Part shown: one piece after another, positions 1 through 64,000 of the stretch
How positions within the stretch are numbered: the stretch's first letter is position 1
How the letters are laid out: each line of letters begins with the position of its first letter
Source of the DNA: Spirochaetia bacterium
Lineage (GTDB): Bacteria > Spirochaetota > Spirochaetia > DSM-2461
Assembly: GCA_963668315.1 (NCBI GenBank)
Contig: OY764216.1
Location: forward strand, 4,288,001-4,352,000
DNA length: 64,000 bases
Direction of reading: 5' to 3'
Notes under the pieces: model-generated
Databases searched by the model: none
What the model saw: the letters and a program-made list of their open reading frames with translations, nothing else
Told to the model about the DNA's origin: nothing
Translations under genes and position numbers: made by a program

Positions 1-431
1 CCGAAAGATCCTTTCCAGGAATGTCAGTAACACAATGGATACAGCATTTGTTATGGAAGCCTTATTACGAGCCATGATGAAACATGGTGTCCCTGAAATC
101 ATCAATACAGATCAGGGGAGTCAGTTCACCAGCCAGGATTTCACTTCTTTCCTAGAACATGTAATGGTTAAAATCAGCATGGATGGAAAGGGCCGGGCGT
201 TGGATAATATCTTTATTGAACGATTCTGGAAAACGTTGAAATACGAGGATATTTTTATCTATGGTTATGAGACTTTGAAGGATTTACGGAAAGGGGTGAA
301 GAAGTACATTAAGTTCTATAATTCAGAACGACCTCATCAGAGTCTGGGAGGAAAATCTCCTGATAAGATTTATCATTCTGATCAGAGCTTAATTGCAGCA
401 TAAGGGTGTATTGACTGGAGGGTTCACAATA
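1..431 (+). mobile_element. IS3-family insertion sequence, right part (truncated by window start)
   Basis: Encodes an OrfB C-terminus. The right end gtgtattgactggagggttcacaata (406-431) aligns with the right end of the second IS3 element, gtggtttgacacgagggctcatcata (12511-12536). Confidence 0.85.
2..403 (+). CDS. IS3-family transposase OrfB, C-terminal part (5'-partial)
   Basis: Motifs NTDQGSQFTS, SMDGKGRALDNIFIERFWKTLKYE and YNSERPHQSL; the frame is open from base 2. Confidence 0.9.
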   Translation, partial: RKILSRNVSNTMDTAFVMEALLRAMMKHGVPEIINTDQGSQFTSQDFTSFLEHVMVKISMDGKGRALDNIFIERFWKTLKYEDIFIYGYETLKDLRKGVKKYIKFYNSERPHQSLGGKSPDKIYHSDQSLIAA

Positions 432-439
432 TCTATAGT
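411..439 (+). promoter_or_regulatory. Candidate hybrid sigma70 promoter (-35 in IS end, -10 in flanking DNA)
   Basis: TTGACT (411-416), 17-bp spacer, TATAGT (434-439); the IS end is at 431. Confidence 0.45.
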
Positions 440-896
440 TGAAATCGAAACGCTAGCTCCCACTTCGAATTATCCAGATCAGAGAACTTAATTAATTTAT
501 GTTAGTAGGATATATGACCAGTGTGTAAAATTTATAATAATTTCTTTATAAAGATCGATTATTAACGTAAATTCATTTGACAGTAAATATAACTTTACCT
601 ATCATTTACTGGTAACTGATTTGAGTTTTCTGTTTTTTTACTATTAAAGCGCGAAACGTATTGTCTTTGGTGTATCAACCCCCTGGTGAGGCAGCAACTA
701 TGGAAATTAGGATTTTTATTAGGAATTATAATTTATACTGAAATACAGCTCTCGGTAAGAGAAAAGAACAGATTTATTATTCTAAAAACACAAGGAAATT
801 TTAATAGAGATTCAGTAATCAAATTAGTTATAAATATTTATTAATCAGGATTATGGAATCCATGTTATTAGAATAGATATAAGAGGCACAACGGGC

Positions 897-1787
897 ATGA
901 GAAGAATTTGTGTGTTCGCACATTATGATCAAAATAATAGAATTGACGATTATGTATTATTATACTTGAAAAGAATTAAAGAGGTAGTTACTCGCATAAT
1001 TTTTGTATCTGATAATAATTTATATACAGATGAAGTAAGTAAGATTTATGATGTAGTATCGCAAAGTGATATTCTTGTACAAAAACATGGAGAATATGAT
1101 TTTGGTAGTTACAAGAGAGGTATAAATCATATTGGTTTCAATCTACTTTTTTCTCTATATGATCAATTATTATTATGTAATGATAGTTGTTATGGGCCTT
1201 TTTTTCCTTTGAATCCTATTTTTCAAAAAATGTCAGATACAAAAAGTGATTTCTGGGGTTTAACCCAAAATGATCATCGAAAAAGAATGCCTCTGCATAT
1301 TCAGAGTTATTTCTTGGTTTTTAATAAATGTATCTTTCTTAATAAAAGTTTTAAAGCCTTTTGGGATGAAGTTGGTATATATAAAGAGAAAGATGATATA
1401 GTTTTAAACTATGAAGTTAAATTAACCACTATTTTGGTTAATGAAGGTTTTCAATTTAAAACTTATTTTGAAAATAAACATTACGATCTAACACTTCGTG
1501 ATTATAGCATCATTATTCCTAATGGTTTTCCTTTTTTAAAGAAACAATTAATAAATGGAAATCGTTATCGTTTAGATATTTATTCTTGGGACAAAGTCAT
1601 TAGAAATGTGACGGATTATCCAATTCGACTTATATTTAAACACTTGTTGAAAAATCGAAAGAAATCAGATTATTTTAGAATTTTAATTGAATGTATAAAA
1701 TACAAAGGAATTTTTAGTATATATTCTGTACAGGCATTTATTCAATATTTGTCTAATTTATTACACCTTAAAGTTATTTTTTTCTGA
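897..1787 (+). CDS. Rhamnan synthesis F (RgpF)-family protein, putative glycosyltransferase
   Basis: Motifs FAHYD..IDDYV, YDFGSYK, LCNDSCYGP, DFWGLT, HIQSYFLVF, YEVKLT. Confidence 0.75.
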   Translation: MRRICVFAHYDQNNRIDDYVLLYLKRIKEVVTRIIFVSDNNLYTDEVSKIYDVVSQSDILVQKHGEYDFGSYKRGINHIGFNLLFSLYDQLLLCNDSCYGPFFPLNPIFQKMSDTKSDFWGLTQNDHRKRMPLHIQSYFLVFNKCIFLNKSFKAFWDEVGIYKEKDDIVLNYEVKLTTILVNEGFQFKTYFENKHYDLTLRDYSIIIPNGFPFLKKQLINGNRYRLDIYSWDKVIRNVTDYPIRLIFKHLLKNRKKSDYFRILIECIKYKGIFSIYSVQAFIQYLSNLLHLKVIFF

Positions 1788-1836
1788 TATAAAATCCTAA
1801 GAAATATTAAATTACTATTTTGCAGAAGTAATAAGA

Positions 1837-2853
1837 TTGGGGATAGTGGTGAGAAATGAAAAAGTTGATATTCTTAGATTAATCGGAATATTCATGATAA
1901 TTTTAGCACATTCAGGAACTCCTGAAATAATATTTCAGGTAAGAAACTTTGATGTTCCCTTAATGGTTTTAATAAGCGGGATTTCCTTTTCCATTACCAG
2001 TAAAAGAAATTATTCTTATGGTACTTATATATTAAAACGAATAAAGAGGCTTGTTTTTCCTACATGGACTTTTCTTGCTTTTTATTTTTTATATTTATCT
2101 CAAACTAGTGAAGGTTTACCAGAATTGGAAGATATTATCCATTCATTTACTCTTCAAGGGGGAATCGGTTATGTTTGGATAATAAGAGTCTTTTTATTAG
2201 TTTCCATTAGCTTTCCTTTTCTAAAATATCTAAATGACAAAATAGATAAAGATTTTTATTTCCTTATTATTCTCATATCTCTATTATATTCTTTTGAAAT
2301 AATTAGGCTTTTAACCGTTAATAATAATTCAACCACACACATACTATCAGATATCTTTCTTTATATAATTCCGTATTCTATAATTGGATTTCTTGGAATA
2401 CGTATAATCTCACTATCCTCCGTAACTACTTTGAAATATGGTTTTGTTTTATTAATCATTTTTTTAACAATGGCTATTTATTATTATCACCAAAACAATG
2501 ATTTTATTCAAACTCAAGTATATAAGTACCCTCCCGGGATTTATTATACATCTTATGCTCTTTTTGTTTCTTTATTTCTATGGTTTTTTGTAAATATCTT
2601 TGGAGATAGATTCTATAATAATAGGATAATAAAAAAATTATTATTCTTATCTAAAAATACAATGTGGATATACCTTTGGCATATACCATTTGTATCAATA
2701 ATACAGACTAACTTTATCGTTAAATCTTTTTCTCTCTTTTTTATTGCTTCTTTTTTGATGTGCTTACAATATTATATAATTAAGAAGATTTGTGAGAAGG
2801 ATTTTTTATCAGATAAAACTAAGAAGAACCTTAGAGTAATATTTACTGGTTGA
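1837..2853 (+). CDS. Acyltransferase family 3 (integral-membrane O-acyltransferase)
   Basis: N-terminal DILRLIGIFMIILAH, FDVPLMVLISG, KRIKRL, WIYLWH; about 10 hydrophobic segments. The start may be GTG at 1848. Confidence 0.8.
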   Translation: MGIVVRNEKVDILRLIGIFMIILAHSGTPEIIFQVRNFDVPLMVLISGISFSITSKRNYSYGTYILKRIKRLVFPTWTFLAFYFLYLSQTSEGLPELEDIIHSFTLQGGIGYVWIIRVFLLVSISFPFLKYLNDKIDKDFYFLIILISLLYSFEIIRLLTVNNNSTTHILSDIFLYIIPYSIIGFLGIRIISLSSVTTLKYGFVLLIIFLTMAIYYYHQNNDFIQTQVYKYPPGIYYTSYALFVSLFLWFFVNIFGDRFYNNRIIKKLLFLSKNTMWIYLWHIPFVSIIQTNFIVKSFSLFFIASFLMCLQYYIIKKICEKDFLSDKTKKNLRVIFTG

Positions 2854-3025
2854 ACTATGATATTATATATTTAAAAATAAATAGCCCGATAAACAGGACT
2901 AAACTGACTTATGCTACCTCCTTATTTATACTAGCATTCTATGCTGAGCCCACAGGGTAAACCAGTACTTTAAATATTTAAGTTGGAATTCCCGATTCAT
3001 GATAATATGAAAAGGGAGAAAATCA

Positions 3026-3155
3026 ATGAAGAGAAAATTCGATGAAGAGTTCAAAGCGAAAGTAGCACTGGAAGCGTTAAAGGAAGAAAAAACTCTTCAG
3101 GAACTGGCTGAGGAATATGAAGTACATCCGAACCAGATCAGTATGTGGAAAAAAC
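3026..3155 (+). pseudogene. IS3 orfA, 5' fragment (HTH)
   Basis: [43 protein letters not shown], broken at 3156 by IS256-A. Confidence 0.85.
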
Positions 3156-3192
3156 GATAAAGCAACCCTTTTGTCTGTAAAATTAGAAAAAG

Positions 3193-3552
3193 TTAATCAG
3201 TCTCCATATTCAAATATCTTTTACCTGTAAACCACTGCTCATCTATTTCCATTAACAGAGCCGCGATCAGACGATCAACGGACTTCCTATTTGGAAATAT
3301 CATGGCTACCCTTGTTCGCCTCTTTATTTCTTTCATCTGCCGCTCTGCCAAATTTGAAGTTCTTAGCCGTCGCCAATGAGCCTTTGGCATTGAGAAGACG
3401 GTAAGGGACTCGGGGATATTCTCATCCATCCAGCTACTCAGATCGGGCGCCGTTTCCTCATATTTTTTAACAGCCATTGAAAGAAAGCGTTTCGCTTCTT
3501 CTCCATTGGGTGCGTTAAAAATAGTTCTGATGTCTTCTGCTACCTCCTTCTC
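3193..3552 (-). pseudogene. IS256-A copy 1 transposase, C-terminal fragment
   Basis: LRTSNLAERQMKEIKRRTRVAMIFPN, typical IS256 C-terminal catalytic region. Confidence 0.85.
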
Positions 3553-4901
3553 GGATAGCGTACAATCAAGTTCGCAATTTTAATTATTGAAAGAAGCCAT
3601 CGAATTCTCCAGAATGGTAATGCACAACTAAAACCATGGAGGAAGAAAACGATGGCTAAGGAAAATGATAATGGTAATCTGGAAAAAATGCTACTCCAAT
3701 TCATTTCGGAACCGGATCCCATTTTCAGCTTATTGAAATGGCTACTGGAAAAGCTTATGGAAATAGAAGCGGCGAATAAAGTAGGAGCTCAAAAGGGGTC
3801 TCATTCTACGGGAAGATCCACCCATTTTTCTGGATATCGACCACGCCGATTTGATACTCGTCTTGGAACACTGTATCTCCTTGTCCCCAAGCTCAGAAAA
3901 GGCGGATATATTCCCTTCTTTGTAACAGAAAAGAAGAGATCCGAGCAAGCTCTGATTCAGGTTGTCCAGGAAGCATTTATCAACGGTGTTTCAACCAGAA
4001 AGATTGAGAAATTGGCTATGAGTCTGGGCATTGAAAATATTTCAGCCAGCCAGGTCTCTGAAATCAATAAGGGACTTGATGAACAGGTAGATGAATTCCG
4101 CTATCGATCTCTTGATTCAGAATATCCTGTCATCTGGGTTGATGCCCTCTATGAAAAGATCCGGTATAACGGAAGAGTGAGAAATATGGCTGTGATGGTT
4201 GTATCTGGTGTTAATTCACAAGGATTCAAAGAAATCCTTGCTGTTGAACCAATGCAGGAAGAATCAGAAAGCACTTATACCGAACTGTTCAGGTCTCTTA
4301 AAGCAAGAGGATTTAAAAATGCCTGGCTCTGTGTCTCTGATGCCCATCTGGGACTTCAAGCCGCCATAAGAAAGGAACTCATCGGTTGCTCCTGGCAACG
4401 CTGTAAAATCCATTTTATGAGGAACATCCTGTCCCATCTTCCTGCCAGGGATAAAGAAGCTGTTGCCGGCAGAATTAAGCAGATTTGGAATCAACCGAAC
4501 TCCCAATCGGCCCGTGAATATGCATACCGAATTATAGAGGAATTTGAAGAACAATTTCCGAAGTCCATGACTTGTCTTGAAGACGGATTAGAAGACTCTC
4601 TTCAGTATTATGAATTCTCAGAAATAGACAGCCGGAAAACTGCTTCTACCAATCAACTGGAACGATTGAATCGGGAAATCCGTAGACGATCTCGTGTTGT
4701 GGGAATCTTTCCCAGTATTGACTCCTACCTTAGACTAGTCTGTTGTTACCTGATTGAATACTCAGAAGACTGGGCTTCGGGAAAACGGTATATCAGTGAG
4801 AAATCGATTGATGAACAAAGAATTAAATTAGGTCAGGCTGCCTAATGGGGAATTTTGATGGCTTCTTGAAAGGAAAGTTGCGAACATGGCTGGACACTAT
4901 C
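3553..4901 (+). mobile_element. IS256-family element type B, copy 1 (1349 bp, intact)
   Basis: Ends ggatagcgtacaatcaagttcgcaa and ttgcgaacatggctggacactatc. 8-bp TSD TCCTTCTC at 3545-3552 and 4902-4909. Confidence 0.9.
3652..4845 (+). CDS. IS256-family (Mutator-like) transposase
   Basis: GVSTRKI, WVDALYEK, VSDAHLGL, WQRCKIHF, STNQLERLNREIRRR; RBS GGAGG. Confidence 0.95.
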   Translation: MAKENDNGNLEKMLLQFISEPDPIFSLLKWLLEKLMEIEAANKVGAQKGSHSTGRSTHFSGYRPRRFDTRLGTLYLLVPKLRKGGYIPFFVTEKKRSEQALIQVVQEAFINGVSTRKIEKLAMSLGIENISASQVSEINKGLDEQVDEFRYRSLDSEYPVIWVDALYEKIRYNGRVRNMAVMVVSGVNSQGFKEILAVEPMQEESESTYTELFRSLKARGFKNAWLCVSDAHLGLQAAIRKELIGCSWQRCKIHFMRNILSHLPARDKEAVAGRIKQIWNQPNSQSAREYAYRIIEEFEEQFPKSMTCLEDGLEDSLQYYEFSEIDSRKTASTNQLERLNREIRRRSRVVGIFPSIDSYLRLVCCYLIEYSEDWASGKRYISEKSIDEQRIKLGQAA

Positions 4902-5604
4902 TCCTTCTCCATGCTCTTCTTGGGAACGTGATGAGAAGCATTCTGCTGGAGATGAAACTGACAGCGATGCCAGGGAACCGTAGGAAAAACAGCCTCTATT
5001 GCAGATTTTAGACCACTATGGGCATCTGAAGTTATCATTCTGACTCCATGTAAACCTCGGTCAACCAATCCAGCGAGGAACTTTCTCCAATGAACATCAG
5101 CCTCGCTGAGTTCTGTTGAAATCCCAAGAACCCTTCTCATTCCCTTATTATCAACTCCATAAGCAATTAGAACGGCTGCCGAAACGACAGCTCTATCCAC
5201 ACGAGCTTTTTCATAGGTCGCATCCACAATGAGATAGCGAAAAGCTCCCAGAGGGCGATTCCGCCACTTAGAAATCTCTTCATCCAGCAGTGCGGTTGCT
5301 TCAGAAACCTGGGATTGGGAAACTTCGAAGCCGCAGAGCTGTTCTACAATTTTGGTTACTCTGCGAGTTGATACCCCCTGGATATACATCTGAGCTATTG
5401 CCATTTTCAACGCCCTTTCGCTGCGGCACCCTTTTTCAATGCTGCCAGGATAGAATTCCATCCCACGGACCTGCGGAATCTCGATAGGGATCTCACCTAC
5501 ACGAGTTCGAATCTTCCTGCTTTTGTACCCGTTTCTATGGCCAATGCGATCGTCATTCCGTTCATAATGACTGGCTTGGATTGCCTTCTCTTGCTCTAAC
5601 CGCA
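4902..5604 (-). pseudogene. IS256-A copy 1 transposase, middle fragment
   Basis: GVSTRRV, IVDATYEK, TSDAHSGL, WHRCQFH; homologous to 9831-10727. Confidence 0.85.
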
Positions 5605-5669
5605 TGTTGAATCACACATTATCCTGACCAAAACTTCCAGATTATTCTGGAATCCAAATTATTTTAACA

Positions 5670-5688
5670 GCTTCCCCGAAAGGGAAGC
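5670..5688 (-). terminator. Hairpin just downstream of the transposon operon, candidate terminator
   Basis: gcttccc-cgaaa-gggaagc lies 8 bp beyond the stop of 5697..6002; the U-tract is weak. Confidence 0.45.
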
Positions 5689-5696
5689 CATAAATC

Positions 5697-6002
5697 TTAG
5701 AACGGCAAACTTAACTGTCCGTCAAAATCCGCATCAGGATCAAGAGAAAGTTCATCCCACTCCTTCTCAAGTATCTCCTCAATTACCGGTACAGAGACCT
5801 TTCCATAATAGAGAGCTCTCTCACAGGCTGCCTCCATTCTCACCGGCGAGACCTTAAACGTCAGATCCAAAAACCGACTGACCTCTTCATATTTCTCATG
5901 GCACCACCTACCCCACAACATATAGGCTACCTGCCTGGTTTTCTCCATGAAAAGATAAGTTTCAGGAGGAGTAAAGCGAAAAAAAGTTTTCCCATTATCC
6001 AT
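5697..6002 (-). CDS. Small transposon protein resembling the IS21 IstA C-terminal helical region, ending in QLSLPF
   Basis: RBS AGGAGG; segment RMEAACERALYYGKVSVPVIEEILEK; lies in the operon directly after the ATPase. Confidence 0.7.
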   Translation of the reverse strand: MDNGKTFFRFTPPETYLFMEKTRQVAYMLWGRWCHEKYEEVSRFLDLTFKVSPVRMEAACERALYYGKVSVPVIEEILEKEWDELSLDPDADFDGQLSLPF

Positions 6003-6016
6003 ACGGCTTCCTCCTG

Positions 6017-6820
6017 TTAGATGATTTCGGTCTGAGCGATGCGAACATGTTCCGCGGAAACGAGCTGACTTTTTTCTTTCGCCGCCGCCATCATAGCTCC
6101 CCTGGCGATGGTGTTAGCCCGTCTTAGAAGTCCTCCCGATGTTTGATGGATAGCAAGAATGGCTTCATCTGCGAATAGGGGCTTCTCCATCCCGGCCAGA
6201 TGAAGATGATGTTCCAGGTATCCTTTCATATGCTTCAGATTCAGACTGTCCAAATGGGAGCGCCCCACGATACGCGATGCCAGGGGTTTGGCGGAAATAG
6301 CCATGAGTTTGTCTATGAGCCCGTCCTGCCCGCAGAGAATTATGGGCATAATCGGGTTTGAATCAAAATCAAACTGACAGAGAGTATGAAGCTGGTTGAA
6401 GACCTTGGACTTAAGAAGATGGGCTTCATCTATAACGAGAATGGGGACTTTTTTCTTTGAAGCAATGTCTTTTATGATATCCCGGACATTTTTCATCGCG
6501 ATAGCCAGCTGAAATGAACGGTACTCCTCCCCAAACTCCATAAGAAACTGCCGTAAAAGCTCCATCATACTGCCCGATGTAGCGACCAGCGAGATAATCT
6601 TGTACTTCCCCGGGTGGAACTTACTACACGCCAATCTCAGAGATGTGGATTTCCCGGATCCTACTTCCCCAGTGATGAGAGAGATAGCTCCCAGCTTTAC
6701 GGCGTATTCAAATCTGTCCAAAAGGGGCGGTAGTCCAGGCAGCATATAGAGATCATCCAATTTGATTTTCTGAGAATAGGGCTCCTGTGTTAATCCGTAA
6801 AAATGCTTTATATCAATCAT
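6017..6820 (-). CDS. AAA+ ATPase, ExeA/TnsC/MuB-like transposition regulator
   Basis: Walker A GEVGSGKS, Walker B VIDEAH, LCGQ, SRI; overlaps the transposase stop. Confidence 0.9.
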   Translation of the reverse strand: MIDIKHFYGLTQEPYSQKIKLDDLYMLPGLPPLLDRFEYAVKLGAISLITGEVGSGKSTSLRLACSKFHPGKYKIISLVATSGSMMELLRQFLMEFGEEYRSFQLAIAMKNVRDIIKDIASKKKVPILVIDEAHLLKSKVFNQLHTLCQFDFDSNPIMPIILCGQDGLIDKLMAISAKPLASRIVGRSHLDSLNLKHMKGYLEHHLHLAGMEKPLFADEAILAIHQTSGGLLRRANTIARGAMMAAAKEKSQLVSAEHVRIAQTEII

Positions 6821-8102
6821 CGTTTTCTTCCTCCGAGAATAGTTGTCCGCCGCTATAGGGATTGGAATTCAGATCAGCTTGAATCTCTGAACGTTTGACC
6901 TGGCTATTGATATGCACGTCCATAGGTTTAAGAAATCCTCTGGATTTATCGGCAATAAAGATTTCTACCCGGCTCATATCCGATTCATCGTAAGAGAGGT
7001 AGACCTTCTGCCCTGCCAGACCGATGGGTGCCTGGTATAGTTTTCCCTCGATACTGACCGATCTGTCATTGGTTACCGTTCTGAGCAGTCTCTTACGAAA
7101 ATAATCATTCAGATTCTCCGGAGCCGATCGAAGAAGGGTTAGTGATTTCAAATAACGGTCCAGAGGTTTCTCCCGGATTGAAGAGTGTTTCCTAATATGA
7201 TAATTCTCATCAATGAAAGCAGCGAGATGCCCGTTCAATTCCTCCAATGTCAGTTCTTCCGGAAGGGCTTGAAGAACCTCCATCCTGACCGTCCTGTTAA
7301 ATCTTTCGATTTTCCCTTTCCCTTGAGGGCGGTAGGGCTTCGCATACGTCAGAACAATCCCCAGAGAAGCGCAACCGTATTGAAGCTTATGGGATTTGAA
7401 ATAAGCGCCGTTGTCCGTGTAGAGTTTACGGGGAAGGCCACGCTTAACCAGGGCTTTCTTCATACAGTCGATAAAATTGTCCACATTCTCCCGTAGATAG
7501 AACTGGGCATGGGGAATAAGACGGGAATGATCGTCGATGATGGCGAACATATAGGATTTTCTACGGCGGCCCTCATGAATGACATAAGGACCGTGCATAC
7601 AGTCCGATTGCCAGAGGTCATTGGGAAACTCCACTTCGAACTTCAACATATCTTCCTTCTGCTTCCTCTCCTTACCCAGTCCATGTTTTTTCAGAATTCT
7701 ATAGATGGATTGGGAGGAGGCGTTGAAGTCGGGAGGAAGTACATTTCTTTGCCGGGCCAGCCTCATCAAGACGGGAACGGATGCCTTCATAAAATCCTTT
7801 CTCAGATTAATGAAGGCCAGTTCTGTTTCCCTGTCCATAATGCGGCATCCGCCCTGGTCCCCCCGGCTTTTGGGATGCAGACTCTCTATTTGCCGACCGC
7901 TGGATTCATACTTTCTGAGCCAACTGAGGATAGTCGCGCGGCTGATATAGGTACGGGTGGAAAAAGGGATATTCCACTCCCTAGCCGTCAATTTATCAAG
8001 GACATCCCTTTGCATACCCCAATCTTCTCTGCTCAGATCCAGTAAAGGATAGATCACAGAAAACCGGAAGGCGGCTACTTTTTCTCGTTCTTCTTTGGTC
8101 AT
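6813..8102 (-). CDS. DDE-type integrase/transposase (rve core plus Mu-transposase C-like domain)
   Basis: WQSDCMHGP, AIIDDHSR, YTDNGAYF, PYRPQGKGKIERFNRTV, RTVTNDRSVS; RBS AGGAGG. Confidence 0.92.
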   Translation of the reverse strand: MTKEEREKVAAFRFSVIYPLLDLSREDWGMQRDVLDKLTAREWNIPFSTRTYISRATILSWLRKYESSGRQIESLHPKSRGDQGGCRIMDRETELAFINLRKDFMKASVPVLMRLARQRNVLPPDFNASSQSIYRILKKHGLGKERKQKEDMLKFEVEFPNDLWQSDCMHGPYVIHEGRRRKSYMFAIIDDHSRLIPHAQFYLRENVDNFIDCMKKALVKRGLPRKLYTDNGAYFKSHKLQYGCASLGIVLTYAKPYRPQGKGKIERFNRTVRMEVLQALPEELTLEELNGHLAAFIDENYHIRKHSSIREKPLDRYLKSLTLLRSAPENLNDYFRKRLLRTVTNDRSVSIEGKLYQAPIGLAGQKVYLSYDESDMSRVEIFIADKSRGFLKPMDVHINSQVKRSEIQADLNSNPYSGGQLFSEEENDD

Positions 8103-8130
8103 AAAACCTCCTAAAACGTTTTATTTCCAT

Positions 8131-8619
8131 TTAAGGCGGTATTTTATTAGTTGTCACTGCAAAGCTAAGGTAGGTCATGCAGAGAGCTACCGATTTCACA
8201 TCATGATTTATCGAATGTGAGGGGAAGCAGAACCGATTCTGAACGCTGTCTGAAAGGAAAAGGGAGAGATCAAAATTCAGTCCCTGAATAGCAGCTTGTT
8301 TCATCAGTCCCCGATACCAGTATTGCTGCCTTTGACGGCTGAAGGATGTGAACCAGGTATGGGATTCTAACTTATGAGAAAGGCTTCGATAAATTTCTGT
8401 AGCGGTTGATTGAAACCTGGGGAAATATGCAACAGGCCTGGCCGTATGTACCGCTCCGCACTCGGGACAGCGGAATCTTTTGAGGTAGAGTCCTTCCGGA
8501 AATTCGTCGAAATAACGCAGTACATAACCATGCCCCCAGATCCTGAAACTTTGGCAGGAAGGACATCTTCTTGGTTTCCTCCAGACATAATTCTTATGTT
8601 TCTCTTTAAGGACAGCCAA
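8131..8619 (-). CDS. Zinc-finger protein (DUF6431-like) of the transposon
   Basis: CPSC...GHGY...RFRCPECG..H..P; first gene of the operon. Start codon uncertain (TTG). Confidence 0.7.
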   Translation of the reverse strand: MAVLKEKHKNYVWRKPRRCPSCQSFRIWGHGYVLRYFDEFPEGLYLKRFRCPECGAVHTARPVAYFPRFQSTATEIYRSLSHKLESHTWFTSFSRQRQQYWYRGLMKQAAIQGLNFDLSLFLSDSVQNRFCFPSHSINHDVKSVALCMTYLSFAVTTNKIPP

Positions 8620-8652
8620 ATCCGTCCGAAAATAAATTATGATTTATGGGTT

Positions 8653-8694
8653 GGGATAGCCGTTCTTGCAGGAACAATAGGCTATCCCTTTTTT
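8653..8694 (+). terminator. Intrinsic terminator near the transposon end, antisense to the transposon genes
   Basis: gggatagcc...ggctatccc stem followed by TTTTTT. Confidence 0.6.
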
Positions 8695-8786
8695 ATCGAT
8701 AATTTATTTTGTGAAAATGAAGTATAAAAATATTTTATTGTGGAATATTGATAGAATAATCTGATAGATTAATGTTGGATTCTACA

Positions 8787-8900
8787 CCGCATAGATAAAT
8801 TCATTATTGAACTTATGACCTTTGTTAATCCTTCTCGATTATCTGCCTGGAGCTCTTCAATCATTTGATCGAAAACGGTATAGTAATCCTCGTTAGTCAT
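8787..8900 (-). pseudogene. IS256-A copy 1 transposase, N-terminal fragment
   Basis: MTNEDYYTVFDQMIEELQADNREGLTKVISSIMNLSM, nearly identical to the start of 9831..10733. Confidence 0.85.
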
Positions 8901-9000
8901 GATGCCTTCTTTTGTTTTTGGTCGAACTAATCGAAGACTGATTGGCTAACTTTTTCAAGCCCCCTTTATTTCTAATTTACAGACACTATTGTACACTATC

Positions 9001-9181
9001 GAAAAAACAGCTTATGGAAAATGCCAGTTCCCTCTTTGTCCGAAAGAATAAAAAAGACAAAGAACTGGAAGAAATGAAGAAAAAAGAGCAGGAACTTTTC
9101 AAGCAGCTGGGTGAAGCTAATTATGTGAACGAATTTCTAAAAAAAAAGTACAAACAACTATACGGGAAGGATTACAAATGA
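9001..9181 (+). pseudogene. IS3 orfA, 3' fragment
   Basis: KKQLMENASSLF...EFLKKKYKQ continues the 3026-3155 frame across the TSD. Confidence 0.85.
9139..9148 (+). promoter_or_regulatory. Candidate -1 programmed ribosomal frameshift site (A9G) of the IS3 element
   Basis: AAAAAAAAAG near the orfA end; the -1 frame is open into the orfB ATG at 9178. OrfAB fusion by -1 frameshifting is typical of the IS3 family. Confidence 0.65.
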
Positions 9182-9730
9182 TAGAGCCGGATCATAGGAA
9201 ATTGTCTGTCCGGAAGCAATGTAAAATTCTCAATGTCAGCAGGACGGCTTATTACTATGATCCCAAACCGGAAGATCGGAAAGATATAGAAGAGAAGATT
9301 CGCCTTAAAGAACTTTTCATTCAGATCCCATTCTATGGTTATCGAAAAATGGCTGAGGAATTGAATTCAGAAGGCTATAATACAAGCAGAAAGCGAGTTC
9401 GCCGTCTTATGAGAGAATTAGGCTTACGGGCTATTTCTCCCAGAAAATTTACCTCTATCCCCAATAAGCAGAATCCCATCTATCCTTATCTTTTAAAGGG
9501 AAAAAGAATCCGCTATCCCAATCAGGTTTGGGCCACTGATATCACCTATCTTAAAATGGATAAGGGATTTGCCTACCTTGTAGCCATAATGGACGTCTGG
9601 AGCCGTAAGGTATTAACCTGGAAGATCTCTACTACTTTGGATTCTGAGTTCTGTATCGCCGCCGTAAAGGAAGCTATGGATAAATATGGAACGCCGGCGA
9701 TCTTTAATACGGATCAGGGGTGTCAATTTA
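9178..9730 (+). pseudogene. IS3 orfB, 5' fragment
   Basis: FYGYRKM, KRVRRLM, PNQVWATDITY, AIMDVWSRKVL, FNTDQGCQF; broken at 9731. Confidence 0.9.
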
Positions 9731-9830
9731 GATAGTGTACAATAGTGTCTGTAAATTAGAAATAAAGGGGGCTTGAAAAAGTTAGCCAATCAGTCTTCGA
9801 TTAGTTCGACGAAAAACAAAAGAAGGCATC

Positions 9831-10727
9831 ATGACTAACGAGGATTACTATAGCGTTTTCGATCAAATGATTGAAGACCTCCAGGCAGAGAATAGAGAAG
9901 GATTAACAAAAGTCATAAGTTCAATAATGAATTTATCTATGCGGTTAGAGCAGGAGAAGGCAATTCAAGCCAGTCATTATGAACGGAACGATGATCGTAT
10001 TGGGCATAGGAATGGGTACAAGAGCAGAAAGATCCGGACTCGAGTCGGCGAAATTCCCATCGAGATCCCACAGGTCCGTGGGATGGAATTCTATCCTGGC
10101 AGCATTGAAAAGGGGTGCCGCAGCGAAAGAGCCCTGAAAATGGCCATAGCTCAGATGTACATCCAAGGCGTATCAACTCGCAGAGTGACCAAAATAGTAG
10201 AACAGCTCTGCGGCTTCGAAGTTTCCCAATCGCAGGTTTCAGAAGCGGCAGCTCTCCTTGATGAAGAGATCACCAAATGGCGTAATCGTCCTCTGGGAGC
10301 TTTTCCTTATCTTGTCGTTGACGCCACTTATGAGAAGGCTCGAGTGAATAGAACTGTTGTTTCTGCAGCCGTTCTAATTGCCTATGGTGTTGATAATAAT
10401 GGGATGAGACGAGTATTGGGTATTTCTACAGAACTCAGTGAGGCCGATGTACACTGGAGAGGTTTTCTTTCCGGTCTGGTAGATCGGGGGCTCCATGGCG
10501 TGAAGATGATAACTTCCGATGCTCATAGCGGCCTGAGATCAGCAATAGAATCGGTTTTTCCAACAGTTCCCTGGCAGCGGTGCCAGTTCCATCTGCAACA
10601 GAATGCGGGACATCATGTGCCAAAGAAAAGTATGGATAAAGAGGTCGCGGAGGATATAAGAACCATTTTTAACGCTCCCAATGGAGAGGAGGCTAACCGT
10701 TTTCTTTCTATGGCGGTGAAGAAGTAT
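9831..10727 (+). pseudogene. IS256-A copy 2 transposase, truncated by IS256-B
   Basis: IS256 motifs up to MAVKKY; the remaining tail VSALLMEIDEQWFTGKRYLNMETD lies at 12077-12152. Confidence 0.88.
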
Positions 10728-12076
10728 GGATAGCGTACAATCAAGTTCGCAATTTTAATTATTGAAAGAAGCCATCGAATTCTCCAGAATGGTAATGCAC
10801 AACTAAAACCATGGAGGAAGAAAACGATGGCTAAGGAAAATGATAATGGTAATCTGGAAAAAATGCTACTCCAATTCATTTCGGAACCGGATCCCATTTT
10901 CAGCTTATTGAAATGGCTACTGGAAAAGCTTATGGAAATAGAAGCGGCGAATAAAGTAGGAGCTCAAAAGGGGTCTCATTCTACGGGAAGATCCACCCAT
11001 TTTTCTGGATATCGACCACGCCGATTTGATACTCGTCTTGGAACACTGTATCTCCTTGTCCCCAAGCTCAGAAAAGGCGGATATATTCCCTTCTTTGTAA
11101 CAGAAAAGAAGAGATCCGAGCAAGCTCTGATTCAGGTTGTCCAGGAAGCATTTATCAACGGTGTTTCAACCAGAAAGATTGAGAAATTGGCTATGAGTCT
11201 GGGCATTGAAAATATTTCAGCCAGCCAGGTCTCTGAAATCAATAAGGGACTTGATGAACAGGTAGATGAATTCCGCTATCGATCTCTTGATTCAGAATAT
11301 CCTGTCATCTGGGTTGATGCCCTCTATGAAAAGATCCGGTATAACGGAAGAGTGAGAAATATGGCTGTGATGGTTGTATCTGGTGTTAATTCACAAGGAT
11401 TCAAAGAAATCCTTGCTGTTGAACCAATGCAGGAAGAATCAGAAAGCACTTATACCGAACTGTTCAGGTCTCTTAAAGCAAGAGGATTTAAAAATGCCTG
11501 GCTCTGTGTCTCTGATGCCCATCTGGGACTTCAAGCCGCCATAAGAAAGGAACTCATCGGTTGCTCCTGGCAACGCTGTAAAATCCATTTTATGAGGAAC
11601 ATCCTGTCCCATCTTCCTGCCAGGGATAAAGAAGCTGTTGCCGGCAGAATTAAGCAGATTTGGAATCAACCGAACTCCCAATCGGCCCGTGAATATGCAT
11701 ACCGAATTATAGAGGAATTTGAAGAACAATTTCCGAAGTCCATGACTTGTCTTGAAGACGGATTAGAAGACTCTCTTCAGTATTATGAATTCTCAGAAAT
11801 AGACAGCCGGAAAACTGCTTCTACCAATCAACTGGAACGATTGAATCGGGAAATCCGTAGACGATCTCGTGTTGTGGGAATCTTTCCCAGTATTGACTCC
11901 TACCTTAGACTAGTCTGTTGTTACCTGATTGAATACTCAGAAGACTGGGCTTCGGGAAAACGGTATATCAGTGAGAAATCGATTGATGAACAAAGAATTA
12001 AATTAGGTCAGGCTGCCTAATGGGGAATTTTGATGGCTTCTTGAAAGGAAAGTTGCGAACATGGCTGGACACTATC
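10728..12076 (+). mobile_element. IS256-family element type B, copy 2 (1349 bp, no TSD)
   Basis: Same ends as 3553-4901 and an identical 397-aa protein; the flanks do not repeat. Confidence 0.9.
10827..12020 (+). CDS. IS256-family transposase (identical to 3652..4845)
   Basis: Identical translation in the ORF track. Confidence 0.95.
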   Translation: MAKENDNGNLEKMLLQFISEPDPIFSLLKWLLEKLMEIEAANKVGAQKGSHSTGRSTHFSGYRPRRFDTRLGTLYLLVPKLRKGGYIPFFVTEKKRSEQALIQVVQEAFINGVSTRKIEKLAMSLGIENISASQVSEINKGLDEQVDEFRYRSLDSEYPVIWVDALYEKIRYNGRVRNMAVMVVSGVNSQGFKEILAVEPMQEESESTYTELFRSLKARGFKNAWLCVSDAHLGLQAAIRKELIGCSWQRCKIHFMRNILSHLPARDKEAVAGRIKQIWNQPNSQSAREYAYRIIEEFEEQFPKSMTCLEDGLEDSLQYYEFSEIDSRKTASTNQLERLNREIRRRSRVVGIFPSIDSYLRLVCCYLIEYSEDWASGKRYISEKSIDEQRIKLGQAA

Positions 12077-12188
12077 GGTTTCCGCTCTGTTAATGGAAAT
12101 AGATGAACAATGGTTCACAGGTAAGCGGTATTTAAATATGGAGACTGATTAACTTTTTTGATTTTACAGACAAAGGGGTTGCTCTATC

Positions 12189-12453
12189 TCAATTTACTTC
12201 ATATGCTTTTTTGAAACCGCTCCAGGAAGCGGGAGTCAGAATCAGTATGGATGGTCAGGGAAGCTGGCGTGACAACATCTATGTGGAACGTCTTTGGCGT
12301 AGTTTAAAATACGAGGATATCTATCTCCGATCCTATGAGAATGTCCGGGAGTTGAAGAAAGGGATACAGAAATACTTTCGCTTCTACAACGGGAAAAGAT
12401 TTCATCAGGGGCTTGGTTATTTAACTCCTGATGATGTTTATGAGTCCTTATAG
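12189..12453 (+). pseudogene. IS3 orfB, 3' fragment
   Basis: QFTSYAFLKPL...ISMDGQGSWRDNIYVERLWRSLKYE continues 9178-9730. Confidence 0.88.
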
Positions 12454-12538
12454 ATTGGGAAGGATCAGGCAGCTTGATATCGGAGGATTCCACTTATTAA
12501 TTTTGAAAAAGTGGTTTGACACGAGGGCTCATCATAAT

Positions 12539-12688
12539 TCAAAAAAGTGGGATAGGATTATTTCATCCTGGGAAAGAAGCGTTTTAAGTCAAAAGGGATT
12601 TTGCAATCAAAATAATCTGCCCTTATCCACTTTTCATTATTGGAGGCGAAAGCTTGATAAAGAAGCCTATAGAAAACATCTTCTATGA
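12539..12688 (+). pseudogene. IS66 TnpA (OrfA)-like remnant
   Basis: WDRIISSWERSVLSQKGFCNQNNLPLSTFHYWRRKL fits the IS66 accessory HTH pattern; no start codon and no tnpB/tnpC. Confidence 0.6.
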
Positions 12689-13882
12689 TTGTAAAATGGT
12701 TTCAGCAAACCGTTTAATGTCTTTCTTTGCGTTGAGAGCCCAACTATCAGCACGCGAAATAAAATTCATAAAACATTCTACATTAATTTTAAAACTTTCA
12801 TTATCATTTTTCTCAGTTTCCTCGCATACGAACATTGCAGAAGGGATCCCTAAATTTAAACAAGAATCGGTTATATTTCTTGCAACTCGACAAGGAGGCT
12901 GAAGTACTATCATCAAACTATCATTATTAAGAGTATACATTGCCGGACGTAAATGACTACCTTCTACTCCGATGACTATTGATGCTCCTATCAGTTGATA
13001 AATGAGGTTCCCTGTTACAACAGAATTAATATCCACACAAGAAAAACCTTCTTTAGATAATTGATGAATCAAATCTTCTTCATTTTGGAGAGTTCTTCGT
13101 TGTCCATCGTTACCACGTTTTATATATATTTTGTTTTTTTTAACATTATTTTTTTGATATAATAATTTTCGAATTTCATTATGTTCCTTTATACATGCAA
13201 TACTTGTATTTTGACCATCACACATAATCAAATGATTACATAAAAAAGATTCTGATTCATCAATATGTGGTAGATCAACTAGATTTCTCCAACTATCCTC
13301 ATCCCTATACTTTTCCCTTGGTAAATATCCAATGAATGGCCCTCGATTTCTTAGAAGTAGCTGCAAAGGATATTCTTGAGAAAGCCAATGTCCCCAATAC
13401 CTAGATGAATAATATGTGTTAGCCATAATGGCAAGATTATATTTTTTTATTTTACCAGGAATAGAAAGAGGAAGTTTATCTTTCCAATTAAAACTATAAC
13501 TAATTTTTCCAGTAAACATCCACGATTTATTAATAAATACATTTCGAAAATGAAGGACTTTACACTCAGGAAAAACACGGAGTTCCTCACGAAATGATTC
13601 TAAAATTGAGTTAAAAGAACGATCACCCCACTCATCACTAACATTATCTGGAATATTTCTTAAATTCTCTTCTTCCATATATGGATGAAGAGCGGGAATA
13701 GAAACTGAGCTTGAGATTACTTCAACCTTGTCAGCATTATATTCAAGTTTAGATTTATTTTTATTTGAAACAACCTTACCAAACACAAAAATACTATAGT
13801 ATTTCACCATGGTAATAATACTCGATATTTTCATTATGCACTCCATATAACAAATATCAATTAGCTTACACGAGTTGTTCAA
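12683..13882 (-). CDS. Glycosyltransferase family 61 (DUF563)-like protein
   Basis: YWGHWL..., KIYIKRG...RRTLQNEEDL, ASIVIGVEGSHL. Confidence 0.7.
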   Translation of the reverse strand: MNNSCKLIDICYMECIMKISSIITMVKYYSIFVFGKVVSNKNKSKLEYNADKVEVISSSVSIPALHPYMEEENLRNIPDNVSDEWGDRSFNSILESFREELRVFPECKVLHFRNVFINKSWMFTGKISYSFNWKDKLPLSIPGKIKKYNLAIMANTYYSSRYWGHWLSQEYPLQLLLRNRGPFIGYLPREKYRDEDSWRNLVDLPHIDESESFLCNHLIMCDGQNTSIACIKEHNEIRKLLYQKNNVKKNKIYIKRGNDGQRRTLQNEEDLIHQLSKEGFSCVDINSVVTGNLIYQLIGASIVIGVEGSHLRPAMYTLNNDSLMIVLQPPCRVARNITDSCLNLGIPSAMFVCEETEKNDNESFKINVECFMNFISRADSWALNAKKDIKRFAETILQS

Positions 13883-14400
13883 TCATTTTTTATAATTCTA
13901 GCAGGCATACCAATAGCCGTACAATTACAAGGGATATCAGAAAGAACAACCGCATTGGCTCCAATTTTCACATTATTCCCGATGTTAAGGAAATCCTGAT
14001 CGCACGCTTTATCTGTTACATCTCGATCTATATGTTTACTAATAATTTTTGCACCAGCTCCTATATCAACATGAGAACCAATTCTTACACACCCACCTAC
14101 AGTTACCTGTTGCAATATTAAACAGTTTGTACCAATTTCGGCTAAAGAATATATAACTATTCCATTGGGATGAGGAATGAGTAACCCCCCCCCGATCTTA
14201 CACTGAAGAGGAATATCTGCTCCAGATACAACAGACCAAAATCGATACCTTAAAACACATATTTTTTTAATGAAAAAAAACAAAGGATTTTTACTATTGA
14301 GTTTCTGATAATCACGAATTGATTTCAGTAATCTTTGCCCGGGATCCCAAAATCGCTTCGGTTTTTCGCGATCCCAATCAGGTTTCTCATCCATTACCAT
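13879..14400 (-). CDS. Serine O-acetyltransferase-like hexapeptide-repeat acetyltransferase
   Basis: IGGGLLIPHPNGIVI, QQVTVG, IGAGAKI, IGANAVV, GMPARI. Confidence 0.85.
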   Translation of the reverse strand: MVMDEKPDWDREKPKRFWDPGQRLLKSIRDYQKLNSKNPLFFFIKKICVLRYRFWSVVSGADIPLQCKIGGGLLIPHPNGIVIYSLAEIGTNCLILQQVTVGGCVRIGSHVDIGAGAKIISKHIDRDVTDKACDQDFLNIGNNVKIGANAVVLSDIPCNCTAIGMPARIIKND

Positions 14401-14515
14401 TTATACAACTCCAATATATAAGCCATAAGTGACCAAGTTTTAATTACAAATTAATCCATAGCGAGAGTATCGATAGATTCATATCGTTTTCATACATTCT
14501 TGATTTTTTTGAAAA

Positions 14516-16456
14516 TCAGAGAGATACCCCATATGTTTTCCCCCACCAAAGAAGGACGTAAATAGACCAGACACGGGACCAATATAAACCGGGCATATCA
14601 TTCTGAAAGGCAAGCCATATATTATAAATTTGTTTCTGATCCAGTCCCATAGAAGCGCATAATGCTTTATCCTGAAATAATGAATCTATCTCCCCTCTAA
14701 GGTTTTTATGGCACCAGTTACCAATAGGAAATTCGAAACCTTTCTTCTGTCTGTTAAAGAAGTTTTCTTCCACTCCTTCCAAGGCAATCTTCTTCAAAAG
14801 CCGTTTTCTGCGGATAGGAAGGTAACGAGCCATTGGCTCATATCTCGCCATAATTTCGATAAGTTCATGGTCAATCAGTGGTACCCTTACTTCCAGAGCA
14901 GAAGCCATACTTGTCATATCCGTATCGATAATCAATCGCTCGCCCACAAAATTCAATAGCTCCAACTGACTTATTCCATGTAATGTATGTCTGGTTGAGA
15001 CAAGCTCATCCATCAACTTATAGTATGAAGAACTCCAACCGAATTTAACACTAGAAACTCTGTTTTCCGGTAATAATAACTTATCAATAAAATCCTGCCG
15101 GAATAGGCCATAAGTTATTTGGTACAATTTCAGGAGATCACCCTGCGCAGCGAGAATATCCCCGACTTTGGCCCAACGGGCTTGATGGGGAATATAAACA
15201 GGTCTCCCATACTTGATTTGTCCAAGAATTTTCCCTAGAGGTTTTACAAAAGACTGGGGACAGTATCGAAATAACTGACTAGCCTTTTTAATCATGGGAA
15301 TAGTTTTAAAACTTTCATATCCGCCGAAGAGTTCATCCCCCCCCATCCCGGAAAGAGCCACGGTTATCCCCGCATCCTTGATGGCCTTGCTTAGATAATA
15401 GGTGTTAAGACCATCAAAAGTAGGAGTATCCAGACTATGCAGAGCATCGGGCAGTCCCCCAATAAAATCACTCTCCGATAATAAGATTTCATGATGCTCG
15501 GTATTATAGATCTGTGATATTCTCCGAGCATAATAGGATTCGTCAAATCCGTCTTCTGAAAATGAGATATTAAAAGTCTTTAATTTATTGGAAAATTGTG
15601 ACGCGATGGCGACAATTGCACTGGAGTCAACACCTCCAGATAGAAAAACCCCTAGTGGCACATCGCTGATCATTCTGAGGCGCACCGAATCAATTAATGT
15701 TTCTTTCAATAGATTCAGATCTTTGAGAGTATCAGTCCTCTTGGTGGGAAGCTCAGGTATTTGCCAGTATCTCTGTTCCTTAATCTGAAAGTTATCTAAA
15801 GAAATAACTAGATATGAAGATGAATTCAGCTTCTTGATATCTTTGATAATTGTATCTGTTCCGGCGACATACCCATTCCACAGATAAGTTTCAAGACTGA
15901 CAGGATTCAATTTCCTCTCTATCATTGAGGATTCCAGAAGGGCTCTAATTTCTGAAGCAAATAGAAAAACAGGTTTTCCTCTATAGTTCTGTATAGAATA
16001 ATAAAGCGGCTTAATCCCCATTCTGTCCCGGACGACCAAAACAATATTCTTCCTGGAATCATATAGAGAAAAAGCGAACATCCCCCTTAAATACTGTAAA
16101 CACTCTACTCCCCACTCAATATAGGATTTTAACAGAACCTCTGTGTCAGATTTGGTTCTAAAAAGATGACCTGCTTTCTCAAGCTGACTTTTCAGTTCCA
16201 GATAGTTATATATTTCCCCGTTGAAAACAAGTGAAAGCCCTCTGTCCTTATCAAGAAAAGGTTGATTACCATCATTAGACAAATCTATAATGGATAATCT
16301 TCTATGAGCTAATACAACTCCGCCAGGTGTATCCAGACGATCGGAATATATTCCCTCGGCATTAGGCCCGCGGTGAACAAGAGAATTATTAATTTTTTTC
16401 ACCGCATTCAGAATCGTTGTATCAACGGATCCAATAGCGCCTGCTATTCCACACAT
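14516..16456 (-). CDS. asnB: Asparagine synthase (glutamine-hydrolysing)-family amidotransferase, polysaccharide-associated
   Basis: N-terminal MCGIAG, HRGP, HRRLSIID, FNGEIYN, FLSGGVDSS, GMGGDELFGGY, LEVRVP. Confidence 0.9.
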   Translation of the reverse strand: MCGIAGAIGSVDTTILNAVKKINNSLVHRGPNAEGIYSDRLDTPGGVVLAHRRLSIIDLSNDGNQPFLDKDRGLSLVFNGEIYNYLELKSQLEKAGHLFRTKSDTEVLLKSYIEWGVECLQYLRGMFAFSLYDSRKNIVLVVRDRMGIKPLYYSIQNYRGKPVFLFASEIRALLESSMIERKLNPVSLETYLWNGYVAGTDTIIKDIKKLNSSSYLVISLDNFQIKEQRYWQIPELPTKRTDTLKDLNLLKETLIDSVRLRMISDVPLGVFLSGGVDSSAIVAIASQFSNKLKTFNISFSEDGFDESYYARRISQIYNTEHHEILLSESDFIGGLPDALHSLDTPTFDGLNTYYLSKAIKDAGITVALSGMGGDELFGGYESFKTIPMIKKASQLFRYCPQSFVKPLGKILGQIKYGRPVYIPHQARWAKVGDILAAQGDLLKLYQITYGLFRQDFIDKLLLPENRVSSVKFGWSSSYYKLMDELVSTRHTLHGISQLELLNFVGERLIIDTDMTSMASALEVRVPLIDHELIEIMARYEPMARYLPIRRKRLLKKIALEGVEENFFNRQKKGFEFPIGNWCHKNLRGEIDSLFQDKALCASMGLDQKQIYNIWLAFQNDMPGLYWSRVWSIYVLLWWGKTYGVSL

Positions 16457-16485
16457 ATTCTGCTATGTTTATCCTTATACTATGG

Positions 16486-17682
16486 CTATGGGAGAATATT
16501 CTCAATAAGATCTAAAAGTTTACGGGATTCAATTAAAGGGTTATGCTGTTCTTTGACACGAGCGTAACCAACATCTCCCATTTTTCTTAGCTCATCATGG
16601 GATTTTCCTAAGATTTCTTTTATACCCTTTTTTATATATTCGACAGAACCGGCGGGAATAAGGATTCCACAAGCGGAATCTACTAACTCCGGTATCCCTG
16701 CGACATAGGTACTGACGACAGGACGATGCAGTGCCAGTGCTTCCATGATAACAACAGGCAGTCCTTCGGCAAAACTCGGAAGAACAAGAGCCCGGCTGGA
16801 CTGCAACTCATCCTTAACCTGCTCACTGCTTAACCATCCCGTAATTTTAACATTATCCCTTAATCCCATGGAATCTATATAAGACTCTATAATATCCCTT
16901 AAATCTCCATCACCAGCCAGAATCAATCGGACATCTACCCCTTCTTCTTTTAGCTGCTTTACCGCTTCCATTATAAGAACCTGTCCTTTCTGGGGAGCCA
17001 GACGGCCGACACATACTAATTTATTATCTTCGAAGGGCAGATCTTCCTGCTGAAGATAGGTCCCTTCCACGGCACAATGAATAATATGAATCTTGTTCCA
17101 TTGATCCGGGTGACACCAGCGCATCAATTGACTTCGACCATAGGAACTGATGGCACATACAAAACGGGAATTATTGATTTTCTCTTCCATAGACAGATAA
17201 CGGGGACTGTCGAATTCCTCCGGTCCATGTACGGTAAAGCTGTATCCGGGACCACCAAGCAACTTGCCCAGCATAACCACGGTCGTCGTATTCGTACCAA
17301 AATGAGCATGTACATGGTCAATACCTTTATTGTTACAGATCTCTTTAAAAACGCAGGCTTCAACGAAATAAAGGATATGTTTTATAACTCCCCGTTCATT
17401 CAACCTTCCCAATTTAAGGGAGTGGGCAAAGACTCTGATGAAACGAAAGGGATTAGTAAAAAAAACTTTGATGAAAGCCCAAAGAATTTTAACAATACTA
17501 AAGTCCAGAATACAGATAGTCTGCTCCTGCTCTCTTTTATCCTTTTCATCTACTATATCATCTATTTTTCTGATAGTGACGCGGGTAATATTAACACCGT
17601 GACTTTCCAATCCCAGAATTTCTCTTCGTATAAAGCTATGACTCACCTTAGGATACTGATTGATAAGATAAGCGATTTTCAT
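16486..17682 (-). CDS. GT4 glycosyltransferase (WcaL-like)
   Basis: YPKVSHSFIRRE, HVHAHFG, VGRLAPQKG, EGLPVVIMEA. Confidence 0.9.
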   Translation of the reverse strand: MKIAYLINQYPKVSHSFIRREILGLESHGVNITRVTIRKIDDIVDEKDKREQEQTICILDFSIVKILWAFIKVFFTNPFRFIRVFAHSLKLGRLNERGVIKHILYFVEACVFKEICNNKGIDHVHAHFGTNTTTVVMLGKLLGGPGYSFTVHGPEEFDSPRYLSMEEKINNSRFVCAISSYGRSQLMRWCHPDQWNKIHIIHCAVEGTYLQQEDLPFEDNKLVCVGRLAPQKGQVLIMEAVKQLKEEGVDVRLILAGDGDLRDIIESYIDSMGLRDNVKITGWLSSEQVKDELQSSRALVLPSFAEGLPVVIMEALALHRPVVSTYVAGIPELVDSACGILIPAGSVEYIKKGIKEILGKSHDELRKMGDVGYARVKEQHNPLIESRKLLDLIENILP

Positions 17683-17759
17683 TTACTCTGTCCTTGATTC
17701 CTTGTAGCTTGAAGTTATTATCCAACAATTTACCACATTCTTCATATAAAAAACATTTT

Positions 17760-18983
17760 TTACAGATACTTTTTTATTAGTTCACTTCGGTTCTTGAATA
17801 CGATTGTATCACTATAAAGACTTCCCGATTGAGCAGCCTCCTGAACGAGTTTTATTCTTAATTCTCTATCCCTGGCAATATTAATAATGCAATCGGTTAA
17901 TTCTTCAACATTATTCTTTTCAACAAATAATCCCCCGCCAAATTGGGAAACGAGGTCAACGGGATAGGGAGTCCGGTATCCGACAATAGGGCAACCGGAA
18001 ATCAACGCCTCTATAAGACATCGGGGTGATTCCTGAGTTTTATGACAGAAGACAAAAAGATCACTCTCCTTCATCATATTCAGCAGTTCCTCTCGATTAG
18101 ATACCATCCCGATAAACTTTATAGTATTATCCATTCCTTGCTTCCGGATTTTCTCTGTGATCTGATCTTTCAGATCTCCCACTCCGGCCCATCTGGCTTC
18201 AAAAGGAATTCCTGCGCTTATAAGATTTTTCATTACCTCAACCCAATCTTCAGGTCCTTTCATAGGAACAACCCGCCCGACATAAAGTATTTTCAAAGGC
18301 CTTCCCGAATTAATCCCATCAACTTTTTGCTCCACTTCCTCTTTCGTAATATGGTATTTGGATGAAAGATGAATATCATGAACACAAAAAGAAGTCTTAA
18401 GCAAAGAGGAATAGGTATTGTAACAGTCATTTCCATGAAAAAGGCCCAGTGAAGCCTTTTTAATAGCCTTGTTATTCAAGGCCTGTGAAACCTTGGCTAA
18501 CAGAAAATAGTAAATTTTCTTTATCCCTTTTTTATTTTGCGCATCAAGAAGAATTATATCATGCTCCACCCTGTCCGTCCAAACGGAATATACCCTCTTC
18601 TTGCGGAATGCACGAAGACAGGCAAAACTCCCCCAATCTCCCCAGAATCCGCCTATGGCAAAACTAAGATATTGATGTGTACCGATAAGAGAATCTATTA
18701 ATTTCACAGTTTTTCTATAATTACGCATAAAAGATAAAGGAGTATAAGAATAGGGAAGCGGGAAAACGTCTAATCTGCTTCGTCGTTCAATAAGTTCGAC
18801 AGACTTATACCCCTCCTTACTATGCAGCCTAGGATTAAGAACTGCGGCTAAAGTAACTGATTCAAAGTTCTCCAGCCATAGTCGAAGACCGTTGCAAGCC
18901 TGCTCATCCAGCCAAATAGTCTTGTCCCATTCTTGTAAAAAAACAGGGAGGATTATTAATAAAGATTTCTCAATGGAACACAT
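17760..18983 (-). CDS. GT4-like glycosyltransferase
   Basis: LYVGRVVPMKG and ESPRCLIEALISGCPIV (E-x7-E motif). Confidence 0.8.
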   Translation of the reverse strand: MCSIEKSLLIILPVFLQEWDKTIWLDEQACNGLRLWLENFESVTLAAVLNPRLHSKEGYKSVELIERRSRLDVFPLPYSYTPLSFMRNYRKTVKLIDSLIGTHQYLSFAIGGFWGDWGSFACLRAFRKKRVYSVWTDRVEHDIILLDAQNKKGIKKIYYFLLAKVSQALNNKAIKKASLGLFHGNDCYNTYSSLLKTSFCVHDIHLSSKYHITKEEVEQKVDGINSGRPLKILYVGRVVPMKGPEDWVEVMKNLISAGIPFEARWAGVGDLKDQITEKIRKQGMDNTIKFIGMVSNREELLNMMKESDLFVFCHKTQESPRCLIEALISGCPIVGYRTPYPVDLVSQFGGGLFVEKNNVEELTDCIINIARDRELRIKLVQEAAQSGSLYSDTIVFKNRSELIKKYL

Positions 18984-19004
18984 AAAAATATATCTCTCCT
19001 GTCT

Positions 19005-20354
19005 CTAAAAATAACTTACCCCTGGCATACCCAGATGTAAAGCCATACGTATTAACAGTACTAACACAATGGCCATAATGAGTAAAATGGTAATAATCAG
19101 GTCATCCAGTAAATGGGCAATATTCTCCCGTAAAAACCCCCAATTCATGACAATATAAGTTGGAATATCATTAAGGGATATGACTATGATAACTCCCAAT
19201 AAGCCAAAGAAATGATAAACCAAAGGAGTCAGAATAATCATATAAAGAAACTTAACAAAATTTCCTATAGATTCATACTGTGGTTTCCCAAATACATACA
19301 GAGAATTACTATTAGACACATAGAGAACATAGGGCCACATCCCAATTGCCAGGATAGGAAGCATCCAGGCAGCGGCATAATATCTATCATCATAGAGCAG
19401 AGTGATTACATAATCTCCAAAACATGTCAGAAGAATGGTTGGAATTGCCGTTAAAAGGAGCAGAATTCGTCTTGGTTTTACAACCATCTTCCGGTATTCA
19501 CCTCTAGGTAGATCACGGTAGCGACTAAATAGAGGGAATAAAACCATACTAGAGAGTCTTCCGACAATCTGCTTTATAAGTTCAGAGAACATAATGGCAA
19601 TATTGAAAAATCCTAAAGCTTTAAAAGTCAATAACTTCCCTAATAAGATTTTATCTATTTGACTAGCCACAAATGTTAATGCAGTTGAAAGAAAAATCCA
19701 TTTCCCAAAATGTAATATCTCACTAAAGTACTGTTTTTCGATTGTAAGTCTTGGTTTGATATCTCCTTTTAAAAGAAAATGACTGAAAAACAGTCGTAGA
19801 GATGAAGAAACCAATGAAATGATGACCAAAGACCATATGCTCCTATAGTAATAGGCAAAAAGTATACCAGCAAGAGCGCCAAAGATTTGAGCAGATAAAT
19901 CGATACAAGATAAAGCACCTTGTTTTAATTCCTTCCTGTACAATAATAATTTGACAGAGTTAAACCCTTGAAGAGATGCTATAGCACCTATAAAGATGAT
20001 AATCCCCTTTAATTGGGGCTCATGATAAAAATAAGCAACAGGAACTGAGATAATCAATGCAATCGCAGTTATTATTCCCCCCCTTACCACTTGTAGTGTC
20101 CAGACAGTATTAATAAACGGTTCCTTATCTGTCTCACCACTTTTTATAACCGAAGGGCCAAGACCGATATCTGAAAACAAATTAATTCCTTGAATAAATA
20201 CATTGGCGATAGAGACTATCCCAAAATATTCGGGAACAAGTAAACGGGTTAAAATTAAGTTATTAGCAAGACGAATTACCTGTCCCAAACCATAACCGAA
20301 CAAGGTAAAAAAAGAAGCTTCTAACGCCAGCCTTTTATGATTTTTACTTTCCAC
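19005..20354 (-). CDS. wzx: Wzx-type oligosaccharide flippase (paralog 1)
   Basis: LILTRLLVPEYFG, SDIGLG, FGKWIF, DKILLGK; about 12 TM segments. Confidence 0.85.
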   Translation of the reverse strand: MESKNHKRLALEASFFTLFGYGLGQVIRLANNLILTRLLVPEYFGIVSIANVFIQGINLFSDIGLGPSVIKSGETDKEPFINTVWTLQVVRGGIITAIALIISVPVAYFYHEPQLKGIIIFIGAIASLQGFNSVKLLLYRKELKQGALSCIDLSAQIFGALAGILFAYYYRSIWSLVIISLVSSSLRLFFSHFLLKGDIKPRLTIEKQYFSEILHFGKWIFLSTALTFVASQIDKILLGKLLTFKALGFFNIAIMFSELIKQIVGRLSSMVLFPLFSRYRDLPRGEYRKMVVKPRRILLLLTAIPTILLTCFGDYVITLLYDDRYYAAAWMLPILAIGMWPYVLYVSNSNSLYVFGKPQYESIGNFVKFLYMIILTPLVYHFFGLLGVIIVISLNDIPTYIVMNWGFLRENIAHLLDDLIITILLIMAIVLVLLIRMALHLGMPGVSYF

Positions 20355-20393
20355 TAAATTTCCTTTTATTATTTATTCTATTAATTGATGATT

Positions 20394-21713
20394 TTACACC
20401 GCTAAAAGATTTCTCTTATTATTAACTAAATACTCACAATAACTAACTAATGCGCCCGAGCATAATGTATAAATAACATTCATCATCGCATTCACAAGGC
20501 AATCATAAGCGAAAAGTATGATAATCAAACATAGAACAATACTTTCAAGACAAAAATGATTTTTCTTCATATTTCTTATGATTGTAAGAGGACCAGCAAG
20601 AATAAGAGTAAACTGACTCAACAACCCAAGTAAACCTTGGGAAGCATATGAAATAATCCATAAAGAATCGACAACCACAGCTCGGTTTGTTAATGGGTTG
20701 ACTCCATTTATCCCACGAGCCCATCGGCTCCAACCCCAAAATACTTGTCCTAAACCCATACTTTTTAATAAAACCTCTTCTGAATTCAGCCGGAACAATA
20801 GTGACTCGATTCGTTCTTCATCAAAAAAGCGTGACATCAAAATAGAAAGATCATTAACAGTAACTAAACTCTGAATTCTCAGAAGAAAATAAACGGGGAC
20901 TATAATTATTAGTAATACAAAGAATTTCTCTGTAGTCTTTCTTTTATATATAAACCAAGAAAATAGTCCCAATATACCTAAAAAGAGAGCTCCCTTTGAT
21001 TTGGACATTACTAGAGTTGTAAAACAGACAGCAAATACGATAAGAAGAGGTAAGTGAAACATTTTTCGAATGTTCTTATCTCTCCACATCCAAAAAGAAA
21101 CAACAGCTCCGGCCATTAACCAAAAAGACACCATTAATCCATGGGTCATAAAAACAATGGGCCTATATCCGCCATATCTGAAATGCTGTATCCAGCTATG
21201 TTGAAAAAAACCATATATTTTAAGATTCAGCTGAGGACTCATCCTTAATTCATACTGGCATAGAGGAACATATATCAACACCCCAGCCAAGATGTAGCGA
21301 ATTAGCAATTTCAAGTCCTCTTCTTTCCTGAAATATTTTCGTCCTGTAACGAAAGAGACTCCCCATGAAAAAAATAAGGCTAACCCGTTAACAAAACCTT
21401 CATAAGCTCCAAAGCCATTGATGACTGATGAGATAATGGGACTAATAAAACAATAAAGAATCAAAATTCTATCAAAGTTATTTTTTTTATATTTGACCCT
21501 CTTTTTCGATAATGCTTCCCCAATCAAAATTCCCAAAGCAATGGCGACTTCCTTGTTATAAGTAATAACAGGCAGATCTATTGAGAGTTTGGGCAAAAAA
21601 CAGATGCCCCCGATATAGGAGAGAAGTACGGCAACTCTTGCATCTTTCTTCTGAAACCAGTAAATAGTGAGAGGCACCCAAAAGATCAGCATAAATTTTG
21701 CAAAAATCATCAT
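20394..21713 (-). CDS. Wzy/O-antigen-ligase-like polymerase
   Basis: Polytopic membrane protein with RYGGYRP.VF..HGL, SKSKGA, SLLFR, FWGW, DSLWI. Confidence 0.7.
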   Translation of the reverse strand: MMIFAKFMLIFWVPLTIYWFQKKDARVAVLLSYIGGICFLPKLSIDLPVITYNKEVAIALGILIGEALSKKRVKYKKNNFDRILILYCFISPIISSVINGFGAYEGFVNGLALFFSWGVSFVTGRKYFRKEEDLKLLIRYILAGVLIYVPLCQYELRMSPQLNLKIYGFFQHSWIQHFRYGGYRPIVFMTHGLMVSFWLMAGAVVSFWMWRDKNIRKMFHLPLLIVFAVCFTTLVMSKSKGALFLGILGLFSWFIYKRKTTEKFFVLLIIIVPVYFLLRIQSLVTVNDLSILMSRFFDEERIESLLFRLNSEEVLLKSMGLGQVFWGWSRWARGINGVNPLTNRAVVVDSLWIISYASQGLLGLLSQFTLILAGPLTIIRNMKKNHFCLESIVLCLIIILFAYDCLVNAMMNVIYTLCSGALVSYCEYLVNNKRNLLAV

Positions 21714-21764
21714 ATCTTTCTTATGCCTCTTCCTATACCCGGTTCATTTTATTACTTAATACTA

Positions 21765-23114
21765 TCATAAAAACTGCGCCCCTGGCAGTCCCCAATGGAA
21801 CATAAGACGTACAAGTATAAAAAGTCCAATAATAATAGCCAGAAATACAGTAGAGATCAAATCGTCGAACAAGAGGGATATTCTTTCCTTTAAATATCCC
21901 CAGTTCAAAACAATATATGGTGGCAGATCATTAAGAGCGATGGCGATAATAACACCTATCAGCCCGAAATACCGATAAGCAAAAGGAAGGAGAATCACCA
22001 TATAGAGAAATTTAACAAGATTTCCATAAGCATGGTATTGGGCTTTTCCCAAAACATAAAGGGAATTGCTGTTGGAAATGTACAAGGCATAAGGCCACAT
22101 ACCCAAAGCCAAAACGGGGAGCATCCATGCGGCCGCTTTATATCTGTCGTCATAGAGAATAGTAATTAAAAAATCCCCGTAGCAGACCAGAAAAGCCGTA
22201 AGTATCCCAGTAAGAAGAAGAAGGATTCTCCGCGGTTTTTTGATCATTTCCCGGTAGTCCTTGCGTGACAGATGCTGGTATTTACTATAAAGAGGAAAAA
22301 GCACCATTCCGGAAAGCCTCTCTAAAACCTGTTTGATAAGTTCAGAAAACATAATGGCAATATTGAAGACCCCCAGGGTTTCAAAGGACAAAAGCTTTCC
22401 CAAAAGGATCTTGTCGGTTTGTCCAGCCACGAATGTCATGGAAGTGGCGAAAAAAATCCACTTTCCGAATTGCAATATTTCATTAATATATTTCTTTTCC
22501 AGAACGATACGAGGTTTTATATTTCCCTTAAGAATAAGATGACTACCCAAGAGTTCTAAAAGAGACCCGAAGAAAGCGGAAATAACAAGAGACCAGATCG
22601 TTCTAAAGTAATAAGCGATGGCGATTCCAATGACAGCAGTAATAATCTGAATAGCTAAATACATAAGAGACAGGATTCCCTGTTTTAACTCTTTATTATA
22701 CAGAGCCAGATTCGTGGAATTAAACCCTTCCAGAAGGGAAAAGGAACCTATGAAAATAATCATGCCAATAAGCTTTGGCTCATTGTAAAATTTAGCTACC
22801 GGAACAGCTATTAGGATAGAAATAACAGTAAGGATCACACCTCTTATGATTTGAATCGTCCAGACAGTATTGATAAATTCCTCATCATCGGTTTTATCGC
22901 TCCTTATAATAGAAGGACCTAACCCTATATCGGAAAAGAGATTTATCCCAACGATAAATACATTGGCGATAGAAACTATTCCAAAATACTCCGGAACAAG
23001 CAACCGGGTAAGAATCAGATTATTTACCAGTCTGATGACTTGAGAAGAACCGAACCCGAATAGTGTAAAGAAAGATGCCTCCAAAGCAATTCGTTTATTA
23101 GACTTTTGTTTCAT
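21765..23114 (-). CDS. wzx: Wzx-type oligosaccharide flippase (paralog 2)
   Basis: Same length (449 aa) and extensive identity with 19005..20354. Confidence 0.85.
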   Translation of the reverse strand: MKQKSNKRIALEASFFTLFGFGSSQVIRLVNNLILTRLLVPEYFGIVSIANVFIVGINLFSDIGLGPSIIRSDKTDDEEFINTVWTIQIIRGVILTVISILIAVPVAKFYNEPKLIGMIIFIGSFSLLEGFNSTNLALYNKELKQGILSLMYLAIQIITAVIGIAIAYYFRTIWSLVISAFFGSLLELLGSHLILKGNIKPRIVLEKKYINEILQFGKWIFFATSMTFVAGQTDKILLGKLLSFETLGVFNIAIMFSELIKQVLERLSGMVLFPLYSKYQHLSRKDYREMIKKPRRILLLLTGILTAFLVCYGDFLITILYDDRYKAAAWMLPVLALGMWPYALYISNSNSLYVLGKAQYHAYGNLVKFLYMVILLPFAYRYFGLIGVIIAIALNDLPPYIVLNWGYLKERISLLFDDLISTVFLAIIIGLFILVRLMFHWGLPGAQFL

Positions 23115-23132
23115 TTTTACCTAAGAAAAACC

Positions 23133-26100
23133 CTATCGGGCAACTTTCATCCTTCTTTGTTTTTGTTTTTCCACTCTCGAAAGGATATGAGAGCGCGGCT
23201 CACCGCCTCCTCCTGCCCGTAGATATCCGGCCAGACTCTCCACAGTGGTGTAACGGAACATCATGGCAACGGGAATTTCCTCTTTTGCCAATTTTCCCAG
23301 TTCCCGATGCATTTCCATAATCTGAAGAGAGGTTCCGCCCAAATCAAAAAAATTATCTCTGGGACCGATAGGTACATTCAGAATCCTCTCCCAAATTTGG
23401 GCAATTTGCTTTTCCATCTCTCCTTCAATCTTTTCTTTAACCAAGTTCTGACTCTTCATCATAGTCAAATCTCTGGGCAGTTTCTTTCTGTCAAGTTTTC
23501 CATTATCACTCAGTGGCAGCTCTTCCAGAGAAAAGATAAGGGAGGGAACCATATATTTAGGAGACGTCTTTAGAATATGGCTTTTTAAAACCTCAATATT
23601 TAGTTCTCCGTCTTCGGGCACAACATAAGCGATAAGCCGTTGATCAGTACCGAAATCACCGTCCACTATGACGGCCGACGTTTTTACCCCCGGATGGTTG
23701 TTCAGGGTCGATTCAATCTCTCCCAGTTCGATACGCTGTCCGTGCAGCTGAACCTGATTATCGCTTCTTCCGAAATAGAGAACATCTCCGTCCATCGTCC
23801 ACTGTGCCAGATCACCGGAAAGATACATCTTACGGTTGCTATCAAGAAAGTGATCGACAAAAACCTTTTCCGTTAAATCTCCCCTCTTATAGTATCCCCT
23901 GGCCAACCCGGAACCGGCCAGATAAAGATCTCCCAGAACCCCTGGAGGAAGGGGACGCAAACTCTTATCCAAAACATAAACCTGAGTATCGGATACGGGT
24001 TTTCCGATAGGGACGACGGAACATTCCTTCTCACAATTCCAGTAAGTTATGAAAATGGTCGCCTCCGTTGGTCCGTAAAGGTTATGGAGTCTGGCTTGGG
24101 GAAACTTCCTGTAAAAATCATTTACGACCCCTGCCGGCAGTGCTTCTCCGCAGCAAAGCACATCCCCTATCATGGGGCAGCTTTCGGGATTCGTCGTATT
24201 CAGAAAAACATTTAAGAGGGAAGGGACAAAATGAAGAATGGATATATTCTCCCTTTGAATTATATCGGTCAGATAGCTATTGTCCAGATGTCCCTCAGGC
24301 TCAGCGATAACCAGAGGAGCGCCCGTTGTCAGGGGAAGCCAGAACTCCATACCTGAAACATCAAAATTATAGGGTGTCTTTAATAGGGTTTTTCTTTCCG
24401 TTCCGAAGTGGAATGTCCTGTTCATCCACAGGATCCGGTCAGTCAGCCCTCCATGCTCCACCTCAACACCCTTGGGTTTCCCCGTTGAGCCGGACGTATA
24501 AAAAAGGTAGGCTCGTGTCGAGGAAGCCACAGCCCCATCCGGATTTCCGGGATCGTCCCCCTCTATAAGGCGGCTATCGTCCAGAGACAGGATATTGACT
24601 TCGGGGAAATCTGCCCTGAGAATCTCTTCATACGCTTTCATTGACAGAAGAAGAGATAGGCCGGTATCCTCTACAAGATATTTTTTGTATTCTCTGGGAT
24701 GGGTCGGTTCAATCGGCATATAGGATGCCCCCGTTTTGAGGATTCCCAGCATACCAACCACCATCTCTAAGGACCTTTCCAGGGAAAGCCCTATGACCGC
24801 TTCCGGCTGTGCGCCCAATCGGATCAATTCTTCGGCGAGTATATTTGCCCGGCGATTCAATTCTCCATAGGAGAGGGATTCACCCCTGAAGCGAAGAGCT
24901 GTTTTCATCGGTTGCTGACTCACTTGCTCTTCAAAATATTGATGTACTCCTTTGAACTCCACCGGCGGGTATGAAGTATTGTTCCAGTCATAACATACTT
25001 TCTGTCTCCACACCTCAGAAACCCACACCGTTTGGGAGAGGGGAAAATCGACACCCTGAACAATTTGTTCCATAATGGTTAAAAAGGAGGCAGGGAAAAG
25101 TTCTGCCCTCTCTTTTGTAAAAAGAGCCTCATTAAACTCCAGCTCCCAATGATATATATCGTCTCTTTCCCAGAAATAAAAAAACAAGTCCAGTTGAGAA
25201 CCATGACCGGGAATAGCAAGCGGTTCAACAGTCAGGCCGTCCAGAGTCAATTCCATGGGGTATTCATTTGTAAAGCCGACCTGAAAAAGGGGGTTGTACT
25301 TCCTGTCTAACTCCCCTTTCACCGCTTTGATAACCTGAAGATAGGGAACAAATTGGTTCCTGTGAACAAGAAGCATCTTTCTTCGAACCTGTTTTAGCAG
25401 ATCGATGAACGTCATATCTTCGGAAAAATCAATTACCAAAGGAAGGATATTCATAAAACACCCGAAAATATCCTCGAAGATTGGCTTACCCCGATTTGTG
25501 CGCGGTACACCTACGGCAATTCTATCCTGCCCGGAATATTTATGAAGCAACAGATAATACGCCGCAAGAAGAACGAGATAAGGAGACGTGCTTTCTTTTT
25601 CACAGTACCTGTGCAATGCAATGGAAAGGTCTGATGAAAATTCACCTGCAAGACGAGAGCCTGTTGTCCGGGAAAAAGAAGGTCTTTCGAAATCAGTTGT
25701 CAGAGTCAGGGGATCGGAAACAAGATTCATTCTTTGCCAAAAGTCGTTCATTTTCCCGTAATCGTCGGAACCGGAAAAGTCCTCCATACTCCTTACATAA
25801 CACTCATAGGAGACCGCCTCCCTCAGAGAAGGCTCCGCCCCCCGGATAAGACTATTATAGATAAGGCTAAATTCCTCTCCGAAAATATCCTTGGAACGAA
25901 GATCCACAATCAGGTGATGAAACACGAAAAGAAGACGTCTCTTGCTGCCGTCTTTATAGAGAATAAAACGGAAAAGCGGTCCCTTTTCTATATAAAAGGG
26001 AGTGCAGATATCCTCTTCCAACCCTTCGGCAGAATACTCTTTTTCAGTGAGTTCGAAATACAGGTCGTCGTATACGATCTGTTCCGGTCCTTCCGTCCCC

Positions 26101-26294
26101 ATAATGAACCTGGCACGGAGCATTTCATGTCTATTAACAAGCAAATCAAGGGTCTTTCGAACCGCATCGGTATTCAAAGAACCTTTAATCTCAAATAGAG
26201 AGGCCATATTGTATGCGGAACCCTCCGGTTCCTGTTGGTACTGAAGCCAAAACTGCTTCTGTACGGCAGAAAGGTTTAACCGTTTCTCATGCAT
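23133..26294 (-). CDS. Single-module NRPS (C-A-T), no thioesterase or reductase
   Basis: C domain HHLIVDL; A domain YTSGSTGKPKG, FDVS, NLYGPTE, SGDL, RIELGEIE, NGKLDRK; T domain FFDLGGTSL. The probable start ATG at 26294 overlaps the upstream stop (ORF track start is 26327). Confidence 0.92.
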   Translation of the reverse strand: MHEKRLNLSAVQKQFWLQYQQEPEGSAYNMASLFEIKGSLNTDAVRKTLDLLVNRHEMLRARFIMGTEGPEQIVYDDLYFELTEKEYSAEGLEEDICTPFYIEKGPLFRFILYKDGSKRRLLFVFHHLIVDLRSKDIFGEEFSLIYNSLIRGAEPSLREAVSYECYVRSMEDFSGSDDYGKMNDFWQRMNLVSDPLTLTTDFERPSFSRTTGSRLAGEFSSDLSIALHRYCEKESTSPYLVLLAAYYLLLHKYSGQDRIAVGVPRTNRGKPIFEDIFGCFMNILPLVIDFSEDMTFIDLLKQVRRKMLLVHRNQFVPYLQVIKAVKGELDRKYNPLFQVGFTNEYPMELTLDGLTVEPLAIPGHGSQLDLFFYFWERDDIYHWELEFNEALFTKERAELFPASFLTIMEQIVQGVDFPLSQTVWVSEVWRQKVCYDWNNTSYPPVEFKGVHQYFEEQVSQQPMKTALRFRGESLSYGELNRRANILAEELIRLGAQPEAVIGLSLERSLEMVVGMLGILKTGASYMPIEPTHPREYKKYLVEDTGLSLLLSMKAYEEILRADFPEVNILSLDDSRLIEGDDPGNPDGAVASSTRAYLFYTSGSTGKPKGVEVEHGGLTDRILWMNRTFHFGTERKTLLKTPYNFDVSGMEFWLPLTTGAPLVIAEPEGHLDNSYLTDIIQRENISILHFVPSLLNVFLNTTNPESCPMIGDVLCCGEALPAGVVNDFYRKFPQARLHNLYGPTEATIFITYWNCEKECSVVPIGKPVSDTQVYVLDKSLRPLPPGVLGDLYLAGSGLARGYYKRGDLTEKVFVDHFLDSNRKMYLSGDLAQWTMDGDVLYFGRSDNQVQLHGQRIELGEIESTLNNHPGVKTSAVIVDGDFGTDQRLIAYVVPEDGELNIEVLKSHILKTSPKYMVPSLIFSLEELPLSDNGKLDRKKLPRDLTMMKSQNLVKEKIEGEMEKQIAQIWERILNVPIGPRDNFFDLGGTSLQIMEMHRELGKLAKEEIPVAMMFRYTTVESLAGYLRAGGGGEPRSHILSRVEKQKQRRMKVAR

Positions 26295-27597
26295 TGGTAA
26301 ACTGCTCCACATCATAACGTCCGACAAAAATGGGAACCTTCCCTTCGGGAGAACCGGATTTTTCCAGAAGATTCGTCAGATATGTGCGGTCATCCCACCC
26401 CTGGCTATGGCATAATCCCAGAATACCCATGTTCTCTCTGCTGCCGACTTGCGCTCTTAACTTGATTTTAGGAATAAAGGCTTTAATCTCGTCATCGACC
26501 TGATAAAGATTCACTAATTTTTTGGGATCACCATGGAGCAGGACCGATTCGTCCAAAGACATGTAGAGATCAAAGAGAACGGAATATGGCTGGATACAGA
26601 CCAATCCGTAAGAGGTAAAAGGACTGATTTCCCGATCCGACGTGTCCAGTCCACCTATCAAATACTGCTGGAGCTGCTTCTTCCCTACCCGGGGCAGCTT
26701 GTAATACTCCTTGCCATCGATCACTTCACCGGCATAATCGCAGGTGAATTCATTCATAAGGTCTCCCGTCAGGATAATGACCTTTTCCCGGTCAATTCTT
26801 TCATCCCCATCAACCAGTGTTTTGATATTCCTGGCCAGAAGAATATTCAGGGCGGCGCAATGAACGTTAAAATCACGAAAATCCTGACAACTGTAGGGGG
26901 CTTCTCCCATGGCGTCCAGAATATCTTCCCGGGAAGCGGGGAAAGTTTTATGGGTTATTCCGATATGCCCGGCAATCTTTATTGATTTTTCCGAATCTTC
27001 CGATTTACCCAGATCTAGGGTACACGCGATGGGAGAATCAAGATAAGCCGCGGCTTTAGAGGCGATGATTGTACTATCCAGACCTCCTGAAAGGGCAATG
27101 AAAACCGTCCAACCTTCTTTTTCCTTCCGGCGGATAGACTGAAATACAAGGTTCAAACGATGGTTAAGTTCATCCTGAAAGTCCTTAACATCCTCCGTTA
27201 GGGCCCCCCAGTCAAAGGCATCCCTGTTCAATGTGCCCTGAGGTTCTACAACAGGAGCCAAAGACCGAAGCTTAGTTAAACCATGCGAAGAGAGTCGTAC
27301 TTTATAACCGGCAGGCAAGGAGCAGATCTTTGTATTCCAATGAAAAAGATCAGTAAATCTTCGCGAAAAATGGAATTTTCCCTCGCCGTCCCGACAGTAG
27401 AAAAGTTTATGGATACCCAAGGGATCCCTTACACCTTCATAAGTCCCTTCATCAATCCTCCTGAGACAGGCGAACTGTCCGTAGATTGTCCCCTCATCAT
27501 AATGATCCAATGAGTCCCTGAACAGATCTGCATCTCTGTCTATGATAAATGTATTATGACCCCACTTTTCTATAATAAAAGGAGTATTATCTTTCAC
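26287..27597 (-). CDS. Asparagine-synthase-related ATP pyrophosphatase lacking the N-terminal glutaminase Cys
   Basis: RDPLGIHKLFY, LSGGLDST (PP-loop), ILTGDLMNE; no N-terminal Cys; truncated Ntn domain. Confidence 0.75.
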   Translation of the reverse strand: MKDNTPFIIEKWGHNTFIIDRDADLFRDSLDHYDEGTIYGQFACLRRIDEGTYEGVRDPLGIHKLFYCRDGEGKFHFSRRFTDLFHWNTKICSLPAGYKVRLSSHGLTKLRSLAPVVEPQGTLNRDAFDWGALTEDVKDFQDELNHRLNLVFQSIRRKEKEGWTVFIALSGGLDSTIIASKAAAYLDSPIACTLDLGKSEDSEKSIKIAGHIGITHKTFPASREDILDAMGEAPYSCQDFRDFNVHCAALNILLARNIKTLVDGDERIDREKVIILTGDLMNEFTCDYAGEVIDGKEYYKLPRVGKKQLQQYLIGGLDTSDREISPFTSYGLVCIQPYSVLFDLYMSLDESVLLHGDPKKLVNLYQVDDEIKAFIPKIKLRAQVGSRENMGILGLCHSQGWDDRTYLTNLLEKSGSPEGKVPIFVGRYDVEQFTNA

Positions 27598-27722
27598 TTT
27601 TCTCTCCCATTCTTAAATCCGAAACAATAAGACACAACTTAATATACCGGAATATTCATAAAAAATCTAAATTATTTAGATGAATGAAATGAAAAACCGT
27701 TTTTCTCAGATATACTAAAGAT

Positions 27723-28580
27723 ATGAATACTAAAGTAATGATAATCCTGACGGCTGTTTTCCTATTTACCATTTCATGCGACAAAGGAGATAACATGTTT
27801 CTTTCCCGTTCCCGGCTTTCCGACGTTAACCCAGGAAAAGGATCTCCCCAGATAGTGACTCTAAGACAAAATATGAAGAAAAAATCCTTTCTTCTTCAAT
27901 TTCCGGCGGATTATCAGGCTGATAAAACTTATCCGCTAGTTATAGCCTTGCATGGCTGGACAGAAAAGGAAGATTACTATTTCAGGCCATTCGAAGAAGA
28001 GCAAAATGATAGGCAAGAATACCCATGTATTTACCTGGCGCCCAACAATACCACCTATGGATGGGGAGAAAAGGCAGCTTGGGCAAGAAAAATCGCCGCC
28101 GAGCTGACTGTCCAATATCCAATAGATGAGGAACGTATCTATATCATAGGATTTTCCATGGGAGGTTCCGGCTCATTTGACTTTGCCGAATCCCTCTATA
28201 AAGAACAGGGTCTGATGGCCGCAGCCATTCTGCGATGCGCCGGCATGAGCCGCCCCACCCTTAAAGAGCCGCTTTTCTTTCGTACAGCCCTGAGTTATAA
28301 TATAGGGGACCGGGATTCACTGGAAAATGTATTCGAAACCTTTCAGGAATCAATGACCTATTACAGCAAAAACACAAACACATCCATAGGGAATGAAGAA
28401 ATTACCTTTAGCTACAAAGAGAGGCAAATCATCAAAACCACCAAATCACTTACGGATAATGATTCGGGGTTAGAGAAGTATAGGTTTAGCCTCTATTCCC
28501 CCATGAGTCATGAGTATGGACCGGTTTTTCTGACCGATGAAGAGTATGGATGGCTTTTCAGTCAGTCCTTGGGAAAATAG
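27723..28580 (+). CDS. Lipoprotein alpha/beta-hydrolase (esterase-like)
   Basis: Lipobox-like FTISC; YPLVIALHG, IDEERIYIIGFSMGG, C-terminal His (MSHE). Confidence 0.8.
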   Translation: MNTKVMIILTAVFLFTISCDKGDNMFLSRSRLSDVNPGKGSPQIVTLRQNMKKKSFLLQFPADYQADKTYPLVIALHGWTEKEDYYFRPFEEEQNDRQEYPCIYLAPNNTTYGWGEKAAWARKIAAELTVQYPIDEERIYIIGFSMGGSGSFDFAESLYKEQGLMAAAILRCAGMSRPTLKEPLFFRTALSYNIGDRDSLENVFETFQESMTYYSKNTNTSIGNEEITFSYKERQIIKTTKSLTDNDSGLEKYRFSLYSPMSHEYGPVFLTDEEYGWLFSQSLGK

Positions 28581-28602
28581 AATTACCCTTTATAGTCAAT
28601 TC

Positions 28603-29652
28603 TTATTTATATATTTTACCCTTACGATAAACGGATAAGGCATAGATAAAGAAGGATAGAGAAATAAAGAATTCCTTATATTCTGTGACTTCCCAAATAC
28701 GAGAGAAAGCATCACCTTTCCACAAGAACAAAATCTGAGTAAGAGAGACAAGAATTGTTGTAAGATATAAAAATAACTTGTCCTGACTATCTTTATTTAA
28801 AGTAGAAAGATAGAATAATATTACCACAGCGCCGCAGAAAGAGATCTGAATAAAACTTATATTCCACATATCAAAATTATACGCACACGGAATAGCTCCG
28901 GTTACTACTATAAAAGTACCAGGCCAGAAATAAGAAAGGAAGTCATTTTTCTTTATATAGGGTATTTTTATTTTTAAGAACGGCATGACAACCAGGAATA
29001 GAAAAGAACCGAAATAAAACATGAGCTCAAGACGATCGGTGGCAAAATTATGAAAATTCATTTCGCTTTGAATATTATTTTTAAAGGAATCGGGCGTTTC
29101 AATATTGAAGACCCGTTGAAACCAAGAAATTTCTTCTCCTGCCATGACAAAAAAGATGAGGCAAAAAAAGCAAAGCATAAATAGAATACTTTTATTCTTA
29201 TGCCTGAAATTTTTCAAAAAAGACATAAAAAATACAATGCTGCTTAGGAAAAATAGAACGGCAGTACCCCATTCGACAATACCGTCTTCTAATGATAATT
29301 TGCTAAAAGCAGAGGGCTTAAATATAAAAATCAATAAAAAGAAGAGAGAGAGAAAATAACCAATAAATGTAAATATATTATTTATTGAATTTTTATTTTC
29401 AACACTAAAAATTATCACCTGATTATCATCACCAATGCTCTTAATATATCCGAACAAAAGCAGTAATGAAATAAAGATGAGTATGCTTTGTAACAGATAT
29501 TCTTCAGTAAAAATGGGTAAATCTTCTTCCAGAGCGTACGGCTTTAAGGTATCAATTCCAAATACCAAAATCATTCCCACGAATCCTATAATCAGTGCGA
29601 TATTTCTTAAATGTCTATGAATTAATTTATTTGAGGATTTCATATTCAACAA
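28603..29652 (-). CDS. Polytopic membrane protein of unknown function
   Basis: About 9-10 TM segments with polar motifs EDGIVEW, GEEISWFQR, NIQSEMNFHN, EYKE. Confidence 0.7.
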   Translation of the reverse strand: MLNMKSSNKLIHRHLRNIALIIGFVGMILVFGIDTLKPYALEEDLPIFTEEYLLQSILIFISLLLLFGYIKSIGDDNQVIIFSVENKNSINNIFTFIGYFLSLFFLLIFIFKPSAFSKLSLEDGIVEWGTAVLFFLSSIVFFMSFLKNFRHKNKSILFMLCFFCLIFFVMAGEEISWFQRVFNIETPDSFKNNIQSEMNFHNFATDRLELMFYFGSFLFLVVMPFLKIKIPYIKKNDFLSYFWPGTFIVVTGAIPCAYNFDMWNISFIQISFCGAVVILFYLSTLNKDSQDKLFLYLTTILVSLTQILFLWKGDAFSRIWEVTEYKEFFISLSFFIYALSVYRKGKIYK

Positions 29653-29737
29653 TGCTCCTTTCCAGCAATATTCATACCTGCTTCAGTTTTGTGTTCACCA
29701 GAAGAAGTTTATATAATGCCCGAATTCCATTATCGGC

Positions 29738-30589
29738 CTATGGAATTGATTCCTTGAAAAACCTAATAAAACCATCACTTCGACCCGGTTCTATTTTACG
29801 GGCAAACAAAGCCTGACTCTCATCCGCAGAAGCAATATCTTCTTCTGTAAGCACCCGCGGTGGGAAGGGGTTAGGATGTTCCCAATCGGTATAGGTAAGA
29901 TTGTAACCTGTTAATTTATACTTATACTTCGAATTACACAATATGGTTTGAATGAAAAGTTCATCCGGGATGAATGTATTTCTAAAAAACCTTGTCACCC
30001 TTGGATTATTCCTGACATATTCCAGCAGATAGTTTACGCAATCCCCCGTTAATACCCACCATTGGTGTCCGCCGAAAGGTTCCAGACCATTAGGAATTCT
30101 CCTTTTCACAGGAATATAAATATGGTATTTTCTTAAGAAAAAATGCCAATGATAAACTCTTCTGAGGGATTGAAAATAGGATCCCTGTTCCGTCCATCTA
30201 TTATTTTCATGAATAGAAAAGTACTCAATAAACTGTTTATCCCGATGTTTATTCAAATAATCCTTTATTTCATAAATCGATTTCAAAGGATAATCCTGAC
30301 CGGATATCAATATGACATGACTATATGTCTCATTATTTCCATTAATAAGGGACAGACTATTTAATGTGGCTTGGACTATGCTAAACTGCCCCCAGCGGGG
30401 GGCCACCCTCTTCTCAATCAAGAATACATTATTATATTTCCCCGATTCTTTTAGAATCTTATCAAATGTGTCAGCTGCTCTTCTATCTATATGAATAAAG
30501 AGATGATCCCCATCCACACCAAGAATATCGATAAGATTAAGGATTTTTTCGGGATATTTATGGCCAAGTATTAGAAATGCTAATTTCAT
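29738..30589 (-). CDS. GT14 (core-2/I-branching) glycosyltransferase
   Basis: LAFLILGHK, FIHID, WGQFSIVQA, LISGQDYP, GHQWW, PDELFIQT, FARK. Confidence 0.88.
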   Translation of the reverse strand: MKLAFLILGHKYPEKILNLIDILGVDGDHLFIHIDRRAADTFDKILKESGKYNNVFLIEKRVAPRWGQFSIVQATLNSLSLINGNNETYSHVILISGQDYPLKSIYEIKDYLNKHRDKQFIEYFSIHENNRWTEQGSYFQSLRRVYHWHFFLRKYHIYIPVKRRIPNGLEPFGGHQWWVLTGDCVNYLLEYVRNNPRVTRFFRNTFIPDELFIQTILCNSKYKYKLTGYNLTYTDWEHPNPFPPRVLTEEDIASADESQALFARKIEPGRSDGFIRFFKESIP

Positions 30590-30920
30590 TTAAACAGGAT
30601 CCCTTCGCTCGCCATGATGTTCTTCCTGAGCATGAATATTCCCTTCACGATATAAAAACCATTTTATTGAAATAAAACTATTCTATAGTTATACACCTAT
30701 TAGTTCAAGGTTATTTGATTTCTACAATTACAAACTGCTACATTAAAGCATCATTCACAGATTTTTATCTAGATTATAAAACACTTTCTACAAGTAATTA
30801 CCATCTTTATTATATTTCCCATGCATCAAATAAACAAACAAAGCTTATATAACTTTGATATAAGAATACGTAGTTATTCAAAACGTTATTACAAAATATA
30901 AAAGCTGAGGTGAAAAGTTT

Positions 30921-32567
30921 ATGAAAGGAATATTATTACCATTATTATTAATATCTCTCTATAGTTGCGCATTAGCAGTTAATTTTACAGAAGCGGACAG
31001 TGAAGAATCCGTTTGGACCACCTATGAACCGGATTCAAACAGTAGAATCATTTACGTTAGTTCTTCTGTAGGGGATGATACAAATGATGGACTTTCAGAA
31101 GAAACTGCCGTAGAAACACTAACACGAGGTGCGGCACTCGTAAGAGACGGGGAATATGATTTCCTTCTTCTTCGCAGAGGGGATACCTGGCGAGGCGAGG
31201 ATCTTTATCGCTTCAAATCCGGCAGGGATGCCGACCACCCCATGGTAATTGCTTCCTACGGAACATCTATGGAAATGCCCCGAATAGAATTAGCAACATA
31301 TTTTATTAATCATAACGGTGCAGAAAGGAATTATCTGGCCATTATGGATCTGGAATTCATATCCTATCCAAAGATACCCACTGACCCGGAGTTTGATGGA
31401 TCAAACGGTGGAGGATTACGTTTCGTCGGCGGAGGGACAGGGATATTGGTTGAGGGCTGCCGTTTTACTTATAGCGAATTGCAGGTACAATCATATGGCG
31501 ACTATCATTATGACGGAGTAAGCATACGTAGAAATGTGATAGAAAAAAACTACCATATTAATACGGCAAATCAGAACTCTGCCTACAGACCCTCGGGAAT
31601 ATACGCCTCCCATGTACAGAATCTTCTCATAGAGGAGAATCTTTTTGACCATAACGGTTGGAATGAAGATGTGGATACAGCAGATGCCTCAATGTACAAC
31701 CATAATATGTATCTGAACGGCTGTGATGACCTGGTTGTACAGAGAAATATCATTACCCGATCATCCAGTATGGGAATAAAACTTCGCTCAGACGAGACTT
31801 CAGACTCCCAGGGAATTACAATTAAAGACAATATCTTTGCCGATGGCGAAATAGGCCTGAGCGTCGGGGGAAATACCAGTGAAGAGATAAGATTTGAAGA
31901 TGTACTGGTCCAGGGAAATGTGTTTTCCCAAATCGGTTTAAGTAACGCCAGCGGACGAAACTTTGCCTGGTTTTTAGATATCCAGGATAATGCCCGAACA
32001 ACCGTTCTGGGAAACTACTTTCTCCACCAACCCTGGTACACTAATAGTTTTGGCATTAAACTTCAAAGTGGCTCACAGGAGGATATTAATATTTTAAATA
32101 ATACATTCTATGATATCAGAGAGCAATCTCTCTCTATCGCTTTCGGAAGTTCCTGGTCTAACCTGTCTGTTTCCGGCAATACGTTCGTAGATCCGGAATT
32201 CGGCTCTTCCCTTGTTTATGTTCGTGATGGATCTCTCGATGGAATCAGCTTTTCAAACAACCGCTACTATTCCACTGTCGGTGACACAATTTCCACGACC
32301 TTGAACACCGGTCTTGGTGATGACTATGCGACATCCCATACTTATGAAGATTGGCAAACAATATCTAATGAAGCATATGGGGAATACGCGAATCCGGATT
32401 ACTACGATCCAAATCGGACACTGGGTAGTTATGCTGGATATTTAGGCCTTGAATCTGATATTCCCAGCTTTGTCGAAGAAGCTCGTCTCCAGAATCGTAT
32501 GAACTGGCGTGAGGAATATACAGCGTCTGCCGTTAAGGAGTATATAACCAAAGGTTTTTCTGAGTAA
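30921..32567 (+). CDS. Secreted lipoprotein with right-handed beta-helix (pectate-lyase-like fold), paralog 1
   Basis: Lipobox-like LYSC; IYVSSSVGDDTNDGLSE, LLRRGDTW, repeated IxxNxF rungs, HNMY. Confidence 0.75.
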   Translation: MKGILLPLLLISLYSCALAVNFTEADSEESVWTTYEPDSNSRIIYVSSSVGDDTNDGLSEETAVETLTRGAALVRDGEYDFLLLRRGDTWRGEDLYRFKSGRDADHPMVIASYGTSMEMPRIELATYFINHNGAERNYLAIMDLEFISYPKIPTDPEFDGSNGGGLRFVGGGTGILVEGCRFTYSELQVQSYGDYHYDGVSIRRNVIEKNYHINTANQNSAYRPSGIYASHVQNLLIEENLFDHNGWNEDVDTADASMYNHNMYLNGCDDLVVQRNIITRSSSMGIKLRSDETSDSQGITIKDNIFADGEIGLSVGGNTSEEIRFEDVLVQGNVFSQIGLSNASGRNFAWFLDIQDNARTTVLGNYFLHQPWYTNSFGIKLQSGSQEDINILNNTFYDIREQSLSIAFGSSWSNLSVSGNTFVDPEFGSSLVYVRDGSLDGISFSNNRYYSTVGDTISTTLNTGLGDDYATSHTYEDWQTISNEAYGEYANPDYYDPNRTLGSYAGYLGLESDIPSFVEEARLQNRMNWREEYTASAVKEYITKGFSE

Positions 32568-32571
32568 AAAC

Positions 32572-33906
32572 CTAAATAATACTAAAACCCATTCCCATTA
32601 TATGTTTTATTAGCAATATGGTTGCAAGAATTAAAACTAACAGGATTGTGCTTTTCATATCCTGAAGGATTAAGCCCTGCTTTTCTTTTTTTAAGCCAAT
32701 ATTGATTATTACATATAATGGGATATCATTTAGTGCTACGGCAATAATAGCACCAAAAACATTCCCAAAATAGTAGGCGATCGGCAATACGGTAACCATA
32801 TAGGCGAATTTAACTATGTTTCCAGCTGCCAGCCAGTGGGGCTTGCCGATAGTCAGTAAACTACGGTCTATGGACATCACTAATAAGCGAGGCCAGATTC
32901 CCAAAGCGAGAATAGGCAGCATCCAGGCGGCTTCAGAATAACGGTCATCATAAAGGAAAAGAATAATGGAATGAGCCGTAACAGAAAATAAAGCCAAAGC
33001 TACGGCAGAAATATAGAGAATCATCATTCGTGGTTTTTCTATCCTTGCCTTGATCTGCTCGTAAGGAATATTTGAGATTACAGGGAAAACCACTTTAGCG
33101 CTTATATATTCGACAACACTTTTAGGAAACTCGGAAAACATCAAAGCGATATTATAAACACCGAATAATCCGACCCCCAGAAATCGGCCCAGCAATATTC
33201 TATCGGCTTGGGAAGCCAAATAACTCATGGCCGTAGAAAACATTATCCATTTTCCAAAGGACAGAAGTTCCCTAGCCGCTTCTTTTTCAAGAAATAACCT
33301 ATTCTGGAATGTATTTATCCGATGACTCCAGGCTGTTAAAAGAACAGCATTTAGACAGTATGGAATAATTAAAGCCCAAATACTCCTTGTATAATAGGCA
33401 AAAATTATCATTATGGAAGTACCTATTAATTGAAAGAGAATCTCGGCGCTGACTTTTTTTCTCTGATTTAAATTTTTCTCTAATAAATCCAGAGATGTGG
33501 AATTCAAACCTTGAACAATGGAGAAAAGCCCGAATATGGGCAAGATTTTCATAAGAATGGGAACTTTATAAATAACCGATACAGGATAGGCTATAATAAT
33601 AGAGAGTAAACATAAACCAATACTTCTCAAGAATTGAATAGTCCATGCAGTATTAAGAAAATCCTGATCATTCGATCGTTTGCTTCTTATAATACTTGGT
33701 CCCATACCCAGATCTGAGAGTAAAAAAATCCCTCTCTGAAAAACAAGAGCAATAGCAATAATTCCAAAATATTCCGGAAAGAGCAGCCTTGTAAGTATAA
33801 CATTTGAAACAAGACGAATTAATTGACTGAATCCATATCCCAATATGACGAAGAAAGAAGCACTAATTATTTTTTTTTTCATTTTTACCTGTGAATAATC
33901 CATCAA
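32572..33906 (-). CDS. wzx: Wzx-type oligosaccharide flippase (paralog 3)
   Basis: SQLIRLVSNVILTRLLFPEYFG, FGKWI, QADRILLG, LYDDRY; more divergent from paralogs 1 and 2. Confidence 0.85.
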   Translation of the reverse strand: MMDYSQVKMKKKIISASFFVILGYGFSQLIRLVSNVILTRLLFPEYFGIIAIALVFQRGIFLLSDLGMGPSIIRSKRSNDQDFLNTAWTIQFLRSIGLCLLSIIIAYPVSVIYKVPILMKILPIFGLFSIVQGLNSTSLDLLEKNLNQRKKVSAEILFQLIGTSIMIIFAYYTRSIWALIIPYCLNAVLLTAWSHRINTFQNRLFLEKEAARELLSFGKWIMFSTAMSYLASQADRILLGRFLGVGLFGVYNIALMFSEFPKSVVEYISAKVVFPVISNIPYEQIKARIEKPRMMILYISAVALALFSVTAHSIILFLYDDRYSEAAWMLPILALGIWPRLLVMSIDRSLLTIGKPHWLAAGNIVKFAYMVTVLPIAYYFGNVFGAIIAVALNDIPLYVIINIGLKKEKQGLILQDMKSTILLVLILATILLIKHIMGMGFSII

Positions 33907-33932
33907 ATACCTGCTCCTATTTTAAAAATAAA

Positions 33933-34508
33933 CTACATTTCAACCTTCACCTGTCTTGCGGGAACTCCAAAGAGCGTTGCCCCAGCTGGATAACTTCTAA
34001 CAACAACAGAATTTGCACCAATCACAGTATCATCCCCCACGGTTACAGGTCCTAATATACAGGCCCCGCATCCTATATCCACCCGATTCCCGATGATAGG
34101 GCCTCTGACCTCCTTCTCGGCATCCTCTTTCCGTACTAGTCCCATAGTAGTGTTATGTCTCATATGAACATCATCTCCTATGGAAATAGCCCCGGCTATA
34201 ATTATATTACCATGGTGCCAGATCCTCACACGACGTCCCAGCTTTACCGTATAGGGCAAATCGATACCCCAGAAATTAAGAATTAGAGAATGGGCCAAGT
34301 TATATAGTATAGTAAAAGGAATTCGGAAGATCTTTTTCTTAATACCCATCCTCCAGTTTCCGAACCGATTACATCGAACGGCCAGATAACCCGGTTCAAA
34401 GCGATGATTATCATAGGTTTGCAGATCTTCTTTTTTCAGTGCAAAATACCCTATATCGGTCGGATTCTGATTTTCTGTTCCTTTTTTTCTTTTTAAGCCT
34501 TTTTCCAT
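33933..34508 (-). CDS. Serine O-acetyltransferase-like hexapeptide-repeat acetyltransferase
   Basis: GIDLPYTVKLGRRVRIWHHG, PIIGNRVDIGCGACILG, IGANSVV, GVPAR. Confidence 0.85.
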   Translation of the reverse strand: MEKGLKRKKGTENQNPTDIGYFALKKEDLQTYDNHRFEPGYLAVRCNRFGNWRMGIKKKIFRIPFTILYNLAHSLILNFWGIDLPYTVKLGRRVRIWHHGNIIIAGAISIGDDVHMRHNTTMGLVRKEDAEKEVRGPIIGNRVDIGCGACILGPVTVGDDTVIGANSVVVRSYPAGATLFGVPARQVKVEM

Positions 34509-34526
34509 GTAATATCTTCCTGTTTT

Positions 34527-35312
34527 TTATTTTATTCCATTAAGAAATTTTATAAATTCTCCGGCGATAACACGTCGGCCTAATTCATTAAGATGCCCCC
34601 CATCTTCCGTATAACCGGAAAATAGATAATAATACTCCTTTCCTCTGTAAAAAGCATGAGATCTCTTCCCGTCAGGTTCAGTCGACTCCCACATGGCCAG
34701 ATCAAAAATAGGATCAATACCTGCATAGACACTGCGAAGTTCTTTATTATATAACTCCCTTTTCACATTGGCGCTGGTGTCCCAGAGTTCCTTACCGACA
34801 ATCTTCTTAATAAAGGGTTTAAGACCTCTTTCTTCTTGAGTGACAGGAACCGTTAGATGAACTAACGTCAGATCAGGATAATTCTCCTTTAATCCCTCAA
34901 TCAGATTTTTATATTCAATAAAGAGGGATTCCACATCGGTATCCTTATTGATATCAACAAAACAGAATTTAAAAAAAGCAATATCAATCTTATCGCCCAG
35001 AGCATTATGGGAGAGAGTTTCCTGAAAGGAACGCATCTTACTAAGGGGATCTTTATTAACTCCAACACTTGCGTGCATGAGACAACCCCTGTTTTCAGGA
35101 ATATCCCCGGAATTAACAATGTTGATCCCGAGAGAGCTGTAATTTTCCATAATGCCCTCGATGATATTTTGTCCCACAGAATGGTGTCCAAAGAAGATTC
35201 TTTTACTTATCATTATATCTGCATCAATCTCCCCCACAAAAACCTCCTCTGATCCTCTCCGACAACCACTAAAACATATAAAGCACAACAAAAAGAAAAT
35301 AACATTCTTCAT
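34527..35312 (-). CDS. Lipoprotein, SGNH/GDSL-hydrolase-like
   Basis: Lipobox-like FSGC; FFGHHSVG (block I-like Ser), FKFCFVDI, DGGHLN (DxxH). Confidence 0.6.
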   Translation of the reverse strand: MKNVIFFLLCFICFSGCRRGSEEVFVGEIDADIMISKRIFFGHHSVGQNIIEGIMENYSSLGINIVNSGDIPENRGCLMHASVGVNKDPLSKMRSFQETLSHNALGDKIDIAFFKFCFVDINKDTDVESLFIEYKNLIEGLKENYPDLTLVHLTVPVTQEERGLKPFIKKIVGKELWDTSANVKRELYNKELRSVYAGIDPIFDLAMWESTEPDGKRSHAFYRGKEYYYLFSGYTEDGGHLNELGRRVIAGEFIKFLNGIK

Positions 35313-35333
35313 ACGCTCAGCCTTTCCTCTTCC

Positions 35334-36344
35334 TTACGAATGATGAAGTCCAACAGGAGTAAGCCTTTTATATCTTCTGTTCAGAAGAGAGCTCATCTGC
35401 AATTTAATAATGGTATAATTATAGATAACTGTTTTTTTCTTCCGCTTCCAGAAAAAAACGTTTTTCAGACAGATAAGGCCGGACAATAGAATTTCAGAAA
35501 AAGAATCAATTAACATTTTACTCAAACCATAATTCTTCCAATAATACTTCTGCTCACTCTCAATTCGGATGTTAATTAATTGTTTTCCCGACTCACTCAT
35601 CATTTCTCCCTTTGTCTTACTGCTTTCTCCACAGAGATGCAGTACAGAAGCATAGGGATAATAAACCGTTTTCCAACCCGCTTTTTTGGCTCGCAAACAG
35701 AAATCCGTTTCTTCATAATAAAGAAAATACCTATCATCAAGCATACCAATATCATCAATTAATTGTGAATTGATGAGAAAAAAAGCGCCGGGAACCCAGT
35801 CTACTTCTTTAACACTTTTATGATCCCACCAGCTATACGTAGGCCCCCCCAGGAGCTTTGACTGGGGAAATTTTGCAGAGATCCCAGATAAGGCTTTAAT
35901 TTTATAATAGGAACTGGGGAACTGACGGGCCGAGGGTTGGAAACTTCCATCTTTATTCAGCAACTGAACTCCCAGAACACCGCATTCCCTATTGTGCTCC
36001 ATATAATCAATAGTTTTTACTAAAGCATCCTCATTAAGAAAAGCATCAGAATTCAGGAGTAAAACATAGTGACTGTGCGATCTTTTTATCGCGTTATTAT
36101 TAGCTGCGGCAAATCCTGAATTTCTGGCATTTCTAATTAGGCAGTACTCAGGAAATTCCTTTTTAACAATCTGAACAGAATCATCATGGGAATTATTATC
36201 CACAACAAAAACATCTGTCTCAATATTTTCAATAGAATGGGAAACCGCTTCCAGACACTTTCTTAAAAGATCTCCCGTATTGTAACTGACAATAATAATG
36301 GAAAGCGTCTTTTTTTTATCCATCATATCCCCTTGGTATGGCAA
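35334..36344 (-). CDS. GT2 glycosyltransferase
   Basis: IIIVSYN, VVDNNSHD, NSGFAAANN, LLLNSD, VPGAFF, YYEETDFC. Confidence 0.9.
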   Translation of the reverse strand: MPYQGDMMDKKKTLSIIIVSYNTGDLLRKCLEAVSHSIENIETDVFVVDNNSHDDSVQIVKKEFPEYCLIRNARNSGFAAANNNAIKRSHSHYVLLLNSDAFLNEDALVKTIDYMEHNRECGVLGVQLLNKDGSFQPSARQFPSSYYKIKALSGISAKFPQSKLLGGPTYSWWDHKSVKEVDWVPGAFFLINSQLIDDIGMLDDRYFLYYEETDFCLRAKKAGWKTVYYPYASVLHLCGESSKTKGEMMSESGKQLINIRIESEQKYYWKNYGLSKMLIDSFSEILLSGLICLKNVFFWKRKKKTVIYNYTIIKLQMSSLLNRRYKRLTPVGLHHS

Positions 36345-38323
36345 TAATCAAAACTGTTTTCTCGAACTCCTCGACAGGATGTACTAAAAGAATTTTCCAG
36401 TATAAAGCTCTTGAAGACTAGCATTGTCGATATAAAAAAGAGGATTCTAGTGTTGTCAGCAAAAGATAAAGATAGTTCCGTATTCCTTGTCTTATTAAAA
36501 AGCCCTTCTATAACCTGGAAGTTAAAGATTTCCGATTTTTCAATCAGCTCTTTCTGAAGAATTTCTTCCAGCCAAGAAAGCTTCTCAACCTGGGAGAGAA
36601 AACTTACTCCATTAGGAGATTGATATGGCTGTTTGGGTCGTTTTAGAATATCTTCAGGAATTTCATTTATAAAAGCCTCTTTTAAAATATGTTTCTCATC
36701 CAGATCACACCCATGTAGTTTGTAATCCGTATTCAATCCATTGGCAAATTCATCGAATTCCACATCCAGAAAAGGGAATCTTCCTTCTACGGAATTGGCC
36801 ATGAGCATACGGTCGCCCTGAGCAGACAGGATATAGCCAGGCAATAATGTATTATACTCCAGCCACTGAGCTTTTTGCAGATAGGTCCAGTTATCCTTTT
36901 CCCTGGGCATTCTCTCTAAAAGAGGGTTAATTATCTCATTTTTCTTAAAATAGTCCATCGCTTCACTCGTAAACAGAGGCAATAACAATTTAGCATTATC
37001 CCACCGAGGCCTATGGGAAAGACCGTTATCACCGGTGATCAGATTTTTACTGAAAAAAGATCTCGTAAATGCCGGGGTTTTATGGAATTTATCCCCCATC
37101 CAAGGATAGAGATGGGAAAGCAGCTCTTCCGTTTCAGTAGAGCGGCCCTCAAGAATAACCTTATTTCGGATATAGGCTTCGCGGAAAATATCATAACCGC
37201 CCAGAACCTCATCAGCCCCTTCTCCAGTTACAACAACCTTATATCCCGAATCGCGAACCAGTTTAGAGAGAAGAAAAAGCGGAGCGGGTGCCGTTCTAAG
37301 AATAGGCCTTTCTGCGTTAAGCATGACCTGAGGAAAAACCTCGGCAATATCGGAATAATCAACAGAAAGCGTCCGGTGATCCGATCCAAGACGCTCCACC
37401 ATCTCTTTCTGAAAATATCCTTCATCAAATTGTGCATCGGAAAATCTTATAGAAAAAGTTTTTAGTCCTTCATGGGCGTACTTTTTAACAATGGCGGAAG
37501 AAACAGAAGAGTCGATACCGCCAGAGAGATAAGCTCCCACAGGAACGTCACTCCGTTCAAATCTTAACCGGGCAGCTTTGTGCAATTTTTCCCTTAACTC
37601 CTCGGTCTTCTCGATGAAATCCTTTTTACTGATAGGAACATGACCATCGGAAAACTCAATATTCCAAAATGTCTTGGCCCTTAACTGCTTACCGTCATAG
37701 ACTGCTAATGAACCGGGTGGAAGTTCATATATACGGGAAAAGGCCGTATTCGGAGCGACTGGTCCCCAGAAAGTAAAAATCTCCTGAAGTCCGGTCAGAG
37801 AAAACTCCCGGGAAACCGACTCATCGGTAAAAAGAGCCTTTATCTCCGAAGCAAAAAGAAAATTGTCCTTTGTCTCTGTGTAATAGAGGGGTCTGATTCC
37901 GTGCCTATCCCGGCTAAGAATAAGTTTATTTCTACGGCGGTCCCAAAGTGCGATAGCCCATTGACCGTTAAACTTTTGAAAGCATCCTTCTCCCCAGCTT
38001 TCCCAAGAATGAACTATAACTTCCGTATCACTTTCTGTTTTAAAAATATGACCGAGAGAAACGAGCTCCTCCCTGAGTTCAATATAGTTATAGATCTCCC
38101 CGTTAAAACTAATCCATAAAGACTCATCTTCGTTACAGAGAGGCTGAGTCCCTCCGGCGAGATCAATAATGGAAAGACGGGCATGCCCCAGAGCGGCCTT
38201 TTCATCCCGGAACCACCCCCTGCCATCCGGCCCGCGATGATACAAGCGATCCAGCATTCCTCTTACGAGTTCCTTATCGGGGATATTCCCCCGTTTACTT
38301 ACCAAACCGCATATCCCACACAT
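36323..38323 (-). CDS. asnB: Asparagine synthase (glutamine-hydrolysing)-family amidotransferase
   Basis: MCGICG, HRGPD, HARLSIID, YLSGGIDSS, GEGADE, GDRMLMANSVEGRFPFLD, RPKQPY. Confidence 0.9.
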   Translation of the reverse strand: MCGICGLVSKRGNIPDKELVRGMLDRLYHRGPDGRGWFRDEKAALGHARLSIIDLAGGTQPLCNEDESLWISFNGEIYNYIELREELVSLGHIFKTESDTEVIVHSWESWGEGCFQKFNGQWAIALWDRRRNKLILSRDRHGIRPLYYTETKDNFLFASEIKALFTDESVSREFSLTGLQEIFTFWGPVAPNTAFSRIYELPPGSLAVYDGKQLRAKTFWNIEFSDGHVPISKKDFIEKTEELREKLHKAARLRFERSDVPVGAYLSGGIDSSVSSAIVKKYAHEGLKTFSIRFSDAQFDEGYFQKEMVERLGSDHRTLSVDYSDIAEVFPQVMLNAERPILRTAPAPLFLLSKLVRDSGYKVVVTGEGADEVLGGYDIFREAYIRNKVILEGRSTETEELLSHLYPWMGDKFHKTPAFTRSFFSKNLITGDNGLSHRPRWDNAKLLLPLFTSEAMDYFKKNEIINPLLERMPREKDNWTYLQKAQWLEYNTLLPGYILSAQGDRMLMANSVEGRFPFLDVEFDEFANGLNTDYKLHGCDLDEKHILKEAFINEIPEDILKRPKQPYQSPNGVSFLSQVEKLSWLEEILQKELIEKSEIFNFQVIEGLFNKTRNTELSLSFADNTRILFFISTMLVFKSFILENSFSTSCRGVRENSFDYCHTKGI

Positions 38324-38344
38324 CTATTCACTCCCTCGTTCCAA

Positions 38345-39445
38345 TCAAATTTTTAAAAATTGAAGAAATCTTGCCAGAGGATCCTTCAAGTAATCAAAGA
38401 AAGGACTATCGGTCAATTTTACATCCATCATATACCGATTATCTTTAATCCTTCTTTTCACCAGAGAAACATAACCGGAAAGAGTACAATAATAGCCGGT
38501 GTGTTTTTTCTTGTCGTTTATTTCACCGGTTAATATATCATCACAGCAAATGACAGGGAAATTCACACCAATATGATAGGAACCTAATAGACTGCCCCAA
38601 AACCTCGGATTTATCTCAAGAATAAAGTACTCCCCTGTCTTCTCGTTATATCTAATATCAATATGAGCGACTCCCTGCCAATTTAAATTCATCATCAATT
38701 TCTGAACGACATCAAATAAGGTGCTGTCATCTATAAACTGGATAATCTTTGATGGAGTAAAATCATATTTATCTTTCTGTATTAACTCTTTCTGAATCGT
38801 ATATTGAAGGATTTTCCCGTCAACACAATAGACAGAAACCCCCAGATTATACCCGGGAACAAATTCCTGAAGGATTAATGGGTTTATCTCCTGGTTAAAT
38901 GTCTTTGTATATTGAAGAAAAGTTTCCTTATCCTCACAAAATTTAATACCATGGCCTCCCCCTCCAAAGGAGGGTTTTATGATAAGGGGAAAATTAACTC
39001 TTTCAAGATGACTGATTAAATCATCATCAACACAAATGGTATGAGGATGGGGTAGATTGTTTTCCCGAAGGAAATAACATATTTTCTTTTTATTATTGGC
39101 AAGTTCATAGATCTCTTTTGTCGGCAACCTTATAGTTTTTATACCCGCTTCTGATATCTTTTTTTTATGACAGATTAATAAATGGAACATATTGATATTA
39201 ACGGGAAGAATAAAGGGTATACTATTCTGTTTACAAATACTTATTATTCTATCCATTAATTCCGGGGATGGCTCCAAAGAGATCCTCCAGAAAGCCGATA
39301 CCCATCGGGAAAACTTAACAGAATAGCTATCATTATGACAAATAACATGTAAAGTAAATTTATTAGTTTTTCCCAGACAGTAGAGTACCTGCAGTATAAG
39401 CTGAGTCGGCGCAGTTCCCCCCAAAATCAATATTTTCACTCTCAC
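38345..39445 (-). CDS. ATP-grasp domain ligase
   Basis: FPLIIKPSFGGGGHG, LQEFVPG, GVAHID, LEINPRFWGS. Confidence 0.85.
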   Translation of the reverse strand: MRVKILILGGTAPTQLILQVLYCLGKTNKFTLHVICHNDSYSVKFSRWVSAFWRISLEPSPELMDRIISICKQNSIPFILPVNINMFHLLICHKKKISEAGIKTIRLPTKEIYELANNKKKICYFLRENNLPHPHTICVDDDLISHLERVNFPLIIKPSFGGGGHGIKFCEDKETFLQYTKTFNQEINPLILQEFVPGYNLGVSVYCVDGKILQYTIQKELIQKDKYDFTPSKIIQFIDDSTLFDVVQKLMMNLNWQGVAHIDIRYNEKTGEYFILEINPRFWGSLLGSYHIGVNFPVICCDDILTGEINDKKKHTGYYCTLSGYVSLVKRRIKDNRYMMDVKLTDSPFFDYLKDPLARFLQFLKI

Positions 39446-39527
39446 ATCTACCTCCCGAAAAGAGATATGTTCCTGCTATTTATATATTAAATTCTAAGTC
39501 CAAGAGTAATAACGGGATATAAAAACA

Positions 39528-39794
39528 TTATTCCTTTTTTAAAATAAAAGCTGTAAGATTATTCAAAGAATCCAGGTTTTCTGGGACAAGCTCATTATCT
39601 TCGATAGTTATGTTGTAGCTATCTTCGCAGAACTCTATCAATTCCAGAATCCCCAGAGAATCTATGATTCCATTCTCCATAAAAGACTCTTCGGGTTTAA
39701 CCATTGCGTCTTCATTACCAAAAAGGTAATTCTGGATAACAAAACTTCTCAACTGATTATGCAAAGTATCTTTTGATTCTGCGATGCTCATCAC
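39528..39794 (-). CDS. Acyl/aminoacyl carrier protein
   Basis: Acidic 88-aa protein with GIIDSLG (phosphopantetheine Ser) and ELVPENLDS. Confidence 0.88.
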   Translation of the reverse strand: MMSIAESKDTLHNQLRSFVIQNYLFGNEDAMVKPEESFMENGIIDSLGILELIEFCEDSYNITIEDNELVPENLDSLNNLTAFILKKE

Positions 39795-39924
39795 ACTCTC
39801 CTTATTTCTTTAAATTAATTCTAGTTTCTCCCCATAATAATTACAAATTATAAATTGAATTTGTGTTTTTCACTGGCTTCGCTTAAATTTCATATATAAA
39901 GTTTATTATTGAAAGGGGAAGAAT

Positions 39925-40908
39925 ATGATAAAGAACGATTCCTATTCATTGGATACTCTGAAGTTAAACTGGGAAGAAGAAGCCGATCGCATATGCCGAA
40001 CGATCACTGAAAAGATGACATCAGACTTTAAAAGAAAAGGCCTAGTTGTTGCCATGTCCGGCGGTATAGACAGCAGCACCGTAGCCGGCCTCGCAGTAAG
40101 GGCATTAGGCAAAGATAGAGTTGTCGGACTTCTTATGCCGGAGAAACACTCTTCCAGTGAAACCCTTGGTTTAAGCCAGAGCGTTGCCGATGCCTTTGGC
40201 ATTGAAACAGTCTATGAAGATATATCCGATATTCTCGAAGCTCTGGGCTGCTATAGAAGACAGAACGAAGCGGTCAAGCAGATCATTCCCGAATTCGATG
40301 AAAACTGGAAATTCAAAATAGTTCTCCCAAACGTCATAGAAGGAGGAACTCTGAGAGTCTATAAAGTCATAGCCCAGTCACCGGAGGGTGATACAATAGA
40401 AAAAAGACTCCCTACGGCCTCTTATATGGGCATAGTCGCTGCGACGAATTTCAAACAGAGGGTGAGGAAGATGCTGGAATACTTCCATGCGGATAGATTG
40501 AATTTTGCTGTAGCCGGAACGCCGAACAGACAGGAGTATGATCAGGGATTCTTCGTAAAACTGGGAGACGGCGCAGCCGACATCAAACCGATTGCCCATC
40601 TCTACAAAACACAGGTATATAAAATGGCGGCTTTCCTGGGTGTACCAGATGATATATTGAACCGTCCTCCCACAACCGATACCTACTCACTTTCCCAGGG
40701 ACAGGACGAATTCTACTTTTCTCTCCCCTACGATAAAATGGATCTCTGCCTATTCGGTCTCAATAACAATATTCCTGTTGACGAGGTAGCCTCAGCAACG
40801 GGAATCACAGTAGAACAGGTAAAGATGGTCTATGGTGACATTGAGCAGAAAAGAAGAACCACTAGGTATCTTCATCTTGCTCCCCAATTGGTGGATGATT
40901 TTTTTTAG
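39925..40908 (+). CDS. nadE: NH3-dependent NAD+ synthetase-like protein (cluster-associated NadE paralog)
   Basis: AMSGGIDSS, NFKQRVRK, GTPNRQE..GFFVKLGDG, LYKTQV, PPTTD. Confidence 0.8.
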   Translation: MIKNDSYSLDTLKLNWEEEADRICRTITEKMTSDFKRKGLVVAMSGGIDSSTVAGLAVRALGKDRVVGLLMPEKHSSSETLGLSQSVADAFGIETVYEDISDILEALGCYRRQNEAVKQIIPEFDENWKFKIVLPNVIEGGTLRVYKVIAQSPEGDTIEKRLPTASYMGIVAATNFKQRVRKMLEYFHADRLNFAVAGTPNRQEYDQGFFVKLGDGAADIKPIAHLYKTQVYKMAAFLGVPDDILNRPPTTDTYSLSQGQDEFYFSLPYDKMDLCLFGLNNNIPVDEVASATGITVEQVKMVYGDIEQKRRTTRYLHLAPQLVDDFF

Positions 40909-42428
40909 ACGGAAGCAAGCTGGATTTTCATGATTTTCCCCGACTCATTTTTCGGGAGTTTATCCAGAAAAATGATCTGTTGGGGAACTTTATAGGAAGC
41001 TAACCTATTCTTTAAATGTCTTTTCACTTCCTCTTCGCAGAGAGTAACTCCATCTTTAATAACAATAAATGCAACTGCAATCTCCCCCATCATTTCATCC
41101 TTTTTAGCTATCACCGCAGTTTCATGAACTTCATTCAGTTCAAGAATTTTCTCCTCAATCTCCTTGGCACTGACGCGGAACCCTTTAATTTTTAAAATAT
41201 CCTTGCTTCTTCCCGTAATAAAGATAAAACCTTCTTCATCCCGATACCCCAGATCCCCGGTAAAATAAAATCCTTTCCTCAATACACTTGCAGTACTTTC
41301 TGGATCCTTCCAATATCCCTTCATAATATTGGAACCTCGTGCGGCTATCTCCCCGTTCTCTCCTTGAGCCACTTCATGGCCCTCCTCATCGGCAATAATC
41401 AAATCTACATTATCCACGGGCGTTCCAATAGACCCCCATTTACTTTCTAGCAACTCCGGTTCCAGGTAGGAAAGACGAGGGGCCGCTTCAGTGGCTCCAT
41501 ACATAACATAAAGAACGGCCGGAGCAAACTGTTTGACTACTTCCTTCTGGACAGCGGGAGCCATTGCACCACCCGCCTGAGTCACATAACGTAAGGAGGG
41601 AAGCTCACAACTGAACAAATTGGATTTATTGAGTAATATGGAAAAAGTTGATGGAACACCAGCAAATCCTGTCACCCCGGTTTCTGCCATCGTTTCAAGG
41701 ACCTTATTGGGATACATAAAACGGTTATCTATAACAACTTGCCCCCCCACAAGAAAATGCGTCAGGAGCAGAGATTTACCATATATATAATAAAAAGGAA
41801 GAACTACCATCACTTTGTCCTCTTCCGTTAAATGAAGGTAAGAAGCAATCGACCTCATGTTGGAAACCAGGTTCAGATGCGTCAGCATAACCCCCTTAGG
41901 TTCTCCCGTCGAACCGGATGTATAAACTATTTCAGCCAGATCTATATCGATACCCCTCACAGGGGAAGGTTCTGAACCATAAGTTGAAAGTACATCAGAG
42001 TAAATACTTAACTCTCCTTCAGGGAATGAATCATTCTCTAAATCTCTATCAACCATTAAGTATTTAAGCTGAGAACAGGTTGATAGCATATCCTTTAGCT
42101 TACGGAACGTTTTAGCCTGTGTGATGAATACATTCGCATCGGAATTCTCTATCTGGTAGTGCAGAACAGCAGAACTGAGAAGCGGATTCATTGCGACAGC
42201 CACACCACCAGCCTTTAATATCCCAAAGTACACAGAAAGATGATAAAAGGAGTTATCAATAAGAAAGGCAACTCGGTCACCTCTCTTTATCCTACCCGTT
42301 AACCAGTTAGCAAGAGAATTGGCAGTTTCATTCAATTCCCTGTAGGTTAATGTTTCCCTATTATGCCAGACCGCTGTCCTGTCCGGTACATCTATAGCCT
42401 TTCTTTCCAATAATTCCTGTACTTGCAT
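40905..42428 (-). CDS. Class I adenylate-forming enzyme (acyl-CoA/ACP ligase, AMP-forming)
   Basis: YTSGSTGEPKG, MYGATEA, FTGDLG, GRSKD..K..G.RV, PKNESGK. Confidence 0.9.
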   Translation of the reverse strand: MQVQELLERKAIDVPDRTAVWHNRETLTYRELNETANSLANWLTGRIKRGDRVAFLIDNSFYHLSVYFGILKAGGVAVAMNPLLSSAVLHYQIENSDANVFITQAKTFRKLKDMLSTCSQLKYLMVDRDLENDSFPEGELSIYSDVLSTYGSEPSPVRGIDIDLAEIVYTSGSTGEPKGVMLTHLNLVSNMRSIASYLHLTEEDKVMVVLPFYYIYGKSLLLTHFLVGGQVVIDNRFMYPNKVLETMAETGVTGFAGVPSTFSILLNKSNLFSCELPSLRYVTQAGGAMAPAVQKEVVKQFAPAVLYVMYGATEAAPRLSYLEPELLESKWGSIGTPVDNVDLIIADEEGHEVAQGENGEIAARGSNIMKGYWKDPESTASVLRKGFYFTGDLGYRDEEGFIFITGRSKDILKIKGFRVSAKEIEEKILELNEVHETAVIAKKDEMMGEIAVAFIVIKDGVTLCEEEVKRHLKNRLASYKVPQQIIFLDKLPKNESGKIMKIQLASV

Positions 42429-42618
42429 TTTCTCACCCCTATAATAGATATATAATCTATTGAAATATATTTTTCAAATTATTAAGGAAGAAAGGCTATG
42501 ATAAAGTTATAGCTTTAATTTACAATAAATAATAATAGAAATTGTACATTAGATTTCCCTCTTTTATATTTCATTATTTCTTCTAATAGTGTTAGAATTA
42601 TATAAGGGTTATTTTATT

Positions 42619-44265
42619 ATGAGATTCACTCTTCTTTTTTTTTCAACGATAATATTTTACTCATGTATCTCTATAGAAAGCGTGACGATTCAGCAAACCG
42701 AAGATATAGGATGGACAGCATATGAACCGTCTCAAGACAGTAGAGTCATCTATGTGAGCTCTTCCACGGGAAACGATAAAAATGACGGTTTAACAGAAAC
42801 ATCGCCGGTAAAGACCATTGTCCGGGGGGCGGAGCTTGTAAGGGACGGAGAAAATGATTTCCTTCTCCTTCACAGAGGGGATACCTGGCGAGATGAATCC
42901 CTTTACCGGTTCAAATCCGGTAAGGATGCCGCTCATCCTCTGGTAATCGCATCCTATGGAACATCGGACAAACTGCCGCGCATAGAATTGGATGGTTATT
43001 TCATTAATCATAATGGTAAAGCCAGGAATTACGTAGCGATAATGGATCTTGAGTTCGTCTATTACCCGAAAGTTCCGACGGATCCGGAATTCAGCGGTAC
43101 GGGAAAAGGTGGTCTGCGTTATGTAGGCGGTGGTACGGAATTCCTGATCGAAGGCTGCCGCTTTACCTATTGCGAATTGATCATTCAATCCTACGGAGGT
43201 TACCATTACGATAAAGTAACCATCCGGAGGAATGTGATTGAGAAGAGTTACCATCGGGACACGTCAAACCGAAATTCATCCCATAGACCCTCCGGACTAT
43301 ATGCCCACCATGTGGATAATCTCCTTATAGAAGAAAATGTGTTCGACCATAACGGATGGAATGAAGATGTGGAAACGGCGGATGCTTCCATGTTCAATCA
43401 TAATATGTACCTTAGCGAATGTGACAGTCTGATTGTTCGTAAAAACATTATTACCCGAGCCTCTAGCATGGGAATAAAACTTCGCTCCGATGGTACGGAC
43501 GGTTCAAAGGGAACCGTTATTTCCGATAATGTTATCGCCGATGGAGAGATCGGTCTGAGTATAGGAGGCAACAGTCATGAATCCCGAAGGTTTGAAGATG
43601 TTCTCATCAAAGGAAATGTTTTTTCCCAGATCGGCCTCAGTAATCCCACTAATCGAAACTTCTCCTGGTATTTGGATGTCCAGGATAATGCCCAGACAAT
43701 GATAAGGGATAACTACTTTCTAAACCAGCCCTGGTATGACAACAGTTTTGGCATCATTATGCAGGGAGACTCACAGCAGGGCGTTACTATTTTGAATAAT
43801 ATGTTCTATGGAATACGCCGTCAGTCCCTCTATATGCAATTGGGAAGGGATTGGTCGGACATATCCATATCGGCTAACACCTTCATAAGTCCCGATTTCA
43901 GTTTCCCTCTGGTTTATGTGCGTGACGGAGCGGTGGAAAGCATCAGTTTTTCTGACAACCGTTATTTCTCCATCGACAGCAGCAATATGTTTACAACACG
44001 CAACACCGGTCATAATGATGAACATCCGACGATGCGTAGTTTGGACGAGTGGATGGCGATCTCCGGAGAAAATGGAGGAAAACGCACTAATCCGGATTAC
44101 AGAGATCCCGAAAGGACGTTGGGCAGCTATGCCGGAACTTTGGGCCTCGAATCCAATATGCTCGCCTTTATTGAAGAAGCCCGCCTCCAGAATCGTTTGA
44201 ACTGGCGCGTTGAGTATACGGCCGCTAGGATAAAAGAGTATATTATTAATGGGTTTACGGAATAG
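42619..44265 (+). CDS. Secreted lipoprotein with right-handed beta-helix, paralog 2
   Basis: Collinear with 30921..32567. The probable start ATG at 42619 gives signal peptide MRFTLLFFSTIIFYSC (ORF track start is 42589). Confidence 0.75.
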   Translation: MRFTLLFFSTIIFYSCISIESVTIQQTEDIGWTAYEPSQDSRVIYVSSSTGNDKNDGLTETSPVKTIVRGAELVRDGENDFLLLHRGDTWRDESLYRFKSGKDAAHPLVIASYGTSDKLPRIELDGYFINHNGKARNYVAIMDLEFVYYPKVPTDPEFSGTGKGGLRYVGGGTEFLIEGCRFTYCELIIQSYGGYHYDKVTIRRNVIEKSYHRDTSNRNSSHRPSGLYAHHVDNLLIEENVFDHNGWNEDVETADASMFNHNMYLSECDSLIVRKNIITRASSMGIKLRSDGTDGSKGTVISDNVIADGEIGLSIGGNSHESRRFEDVLIKGNVFSQIGLSNPTNRNFSWYLDVQDNAQTMIRDNYFLNQPWYDNSFGIIMQGDSQQGVTILNNMFYGIRRQSLYMQLGRDWSDISISANTFISPDFSFPLVYVRDGAVESISFSDNRYFSIDSSNMFTTRNTGHNDEHPTMRSLDEWMAISGENGGKRTNPDYRDPERTLGSYAGTLGLESNMLAFIEEARLQNRLNWRVEYTAARIKEYIINGFTE

Positions 44266-44387
44266 ATTTTAATTCTTGTTAATTTTTCCAATTATAAAGG
44301 CACCAATGTTTTTTTATACAGATTTAAGGTATATTAAACATAATATAATTATTTTATTGTATCCTCTTGTTTACCGGAGATTAAAAA

Positions 44388-46013
44388 GTGTTATTTCAAT
44401 CAAAATCTTTTCACTATATTGAAAAGGTCCTTCTATTTATTCTAATAATGTCCTTTTCCAGTTGTGAAGGCTTAGCTGATAAGTTCAGCTCAGAAGTCAT
44501 TAATGTTACAGGAATTACAGTTACTCCTGAAGAAAGTATATTAACCGTTGGAGATACGGCACAAATTTCTTCAATAATATCCCCGGAAAACGCCACATTC
44601 CCTGAGGTAACCTGGACAACTTCAGATACAGCTATCGTCACAGTCGATACCAATGGAAAAGTAACCGCCTTAACAGCAGGGGCGGCCACAATTACAGTTA
44701 CCACTGAAGACGGAAATTTCTCGGCTGAATCAAAGATTACCGTTGTCAGAGCGACTATTCCTGTGACAGGCGTATCAGTAACACCTCCAACAAAAAACCT
44801 GACCGAAGGAGACTCTGCTCAATTTACAGCTGCCATTTCTCCTTCTGATGCGACAAATACCAATGTTAGCTGGACGACATCTAATTCGGCTATCGTCACA
44901 GTCGATACCAATGGAAAAGTTACCGCCTTAACAGCCGGTTCAGCCACAATTATTGTCACCACCGAAGACGGGGATTTCATGGCTGAATCTATTATTACAG
45001 TCAATGAGAGCCAAGCTGATCTTTGTATCGTCTCCTTAAATACGATGGGAGGTTCTACTCTCGATGAAATTTCGGCTCAAGTAAACGATCTACTTAATGA
45101 ACCGATAGAACCAACAAAGGCAAATTTTATTTTTGACGGATGGTATAAAAGCGACTATTACTATGAGGAATGGGATTTTGATAATGATAGAGTAATTGAC
45201 GATATGATACTCTACGCCAGATGGACAGAAACCTTCGACAGCTCTGGGAAACCGACCCTAGACAGTACAGCTCTCACCTATAACGAGGATTCATCAAAAA
45301 CCTATAAAGTTCAGGAACCCTGGAATTACTATAAAACATATAATGCGGATCGTGAATATCCACTTGTGATAGCACTACACGGATGGACATCCCTGCTAAA
45401 CCATTATTATGCCCCCGTTATTCTAAACGATGATGAAGAGGCTCAGGAATATCCTTGTTTTTATCTGGCCCCGAATCATGGTGGTTATGGTTCATGGAGC
45501 GAAACAGATGGAGACATCCAATGGATACGGGATCTAATCGAAGAGCTCATATCCGAATACAGGATAGATACAAACCGTATCTATATCATCGGCTTCTCCA
45601 TGGGCGGTTCCGGCTCTTATTACTTTGCAGAGGAACTCTATGCAGATAAAGGTCTTATGACTGCTGGAATCATACGCTGCGCCGGTGCTTCGAATTCCGA
45701 TCTACCCGAAGAAATGGCAAAAAAGATCGGTGTCTGGTACAACTACGGCTTAAGCGATAGCTCTGATATTCTCACTGTAGCGGAAAATGCCTTCGATTTC
45801 ATAAAAGGCCTTTCCTGTTATACCGATGCATCTGAAACAATTGTAGAAGATACAATGGGCGGTTATGACAGAACGACATCTATATTGAATATGGATGGCA
45901 TCGAGTTCTTCAGATTTAGTCAGTATACAGGTATGGGCCATTCATCCACCCCAGTATGGCAAGACCCAGACTTACTTAAATGGTTGTTCTATCAATCACT
46001 GGAAAAATGGTAA
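44388..46013 (+). CDS. Lipoprotein: two Big_2 Ig-like domains, an InlB-B-like repeat and an alpha/beta-hydrolase domain
   Basis: Lipobox-like FSSC; two VTG..V...WTTS...VTVD..GKVTA repeats 258 bp apart; EPTK.NF.FDGWY...LYARW; YPLVIALHG and GFSMGG. Confidence 0.8.
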   Translation: MLFQSKSFHYIEKVLLFILIMSFSSCEGLADKFSSEVINVTGITVTPEESILTVGDTAQISSIISPENATFPEVTWTTSDTAIVTVDTNGKVTALTAGAATITVTTEDGNFSAESKITVVRATIPVTGVSVTPPTKNLTEGDSAQFTAAISPSDATNTNVSWTTSNSAIVTVDTNGKVTALTAGSATIIVTTEDGDFMAESIITVNESQADLCIVSLNTMGGSTLDEISAQVNDLLNEPIEPTKANFIFDGWYKSDYYYEEWDFDNDRVIDDMILYARWTETFDSSGKPTLDSTALTYNEDSSKTYKVQEPWNYYKTYNADREYPLVIALHGWTSLLNHYYAPVILNDDEEAQEYPCFYLAPNHGGYGSWSETDGDIQWIRDLIEELISEYRIDTNRIYIIGFSMGGSGSYYFAEELYADKGLMTAGIIRCAGASNSDLPEEMAKKIGVWYNYGLSDSSDILTVAENAFDFIKGLSCYTDASETIVEDTMGGYDRTTSILNMDGIEFFRFSQYTGMGHSSTPVWQDPDLLKWLFYQSLEKW

Positions 46014-46800
46014 TTGACAAAATAACCAATATTCAAAAAATGGGAGAGATTGAGGTTTATTTTTTCTTTCTCTCCCAATAATATTCCCATGGTTAGCATC
46101 TATAAGAATAACATATTCAATGGGATTATTATGTAATTTCATCTGCATAAAAAAGGCATTGGATTCCTCTAAAGTTGTTATCTGGTCTTTTTCAGAATGA
46201 ACTAATAGACAAGGCGGATAATTTGCAGAAACATGATGAAGAGGAGAGAAGTCAAACGAGTCATTCATTAAAAGATCGGCACCAAAACCGGTCTCTGTCG
46301 TATTGAGAACAGGATTAAACAGGGCAACTCCGCAGGGCTTCTTTTTGAAAAGAATAGACCTGCCAGCGCCCCAGAAGGCCATATGTACCCCTCCACCGAC
46401 AAGAAAGATCTTATCCTCATCAATCCTATAAGATTCTGAATGCTCTCTGACCCAAAAATAGGCACCATAACAATCTTCCAGAGACTCCCGGGGAGATGCG
46501 CTATTACGGTTAGCCAATCGGTACTGTACCCCCAAACAGAAAAGCCCTCTTGAGAGCAATAGGAACAATACCTATGAAATTCCATTGGAGTTCCATACTG
46601 CCATGCCCCCCATGGTAGAAAGTCAAAGCAGCGTCCTTCTTCACTTCCTCTCTTGCAGGATAAATATATAAGTTTAGACTTTCCTCATTAATTAGCTTGT
46701 ATCTAACCTTCTCATAATGGAAATATTCAGAACAACAGTTAAGAAGAAGGATCTCTAAAAAGAGGATTCCTATAAATTTACCAACTTTACTTAATCTCAT
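45996..46800 (-). pseudogene. Frameshifted alpha/beta-hydrolase (HGG-motif esterase)
   Basis: Three consecutive frames (FYHGG / AWQYGTPMEFHRYCSYCSQEG / FCLGVQYRL...FNPV...PP.LLVH) join if G6 becomes G7 and T4 becomes T5. The nucleophile elbow reads GGGVH, without Ser. Confidence 0.7.
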
Positions 46801-47890
46801 TCCTATCGGGCTTCCAATTCAGCAAACGCCTCTCCACAATCTGTTGAATGACAATATCCGGTTTATATTCATCAACAAAATCGCTGTCAAAATTATCGGA
46901 CCTGATAAAAACGGCTTCTTTAAAATGTTCGGCCAGAAGAGGAATCAGGGCTACACCGAAAGAGTCATGGAAGATAAGGGCTTTACCGAGTTCACCGGAA
47001 TCATTCTTTGTATGGAGCCGGCCGACATGTTGCACGTCTATCATTTGTAAATCAATCTTGTCACCGTTAAACAGGGTGGCATGGGGTTCTGAATTGACAT
47101 GATAAAGATTATCGTGCAAAGAATCATCAAGCCCCATGAGCCTAGCTAAATCTCCCCCGTTTACTCCTTCGATTATTACATCAGGCTCCCTATCCCCTGG
47201 ACGTATTTGAGGATAGTTCCGGCGCAAGGAATCAAGAATGGCAAGATAGGCATAGTAGGCTCCTAATTCATTCCAATGAGTATCTGTTTTGTAATAGAGC
47301 GGATAAGACCCTTTACTGCAAATTAAAGAATCGAACACATTAATATAATCTATTCCCCACTCCCCCATCAGATTTTCCAGGCTATCCCTTCTGGAAAGAT
47401 CGCTAACCGGTTCATAAAACTTGTCCGGCAGGAATTCGGGATAAATATTAGACTTGTCCGGACTGATGGTAAAGTAGTAGGAACACCCCAGTTCCCTACA
47501 GAAATCATTCCGAAATTGAAGGACATCTTTCCACAACCGAACGTCATCATCGGTGAATCCATAGATATTCCTGTGATTGTCCAATGCTTTCTCATCGGCG
47601 AGAAAAAGCCATCCCTCCATACCCATGAGGACTTTCTGTGATGATGAAATATGAAACAGCTTTGTTTTAATTAAACCATTTATTTTTATGAGCCGGTCAC
47701 GAAAAGCATAATTCTCGCCGTAGGTATATTTTGCTTTACCAATCCTATGAATTAAATCGATGAGGTTTATCGTATTATGCTCTTCTATCCTGACTTTTCC
47801 CTCTCCTACTAGCCCGATAAGGGGAAGCAGTAAAAGGAAAAGAAAAATCAGGGAAAGGGCAATCTCTATTTTTTTTATTATATTCATCAT
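46787..47890 (-). CDS. algJ: AlgJ/AlgX-family SGNH O-acetyltransferase
   Basis: G.EGWLFL, SPDKSNIYPEFLP, YYKTDTHWN..GA, GGDLAR, FHDSF, VERR. Confidence 0.8.
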   Translation of the reverse strand: MMNIIKKIEIALSLIFLFLLLLPLIGLVGEGKVRIEEHNTINLIDLIHRIGKAKYTYGENYAFRDRLIKINGLIKTKLFHISSSQKVLMGMEGWLFLADEKALDNHRNIYGFTDDDVRLWKDVLQFRNDFCRELGCSYYFTISPDKSNIYPEFLPDKFYEPVSDLSRRDSLENLMGEWGIDYINVFDSLICSKGSYPLYYKTDTHWNELGAYYAYLAILDSLRRNYPQIRPGDREPDVIIEGVNGGDLARLMGLDDSLHDNLYHVNSEPHATLFNGDKIDLQMIDVQHVGRLHTKNDSGELGKALIFHDSFGVALIPLLAEHFKEAVFIRSDNFDSDFVDEYKPDIVIQQIVERRLLNWKPDRNEIK

Positions 47891-47898
47891 AATTAAAC

Positions 47899-49341
47899 CT
47901 AAAACCTGAAATAAATAAACGGGTTATATGCGCCTGATGCCAACAGCACGAGGGAGTAGAAGAAGATTCCCGATAAATAAACGACACGGGTAATACTGAT
48001 AAATGTAACAGGTCGCCTTAGTCTATCGATCACACCTCCAAAAGAATCCTTTACTAATATGTTCTTAACAAAATCCGAAGAAGCCAATATACCGATAATT
48101 ATTGTCAGGAATACTTCTGAATTCAGATAATGGGCAAGATAACGAATATCCGGCGATGCCGTCTCCCTGCCGAACATAACGGCAAGGTATGAAACGGCGT
48201 AACGTAAATTCTCGGCCCTGAAAAAGACCCAGCCTATCATAACCATAAACAGAACATAGCCATGCCGTAAAGCGGGACTTCGTCTGTCAAGCCACTTCTT
48301 CAATCCTATCCTTTCAATAATCAAAAGGACTCCATGAAAGATTCCCCAGACAAGAAAATTCCAGCTGGCACCATGCCAGAATCCGCAGAGAAAGAAAATA
48401 GTAAAGAGATTGAAATACGTTCTTCCCCTGGATATGCGGTTACCCCCTAAGGGAATATAGAGATAATCTCGAAACCAGGAGGACAAACTGAGATGCCAAC
48501 GCCTCCAGAACTCCGTGATACTCCTACTGATATAGGGATAGTTGAAGTTTTCGGGAAAACGGAAGCCGAATATTCGTCCCAATCCGATAGCCATATCGGA
48601 ATAACCGGAAAAATCAAAATAGATCTGCAGAGAATAGCATATGACGCCCAGCCATGATATGGAAAATTTCAATTCCTCTGAGGGAAGACTGAAAATCAAA
48701 TCCGCCGGGTAAGCTAATGTATTGGCAATTATCATCTTTTTTGCCAAACCAATAACAAAACGCCTTACCCCGTAACTGAATTTATGTAATGTCTCCGTTC
48801 TATGGTCAAGATGATAGGCCACATCGGAATAACGGACAATGGGCCCAGCGATTAACTGAGGAAACAGAGAAATATACAGAGCAACTTTTCCTGGGTTTTT
48901 CTGACATTCTGTATCCTTCCTGTAAACATCTATAATATAAGACATAGCCTGAAATGTAAAAAAGGAAATCCCTATGGGCAGATGAATTGTATTATAGGTA
49001 ATAGAGCTGAAATGGAGTGAAGTTAGAAGAATGTTGACATTCTCCAGAAAAAAGTTAGCATATTTAAATATCAATAGGATTCCTAAATCCAGAACGACTC
49101 CGGTCAAAAGAAATATCCGGCTGATTTTTCGGCTGCTGCTCAATCCAATTCCCATACCAATGATGTAGTTAATTGAAATGGAGATAACCATTATAAAGAC
49201 ATAGTTTTTTTCTCCCACAGCATAAAAAAACAGGCTAGCCAATAATAGCAGGGTATTCCTCATTATCCTTGGGACAAGAAAATAAGCAATGATCAATAAG
49301 GGTAAGAAAAAAAATAAAAAAAATGGTTCAGAAAACAACAA
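47899..49341 (-). CDS. algI: AlgI-family MBOAT O-acyltransferase
   Basis: LPIGISFFTFQ, FPQLIAGPIVR, DFSGYSDMAIG, FWRRWH, GFWHGA, C-terminal NPFIYFRF. Confidence 0.9.
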   Translation of the reverse strand: MLFSEPFFLFFFLPLLIIAYFLVPRIMRNTLLLLASLFFYAVGEKNYVFIMVISISINYIIGMGIGLSSSRKISRIFLLTGVVLDLGILLIFKYANFFLENVNILLTSLHFSSITYNTIHLPIGISFFTFQAMSYIIDVYRKDTECQKNPGKVALYISLFPQLIAGPIVRYSDVAYHLDHRTETLHKFSYGVRRFVIGLAKKMIIANTLAYPADLIFSLPSEELKFSISWLGVICYSLQIYFDFSGYSDMAIGLGRIFGFRFPENFNYPYISRSITEFWRRWHLSLSSWFRDYLYIPLGGNRISRGRTYFNLFTIFFLCGFWHGASWNFLVWGIFHGVLLIIERIGLKKWLDRRSPALRHGYVLFMVMIGWVFFRAENLRYAVSYLAVMFGRETASPDIRYLAHYLNSEVFLTIIIGILASSDFVKNILVKDSFGGVIDRLRRPVTFISITRVVYLSGIFFYSLVLLASGAYNPFIYFRF

Positions 49342-49545
49342 ATATTTATCCTGCCTTTTTTTTATATTTTATTATAATGCATAATTCTTAAAATTGCGTA
49401 GAATTGAACTAACTGTTCTTTATCTTTTTCTATAATTTAAATATATTTTCTTTTTCTCAACAAAGGTATAATCATTTTCATATGGGTTACATCTTAACCG
49501 AACACTGAAAAAGAATTGCATAAAATGTTTTCCTAGGAGAAAGAA

Positions 49546-51282
49546 ATGAATCGTTTACCATCCATAATATTAGCGCTTTTATTTTTTTTATTACTCAATT
49601 TTCCTGTGCCTGTGGAGAATATCAGCGCTAATGGAAAGGAGGAAGAGTTAAATATACCCATACCGGATACATCAGTATCTCTTCCCATTGGGATGAATTT
49701 GCATGGTCTAAATTATTATACTCCCGCTCCCATCTTCACTGATGTTATGACTACTGCCAGCGGCATGATCTCCTTTTATACCGATGAATCCGGATCTCCT
49801 TGGAATTCCGGAATGATAAATGAAATAATGCGGGACCACAATGGCTACCCGATGTTCCTTCCCCAGCTCACAAGCGATGGTCATCAAAGCTGTGTCCGTT
49901 TCCTTATAAATAATTATTACAAAGGCCGCTATCGTGTCCTTTTTGATGGTGAGGGGATTATGGTTGCTGGAGGACACCGGCTCAAATCGGACGAACATGG
50001 TCCTTTCATAGATCTCGATGGATCAGGGGGCAATACCTGGATCGATATAATAGAAAGTAAGGCAAACAATTATATAAGAAATATTCATATTATTCCGGAA
50101 GAATACGGACTGTTCTCCATTGACGATTATGATTCCTCCGTAATCCCCACCTTTCTGGCACAATATACCGAAGGGCTGGAGTCGTTTCATGCCCTGCGTT
50201 TTATGGACTGGTTTCATACAAACGGCTCAACACAGGTTGATTGGGGTGAGGATTCTTACAACAACGCCACACCGAATGACTTCTCTGATGATAGAATAAC
50301 AAAGGATTATTATTCCCAGGCTGCCGATCGAGGGATCAGTATGGAATATGCCATCGAGCTCTGCAACACCCTGCAAACCGATGCCTGGGTCTGTGTACCC
50401 CATATGGCCAGCGACGATTACATTAGGAAAATGGCGGATCTGTGGCGGGACAATCTTGATGAAAATCTTACAATATACCTTGAGTATTCCAATGAAGTAT
50501 GGAACTGGGCTTTCGTTCAATCAAAATGGGTTTCGCAAAACGGCGTATACGGAGAATATCCTCTTCCTGTTGACAACCATGTTCAGACTGCCCTTGCCGA
50601 GATTGAATCAAAGGGCGGGGACTTTCCCGAGAAAGATGCCTATATGATGGCCCGTTCCTTCTCTATCTGGGCTGATGAGTTTGGCAGTGCAATGTCGTCA
50701 CGGGTTATACGGGTTGCAACGGGACAACATGCGGTCCCATCACGATTAAGAAAGGTATTGGAATACCTTTCCGATGAGAAAGAAGCCTATGGCGCTGTCG
50801 GCTGCGATGCCCTCGCTGTGGGAGGATACTTTTCCTTTTCCGAAGAAGATCATGAAAAATGGCTAACCCTGGGAGATAGCTTGACCATGGAAGAGATCTA
50901 TAAGGACACCTACCGAAACTTTCTGAAAACGAGCAAGATATGGACCGAAGGTTGCGCTTCCGTTGCAAAGGATTTCGACGTAAAATACTATGTGTATGAA
51001 GGTGGTCAGCATATGCAGCCCTATAATCAACAAGAGTGGAACTATAACGAAAAACTTTGGGATTTCCAGATCAGTGATTATATGTACGATCTTTACATTC
51101 ACAACTTTGATTTACTAACCGATCCTGAAATTGACTGCGATCTCTTTATGGCTTTCTCCTATATCAGCAAAAGAAAAAGTAGATACGGTTCCTGGGGCCA
51201 CTTGGAATCTCTGGACCAAGTGGGCACAGAATACGCTAACGCTCCTAAATTCAGCGCTCTCATGGATGTTAATACTCCCTAA
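49546..51282 (+). CDS. Secreted putative glycoside hydrolase (clan GH-A-like)
   Basis: Signal peptide; LRFMDW..TN, WVCVPH.A.DDY, YLEYSNEVWN, YEGGQH. Confidence 0.55.
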   Translation: MNRLPSIILALLFFLLLNFPVPVENISANGKEEELNIPIPDTSVSLPIGMNLHGLNYYTPAPIFTDVMTTASGMISFYTDESGSPWNSGMINEIMRDHNGYPMFLPQLTSDGHQSCVRFLINNYYKGRYRVLFDGEGIMVAGGHRLKSDEHGPFIDLDGSGGNTWIDIIESKANNYIRNIHIIPEEYGLFSIDDYDSSVIPTFLAQYTEGLESFHALRFMDWFHTNGSTQVDWGEDSYNNATPNDFSDDRITKDYYSQAADRGISMEYAIELCNTLQTDAWVCVPHMASDDYIRKMADLWRDNLDENLTIYLEYSNEVWNWAFVQSKWVSQNGVYGEYPLPVDNHVQTALAEIESKGGDFPEKDAYMMARSFSIWADEFGSAMSSRVIRVATGQHAVPSRLRKVLEYLSDEKEAYGAVGCDALAVGGYFSFSEEDHEKWLTLGDSLTMEEIYKDTYRNFLKTSKIWTEGCASVAKDFDVKYYVYEGGQHMQPYNQQEWNYNEKLWDFQISDYMYDLYIHNFDLLTDPEIDCDLFMAFSYISKRKSRYGSWGHLESLDQVGTEYANAPKFSALMDVNTP

Positions 51283-51420
51283 ATTATGAATGAATTTTAA
51301 TTATGTTATTAAAATATCTATAACTTGTTAACTCTCAATTTCAGTGATAAGTTATTATTATCTTATGTCATCGCTGTCCCAAATAAATCCTTTCATAATG
51401 TCCCCAACCGGGACCCTTTT

Positions 51421-51912
51421 TCACTTCACCACCTCAATCACCTCAATTACCTGAGGCTCCAGCGGCCGGTTCTCCTCCTCCGGCCCGGCCGTATCCACTT
51501 CGGCGATCCGGTCAAGTACATCGTAACCTTCGACCAGCTGTCCGAAGGCGGCGTACCTGCCGTCCAGCTTATGAGCGTCCTTATGCACTATGAAGAACTG
51601 GGTACCGGCGCTGTCAAAATCATCGTCCCGGGCCATGGAGAGGGCTCCCCGGGCGTGGGTGAGTCCCGTATCAAAGCCGTTTTCGGCGAACTCGCCGGTA
51701 ATGGTAAAATCGGTGGGACACATGCAGGTATTGTCCTCGGAGCCCCCCTGTATGACGTAATCCTTGACGACGCGATGAAAGGTCAGGCCGTTATAGAACT
51801 TCATTTCTATGAGACGAATAAAGTTGCTTACTGTTATGGGAGCCTTGTCCGGATAAAGATCAAAGAGCATTTCTCCGCCGGCTTTCATTTTTATTTTGAT
51901 TTTTAATGACAA
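51421..51912 (-). CDS. Cyclophilin-type peptidyl-prolyl isomerase
   Basis: APITVSNF, FHRVV..YVIQGG, GALSMAR, QFFI, LDGRYAAFG. Probable TTG start at 51912 after AAGGA. Confidence 0.9.
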   Translation of the reverse strand: MSLKIKIKMKAGGEMLFDLYPDKAPITVSNFIRLIEMKFYNGLTFHRVVKDYVIQGGSEDNTCMCPTDFTITGEFAENGFDTGLTHARGALSMARDDDFDSAGTQFFIVHKDAHKLDGRYAAFGQLVEGYDVLDRIAEVDTAGPEEENRPLEPQVIEVIEVVK

Positions 51913-51924
51913 TGTTTTTTCCTT

Positions 51925-51964
51925 AAAAAACCGCATCACCCTCTAATAAAGAATGATGCGGTTT
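51925..51964 (-). terminator. Intrinsic terminator after oppA
   Basis: Stem aaaccgcatca/tgatgcggttt ending in a T6 run on the minus strand. Confidence 0.7.
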
Positions 51965-51993
51965 AACAAATATCTATACTTTAGCCTTTCAGA

Positions 51994-53619
51994 CTATTTT
52001 TCGATATACGCTCCGCCCAGGAACATGTTGTTCAGGGGAGTGATGTACCAGCCCTTTACGTAGGGGGCCATCATTTTGGGGGAGGAGCGGTAGTAGAGGG
52101 GGATGAGGGGCATGTCGGCCATAAGCACGTCGTCGGCGCTTCTCATCAGCTCCATGGCTTTCATGGGGTCCGTCTCTACCTGAGCGGCTTTCACCAGCTT
52201 GTCATATTCGGCATTGGCGTAGCCCGAGTTGTTGCCCGTGGCGTCGCTCATTCTCAGGGGGAAGAAGGTCATGGGGTGCATGTAGTCCGCTCCCCATCCC
52301 ATGGCGCCGATGTCGTAGTTGAGAGCCTGGATGTTTTCGTAGTAGACGGCCCACTCTTCGGTGGAGACGTTTACTTTGATGCCCAGGTTCTGCTGCCACA
52401 TCTGCTGCATGGCTTCCACGATGCTCTTGACCGTTTCGTTGGTGTAGTAGCTCAGTTCCACCGTGGGAAAACCTTCGCCGTTGGGGTAACCCGCTTCAGC
52501 GAGAAGTGCCTGAGCGCCTTCTACATCGGCCGTGGGAGCCAGACCGAAATCGGAACGGCCCTCTTCGTAGGCCACGCCGTCCACGGAGTAACCGGGAGCG
52601 ATGAGGCTGTAGGCCGGTTCGTCGGTGGACTGGAGAACGTTCTCAATGATGGCGGTCCGGTCGATAGCCTTGGCCAGGGCCAGGCGGACTTTGGGATCGT
52701 CAAAGGGAGCCTTGGAGCAGTTCACTTCGTAGTAAGTCGTTCCGTAGGAAGGAATGATCTGCAGAGCGTCGCTGGTAGCCTTGAGAGTGGGCAGATCGGC
52801 GGGGGGAACTTCCCACTGTCCGTCGATATCGCCCTTCTCGAGAGCCACGAGAGCGGTGGAAGGATCGGGGATGAAACGGAAGTTCAGCTTTTCCAGTTTC
52901 ACATTGGCCGCGTTCCAGTAATTCTCATTCTTGACCAGTTCGTAACCTTCACCGAAGGAGATCTCCTGCATTTTGAAGGGACCGTTGGATACGTAGGTAT
53001 CGGCGGAAAGGGTCCATCTGTCGCCGTTGGCTTCTACGGTTGCCCGGTTAACGGGGCTGTAGACCCACATGGCCAGGATACCGGTGTAGTAAGCGGTGGG
53101 AGCTTTGAGGGTGATTTCCAGAGTATTCTCGGAAAGTGCCTTGATGCCCACGCTGTTCGCCTCGGCATTACCGGCATAGTAGTCGGCGGCGCCCGCGATA
53201 TAATCGGTAAGCATTTCGGTGTACTGGGCACCCAGGGCGGGATCGAGAACTCTCAGGTAGGAGTAGACGAAGTCGGCCGCCGTCAGGGGAGTGCCGTCGG
53301 ACCACTTGAGACCGTCCCGCAGTTTGAAGGTGTAAACCAGACCATCGTCGCTGATAGTCCAGGACTCGGCACTGCCGCCGACAATGCTGTTGTTCGCATC
53401 GTAGGTGACGAGGCCTTCGAAGGTGTTGAAAAGGATGGGAGAGGCAAACGAGTTATTGGTAATACCCGGGTCGATGCCGTCCGGTTCATTCTGAAGGGCG
53501 AAGACCAGTTTCTGTTCAACCGGCTCCCCCGAAGTCTTTCCCTTATCTCCGGCTCCGTTGGCAAATACCGCCACGGAAGCGAAGGCGAGAAGTACTGCTA
53601 AGATTAATAGCTTTTTCAT
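51994..53619 (-). CDS. oppA: Peptide ABC transporter substrate-binding protein
   Basis: AESW.ISDDGLVYTFKLR...WSDG.PLTA.DF, NGPF, PFDDPKVRLAL, GWGADY. Confidence 0.92.
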   Translation of the reverse strand: MKKLLILAVLLAFASVAVFANGAGDKGKTSGEPVEQKLVFALQNEPDGIDPGITNNSFASPILFNTFEGLVTYDANNSIVGGSAESWTISDDGLVYTFKLRDGLKWSDGTPLTAADFVYSYLRVLDPALGAQYTEMLTDYIAGAADYYAGNAEANSVGIKALSENTLEITLKAPTAYYTGILAMWVYSPVNRATVEANGDRWTLSADTYVSNGPFKMQEISFGEGYELVKNENYWNAANVKLEKLNFRFIPDPSTALVALEKGDIDGQWEVPPADLPTLKATSDALQIIPSYGTTYYEVNCSKAPFDDPKVRLALAKAIDRTAIIENVLQSTDEPAYSLIAPGYSVDGVAYEEGRSDFGLAPTADVEGAQALLAEAGYPNGEGFPTVELSYYTNETVKSIVEAMQQMWQQNLGIKVNVSTEEWAVYYENIQALNYDIGAMGWGADYMHPMTFFPLRMSDATGNNSGYANAEYDKLVKAAQVETDPMKAMELMRSADDVLMADMPLIPLYYRSSPKMMAPYVKGWYITPLNNMFLGGAYIEK

Positions 53620-53664
53620 GTAATACTCCTTATATTCTTCTAAATTGAATATCCTGATTTAATT

Positions 53665-54633
53665 TCAGCCGTACAGATGGCAGGCGACCAGATGGTTCCG
53701 CCCTGCATCCTTCAGCTCCGGCTCTTTCTCCCGGCAGATCTCCATACACTCGCTGCAGCGCGTATGGAACCGGCATCCCTTCGGCGGGGAGATGGGGCTG
53801 GGAATGTCCCCTTTGATAGCCGTGGCCTTCTTCCCTTTCGCCTTGATCGGGTCGGAGACGGGGATTGCCTTGAGGAGGCCCTTCGTATAGGGATGAAGAG
53901 GATTCCGGTAAATCTGTTCGCTATCGCAGATCTCCATCATCTTGCCCAGATACATGACGCCCACGTGATCCGAGACATAGCGGACCATAGAGAGGTCATG
54001 GGCGATAAACAGATAGGTCAGGGACCGCTCCTTCTTGAACTTTTGAAGCAGATTGATCACCTGAGCCTGAATGGAAACGTCCAGAGCGGAGATGGGCTCG
54101 TCGCACACCACGAATTCCGGCTCGACGATCAAGGCCCGGGCCAGGCAGATTCTCTGCCGCTGACCGCCTGAGAACTCATGGGGATAGCGGGACAAATGCT
54201 CCGCCGAGAGCCCTACCCTCTCCAGCATATCAATAACAAGAGGCTTAGCCTGGGCGACACCGTCAACAATCCCCTGTGAAAGAAGAGGCTCAGCGATGAT
54301 CTTGAGTACGGTCATCCGGGGATTCAGGGAGGAATAGGGGTCCTGGAAGACCATCTGGATCTTCTTACGGAAGGGAGAGAGCTGTTTCTCGCTGAGATCG
54401 GCCAGATCATCCGCACCGAACATAATCGATCCCGACGTGGGCTTATGCATCCGGACAAGGGATTTCGCCACGGTCGACTTGCCGCAGCCCGACTCGCCCA
54501 CCAGTCCCAGGGTTTCCCCTCTCTTTATGGAAAAACTGACGTTATCCACCGCATGGACGACGGACTTTCTCTTCCCCGGGACGGGAAAATGCTTTACGAG
54601 ATTTTTTACAACGATAAGGTCTTTTTCAGACAT
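53665..54633 (-). CDS. oppF: Peptide ABC transporter ATP-binding protein
   Basis: GESGCGKS, FSGGQRQR, DEPISALD, HPYT, GCRFHTRC. Probable start at 54633 after AAGGAG. Confidence 0.92.
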   Translation of the reverse strand: MSEKDLIVVKNLVKHFPVPGKRKSVVHAVDNVSFSIKRGETLGLVGESGCGKSTVAKSLVRMHKPTSGSIMFGADDLADLSEKQLSPFRKKIQMVFQDPYSSLNPRMTVLKIIAEPLLSQGIVDGVAQAKPLVIDMLERVGLSAEHLSRYPHEFSGGQRQRICLARALIVEPEFVVCDEPISALDVSIQAQVINLLQKFKKERSLTYLFIAHDLSMVRYVSDHVGVMYLGKMMEICDSEQIYRNPLHPYTKGLLKAIPVSDPIKAKGKKATAIKGDIPSPISPPKGCRFHTRCSECMEICREKEPELKDAGRNHLVACHLYG

Positions 54634-55645
54634 GGGCGCTCCTTTCTCCGGCGAAGGGATTGTTATCACGGGGTGCCTCATCATGGAGGAGCCAGCAGCT
54701 GGAACCGTGTTCCTCCCCTACCATGGTAAAGGGAGGCTGTTTCATGGTGCAGACTTTACGGGCGTACTGACAGCGGGGATGGAAGGGACAGCCTTCGGGT
54801 GGATTGGACATATCCGGGGGCGATCCGGGGATAGACTGAAGCTCGACAGCCCTATCCTGATCTATAGCCGGAATGGACTTGAGAAGGCCCATGGTATAGG
54901 GGTGGCTGGGACGATAGAAAATATCCTCGATACCGGCGAACTCCATCACCCTTCCGCCGTACATAACCATGACCCGGTCGCAGATCTCCGCCACCACACC
55001 CAGGTTGTGGGAGATGAAAACGATGGACATCTCCATCTCCTCCTGAAGGGACTTAAGCAGTTTGAGTATCTGGTCCTGTACGGTCACGTCCAGGGCGGTG
55101 GTCGGCTCGTCGGCAATGAGGACCGACGGTTTGCAGGCCAGGGCCAGGGCGATCATGACCCGCTGCCGCATTCCCCCGGAAAACTCGTGGGGATAGCTTT
55201 TATACCGGCTGACCGGATCGGGAATCTGCACCTTCTCGAAGAGTTCCATAACCATCGCGCGGACCTGCTTCTTAGGCAGTTTCTGATGTGTCAGAATCAT
55301 CTCCTCCACCTGCTTTCCCACGGGGATGAGGGGGTTGAGGGAAGACATGGGATCCTGGAAGATCATGGCGATTTTCCGTCCCCGGATATCCCGGTAGCCG
55401 ACTTTACCCAGCTTGGCCAGGTCCTCCCCTTCCAGCTCGACCGAACCGTCGACAATTTTTGCCGATGAGGGCAACAGCTTGAGAACGGAAAGGGAGGTAA
55501 CCGACTTACCGCTTCCCGATTCACCCACAACGCCCAGGGTCTCCCCTTTGGCCAGATGCAGATCGACGCCGTTGACCGCCCTGACGACCCCGTCCTGATT
55601 GAAGAAGGCCGTATTCAGATTTTTTACCGTAAGTATATTCTTCAT
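54626..55645 (-). CDS. oppD: Peptide ABC transporter ATP-binding protein
   Basis: GESGSGKS, FSGGMRQR, DEPTTALD, GCPFHPRC. Confidence 0.92.
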   Translation of the reverse strand: MKNILTVKNLNTAFFNQDGVVRAVNGVDLHLAKGETLGVVGESGSGKSVTSLSVLKLLPSSAKIVDGSVELEGEDLAKLGKVGYRDIRGRKIAMIFQDPMSSLNPLIPVGKQVEEMILTHQKLPKKQVRAMVMELFEKVQIPDPVSRYKSYPHEFSGGMRQRVMIALALACKPSVLIADEPTTALDVTVQDQILKLLKSLQEEMEMSIVFISHNLGVVAEICDRVMVMYGGRVMEFAGIEDIFYRPSHPYTMGLLKSIPAIDQDRAVELQSIPGSPPDMSNPPEGCPFHPRCQYARKVCTMKQPPFTMVGEEHGSSCWLLHDEAPRDNNPFAGERSAHV

Positions 55646-55648
55646 GGA

Positions 55649-56821
55649 TTAACGTCCTTTCATTTTCGGGTCGAGCGCATCCCGGAGGCCGTCGCCGATG
55701 AAGTTGAAGCCGAACATGGTCAGACAGATGGCCAGGGAGGGGATGAAAAGCTGATAGGGATTGGTCCGGAGGGCCTCCAGGGCATCGTTACACATGGTGC
55801 CCCAGCTGGCCATGGGAGGCGTTACCCCCAGTCCGATGAAGCTCATGAACGCTTCGATAAAGATAGCCGAGGGGATGAGCATGGTGACGGTGACGATGAT
55901 GGAGCCCATGGCGTTGGGCAGCAGATGGGAGGTCAGGATTTTCCAGTGGGACGTGCCCATGATCCGGGCACAATGAACGTAATCCTGCTCCTTGAGGGTG
56001 AGGATCTGCCCCCGCACGACCCGGGCCATATCCACCCAGTAGACAGACCCCAGGGCTATGACGATGCTGGCGATGCCCGAATCTCCCGGAAGAATCACCA
56101 TTATCAGGATGACATATAAAGTTAGGGGAATCGTGGCGATGATATCCACGATACGCATCATGATATTATCCGCATTGCCTCCCAGGTAACCGGCGAGCCC
56201 TCCGTAGAGTATACCGATGATCAGGTTGGTGAAAGCGGCGATAAAGGCGACCAGCAGGGAGATGCGGGCGCCCATCATGAGCCGGGTCATCAGGTCACGG
56301 CCCAGTTTGTCGCTGCCGAAGGGATAGGTTTTATTCAGGATTCGTTTTGTCCCTTCGTAGGGAGCGCCGCTCTTATCGGTGAGGCGGACCGGCTTAACGC
56401 TGAAATCCACGAAGATGGTTTCGCCGTCGAAATCGTAACTGGTTCTCTTCTTGAAAAGATCCTCCTTGATGCGGGGGAGAGCCTTGATGAGATAACCCTT
56501 CTCATCGACGAGAATCGGTTTGAGGTTCTTGCTGATGAAGATGAAATCCCCGCCGGCTTCATAGACTTTCATGACCGGAGGAAGGTTGACGAAGGTCAGA
56601 TTCTGCTCTTCATAACTGTGTTTTGACAGCCCGGGCCCTATGAGGGCGAAGAGAAGGATGACGATGATGATGACCGCTCCCAGCATGGAAGCCGGCTTAT
56701 GGCGGAAACGGAACCACACATCGCCCCCATAGGTTCTGTGCTTAGCTCCGAGAGATTCACTTTTGTCCGGGGAGATTTCGCATTTCTCCCACATTGATGG
56801 TTCGATAGATAGTTCTGACAT
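55649..56821 (-). CDS. oppC: Peptide ABC transporter permease with enlarged first loop
   Basis: FGSDKLGRD, GARISL, ARVVRGQ, HLLPN, GDGLRDALDP. Confidence 0.92.
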   Translation of the reverse strand: MSELSIEPSMWEKCEISPDKSESLGAKHRTYGGDVWFRFRHKPASMLGAVIIIVILLFALIGPGLSKHSYEEQNLTFVNLPPVMKVYEAGGDFIFISKNLKPILVDEKGYLIKALPRIKEDLFKKRTSYDFDGETIFVDFSVKPVRLTDKSGAPYEGTKRILNKTYPFGSDKLGRDLMTRLMMGARISLLVAFIAAFTNLIIGILYGGLAGYLGGNADNIMMRIVDIIATIPLTLYVILIMVILPGDSGIASIVIALGSVYWVDMARVVRGQILTLKEQDYVHCARIMGTSHWKILTSHLLPNAMGSIIVTVTMLIPSAIFIEAFMSFIGLGVTPPMASWGTMCNDALEALRTNPYQLFIPSLAICLTMFGFNFIGDGLRDALDPKMKGR

Positions 56822-56836
56822 GATTCTCCTGTCCCC

Positions 56837-57754
56837 TTATTCGTATTTAATCCGGGGATCGATGAGGATATAAAAAAGATCGACAATGAACACCATGACG
56901 ATCAGAAAGGTGGCATAGAAAATGGTGATCCCCAGAATGGTCGTATAGTCCCGGTTGGTGATGCTCGTAACGAAGTGCTTTCCCATGCCGGGCAGAGCAA
57001 AAATCTTTTCGATAACGAAGGATCCGGTCAGGAGGGAGGCAATGGTGGGCCCGAGGACGGTGACCACCGGGATCAGGGCATTCCTGAGGGCGTGGCGGAC
57101 AACCACTTTATACTCCGAAAGGCCTTTGGAACGGGCGGTTCTGATGTAATCCTGCCCCATCACTTCCAGGAGGCTGGACCGCATGAGCCGCGCCAGGAAC
57201 GAGAGGGAGTAGCCACCCATGGCGACCACGGGCAGGATATAGCCGGCGGCCGAATCGAAACCGAAGGCGGGCAGCCAGTCCAGTTTGTAGCTGAAAACGT
57301 ACATGAGAAAGGTGGCGATGACGAAGGAGGGAATGGTCACGCCGATGGTGGCGATCACCATGGAGAGGACATCCTGCCATCGGCCATTCTTCAAAGCCGC
57401 CACAATGCCCATGGGAATGGAAGCGATCAGCACGAAGAGGATGGTGATCAGTCCCAGCCTGCCGGACACGGGAAATCCCTCCCTGATGAAGTCATTAACC
57501 CGCATGCCGGGATACTTGAAGGACGGGCCCAGGTCTCCGTGGAGAAGGCCGCCGATGTAATCGACCAGCTGTTTGGGAAGGGGGTCGTTCAGATGGTATT
57601 TTTCCATCAAAGCCGTTTCCACCTCCTCGGGCAGCTCACGCTGGGCGGTAAAAGGGCCGCCGGGAATGGCATGCATGAGGAAGAAGACCAATATGGAAAG
57701 AAGAAGCAGGGATATGATCATAGATCCCATGCGTTTTATAAGATAAAGTCCCAT
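56837..57754 (-). CDS. oppB: Peptide ABC transporter permease
   Basis: PGGPF, GDLGPS, IPSF, TARSKGL, HALRNA, DPRI. Confidence 0.92.
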   Translation of the reverse strand: MGLYLIKRMGSMIISLLLLSILVFFLMHAIPGGPFTAQRELPEEVETALMEKYHLNDPLPKQLVDYIGGLLHGDLGPSFKYPGMRVNDFIREGFPVSGRLGLITILFVLIASIPMGIVAALKNGRWQDVLSMVIATIGVTIPSFVIATFLMYVFSYKLDWLPAFGFDSAAGYILPVVAMGGYSLSFLARLMRSSLLEVMGQDYIRTARSKGLSEYKVVVRHALRNALIPVVTVLGPTIASLLTGSFVIEKIFALPGMGKHFVTSITNRDYTTILGITIFYATFLIVMVFIVDLFYILIDPRIKYE

Positions 57755-57858
57755 TAAATACTCCGAAAAGCGTAAGCATATTAGCTATAATTCAATAAGT
57801 CAATATCGAGTAACTGAGGCCTCAGAAAAAAGTTGACAATTTTACAATTTCACCCATT

Positions 57859-57963
57859 GGGGCAGGGATGGGAGGGGCGCGCGAAGCGCGGTCACGCAGG
57901 GACGGGAGGCGGGAGCCGGACCCCCGGACAGCCCGGTGACGCGGAGCGGCAGCCCCCCGAAAA
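57859..57963 (+). repeat. 105-bp GC-rich structured repeat, copy 1
   Basis: Identical to 60664-60768; contains cgc-GCGAAGC-gcg and GCGGAGC mini-hairpin motifs. Confidence 0.9.
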
Positions 57964-58049
57964 AGTCCTTAAATGGTTTTAATTGTCAAACTGCGCTATG
58001 TTAATCAGAATCCATGTAAAAACAATCATTATTCTCCAGGAGAAAAGAA

Positions 58050-60659
58050 GTGAAATCTGCGATAAAGATGAATTATGCATCAGGAATGGGTATATTGTTT
58101 TTACTATCCTCCTTATTTATGGGCTGTGAAGATCTGTCCGTTCTTTTTAGCACGTCCGATCCGATAGCGGTAACGGGTGCTTCGACAACTCCCTTTGAAT
58201 GTGAACTAGAGTTGGGAGAGATACAGCAGATAGGGGTGAATTTTACACCGGAAAATGCTACAGATAAATCCGTGGCTTGGGAATCTACGGCCCCGTCAAT
58301 TGCAACGGTTGACGAAGGCGGTGTTGTGACAGCCGTCAAAGCCGGATCGGCGGAAATCAGCATGACCACAAATGACGGCGGATTTACCGATACCTCATAT
58401 GTAACTGTGAAGGGAATCAATGTTCCGGTTACCGGAATAACCCTTTCCCCGGCCGTAAAAAATATGGTAGTGGGAGATTCTTTCATCATTTCGGCAAGTA
58501 TACTGCCTTCCGATGCAACCAATTCCGCCGTTTCCTGGAGCTCCTCAGCGCCCTTAGTGGCAACAGTGGATGACGCCGGTTCCATTTCGGCTCTGGCAGT
58601 GGGAACAACCGACATTTCGGTGACAACTGAAGACGGAAGCTTTTCCGATACCTGCGCCCTGACTGTCACTGCGGCAGTTGTTGGTGTTTCCGGGGTTCAA
58701 TTGGACAGGGAAAGCGCCACACTTGAGGTGGACGATACGGTTCAGCTGAAGGCGACGGTGTCTCCCAGCGATGCGACGAATACGGATGTGACATGGTCAA
58801 CGTCTGCCGGCTCAGTGGCAACGGTTAGCAGTTCCGGACTCGTTACGGCCAAAGGTAAAGGTACGGCCACGATTAGCGTTTCCACTGAGGATGGCAATTA
58901 TTCCGATGATGTTTCCATCACCGTGATAGTTCCGGTAACAGGGGTGACGCTGGATTTAGAAACGAAAACGATGATTATAGGCGAGACATCATCCCTTTCC
59001 GCCACAATTTTCCCTTCCGATCCAAGCAATGCCAACCTTAGCTGGACATCGTCCTCACCATCAATAGCAACAGTGGATGACGCCGGTTCCATTTCGGCTA
59101 TGGCAGTGGGAACAACCGACATTTCGGTGACAACTGAAGACGGGAGCTTTTCCGATACCTGCGCCCTGACTGTTACGGCCGCGACCGTTGATGTTACGGG
59201 AGTTCTGCTGGACAGGGAGAGTGCCGCGCTGGAGGTGGACGATACGGTTCAGTTGACGGCGACGGTGTCTCCCAGCGATGCGACGAATAGGGATGTGACA
59301 TGGTCTACCTCCCAATCAACTGTGGCCACGGTCAGTTCCGACGGCCTGGTAACAGCCAAAGGAGTCGGAACCGCGACCATAAGCGTGAAGACAAACGATG
59401 GAAATTATACGGATACAGCATCAATTACCGTGAATTCCACTCCCGTGACAGGGGTCTCACTTACCATAGAAAGTGCCATTCTGGCAAAAGACAAAACCCT
59501 TCAACTAGACGGCACAATTACACCAGACAATGCTACAAACACTGCTCTAACCTGGGTTTCTTCTGAAGAATCCGTAGCAACGGTAAGCAGCACTGGTTTG
59601 GTTACAGCGCTTGCCGACGGCTCAACGACAATTACTGTTACGACCGCTGACGGGAACTATACCGATATGGTAGATATCATGGTAAGAAATGCGGTGACTC
59701 TGGTTTCCCTCTCTCCGGAGAGTTATATCCTGGAAGAGGGTGATACCTTACAATTGTCTACAGGGATTTTTCCCATCGATGCGACCAATCAAAGTTTGAC
59801 TTGGACTAGTTCCGATCCTTCCGTAGCCACTGTCAGTTCATCCGGACTGGTAACAGCCGTTAGCAGTACCAGCGATGCCATTACCATTACAGCCACATCG
59901 GAGGATACGGCAGTGTCCGATACTTGCATACTAAAGGTGGTAGAACCGGCAACGGCGACATCCAAAGACATTACCTTCGATTTTGAATATATCTCAACCG
60001 GTATGGCGAGTAACGTTTACACTATCTGGCTTGAGAATAAAGTAACCGGGCAGATACAGAATCTCTTTACCTGCCGAAGAGCGATTAATACCGGCGCCTT
60101 ATCAAATGCCGCAAATGTTTTGGCATATTGGAGGGACCGTATTTTCGATAATGACGGGAATAGGGTTGTGGATGTCGTAACCGGTCCAACCTGGTCCAGA
60201 ACGGATTTCCTCCTTACCGACGGTATGACAATTGCGGACGATGAGAATGATGCAGATTCCGATCCCTCCTACCTGGAGATGACCGTAAACGAGAGCATGG
60301 GCGACCAGTTTATCCTTTACTTTGAGATGGACGAATCCTGGGAGACGAATGATTGGTTCACCAATAGAAATACCTACGACCAGCCATCTGCCCTTTATGC
60401 CGTTGCCATAGATTTGACCAATACCGCGACCACGGAATATACCTTGAAACCGGTCGGCTGGACGACCATGTATGATAGCACGGAGATCCCGGGATTGGGA
60501 TCACTGGACGCGAGCACGTACATCAGCGAGATTCGGTATTTCACCCATCATAAAATTGATAACGGGGACGGAACCTATGGCTTCGGCGGGGAGGATTCCG
60601 CTAACAGTTCCCTTCGCTGCATAGGTCCTATCACTGCGACGATTTCTGACACCCCCTAG
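58050..60659 (+). CDS. Surface lipoprotein with about 7 Big_2 Ig-like domains and a C-terminal DUF2271-like domain
   Basis: Lipobox-like FMGC; repeated VTGV.L...P.DATN..V.W.SS...VATV...G.VTA units; C-terminal YTIWLEN, LAYW, DVVTGPT, LYFEMD, DQPS. Confidence 0.8.
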   Translation: MKSAIKMNYASGMGILFLLSSLFMGCEDLSVLFSTSDPIAVTGASTTPFECELELGEIQQIGVNFTPENATDKSVAWESTAPSIATVDEGGVVTAVKAGSAEISMTTNDGGFTDTSYVTVKGINVPVTGITLSPAVKNMVVGDSFIISASILPSDATNSAVSWSSSAPLVATVDDAGSISALAVGTTDISVTTEDGSFSDTCALTVTAAVVGVSGVQLDRESATLEVDDTVQLKATVSPSDATNTDVTWSTSAGSVATVSSSGLVTAKGKGTATISVSTEDGNYSDDVSITVIVPVTGVTLDLETKTMIIGETSSLSATIFPSDPSNANLSWTSSSPSIATVDDAGSISAMAVGTTDISVTTEDGSFSDTCALTVTAATVDVTGVLLDRESAALEVDDTVQLTATVSPSDATNRDVTWSTSQSTVATVSSDGLVTAKGVGTATISVKTNDGNYTDTASITVNSTPVTGVSLTIESAILAKDKTLQLDGTITPDNATNTALTWVSSEESVATVSSTGLVTALADGSTTITVTTADGNYTDMVDIMVRNAVTLVSLSPESYILEEGDTLQLSTGIFPIDATNQSLTWTSSDPSVATVSSSGLVTAVSSTSDAITITATSEDTAVSDTCILKVVEPATATSKDITFDFEYISTGMASNVYTIWLENKVTGQIQNLFTCRRAINTGALSNAANVLAYWRDRIFDNDGNRVVDVVTGPTWSRTDFLLTDGMTIADDENDADSDPSYLEMTVNESMGDQFILYFEMDESWETNDWFTNRNTYDQPSALYAVAIDLTNTATTEYTLKPVGWTTMYDSTEIPGLGSLDASTYISEIRYFTHHKIDNGDGTYGFGGEDSANSSLRCIGPITATISDTP

Positions 60660-60663
60660 TACC

Positions 60664-60768
60664 GGGGCAGGGATGGGAGGGGCGCGCGAAGCGCGGTCAC
60701 GCAGGGACGGGAGGCGGGAGCCGGACCCCCGGACAGCCCGGTGACGCGGAGCGGCAGCCCCCCGAAAA
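60664..60768 (+). repeat. 105-bp GC-rich structured repeat, copy 2
   Basis: Direct identical repeat of 57859-57963, starting 5 bp after the stop of 58050..60659. Confidence 0.9.
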
Positions 60769-60795
60769 CAAACGCTTTCACCAAAAGTCATTCTC

Positions 60796-61317
60796 ATGTA
60801 TAATTACCCTATGGAACCGATTCAGGGGTTGGAACACTTTATAGACAACAAAGAACTCATTGATCTGAACTTCAGCCATATCCGCTTTGCCCACGGCGTG
60901 GTGGAGGACAAGCTGATTGACAGCACGATTATTAATTATGCCTCCTTCGAGGACGTGACTTTCAAGAACTGCCACTTTGACATCTGCTTTATGGAGAAGT
61001 GCCGTATGATCAACTGCCGCTTTATCGAGGTGCGCATGACCCACTCCCTGGCGGCGGGATCGGTTTTTCAGAATTGCCTCTTTGAGGATTGCGACCTGAT
61101 CAGCGTGAATTTCAACGGTATTCAGGCGGAGAGAACATCCTGGGTGGCCTCGGACCTCTACTATTCCCGGTTTATCTCATCGAAACTGACCGATGTGGTG
61201 TTCGATGACTGCAATCTCAAACGGGTGGACTACTCCCATTCGGAACGGAGGAATGTCTCCTTCAAGAGTTCCAATGTACAGGATGCCTATCTGGATCAGG
61301 CGAAGGAGGATATGTGA
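60796..61317 (+). CDS. Pentapeptide-repeat protein
   Basis: Regular five-residue periodicity (ASFED VTFKN CHFDI CFMEK CRMIN CRFIE). The start may be ATG at 60811. Confidence 0.85.
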   Translation: MYNYPMEPIQGLEHFIDNKELIDLNFSHIRFAHGVVEDKLIDSTIINYASFEDVTFKNCHFDICFMEKCRMINCRFIEVRMTHSLAAGSVFQNCLFEDCDLISVNFNGIQAERTSWVASDLYYSRFISSKLTDVVFDDCNLKRVDYSHSERRNVSFKSSNVQDAYLDQAKEDM

Positions 61318-61949
61318 AGGTAAAATGCCATTTCGCCGTGGTGGGCCTGAGCAACACCTACCTGATAGGGGATTCCTGCGGGGGCGAAGCGATTATGGTG
61401 GACCCCAGCCGTTTCGACGTCCCCCTTCTGAAGATGATCGAGGACAATAATTATTACGTGAAGGGCGTTCTTATCACCCATAACCATGAGAATCATGTCC
61501 ACGGCCTTCTGACCATGCGCAAGATTTACGATTTCGATATTTACGCCGCCGAGCCGGAAGTGATGGGCTTTGAGACCATTCCCGTCTCCGAGTCGGAGCC
61601 CTTCGAGTGCTGCGGCTTCAGGGTGGAGCCTCTGTTCATACGGGGCCACTCCTCCGATTCCCTGGTCTACAAGGTGCGGAATGTGCTGTTCACCGGGGAT
61701 CTTCTTTCCGCCGGACGGGTGGGAACGCCGAACAGCCGGTGGAGCAAGGCCGCCCTGTACCGGGATCTGGCGGACAAGGTGAATACCCTGGACGGTGAGA
61801 CGATTATCTTTCCCGGCCACGGACCGCCCTCGACGCTGGCCATTGAGAGGGAGACGAATCCGGCTTTCCTGAATTTGGATGAATTTGCTCTGGACGGGGT
61901 CGAGGATGAGGATGATCTCGGGGTTGAGGTGGAGGATTTCGAGATTTAG
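61314..61949 (+). CDS. MBL-fold metallo-hydrolase (glyoxalase II-like)
   Basis: NTYL, VDP, THNHENH, GHS, LFTGD, FPGHGP; GTG start overlaps the upstream stop. Confidence 0.85.
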   Translation: MKVKCHFAVVGLSNTYLIGDSCGGEAIMVDPSRFDVPLLKMIEDNNYYVKGVLITHNHENHVHGLLTMRKIYDFDIYAAEPEVMGFETIPVSESEPFECCGFRVEPLFIRGHSSDSLVYKVRNVLFTGDLLSAGRVGTPNSRWSKAALYRDLADKVNTLDGETIIFPGHGPPSTLAIERETNPAFLNLDEFALDGVEDEDDLGVEVEDFEI

Positions 61950-62025
61950 GGTTTTGGGATAGGCTGCGGGGGCTTTTGCAGAGGCATCAGAGGCAGCTGA
62001 GGGGAAGAGTAATGGAGTTAGGGGA

Positions 62026-62430
62026 TTATTCTTTATGGTAGTAGGGGTTGATGATTCTTTTAATACCATTTTTTAGAGTGACTTCATTGAAGTTTATAAG
62101 GATTCCCAGTCTTTTATTCATTAATCTCAGATAGGTTAATACTTGTTTGGGGTGGATTTCTATGAGATTTTTAACGGATTTTAGCTCGACGATGATTTTA
62201 TCATTTACCAGCAGATCCAATCGGTAAGATTTAGGAATGTATAGGGATTTATAGATAAGAGGAATGTCTATTTCATAACCAATACTTAATCCGGCAGTCT
62301 GTAATTCATATGCCATAAGCTGTTGATAGGCCGATTCCAGTAATCCCGGTCCAAATGTTCTATGAATATTAATCGCCGTCCCAATAATAGTTCCACTTAA
62401 TTCATTTAATTCTTGTTCATCTTCACTCAT
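62026..62430 (-). CDS. GxxExxY protein (PD-(D/E)XK nuclease-like)
   Basis: GPGLLESAY, RLDLLVND.IIVELKS, QVLTYL, GILINF. Confidence 0.9.
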   Translation of the reverse strand: MSEDEQELNELSGTIIGTAINIHRTFGPGLLESAYQQLMAYELQTAGLSIGYEIDIPLIYKSLYIPKSYRLDLLVNDKIIVELKSVKNLIEIHPKQVLTYLRLMNKRLGILINFNEVTLKNGIKRIINPYYHKE

Positions 62431-62614
62431 GTCTATAGGGGGACAAATAACTTTCCCGATTTCCCAACCCTCTGCCTGCTTTGCTAGCTTAACTTCCTCT
62501 GCGAGAGCATTAACGTCGTAATGAGATTACCCCTGCTCTCGCATTCACCGATTCTTCCCCAAAGGCACATAAGCCCGTCACAACTTTTTCCCAGAGGGAG
62601 CTATCCTATTCTTT

Positions 62615-63529
62615 ATGAAAGGGAAATATCTCGCCATACTGTTTTTGGTTACATTGTTTTCGGCCGGGTGCGCCCAGTTGCTTTTTACTCAGGATGAGTC
62701 TTCCGATATCGAGACTATTGCCGATCATTCGGTGGTTCGTCAGCTTTACGACGGGCAGATGGCCGAGGCTGATATACAAAGAGCCGTGGACGACCTTCAT
62801 ATCGGATACGGCCACACCTCCCACGGGAGCCAGATAACCGACGGCATGACAGGGCTGACAGCCTTTGCCGATAACAACTTTCCCGAATACAGTGAAGACC
62901 TGTTCCAGTGGAGCCGTGACGGGTCGTCAGGGCTCCATCTCTATGAGGGTGACGGCTACGGTGACGGGGATCTGGATCATGACTGCGGCTATGCGGGATG
63001 GGATGACGAAACCAGGGCATTCCTGAATGACGAGAATAACAGTGAATTTAATGTGATCATGTGGTCCTGGTGCGGCCAGGTTGATTCCGTGGATATAGAC
63101 AGCCATTACCTGGAGAGGATGGAAGCCCTGGAGGCGGATTATCCCGATGTGACTTTTATTTATATGACCGGTCATCTGGAAGGGGGCTCGGACGATCCCG
63201 GAGAAAATGCCGTCCTGGCCCATAATAATGCCATACGGGACTACTGCCGGGAGAAGGGAAAGTGGCTTTTTGATTTCGCCGATATTGAAAAGTATGATCT
63301 GGACGGGCGCTATTTCGGCGACAAGCTGGCCGATGACGGCTGCAACTATGACAGCACCGGAGACGGTTCCCGTGATGCCAACTGGGCGGTAGACTGGCAG
63401 AATTCCCACACAGAGGGAGAGGAGTGGTACAGCTGCGGCGCCGCCCATTCCCAACCGGTTAATGCCAATCAGAAAGCCTATGCCGCCTGGTGGCTATTCA
63501 CCCAGATAGGCCGGTCTCGATGGGAATAA
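62615..63529 (+). CDS. Secreted lipoprotein of unknown function (SGNH-like)
   Basis: Lipobox-like SAGC; YGHTSHGSQ, WSWCGQ, YMTGH, LFDFADIE, CGAAHS. Confidence 0.6.
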   Translation: MKGKYLAILFLVTLFSAGCAQLLFTQDESSDIETIADHSVVRQLYDGQMAEADIQRAVDDLHIGYGHTSHGSQITDGMTGLTAFADNNFPEYSEDLFQWSRDGSSGLHLYEGDGYGDGDLDHDCGYAGWDDETRAFLNDENNSEFNVIMWSWCGQVDSVDIDSHYLERMEALEADYPDVTFIYMTGHLEGGSDDPGENAVLAHNNAIRDYCREKGKWLFDFADIEKYDLDGRYFGDKLADDGCNYDSTGDGSRDANWAVDWQNSHTEGEEWYSCGAAHSQPVNANQKAYAAWWLFTQIGRSRWE

Positions 63530-63587
63530 TTTTTTCCGTCCCGAGTTTCCCTGTAAATTAGCCCGGGATCACGCTATAATGGGTGTT

Positions 63588-64000
63588 ATGAAAACTATTA
63601 AATACCAGATAATGACCCTATTGCTGCTAGCTCAGCTGATTCTCTCCTGCACCGCCTCGGCGGCTCCTTCCCAGGGGAAGATAAGGATTGACTTTGACTT
63701 CGACAGCCGGAACGCCAGCGATTGGAAGAATATCTATGTCATCTGGCTGGAAAACGAGGAGGGGGCGATTCAGAACCTTTATGTCTGTGAGCGTCTCCTG
63801 GACGGCTCTATAACCGATTATGAATCCGCCCTTCCCTTCTGGCACCTTAACCGCTATAACTCGGGGGATGAGACTTTCAGGGAAGAAGTTGATGCGGTCA
63901 CCGGACCGACCGAAGCGAACAGGGACTTTACCCTGACCGCCCCCATCAACGAATCGCTGGGAGAGAACTTCACCCTGTACTTTGAAATAGACCAGTCCTT
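63588..64000 (+). CDS. Lipoprotein with DUF2271-like domain (3'-partial; absent from the ORF track)
   Basis: Manual translation MKTIKYQIMTLLLLAQLILSC...NIYVIWLENEEGAIQNLYVC...LPFW...VDAVTGPT...FTLYFEIDQS, homologous to the C-terminus of 58050..60659. Confidence 0.8.
   Translation, partial: MKTIKYQIMTLLLLAQLILSCTASAAPSQGKIRIDFDFDSRNASDWKNIYVIWLENEEGAIQNLYVCERLLDGSITDYESALPFWHLNRYNSGDETFREEVDAVTGPTEANRDFTLTAPINESLGENFTLYFEIDQS

What the first reader, a model, noticed from the sequence alone, without database searches (positions are those of the whole stretch)
5697..6002. Transposon-encoded mini-protein with an IstA-C-like helix and a terminal beta-clamp-binding-like motif (QLSLPF): possible replication-fork target selector
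Seen: a 101-aa ORF with a strong RBS is the last gene of the TG...CA transposon, after the AAA+ ATPase. It contains RMEAACERALYYG...VIEEILEK and ends with an acidic linker plus GQLSLPF. Established: QL[SD]LF and the Hda-type hexamer QLSLPL bind the DnaN sliding clamp; Tn7 TnsE targets replicating DNA through the clamp; the IstA C-terminus contacts the IstB ATPase. Inference: this could be a stand-alone adaptor bridging the transposition ATPase to the clamp, unrelated to TnsD, TnsE or Cas targeting. The IstA resemblance is by eye only.
Basis: partly seen in the sequence, partly recalled or inferred. Interest (0 to 1): 0.75.

Follow-up and report, generated by a model that had tools for sequence, protein, structure and literature searches.

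The report
Transposon mini-protein with clamp-docking tail
A small, actively jumping bacterial transposon carries an optional fourth gene, borrowed from the tail of an unrelated transposase and kept under selection, whose last six residues look like a docking tag for the DNA-copying machinery, so it may steer jumping to replication forks, though binding is untested.

Summary
The ORF is real. It is gene 4 of a 3,182-bp zinc-finger / TnsB-like / ExeA-type-ATPase transposon with six identical chromosomal copies. It is not a decayed fragment: 55 stand-alone homologues form one branch apart from IS21 transposases, dN/dS is 0.13-0.18, and all eight other loci with DNA place it right after the same ATPase type. 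It is the freed C-terminal helical domain of long IS21 IstA. The tail G-Q-x-x-[LF]-x-F is conserved (loose clamp motif 52 of 56, strict 17 of 56), and one subgroup has the pentamer form. New lead: other members of this transposon family fill the same slot with unrelated proteins ending in SSB-tail-like D-x-x-P-F or with a primase-type zinc finger, or carry a clamp motif on TnsB. Best reading: an optional clamp-binding accessory that favours replicating DNA (about 0.45).

The parts
5605..8786 (-). Whole transposon, 3,182 bp, TG...CA ends, four genes
   Evidence: Six 100% identical full-length copies in G000, ends and flanks; a 98.4% identical whole copy with a different flank in run X5 of another study
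5600..5604 (+). Target-site duplication CCGCA (left copy)
8787..8791 (+). Target-site duplication CCGCA (right copy)
5605..5660 (.). Downstream end: imperfect terminal inverted repeat with short internal repeats, likely transposase binding sites (inferred)
   Evidence: End sequences printed; sister elements end alike
8740..8786 (.). Upstream end: imperfect terminal inverted repeat with internal direct repeats
5670..5688 (-). Short hairpin just after the ORF4 stop, possible terminator
   Evidence: Seen in the sequence; not scored with a tool
5697..6002 (-). ORF4, 101 aa: stand-alone homologue of the C-terminal helical domain of long IS21 IstA
   Evidence: models pLDDT 85.8 and 94.7 for residues 18-92
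5700..5717 (-). Codons 96-101, QLSLPF, hexameric clamp-binding-like motif at the very C-terminus
   Evidence: Fits QLxLxF of the beta-clamp review; conservation
6010..6015 (-). Ribosome-binding site AGGAGG, 7 nt before the ORF4 start
6017..6820 (-). ExeA-type AAA+ ATPase (TnsC/MuB-like role inferred), 267 aa
   Evidence: PF13401 E 5e-19; TIGR03015 below cut-off
6813..8102 (-). TnsB/Mu-like DDE transposase, 429 aa, tail ending GGQLF + acidic residues
   Evidence: rve, Mu-transpos_C; IS481 model 198 bits, below the 224 cut-off; tail comparison
8131..8619 (-). DUF6431-like zinc-finger protein, 162 aa
   Evidence: PF20020 E 0.001, below cut-off; relatives annotated DUF6431
4823..5605 (-). 3' part of the IS256-type transposase gene that the element interrupts (5' part lies from 8787 on)
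   Evidence: repeats I1, I2; flanks present 17 times in the genome; the family label IS256 is recalled

Best explanation
ORF4 is an optional accessory protein of a Mu/Tn7-related, TniQ-less transposon. It arose once when the helical tail domain of a long IS21 transposase was cut loose just after its G-Q-x-x-[LF]-x-F segment, and it has since been kept and swapped among transposon lineages (shown by sequence evidence). Its exposed tail binds the peptide pocket of the host beta clamp (inferred). Its helical body, possibly DnaD-like, binds forked or single-stranded DNA or a transposition protein, TnsB or the ATPase (inferred, weakest step). The effect would be to raise transposition into replicating or newly acquired DNA, a TnsE-like job done by an unrelated protein, without fixing insertion orientation. 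My estimates: tail binds DnaN about 0.65; given that, acts as a positive targeting adaptor about 0.65.
For: Family of 56 stand-alone proteins (two IstA fragments dropped). Q in 53 of 56, L/F at motif position 4 in 55 of 56. One subgroup uses the pentamer QL[ST]L[FW], others the hexamer, the two known clamp-motif forms. In a few members the upstream D and G are lost while Q-L-x-[LF]-x-F stays (P0018, P0047, P0052, P0056). The IstA-specific AR..YF continuation is lost in the stand-alone members. The host clamp keeps pocket residues T173, G175, L178, P243, V248, M363, P364, M365, and a host DinB-like ORF ends QLDLF (DinB label recalled). dN/dS 0.13-0.18; 4 of 6 listed changes synonymous in the X5 variant, none in the motif. 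Gene order fixed at 4 of 4 ORF4-selected loci and 4 ATPase-selected loci. Distant relatives without a fourth gene carry GQLDLL / GQLSF / GQLSI on the TnsB tail (6 ATPase-selected actinomycete-clade loci; L216, L220), and others put SSB-tail-like or DnaG-zinc-finger proteins in this slot. Precedent: IS66 accessory ORFs with the motif, Tn3 TnpA-DnaN, TnsE.
Against: Only 17 of 56 (5 of 20 representatives under 50% identity) fit the strict motif; position 2 is often F, Y, K, R, Q or P. W at position 5, common in one subgroup, weakened binding in a tested peptide. The same loose segment exists inside 4 full-length IstAs and one fragment, of 48 IstA-type tails, followed by AR, so it may be inherited for another reason. 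D92 and G95 are as conserved as Q96 and the model pairs residues 91 and 97, as a hairpin would. L097 keeps the gene but has lost the motif. Insertions are 3 co-directional and 3 head-on (P 0.016 under a 90% bias). An ORF4-less sister reaches six copies in G418. TnsB tails are the same with or without ORF4 in the close clade. The IstA part that contacts the ATPase is a different domain.
Confidence: 0.45

Rival explanations
1. ORF4 binds the clamp but is a regulator or clean-up factor, not a target selector: it competes with the TnsB tail for the clamp, limits transposition, or helps repair the gaps after insertion.
For: Optional gene (3 of 20 close elements); no strand bias; all close TnsBs end in [GS]GxLF and the LF pair alone can bind the clamp, so the transposase may already dock there.
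Against: The ORF4-bearing element is at six identical copies while its two ORF4-less sisters in the same genome are single; weak, one genome.
Confidence: 0.2
2. The tail is structural or binds a transposition protein. ORF4 supplies in trans whatever the IstA tail domain does in cis (DNA binding or oligomer contact), and the window's textbook QLSLPF is a lucky member of a looser pattern.
For: Loose motif already present in some IstAs; conserved D-x-x-G-Q with a predicted beta-bridge; strict match in only 5 of 20 representatives; K or N replaces Q in three members; motif absent in L097.
Against: Switch between pentamer and hexamer; loss of D/G with Q-L-x-[LF]-x-F kept in a subgroup; lower model confidence over the tail, 80 and 69 by block; parallel docking-like tails in unrelated fourth-slot proteins.
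Confidence: 0.27
3. ORF4 is cargo or a hitch-hiker with no role in transposition, for example a remnant of an old IS21 insertion kept for a host-side effect.
For: Absent from most close elements; context unknown for most of the 56 proteins.
Against: Single origin with deep divergence (24-46% identity to ORF4 among the first 20); purifying selection; always 10-24 nt after the ATPase in operon position, also in a lineage whose ATPase is only 31% identical; no IS21 over cut-off in the host.
Confidence: 0.08

Closest known systems
IS21 IstA, long form (about 490-570 aa), C-terminal helical domain
   Same: True homology over about 95 residues, incl. RLExACxRA..Y and IL...LD; a minority subtype also has GQxx[LF]xF.
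   Different: Stand-alone; lacks the beta-barrel that contacts IstB and the AR..YF / NIRG..YY ending; forms its own branch, SH-aLRT 96; sits in a non-IS21 element.
Tn7 TnsE
   Same: Element-encoded accessory proposed to reach replicating DNA via the beta clamp.
   Different: No family hit to TnsE; 101 aa, all-helical model against PriB-like folds plus a DNA-binding domain; no TnsA/TniQ in the element; no orientation bias among six insertions.
IS66 TnpB / stand-alone leucine-zipper ORF of Bacilli
   Same: A transposase domain split off as its own ORF with a C-terminal beta motif (PMC3971601, passage).
   Different: Different domain and family; there the split ORF stays in its own IS family, here it crossed from IS21 into another transposon type.
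Tn3 TnpA QLxxLR and C-terminal clamp motifs of nine IS families
   Same: Transposition linked to DnaN by a short motif with patchy distribution; Tn1721 prefers plasmids and the terminus region.
   Different: Motif is on the transposase itself, not on an accessory gene.
DUF6431-DDE-ExeA ATPase elements (annotated gene by gene in GenBank; some transposases called IS481 family)
   Same: Same three-gene core and order.
   Different: The fourth gene differs or is absent; no paper describing them turned up.
DnaD / DnaB_2 domain (2ZC2, 2I5U)
   Different: All scores are within the noise range for helical domains; a lead only.

Membership tests
Homologue of the IS21 IstA C-terminal domain | Significant profile similarity to IstA C-termini | tested here: met
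   (E to 4e-20 per genome)
IS21 element | IstA + IstB gene pair | tested here: not met
   Transposase scores 59 bits on NF033546 (cut-off 160); ATPase has no IstB hit
Decayed IS21 fragment | No start signal, no selection, nested among IstAs, no fixed context | tested here: not met
Beta-clamp-binding proteins | Q-aliphatic-x-[LM]-(x)-[FL] motif | tested here: met
   Window protein fits QLxLxF
Beta-clamp-binding proteins | Motif conserved across homologues | tested here: inconclusive
   Loose 52 of 56, strict 17 of 56; 18 and 5 of 20 representatives
Beta-clamp-binding proteins | Motif in a flexible, exposed tail | tested here: inconclusive
   Terminal, block pLDDT 80 and 69, but a beta-bridge at 91/97
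Beta-clamp-binding proteins | Physical binding to the DnaN pocket | not testable with these tools
TnsE family | Sequence or fold of TnsE | tested here: inconclusive
   No Pfam/NCBIfam hit; models all-helical; TnsE not listed in fold searches
TnsE family | Strong one-orientation bias relative to replication | tested here: not met
   3:3 in six copies; small n, four copies in one 60-kb island
Tn7-like transposon | TnsB-like DDE + AAA+ ATPase, TG...CA ends, 5-bp duplication | tested here: met
Tn7-like transposon | TniQ/TnsD gene (ubiquitous in the Tn7 branch) | tested here: not met
   Four genes only, none hits TniQ/TnsD
DnaD/DnaB_2 domain | Significant fold or profile match | tested here: inconclusive
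ATPase-contacting IstA region | Beta-barrel (Mu-transpos_C type) | tested here: not met
   ORF4 has no such Pfam hit and is helical

The most novel reading that the evidence does not exclude
DUF6431-TnsB-ExeA transposons have a swappable fourth slot for small replisome-docking adaptors: an IS21-derived, possibly DnaD-like domain with a clamp motif (this family), several unrelated proteins with SSB-tail mimics, or a primase-type zinc finger, while lineages without the slot carry the clamp motif on TnsB. That would be a TniQ-independent class of target selectors built by host-peptide mimicry, and it would also assign a function to the unexplained IS21 IstA tail domain.
Probability: 0.3. Interest if true: 0.82.

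Novelty: new variant of a known kind. Interest (0 to 1): 0.64.

Why it matters
How TniQ-less TnsB/ATPase transposons and IS21 choose targets is open: a 2023 survey says IS21 has no reported target selector and the 2024 structure leaves the IstA C-terminal region undefined. A 101-aa, deletable gene in a 3.2-kb active element, with natural ORF4-less sisters as controls, makes clamp-guided targeting directly testable. If the slot is modular, it shows repeated evolution of replisome-docking peptides and offers very small targeting modules for integration tools.

Full report
Observation. The ORF at 5697-6002 (minus, 101 aa) is as described, with AGGAGG 7 nt upstream. It closes a four-gene operon: DUF6431-like zinc finger (8131-8619), TnsB/Mu-like DDE transposase (6813-8102), ExeA-type AAA+ ATPase (6017-6820), ORF4. 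The element spans 5605-8786, ends TG...CA and duplicates 5 bp; here it interrupts a multi-copy transposase gene. The chromosome holds six identical copies, 5 of 6 with a 5-bp duplication, and two sister elements (about 55% protein identity) that end right after the ATPase. A whole copy with 52 differences and another flank stands in run X5 of another study. The element is recently active.

Family. ORF4 has no Pfam or meaningful NCBIfam hit. A full HMMER scan gave 19 homologues of 71-138 aa; a profile search gave 43 hits among 762 candidates, two of which were IstA fragments and were dropped, for 56 stand-alone proteins including ORF4. On a quick tree with few columns, 33 stand-alone rows lie on one side of a branch (SH-aLRT 96) against 35 IstA domains (the stand-alone rows were chosen by likeness to ORF4). 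dN/dS is 0.13-0.18 among four homologues of one subgroup, against 0.08-0.13 for their ATPases. Of six changes listed in ORF4 of the X5 variant four are synonymous (P 0.017) and none touches the motif (the table was cut, so others may exist). The host has no IS21 transposase over cut-off. It is a maintained gene, not debris.

Linkage. All 4 of 4 metagenome loci found with a distant subgroup lie 21-24 nt behind the same type of ATPase, two with the zinc finger and TnsB visible upstream; these four are one lineage. Of 80 loci chosen by the ATPase, four carry it in the same place: L065, L084, L086 (fused and broken) and L097, whose ATPase is only 31% identical. In the close clade 3 of 20 distinct elements have it, one has another gene, and most of the rest show their end 50-170 bp after the ATPase. 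On the ATPase tree the label needs 5 changes, at least 4 forced by strong branches (quick tree; five of eight labelled rows were not ATPase-selected). So the gene is an optional, mobile module. Context is unknown for most of the 56 proteins.

The tail. Q96 is kept in 53 of 56, L/F at 99 in 55 of 56. A loose clamp motif fits 52 of 56, the strict definition of a 2024 review (PMC11139829, passages) 17 of 56; among 20 representatives under 50% identity, 18 and 5. The window's QLSLPF is in the review's highest-affinity class. One subgroup has QL[ST]L[FW], the pentamer form, though W at that place weakened a tested peptide. Four full-length IstAs and one fragment, of 48 tails, already have GQxx[LF]xF, followed by AR, so the segment was inherited and then exposed by truncation. 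D92 and G95 are equally conserved and the model bridges residues 91 and 97, which allows a structural reading; against that, several members drop D and G but keep Q-L-x-[LF]-x-F. L097 has lost the motif. The host clamp pocket is conserved.

Targets. With the origin near 0.76 Mb and terminus near 3.58 Mb three copies are co-directional and three head-on, unlike TnsE (P 0.016 under a 90% bias). All six sit in low-GC DNA (10-kb flank GC 0.35-0.456; genome 10th percentile 0.459), several among other mobile elements; four are within 60 kb, 0.2-0.26 Mb from the terminus. This fits ATPase preference for AT-rich DNA, local hopping or survival bias as well as clamp-guided insertion; Tn1721, which uses DnaN, favours the terminus region (PMC11417375, passages). 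An ORF4-less sister has six copies in G418, so ORF4 is not needed for mobility.

The slot. Among 11 annotated plasmid elements that I opened of 41 matched, six have an annotated fourth ORF of 65-86 aa, ending ADPHPPF, TEAPF, ELDLPF, VSDPI, HIDDPF or RIDDPF; L077 and L136 end GPDIPF and SDDLPFD. Such endings occur in 13 of 6,424 host ORFs, one of them ending YEDDIPF (its reading as SSB, and the SSB tail consensus, are recalled). Three related loci have a DnaG-type CHC2 zinc finger there. Relatives without a fourth gene often carry GQLDLL, GQLSF or GQLSI on the TnsB tail, but three-gene elements with neither also exist, and close TnsBs end [GS]GxLF with or without ORF4. The pattern was noticed after the fact on a small sample.

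Comparison. It may work like TnsE or like the motif-bearing IS66 accessory ORFs (PMC3971601, passages and a supplement search; supplement file 1, which may list motifs by family, could not be searched). It is not an IS21 member, not a TniQ-bearing Tn7 (PMC10293859, passages), and shows no TnsE likeness. Eight paper searches listed no description of this protein, of these elements, or of SSB-tail mimics in transposons; the library lacks most subscription papers and ISfinder was not searched.

Verdict. Shown: a real, selected, single-origin family freed from IS21 IstA, optional fourth gene of this transposon type, with a conserved clamp-like tail. Inferred: clamp binding (about 0.65) and targeting (about 0.45 overall). 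Not supported: the ATPase contact by IstA analogy and strand-biased targeting. New variant of a known kind; interest 0.64.

Noticed in passing
L190:4595-4792, L191:4550-4807, L192:4664-4861, L215:3844-4104, L217:3906-4130, L218:3893-4129, L077:3059-3358, L136:2900-3088: Unrelated small fourth genes of the same transposon type all end in an acidic residue plus P-F or P-I, like the SSB C-terminal tail; no Pfam hit for the five scanned.
   Followed up: partly
L134:3365-3715, L140, L142: Fourth gene is a DnaG-type CHC2 zinc finger protein of about 116 aa.
   Followed up: partly
L128, L129, L130, L139, L143, L144, L216, L220 (TnsB tails): TnsB carries a canonical clamp-like motif (GQLDLL, GQFDLL, GQLSF, GQLSI) in a low-complexity tail where no fourth gene is seen.
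   Followed up: partly
window 6813-6850 and close relatives: TnsB tails of the close clade share [GS]GxLF; could be the ATPase-binding hook or a Q-less clamp motif.
   Followed up: no
L010, L011, L012, L015, L023; L028: A minority of long IS21 IstAs have GQxx[LF]xFAR near the end, and one ends with QLSLL: possible clamp motifs in IS21 itself.
   Followed up: partly
G000:C1:3323466-3326647 (L059): One copy is inserted into the zinc-finger gene of a sister element; a second, solo right-end sequence lies about 270 bp beyond that sister's end.
   Followed up: no
G000:C1:3379136-3382317: The one copy without a target duplication; lies next to ParA-like and primase-like ORFs (labels by eye), perhaps inside an integrated element.
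   Followed up: no
L086:1315-2150: ATPase N-terminal part runs in frame into a truncated ORF4 homologue, apparently by deletion.
   Followed up: no
L040 (after ATPase), L094/L095: Other small ORFs after the ATPase (73+ aa; 66 aa cysteine-rich) of unknown family.
   Followed up: no
window 1-14400: Low-GC surface-polysaccharide-type gene region packed with nested IS256-like and IS3-like elements; one 1.4-kb element is present twice, 7,175 bp apart (family labels recalled).
   Followed up: no

What the first reader, a model, noticed from the sequence alone, without database searches (positions are those of the whole stretch)
23133..27597. TE-less single NRPS module translationally coupled to a glutaminase-less AsnB-like enzyme, directly upstream of a flippase
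Seen: the probable NRPS start (26294) overlaps the stop of 26287..27597, and the NRPS ends 18 bp before wzx. The C motif is HHLIVDL (Leu in place of the usual Gly of HHxxxDG). There is no release domain. A by-eye specificity code of roughly D-V-M-H-L-C-L-I-F-K resembles but differs from the serine code DVWHFSLIDK. The partner keeps SGGLDS but lacks the N-terminal Cys and has GDLMNE for GEGADE. Established: AsnB-fold enzymes without the glutaminase Cys (beta-lactam synthetase, lasso cyclases) use amine nucleophiles other than glutamine-derived ammonia. Inference: the partner may join the amine of the T-bound amino acid to a sugar carboxylate, or act as an unusual release enzyme.
Basis: partly seen in the sequence, partly recalled or inferred. 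Interest (0 to 1): 0.8.

Follow-up and report, generated by a model that had tools for sequence, protein, structure and literature searches.

The report
Add-on peptide module in polysaccharide island
Two intact, conserved genes in a spirochaete's sugar-coat gene island, a peptide-synthetase module and a shortened asparagine-synthetase-like enzyme, are likely an optional add-on to a small assembly line 40 kb away that probably builds a small amide-bearing decoration for the polysaccharide.

Summary
In detail: 8-nt overlap, 18 bp to wzx, HHLIVDL, code DVMHLCLIFK, no TE in cis, and an AsnB-fold partner missing the first ~56 residues, including Cys1.

The pair is real and recurs.

It is not stand-alone. 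The same ~90-kb low-GC polysaccharide island holds a paralogous C-A(Ser)-T, a Cys1-AsnB, an ACP, A(Gly)-T-TE and KS-AT-ACP-TE. The module looks like a re-specified duplicate of that Ser module. HHxxxDL is a family trait, and flippase adjacency is not conserved.

The short AsnB is its own family with no matching curated model found. It is almost always beside a carrier protein (20 of 22 well-flanked distant loci), often in amino-sugar or nonulosonate loci with N-acyltransferases. It is optional: a 98%-identical core lacks it.

Best reading (0.5): an ATP-dependent amide-forming tailoring enzyme plus an extra elongation module for a split carrier-protein line that likely acylates a glycan. This scan noted the AsnB/ACP/NRPS core before on other DNA. 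No biochemistry was found.

The parts
26287..27597 (-). Short, glutaminase-less AsnB-fold enzyme ('AsnB-S', 436 aa, GTG start); PP-loop SGGLDS 170-175, DxRDFNVHC 239-247, TGDLMNE 277-283, KxRAQVG 379-385
   Evidence: model pLDDT 93.5; aligns to E. coli AsnB from residue 57, Z 25.5, rmsd 3.2, 362 aligned; motif conservation over 120 homologs
23133..26294 (-). Single NRPS module C-A-T ('CAT*', 1053 aa from ATG 26294), no TE, basic C-terminal tail
24999..26285 (-). Condensation domain, HHLIVDLRSK motif (family consensus HHxxxDL[RH]SK); best solved-structure matches by sequence are elongation C domains (tyrocidine synthetase 3, Txo1/2, LgrA)
23496..24935 (-). Adenylation domain, code DVMHLCLIFK; A3, A7 and A10 motifs intact, A8 reads QVQLHG
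23220..23408 (-). Thiolation domain, Ser989 in FFDLGGTSL
26287..26294 (-). ATGCATGA start/stop overlap (likely translational coupling; not conserved in G001)
27723..28580 (+). Divergent alpha/beta hydrolase with a lipoprotein-like N-terminus; a related gene also flanks the pair in G001; possible third cassette gene
   Evidence: GC3 0.46, like the pair; 42% identity, about equal to another paralog
21765..23114 (-). Wzx flippase, one of three paralogs in the window (also 19005..20354 and 32572..33906); context only
12683..21713 (-). Downstream same-strand polysaccharide genes: Wzy-like membrane protein (no Pfam hit), second Wzx, two GT4, Cys1-type AsnB (14516..16456), hexapeptide acyltransferase, GT61

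Best explanation
The two genes are an intact, optional add-on to a split carrier-protein assembly line in the same polysaccharide island: the NRPS module likely adds one further amino acid of unknown identity, and the short AsnB enzyme likely uses ATP to form an extra amide bond on the carrier-bound or sugar-bound unit, whose end product is probably an acyl decoration of the polysaccharide. Shown: gene content, conservation, fold, paralogy and co-occurrence. Inferred steps: (1) the Cys1-AsnB amidates a dicarboxylyl group on the stand-alone ACP, by analogy with GbnA/GbnC and glutarimide starters; (2) HHxxxDL condensation domains take that acyl group onto Ser-T and onto the residue chosen by the window's re-specified A domain; (3) AsnB-S adenylates a free carboxylate and joins it to an amine other than its own glutamine-derived ammonia, as PdmN and beta-lactam synthetase do; (4) the Gly A-T-TE and KS-AT-ACP-TE proteins extend or off-load the chain; (5) AT3, MBOAT or hexapeptide acyltransferases of the island hand it to the glycan. 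Steps 4 and 5 are the weakest.
For: Second block at G000 C1:4261938-4273638: KS-AT-ACP-TE, ACP, Cys1-AsnB, C-A-T (C 45%, A 52% identical), A-T-TE, with an AT3 gene abutting the PKS. These hold the genome's only other C domain and both TE domains. CAT* forms a clade sister to the spirochaete Ser-module clade in both C (95/97) and A (99, quick tree) trees. The code is DVMH[LF]CLIFK in 8 of 8 clade members at 51-71% identity. Six of 7 orthologs have an AsnB-S on a contig of equal length; adjacency was read in G001, and accessions are consecutive for one more. In 201 class relatives, AsnB-S is in 4 and the close Cys1-AsnB (48% or more) in 6, and all 4 are among the 6. In distant loci the Cys1-AsnB is adjacent in 39 of 57 with 500 bp or more downstream (22 of 35 after 80% clustering), and an ACP lies within 4 kb in 20 of 22 well-flanked loci. 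Many of these loci carry DegT, NeuB, PseG and GNAT, hexapeptide or AAC(3) acyltransferases. In Marinilabiliaceae, stand-alone HHxxxDL C domains sit directly before DegT, and the genes flanking C vary: WbuX-like, AsnB-S or a GNAT-like protein.
Against: No biochemistry and no glycan structure are on hand. The two TE domains keep nucleophile and His motifs (GVSIAG/PDDH, GECIGG/PGTH), which fits release of a free metabolite equally well. The island has no amino-sugar aminotransferase: DegT hits are 0.8 Mb away, and so is nothing closer for UDP-glucose dehydrogenase than 0.5 Mb. Six of 8 named close AsnB-S loci have no NRPS in the fetched flanks, and G204 showed no HHxxxDL C domain in the locus read. 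Gly of HHxxxDG is listed as catalytically important in VibH (PMC1894796, passages), so C activity is not guaranteed. The A8 motif lacks its usual Lys. The ACP profile was seeded partly from the same loci, and related genomes are not independent.
Confidence: 0.5

Rival explanations
1. The same split line, with the same add-on role for the pair, makes a free small peptide-polyketide released by the TE domains; its place in the polysaccharide island reflects co-transfer or co-regulation.
For: Two TE domains with intact-looking motifs; Gly and Ser modules and a PKS extension are ordinary metabolite logic; no amino-sugar acceptor pathway in this island.
Against: Every HHxxxDL block read sits among glycan genes. 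Marinilabiliaceae versions have a lone C domain before DegT and no TE in the regions read. Distant AsnB-S cassettes sit between sugar aminotransferases and N-acyltransferases.
Confidence: 0.17
2. AsnB-S is a second amidotransferase fed with ammonia by the Cys1-AsnB partner, or it is the ligase that loads a dicarboxylic acid onto the ACP.
For: It sits next to the Cys1-AsnB in 39 of 57 distant loci; the AsnB-S/AsnB-L/ACP cassettes examined show no A domain or AT to load the ACP; WbuX-like enzymes, which also lack a glutaminase, flank the same C domains.
Against: G566 has a Cys1-AsnB and ACP 98% identical to those of G506 but no AsnB-S match, and only 2 of 9 Cys1-AsnB genomes in that family had AsnB-S, so it is not an essential loader. 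One AsnB-S clade sits with its own ligase and a PLP enzyme, without Cys1-AsnB. In the window it is 48 kb from the close Cys1-AsnB.
Confidence: 0.13
3. One reading: a self-contained two-gene system in which AsnB-S joins the amine of the T-bound amino acid to a sugar (uronate) carboxylate before flipping.
For: Tight, repeated pairing with a dedicated A specificity; a second, independent AsnB-S/C-A-T adjacency in L069; ligase-type AsnB homologs join amino acids to carboxylates (PdmN; 10.1101/2025.10.30.685158, passages); UDP-glucose dehydrogenase exists elsewhere in the genome.
Against: It leaves the conserved C domain without a job and the product tethered. Most family members lack an NRPS. wzx adjacency is not conserved. 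A TE-bearing paralogous block is in the same island in G000, and a KS-AT-ACP-TE block is present in G001.
Confidence: 0.12
4. AsnB-S is an unusual release enzyme for the TE-less module.
For: Co-translated with a TE-less module; H246 and C247 near the active site are conserved (120 of 120 and 118 of 120).
Against: The fold activates free carboxylates rather than cleaving thioesters (recalled); the family mostly occurs without an NRPS; TE domains are available in trans.
Confidence: 0.04
5. The pair is a decaying relic of a duplicated module.
For: Non-canonical C and A8 motifs; mobile, IS-rich island; patchy distribution.
Against: Full-length ORFs; the same variants are fixed across orthologs at 51-71% identity; AsnB-S active-site residues are invariant over 120 sequences.
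Confidence: 0.04

Closest known systems
Ligase-type asparagine synthetase homologs: PdmN (pradimicin), beta-lactam synthetase, CarA
   Same: AsnB fold without Cys1 (Z 23-24 to 1jgt and 1q15); PdmN ligates D-Ala or D-Ser to a carboxylate (10.1101/2025.10.30.685158, passages seen)
   Different: Shorter (about 436 aa, first ~56 AsnB residues gone); 14-18% identity; its own DxRDFNVHC and GDLMNE motifs; tied to carrier proteins and glycan loci
Amidated starter-unit systems GbnA/GbnB/GbnC (gladiolin) and MgsC/MgsD (glutarimides)
   Same: Stand-alone ACP plus a Cys1-type AsnB ahead of an assembly line, as in the second block (10.64898/2026.04.24.720606, abstract and passages seen)
   Different: There the acceptor is a PKS and a dedicated AT loads the ACP. 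Here the acceptor would be an HHxxxDL C domain, no stand-alone AT was seen, and a second, glutaminase-less AsnB is added. Sequence similarity to GbnC was not tested.
Sinorhizobium meliloti SMb20650/SMb20651 ligase-ACP operon
   Same: A ligase acylates a dedicated ACP (PMC7232532, passages seen); flanking asnB and nadE genes are recalled; a like cassette lies at window 36323-42428
   Different: No C-A-T module and no AsnB-S; product unknown
WbuX/PseA-type N-acetyl sugar amidotransferases
   Same: Glutaminase-less PP-loop enzymes in glycan loci; a WbuX-like gene (below the TIGR03573 cut-off) flanks related C domains
   Different: Different subfamily; AsnB-S keeps a remnant of the N-terminal beta domain and matches AsnB far better (Z 25.5 against 5.7 for 8wex)
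Canonical LCL-type NRPS elongation module
   Same: C-A-T order; best matches are tyrocidine synthetase 3, Txo and LgrA C domains
   Different: HHxxxDL, A8 QVQLHG, an unassigned code, a basic tail, and partners on separate genes 40 kb away

Membership tests
Asparagine synthetase B (glutamine-hydrolysing) | N-terminal Cys1 and a complete Ntn glutaminase domain | tested here: not met
   No Cys1; Cys is absent at position 2 in all 120 homologs; model aligns from AsnB residue 57; TIGR01536 52 bits against a cut-off of 267
Asparagine synthetase B (glutamine-hydrolysing) | AsnB synthetase fold with SGGLDS PP-loop | tested here: met
Ligase-type AsnB homologs (PdmN, beta-LS, CarA) | AsnB fold without a working glutaminase | tested here: met
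Ligase-type AsnB homologs (PdmN, beta-LS, CarA) | ATP-dependent amide formation with a substrate amine | not testable with these tools
   K379 is near-invariant (118 of 120) at the place of the recalled catalytic Lys, matched by eye; Asn282 replaces the recalled Mg-binding Asp
Lasso peptide cyclase | Match to the lasso cyclase model and adjacent B1/B2/precursor genes | tested here: not met
   No NF033535 hit for AsnB-S; neighbours are NRPS and glycan genes
NRPS elongation module | C, A and T domains in order with a T-domain Ser | tested here: met
NRPS elongation module | HHxxxDG active-site motif | tested here: not met
   HHLIVDL; His and Asp kept, Leu for Gly in 20 of 20 family hits against 2 of 96 other hits
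NRPS elongation module | Upstream donor carrier and downstream release available | tested here: inconclusive
   ACP, Ser-T, A-T-TE and PKS-TE exist in the same island; their interaction with CAT* is not shown
Amidated starter-unit system (GbnABC type) | Stand-alone ACP with an adjacent Cys1-AsnB | tested here: met
   Second block, C1:4265772-4268028; outside the finding
Amidated starter-unit system (GbnABC type) | Dedicated AT that loads a dicarboxylyl group | tested here: inconclusive
   Only the cis AT of the PKS was seen; the lone-C loci read show none
Carrier-protein-dependent glycan acylation systems | Carrier and activating enzymes inside a glycan locus with a glycan acyltransferase | tested here: met
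   AT3, MBOAT/AlgX and hexapeptide genes in the island
Carrier-protein-dependent glycan acylation systems | Transfer of the unit to the glycan | not testable with these tools
   No glycan structure or mutant on hand

The most novel reading that the evidence does not exclude
AsnB-S defines a cross-phylum family of carrier-protein-dependent amide ligases. With Cys1-AsnB, an ACP and a dedicated HHxxxDL condensation-domain family, it builds amide or peptide acyl groups for bacterial surface glycans. In the simplest loci the C domain itself N-acylates an amino sugar, and modules are duplicated and re-specified, as here, to diversify the coat: NRPS machinery used as serotype-generating glycan tailoring.
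Probability: 0.35. Interest if true: 0.82.

Novelty: new variant of a known kind. Interest (0 to 1): 0.62.

Why it matters
Many bacterial glycans carry amino-acid or amide substituents whose enzymes are unassigned (recalled). This pair links a conserved ligase family with no curated model found, and a conserved HHxxxDL condensation family, to glycan loci across Spirochaetota, Bacteroidota and others. It gives testable enzymes: a new A-domain code, a C domain lacking the motif glycine, and a truncated AsnB. A cultured carrier of an AsnB-S homolog exists (Teredinibacter turnerae T7901, ACR11160.1). If the glycan link fails, it is still a new small NRPS/PKS line with an uncharacterised tailoring enzyme.

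Tried and rejected
Decay of the C motif: rejected, because Leu is fixed family-wide.

AsnB-S as a clipped copy of the Cys1-AsnB: rejected, 24% over 115 aa and no paralog in the genome.

Assembly artefact: no sign.

'Every block needs either AsnB-S or WbuX': this held for the first 11 blocks but failed in Marinilabiliaceae, where 3 of 9 Cys1-AsnB genomes had neither; two of them have a GNAT-like gene beside C (Atlas lead only).

AsnB-S as the essential ACP loader: weakened by G566.

A-T-AT3 fusion in the island: Pfam E 0.015 and 0.0085, not confirmed by a local AT3 profile; left open.

The promoter and terminator scan was no better than shuffles. No RNA holder was listed. AsnB-S was found in 1 of 301 genomes of G202's order, the centre genome only. 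Plasmids gave one distant hit (Kitasatospora: ligase, PLP enzyme, AsnB-S, ACP). NaPDoS and A-domain predictors are not on hand.

Ten literature searches listed no paper on this family or cassette. The library lacks most subscription journals, and no supplements were read, so this is not proof of absence from print. PMC4558948, PMC9542644, PMC13317340, PMC4875605 and PMC9833829 were searched for passages and added nothing decisive.


Full report
OBSERVATION. The finding's sequence claims all hold. The partner ORF is 26287..27597 (-), 436 aa. The NRPS ATG at 26294 overlaps its stop as ATGCATGA, and the NRPS stop lies 18 bp before wzx. Pfam gives C-A-T and no TE. The C motif is HHLIVDL, the T serine is S989, and the code is DVMHLCLIFK. 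A public-run contig, possibly the source, spans the region with no difference. The nearest named homologs are Spirochaetales, and a same-class relative is a Spirochaetia genome. The pair and the adjacent hydrolase have GC3 0.46-0.48, against 0.31-0.40 for the flanking glycan genes. They lie inside a roughly 90-kb stretch of 37-47% GC in a 51% GC genome, which suggests a cassette within an island.

THE PARTNER (AsnB-S). The model (pLDDT 93.5) matches AsnB, beta-lactam synthetase and CarA (Foldseek TM 0.54-0.63; Z 25.5, 24.0 and 23.2). It aligns from AsnB residue 57, so the strands bearing Cys1 are gone. It is single-copy, is not a clipped Cys1-AsnB, and reaches no NCBIfam cut-off. Of the 120 listed homologs (of 1086 hits), 62 others are 45-75% identical and 57 are about 29-39%. 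Across these 120, SGGxDS, D239-x-R-D-F-N-V-H, TGDxxNE, D287-Y288 and Y299 are invariant or nearly so, and K379-x-R-A-Q-x-G is kept except in fragments. A profile search found 116 clusters at 50% identity with E up to 1e-30, mostly 400-450 aa. This is a conserved enzyme family.

THE MODULE (CAT*). Seven orthologs at 51-71% identity keep DVMH[LF]CLIFK. Leu replaces Gly in 20 of 20 family C domains against 2 of 96 other hits, and also in stand-alone C proteins. By sequence the C family is closest to elongation domains (tyrocidine synthetase 3, Txo, LgrA). In both trees CAT* is sister to the spirochaete Ser-module clade that includes the paralog in this genome (the A tree is the quick version, and outgroups have long branches). 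The module is therefore most simply a duplicated Ser module with a changed pocket (W to M, S to C, D to F). Its substrate cannot be called; the code assignments are recalled.

DO THE TWO TRAVEL TOGETHER? Yes, in this lineage. In G001 they are adjacent (22-bp gap), with a related hydrolase upstream and a WecG-type glycosyltransferase, not a flippase, downstream. One further pair has consecutive accessions (MDC7223962/3), and four more share contig lengths, giving 6 of 7; the seventh lies on a 4.5-kb contig. An independent adjacency to a Ser-type C-A-T occurs in L069, and one to a lone C domain in L010. Against this, 6 of 8 named close AsnB-S loci have no NRPS in the fetched flanks.

NOT STAND-ALONE. 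About 40 kb away, across an IS cluster, the island holds A(Gly)-T-TE, C-A(Ser)-T, a Cys1-AsnB (AsnB-L), an ACP, KS-AT-ACP-TE and an AT3 acyltransferase. These are the genome's only other C domain and its only two TE domains. Of the six apparent orphans, five genomes (G201 = G101, G075, G202, G203, G205) carry the AsnB-L/ACP/C block in a glycan locus elsewhere; G204 has only an AsnB-L-like gene and an ACP. Among 201 class relatives, AsnB-S occurs in 4 and close AsnB-L in 6 (15 at E up to 1e-110); all 4 are among the 6. These are only two genera, so they are not independent. G202, G205 and G522 also have two C-A-T modules, one with a changed code.

WHAT THE WIDER FAMILY SAYS. In 77 distant metagenome loci, AsnB-L is adjacent in 39 of the 57 with at least 500 bp downstream (22 of 35 after clustering at 80%). 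An ACP lies within 4 kb in 20 of 22 well-flanked loci (the profile was seeded partly from these loci). I scanned 90 selected neighbours from about 18 loci: DegT, PseB/F/G/I-type, NeuB/C, and GNAT, hexapeptide or AAC(3) acyltransferases recur around the cassette. A separate clade sits with a ligase, a PLP enzyme and an ACP instead. In 111 Marinilabiliaceae genomes, AsnB-L was in 9, WbuX-like in 5 and AsnB-S in 2. Six of those nine have AT3, AsnB-L, ACP, a lone C and DegT in order, with WbuX-like, AsnB-S or a GNAT-like gene varying beside or near C. G566, 98% identical to G506 in AsnB-L and ACP, gave no AsnB-S match. So AsnB-S is an optional tailoring step tied to carrier-protein chemistry in glycan loci.

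MECHANISM. The inferred route is as follows. AsnB-L amidates a dicarboxylyl-ACP, as GbnC does for succinyl-GbnA (10.64898/2026.04.24.720606; abstract and passages seen). HHxxxDL C domains extend it with Ser and with the CAT* residue. AsnB-S adenylates a carboxylate and forms a further amide with an amine, as PdmN does (10.1101/2025.10.30.685158; passages seen). The TE-bearing proteins extend or off-load the chain, and an island acyltransferase places it on the glycan. I put this at 0.5. Points against my reading: intact-looking TE motifs; no amino-sugar aminotransferase in this island; the motif glycine is listed as catalytically important in VibH (PMC1894796; passages seen); and the A8 Lys is missing in both spirochaete clades.

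KNOWN AND NOVEL. AsnB-S works like a ligase-type AsnB but fails AsnB membership and is not a lasso cyclase. The module is an NRPS module with a non-canonical C motif. The surrounding line resembles amidated-starter systems. Ten searches listed no paper on the family or cassette; the library is partial and supplements were not read. Two earlier notes of this scan describe the AsnB/ACP/NRPS core in glycan loci of other genomes; they are unchecked AI notes and not counted as support. What this window adds is the short AsnB family, its carrier-protein link, and the duplicated, re-specified module. Verdict: real, conserved, a new variant of known kinds; interest 0.62.

Noticed in passing
G000 C1:4260840-4274588 (L001:30-6588, L002:12840-20000): Second block in the same island: AT3, KS-AT-ACP-TE (Cys in the TE nucleophile motif, GECIGG), ACP, Cys1-AsnB, C-A(Ser)-T, A(Gly)-T-TE, GT2.
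   Followed up: yes
window 36323-42428: AsnB (41% to the AsnB-L query), ATP-grasp, ACP, NadE-like and acyl-ligase cassette, like the S. meliloti SMb20649-52 operon (gene order recalled); a third carrier-protein system in the island.
   Followed up: partly
L002:5499-12658 (G000 C1:4253499-4260658): Lasso-peptide-like cluster: Ser-starting AsnB-like cyclase, nucleotidyltransferase, ABC transporter, transglutaminase-like B2 and PqqD-like B1; the precursor was not looked for.
   Followed up: no
L001:12665-15307; L131:7155-9956: A-T proteins fused to a membrane domain with a weak full-length AT3 match (Pfam E 0.015 and 0.0085), not confirmed by a local profile; would be a direct carrier-to-glycan acyl hand-over if real.
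   Followed up: partly
window about 23740-23760 (NRPS residues 846-851): The A8 motif reads QVQLHG or QIQLHG instead of QVKIRG in 11 of the 13 spirochaete C-A-T proteins (2 not matched by the pattern); unexplained.
   Followed up: partly
window 23133-23210: Basic C-terminal tail after the T domain (7-12 K/R in the last 25 residues in most family members); possible docking or membrane helix.
   Followed up: no
L136:2313-3167; L137:9992-10843: A 285-aa GNAT-like protein without a Pfam hit lies between the lone C domain (there HHIIIDLHSY) and DegT, the slot AsnB-S takes in L010.
   Followed up: partly
L125:9211-13466; L037; L088: A distinct AsnB-S clade in a ligase, PLP enzyme, AsnB-S, ACP cassette without Cys1-AsnB (for example a Kitasatospora plasmid).
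   Followed up: partly
window 3652-12020: Cluster of IS elements between the two halves of the island; three wzx paralogs and MBOAT/AlgX pairs elsewhere in it.
   Followed up: no
L130:13979-17118 (G075): The C-A-T of this relative is split into two ORFs within the C domain (break or sequencing error).
   Followed up: no
L004:11188-11826; L011; L015:1345-2004: AsnB-S lies next to a phosphopantetheinyl transferase in several otherwise unrelated loci.
   Followed up: partly
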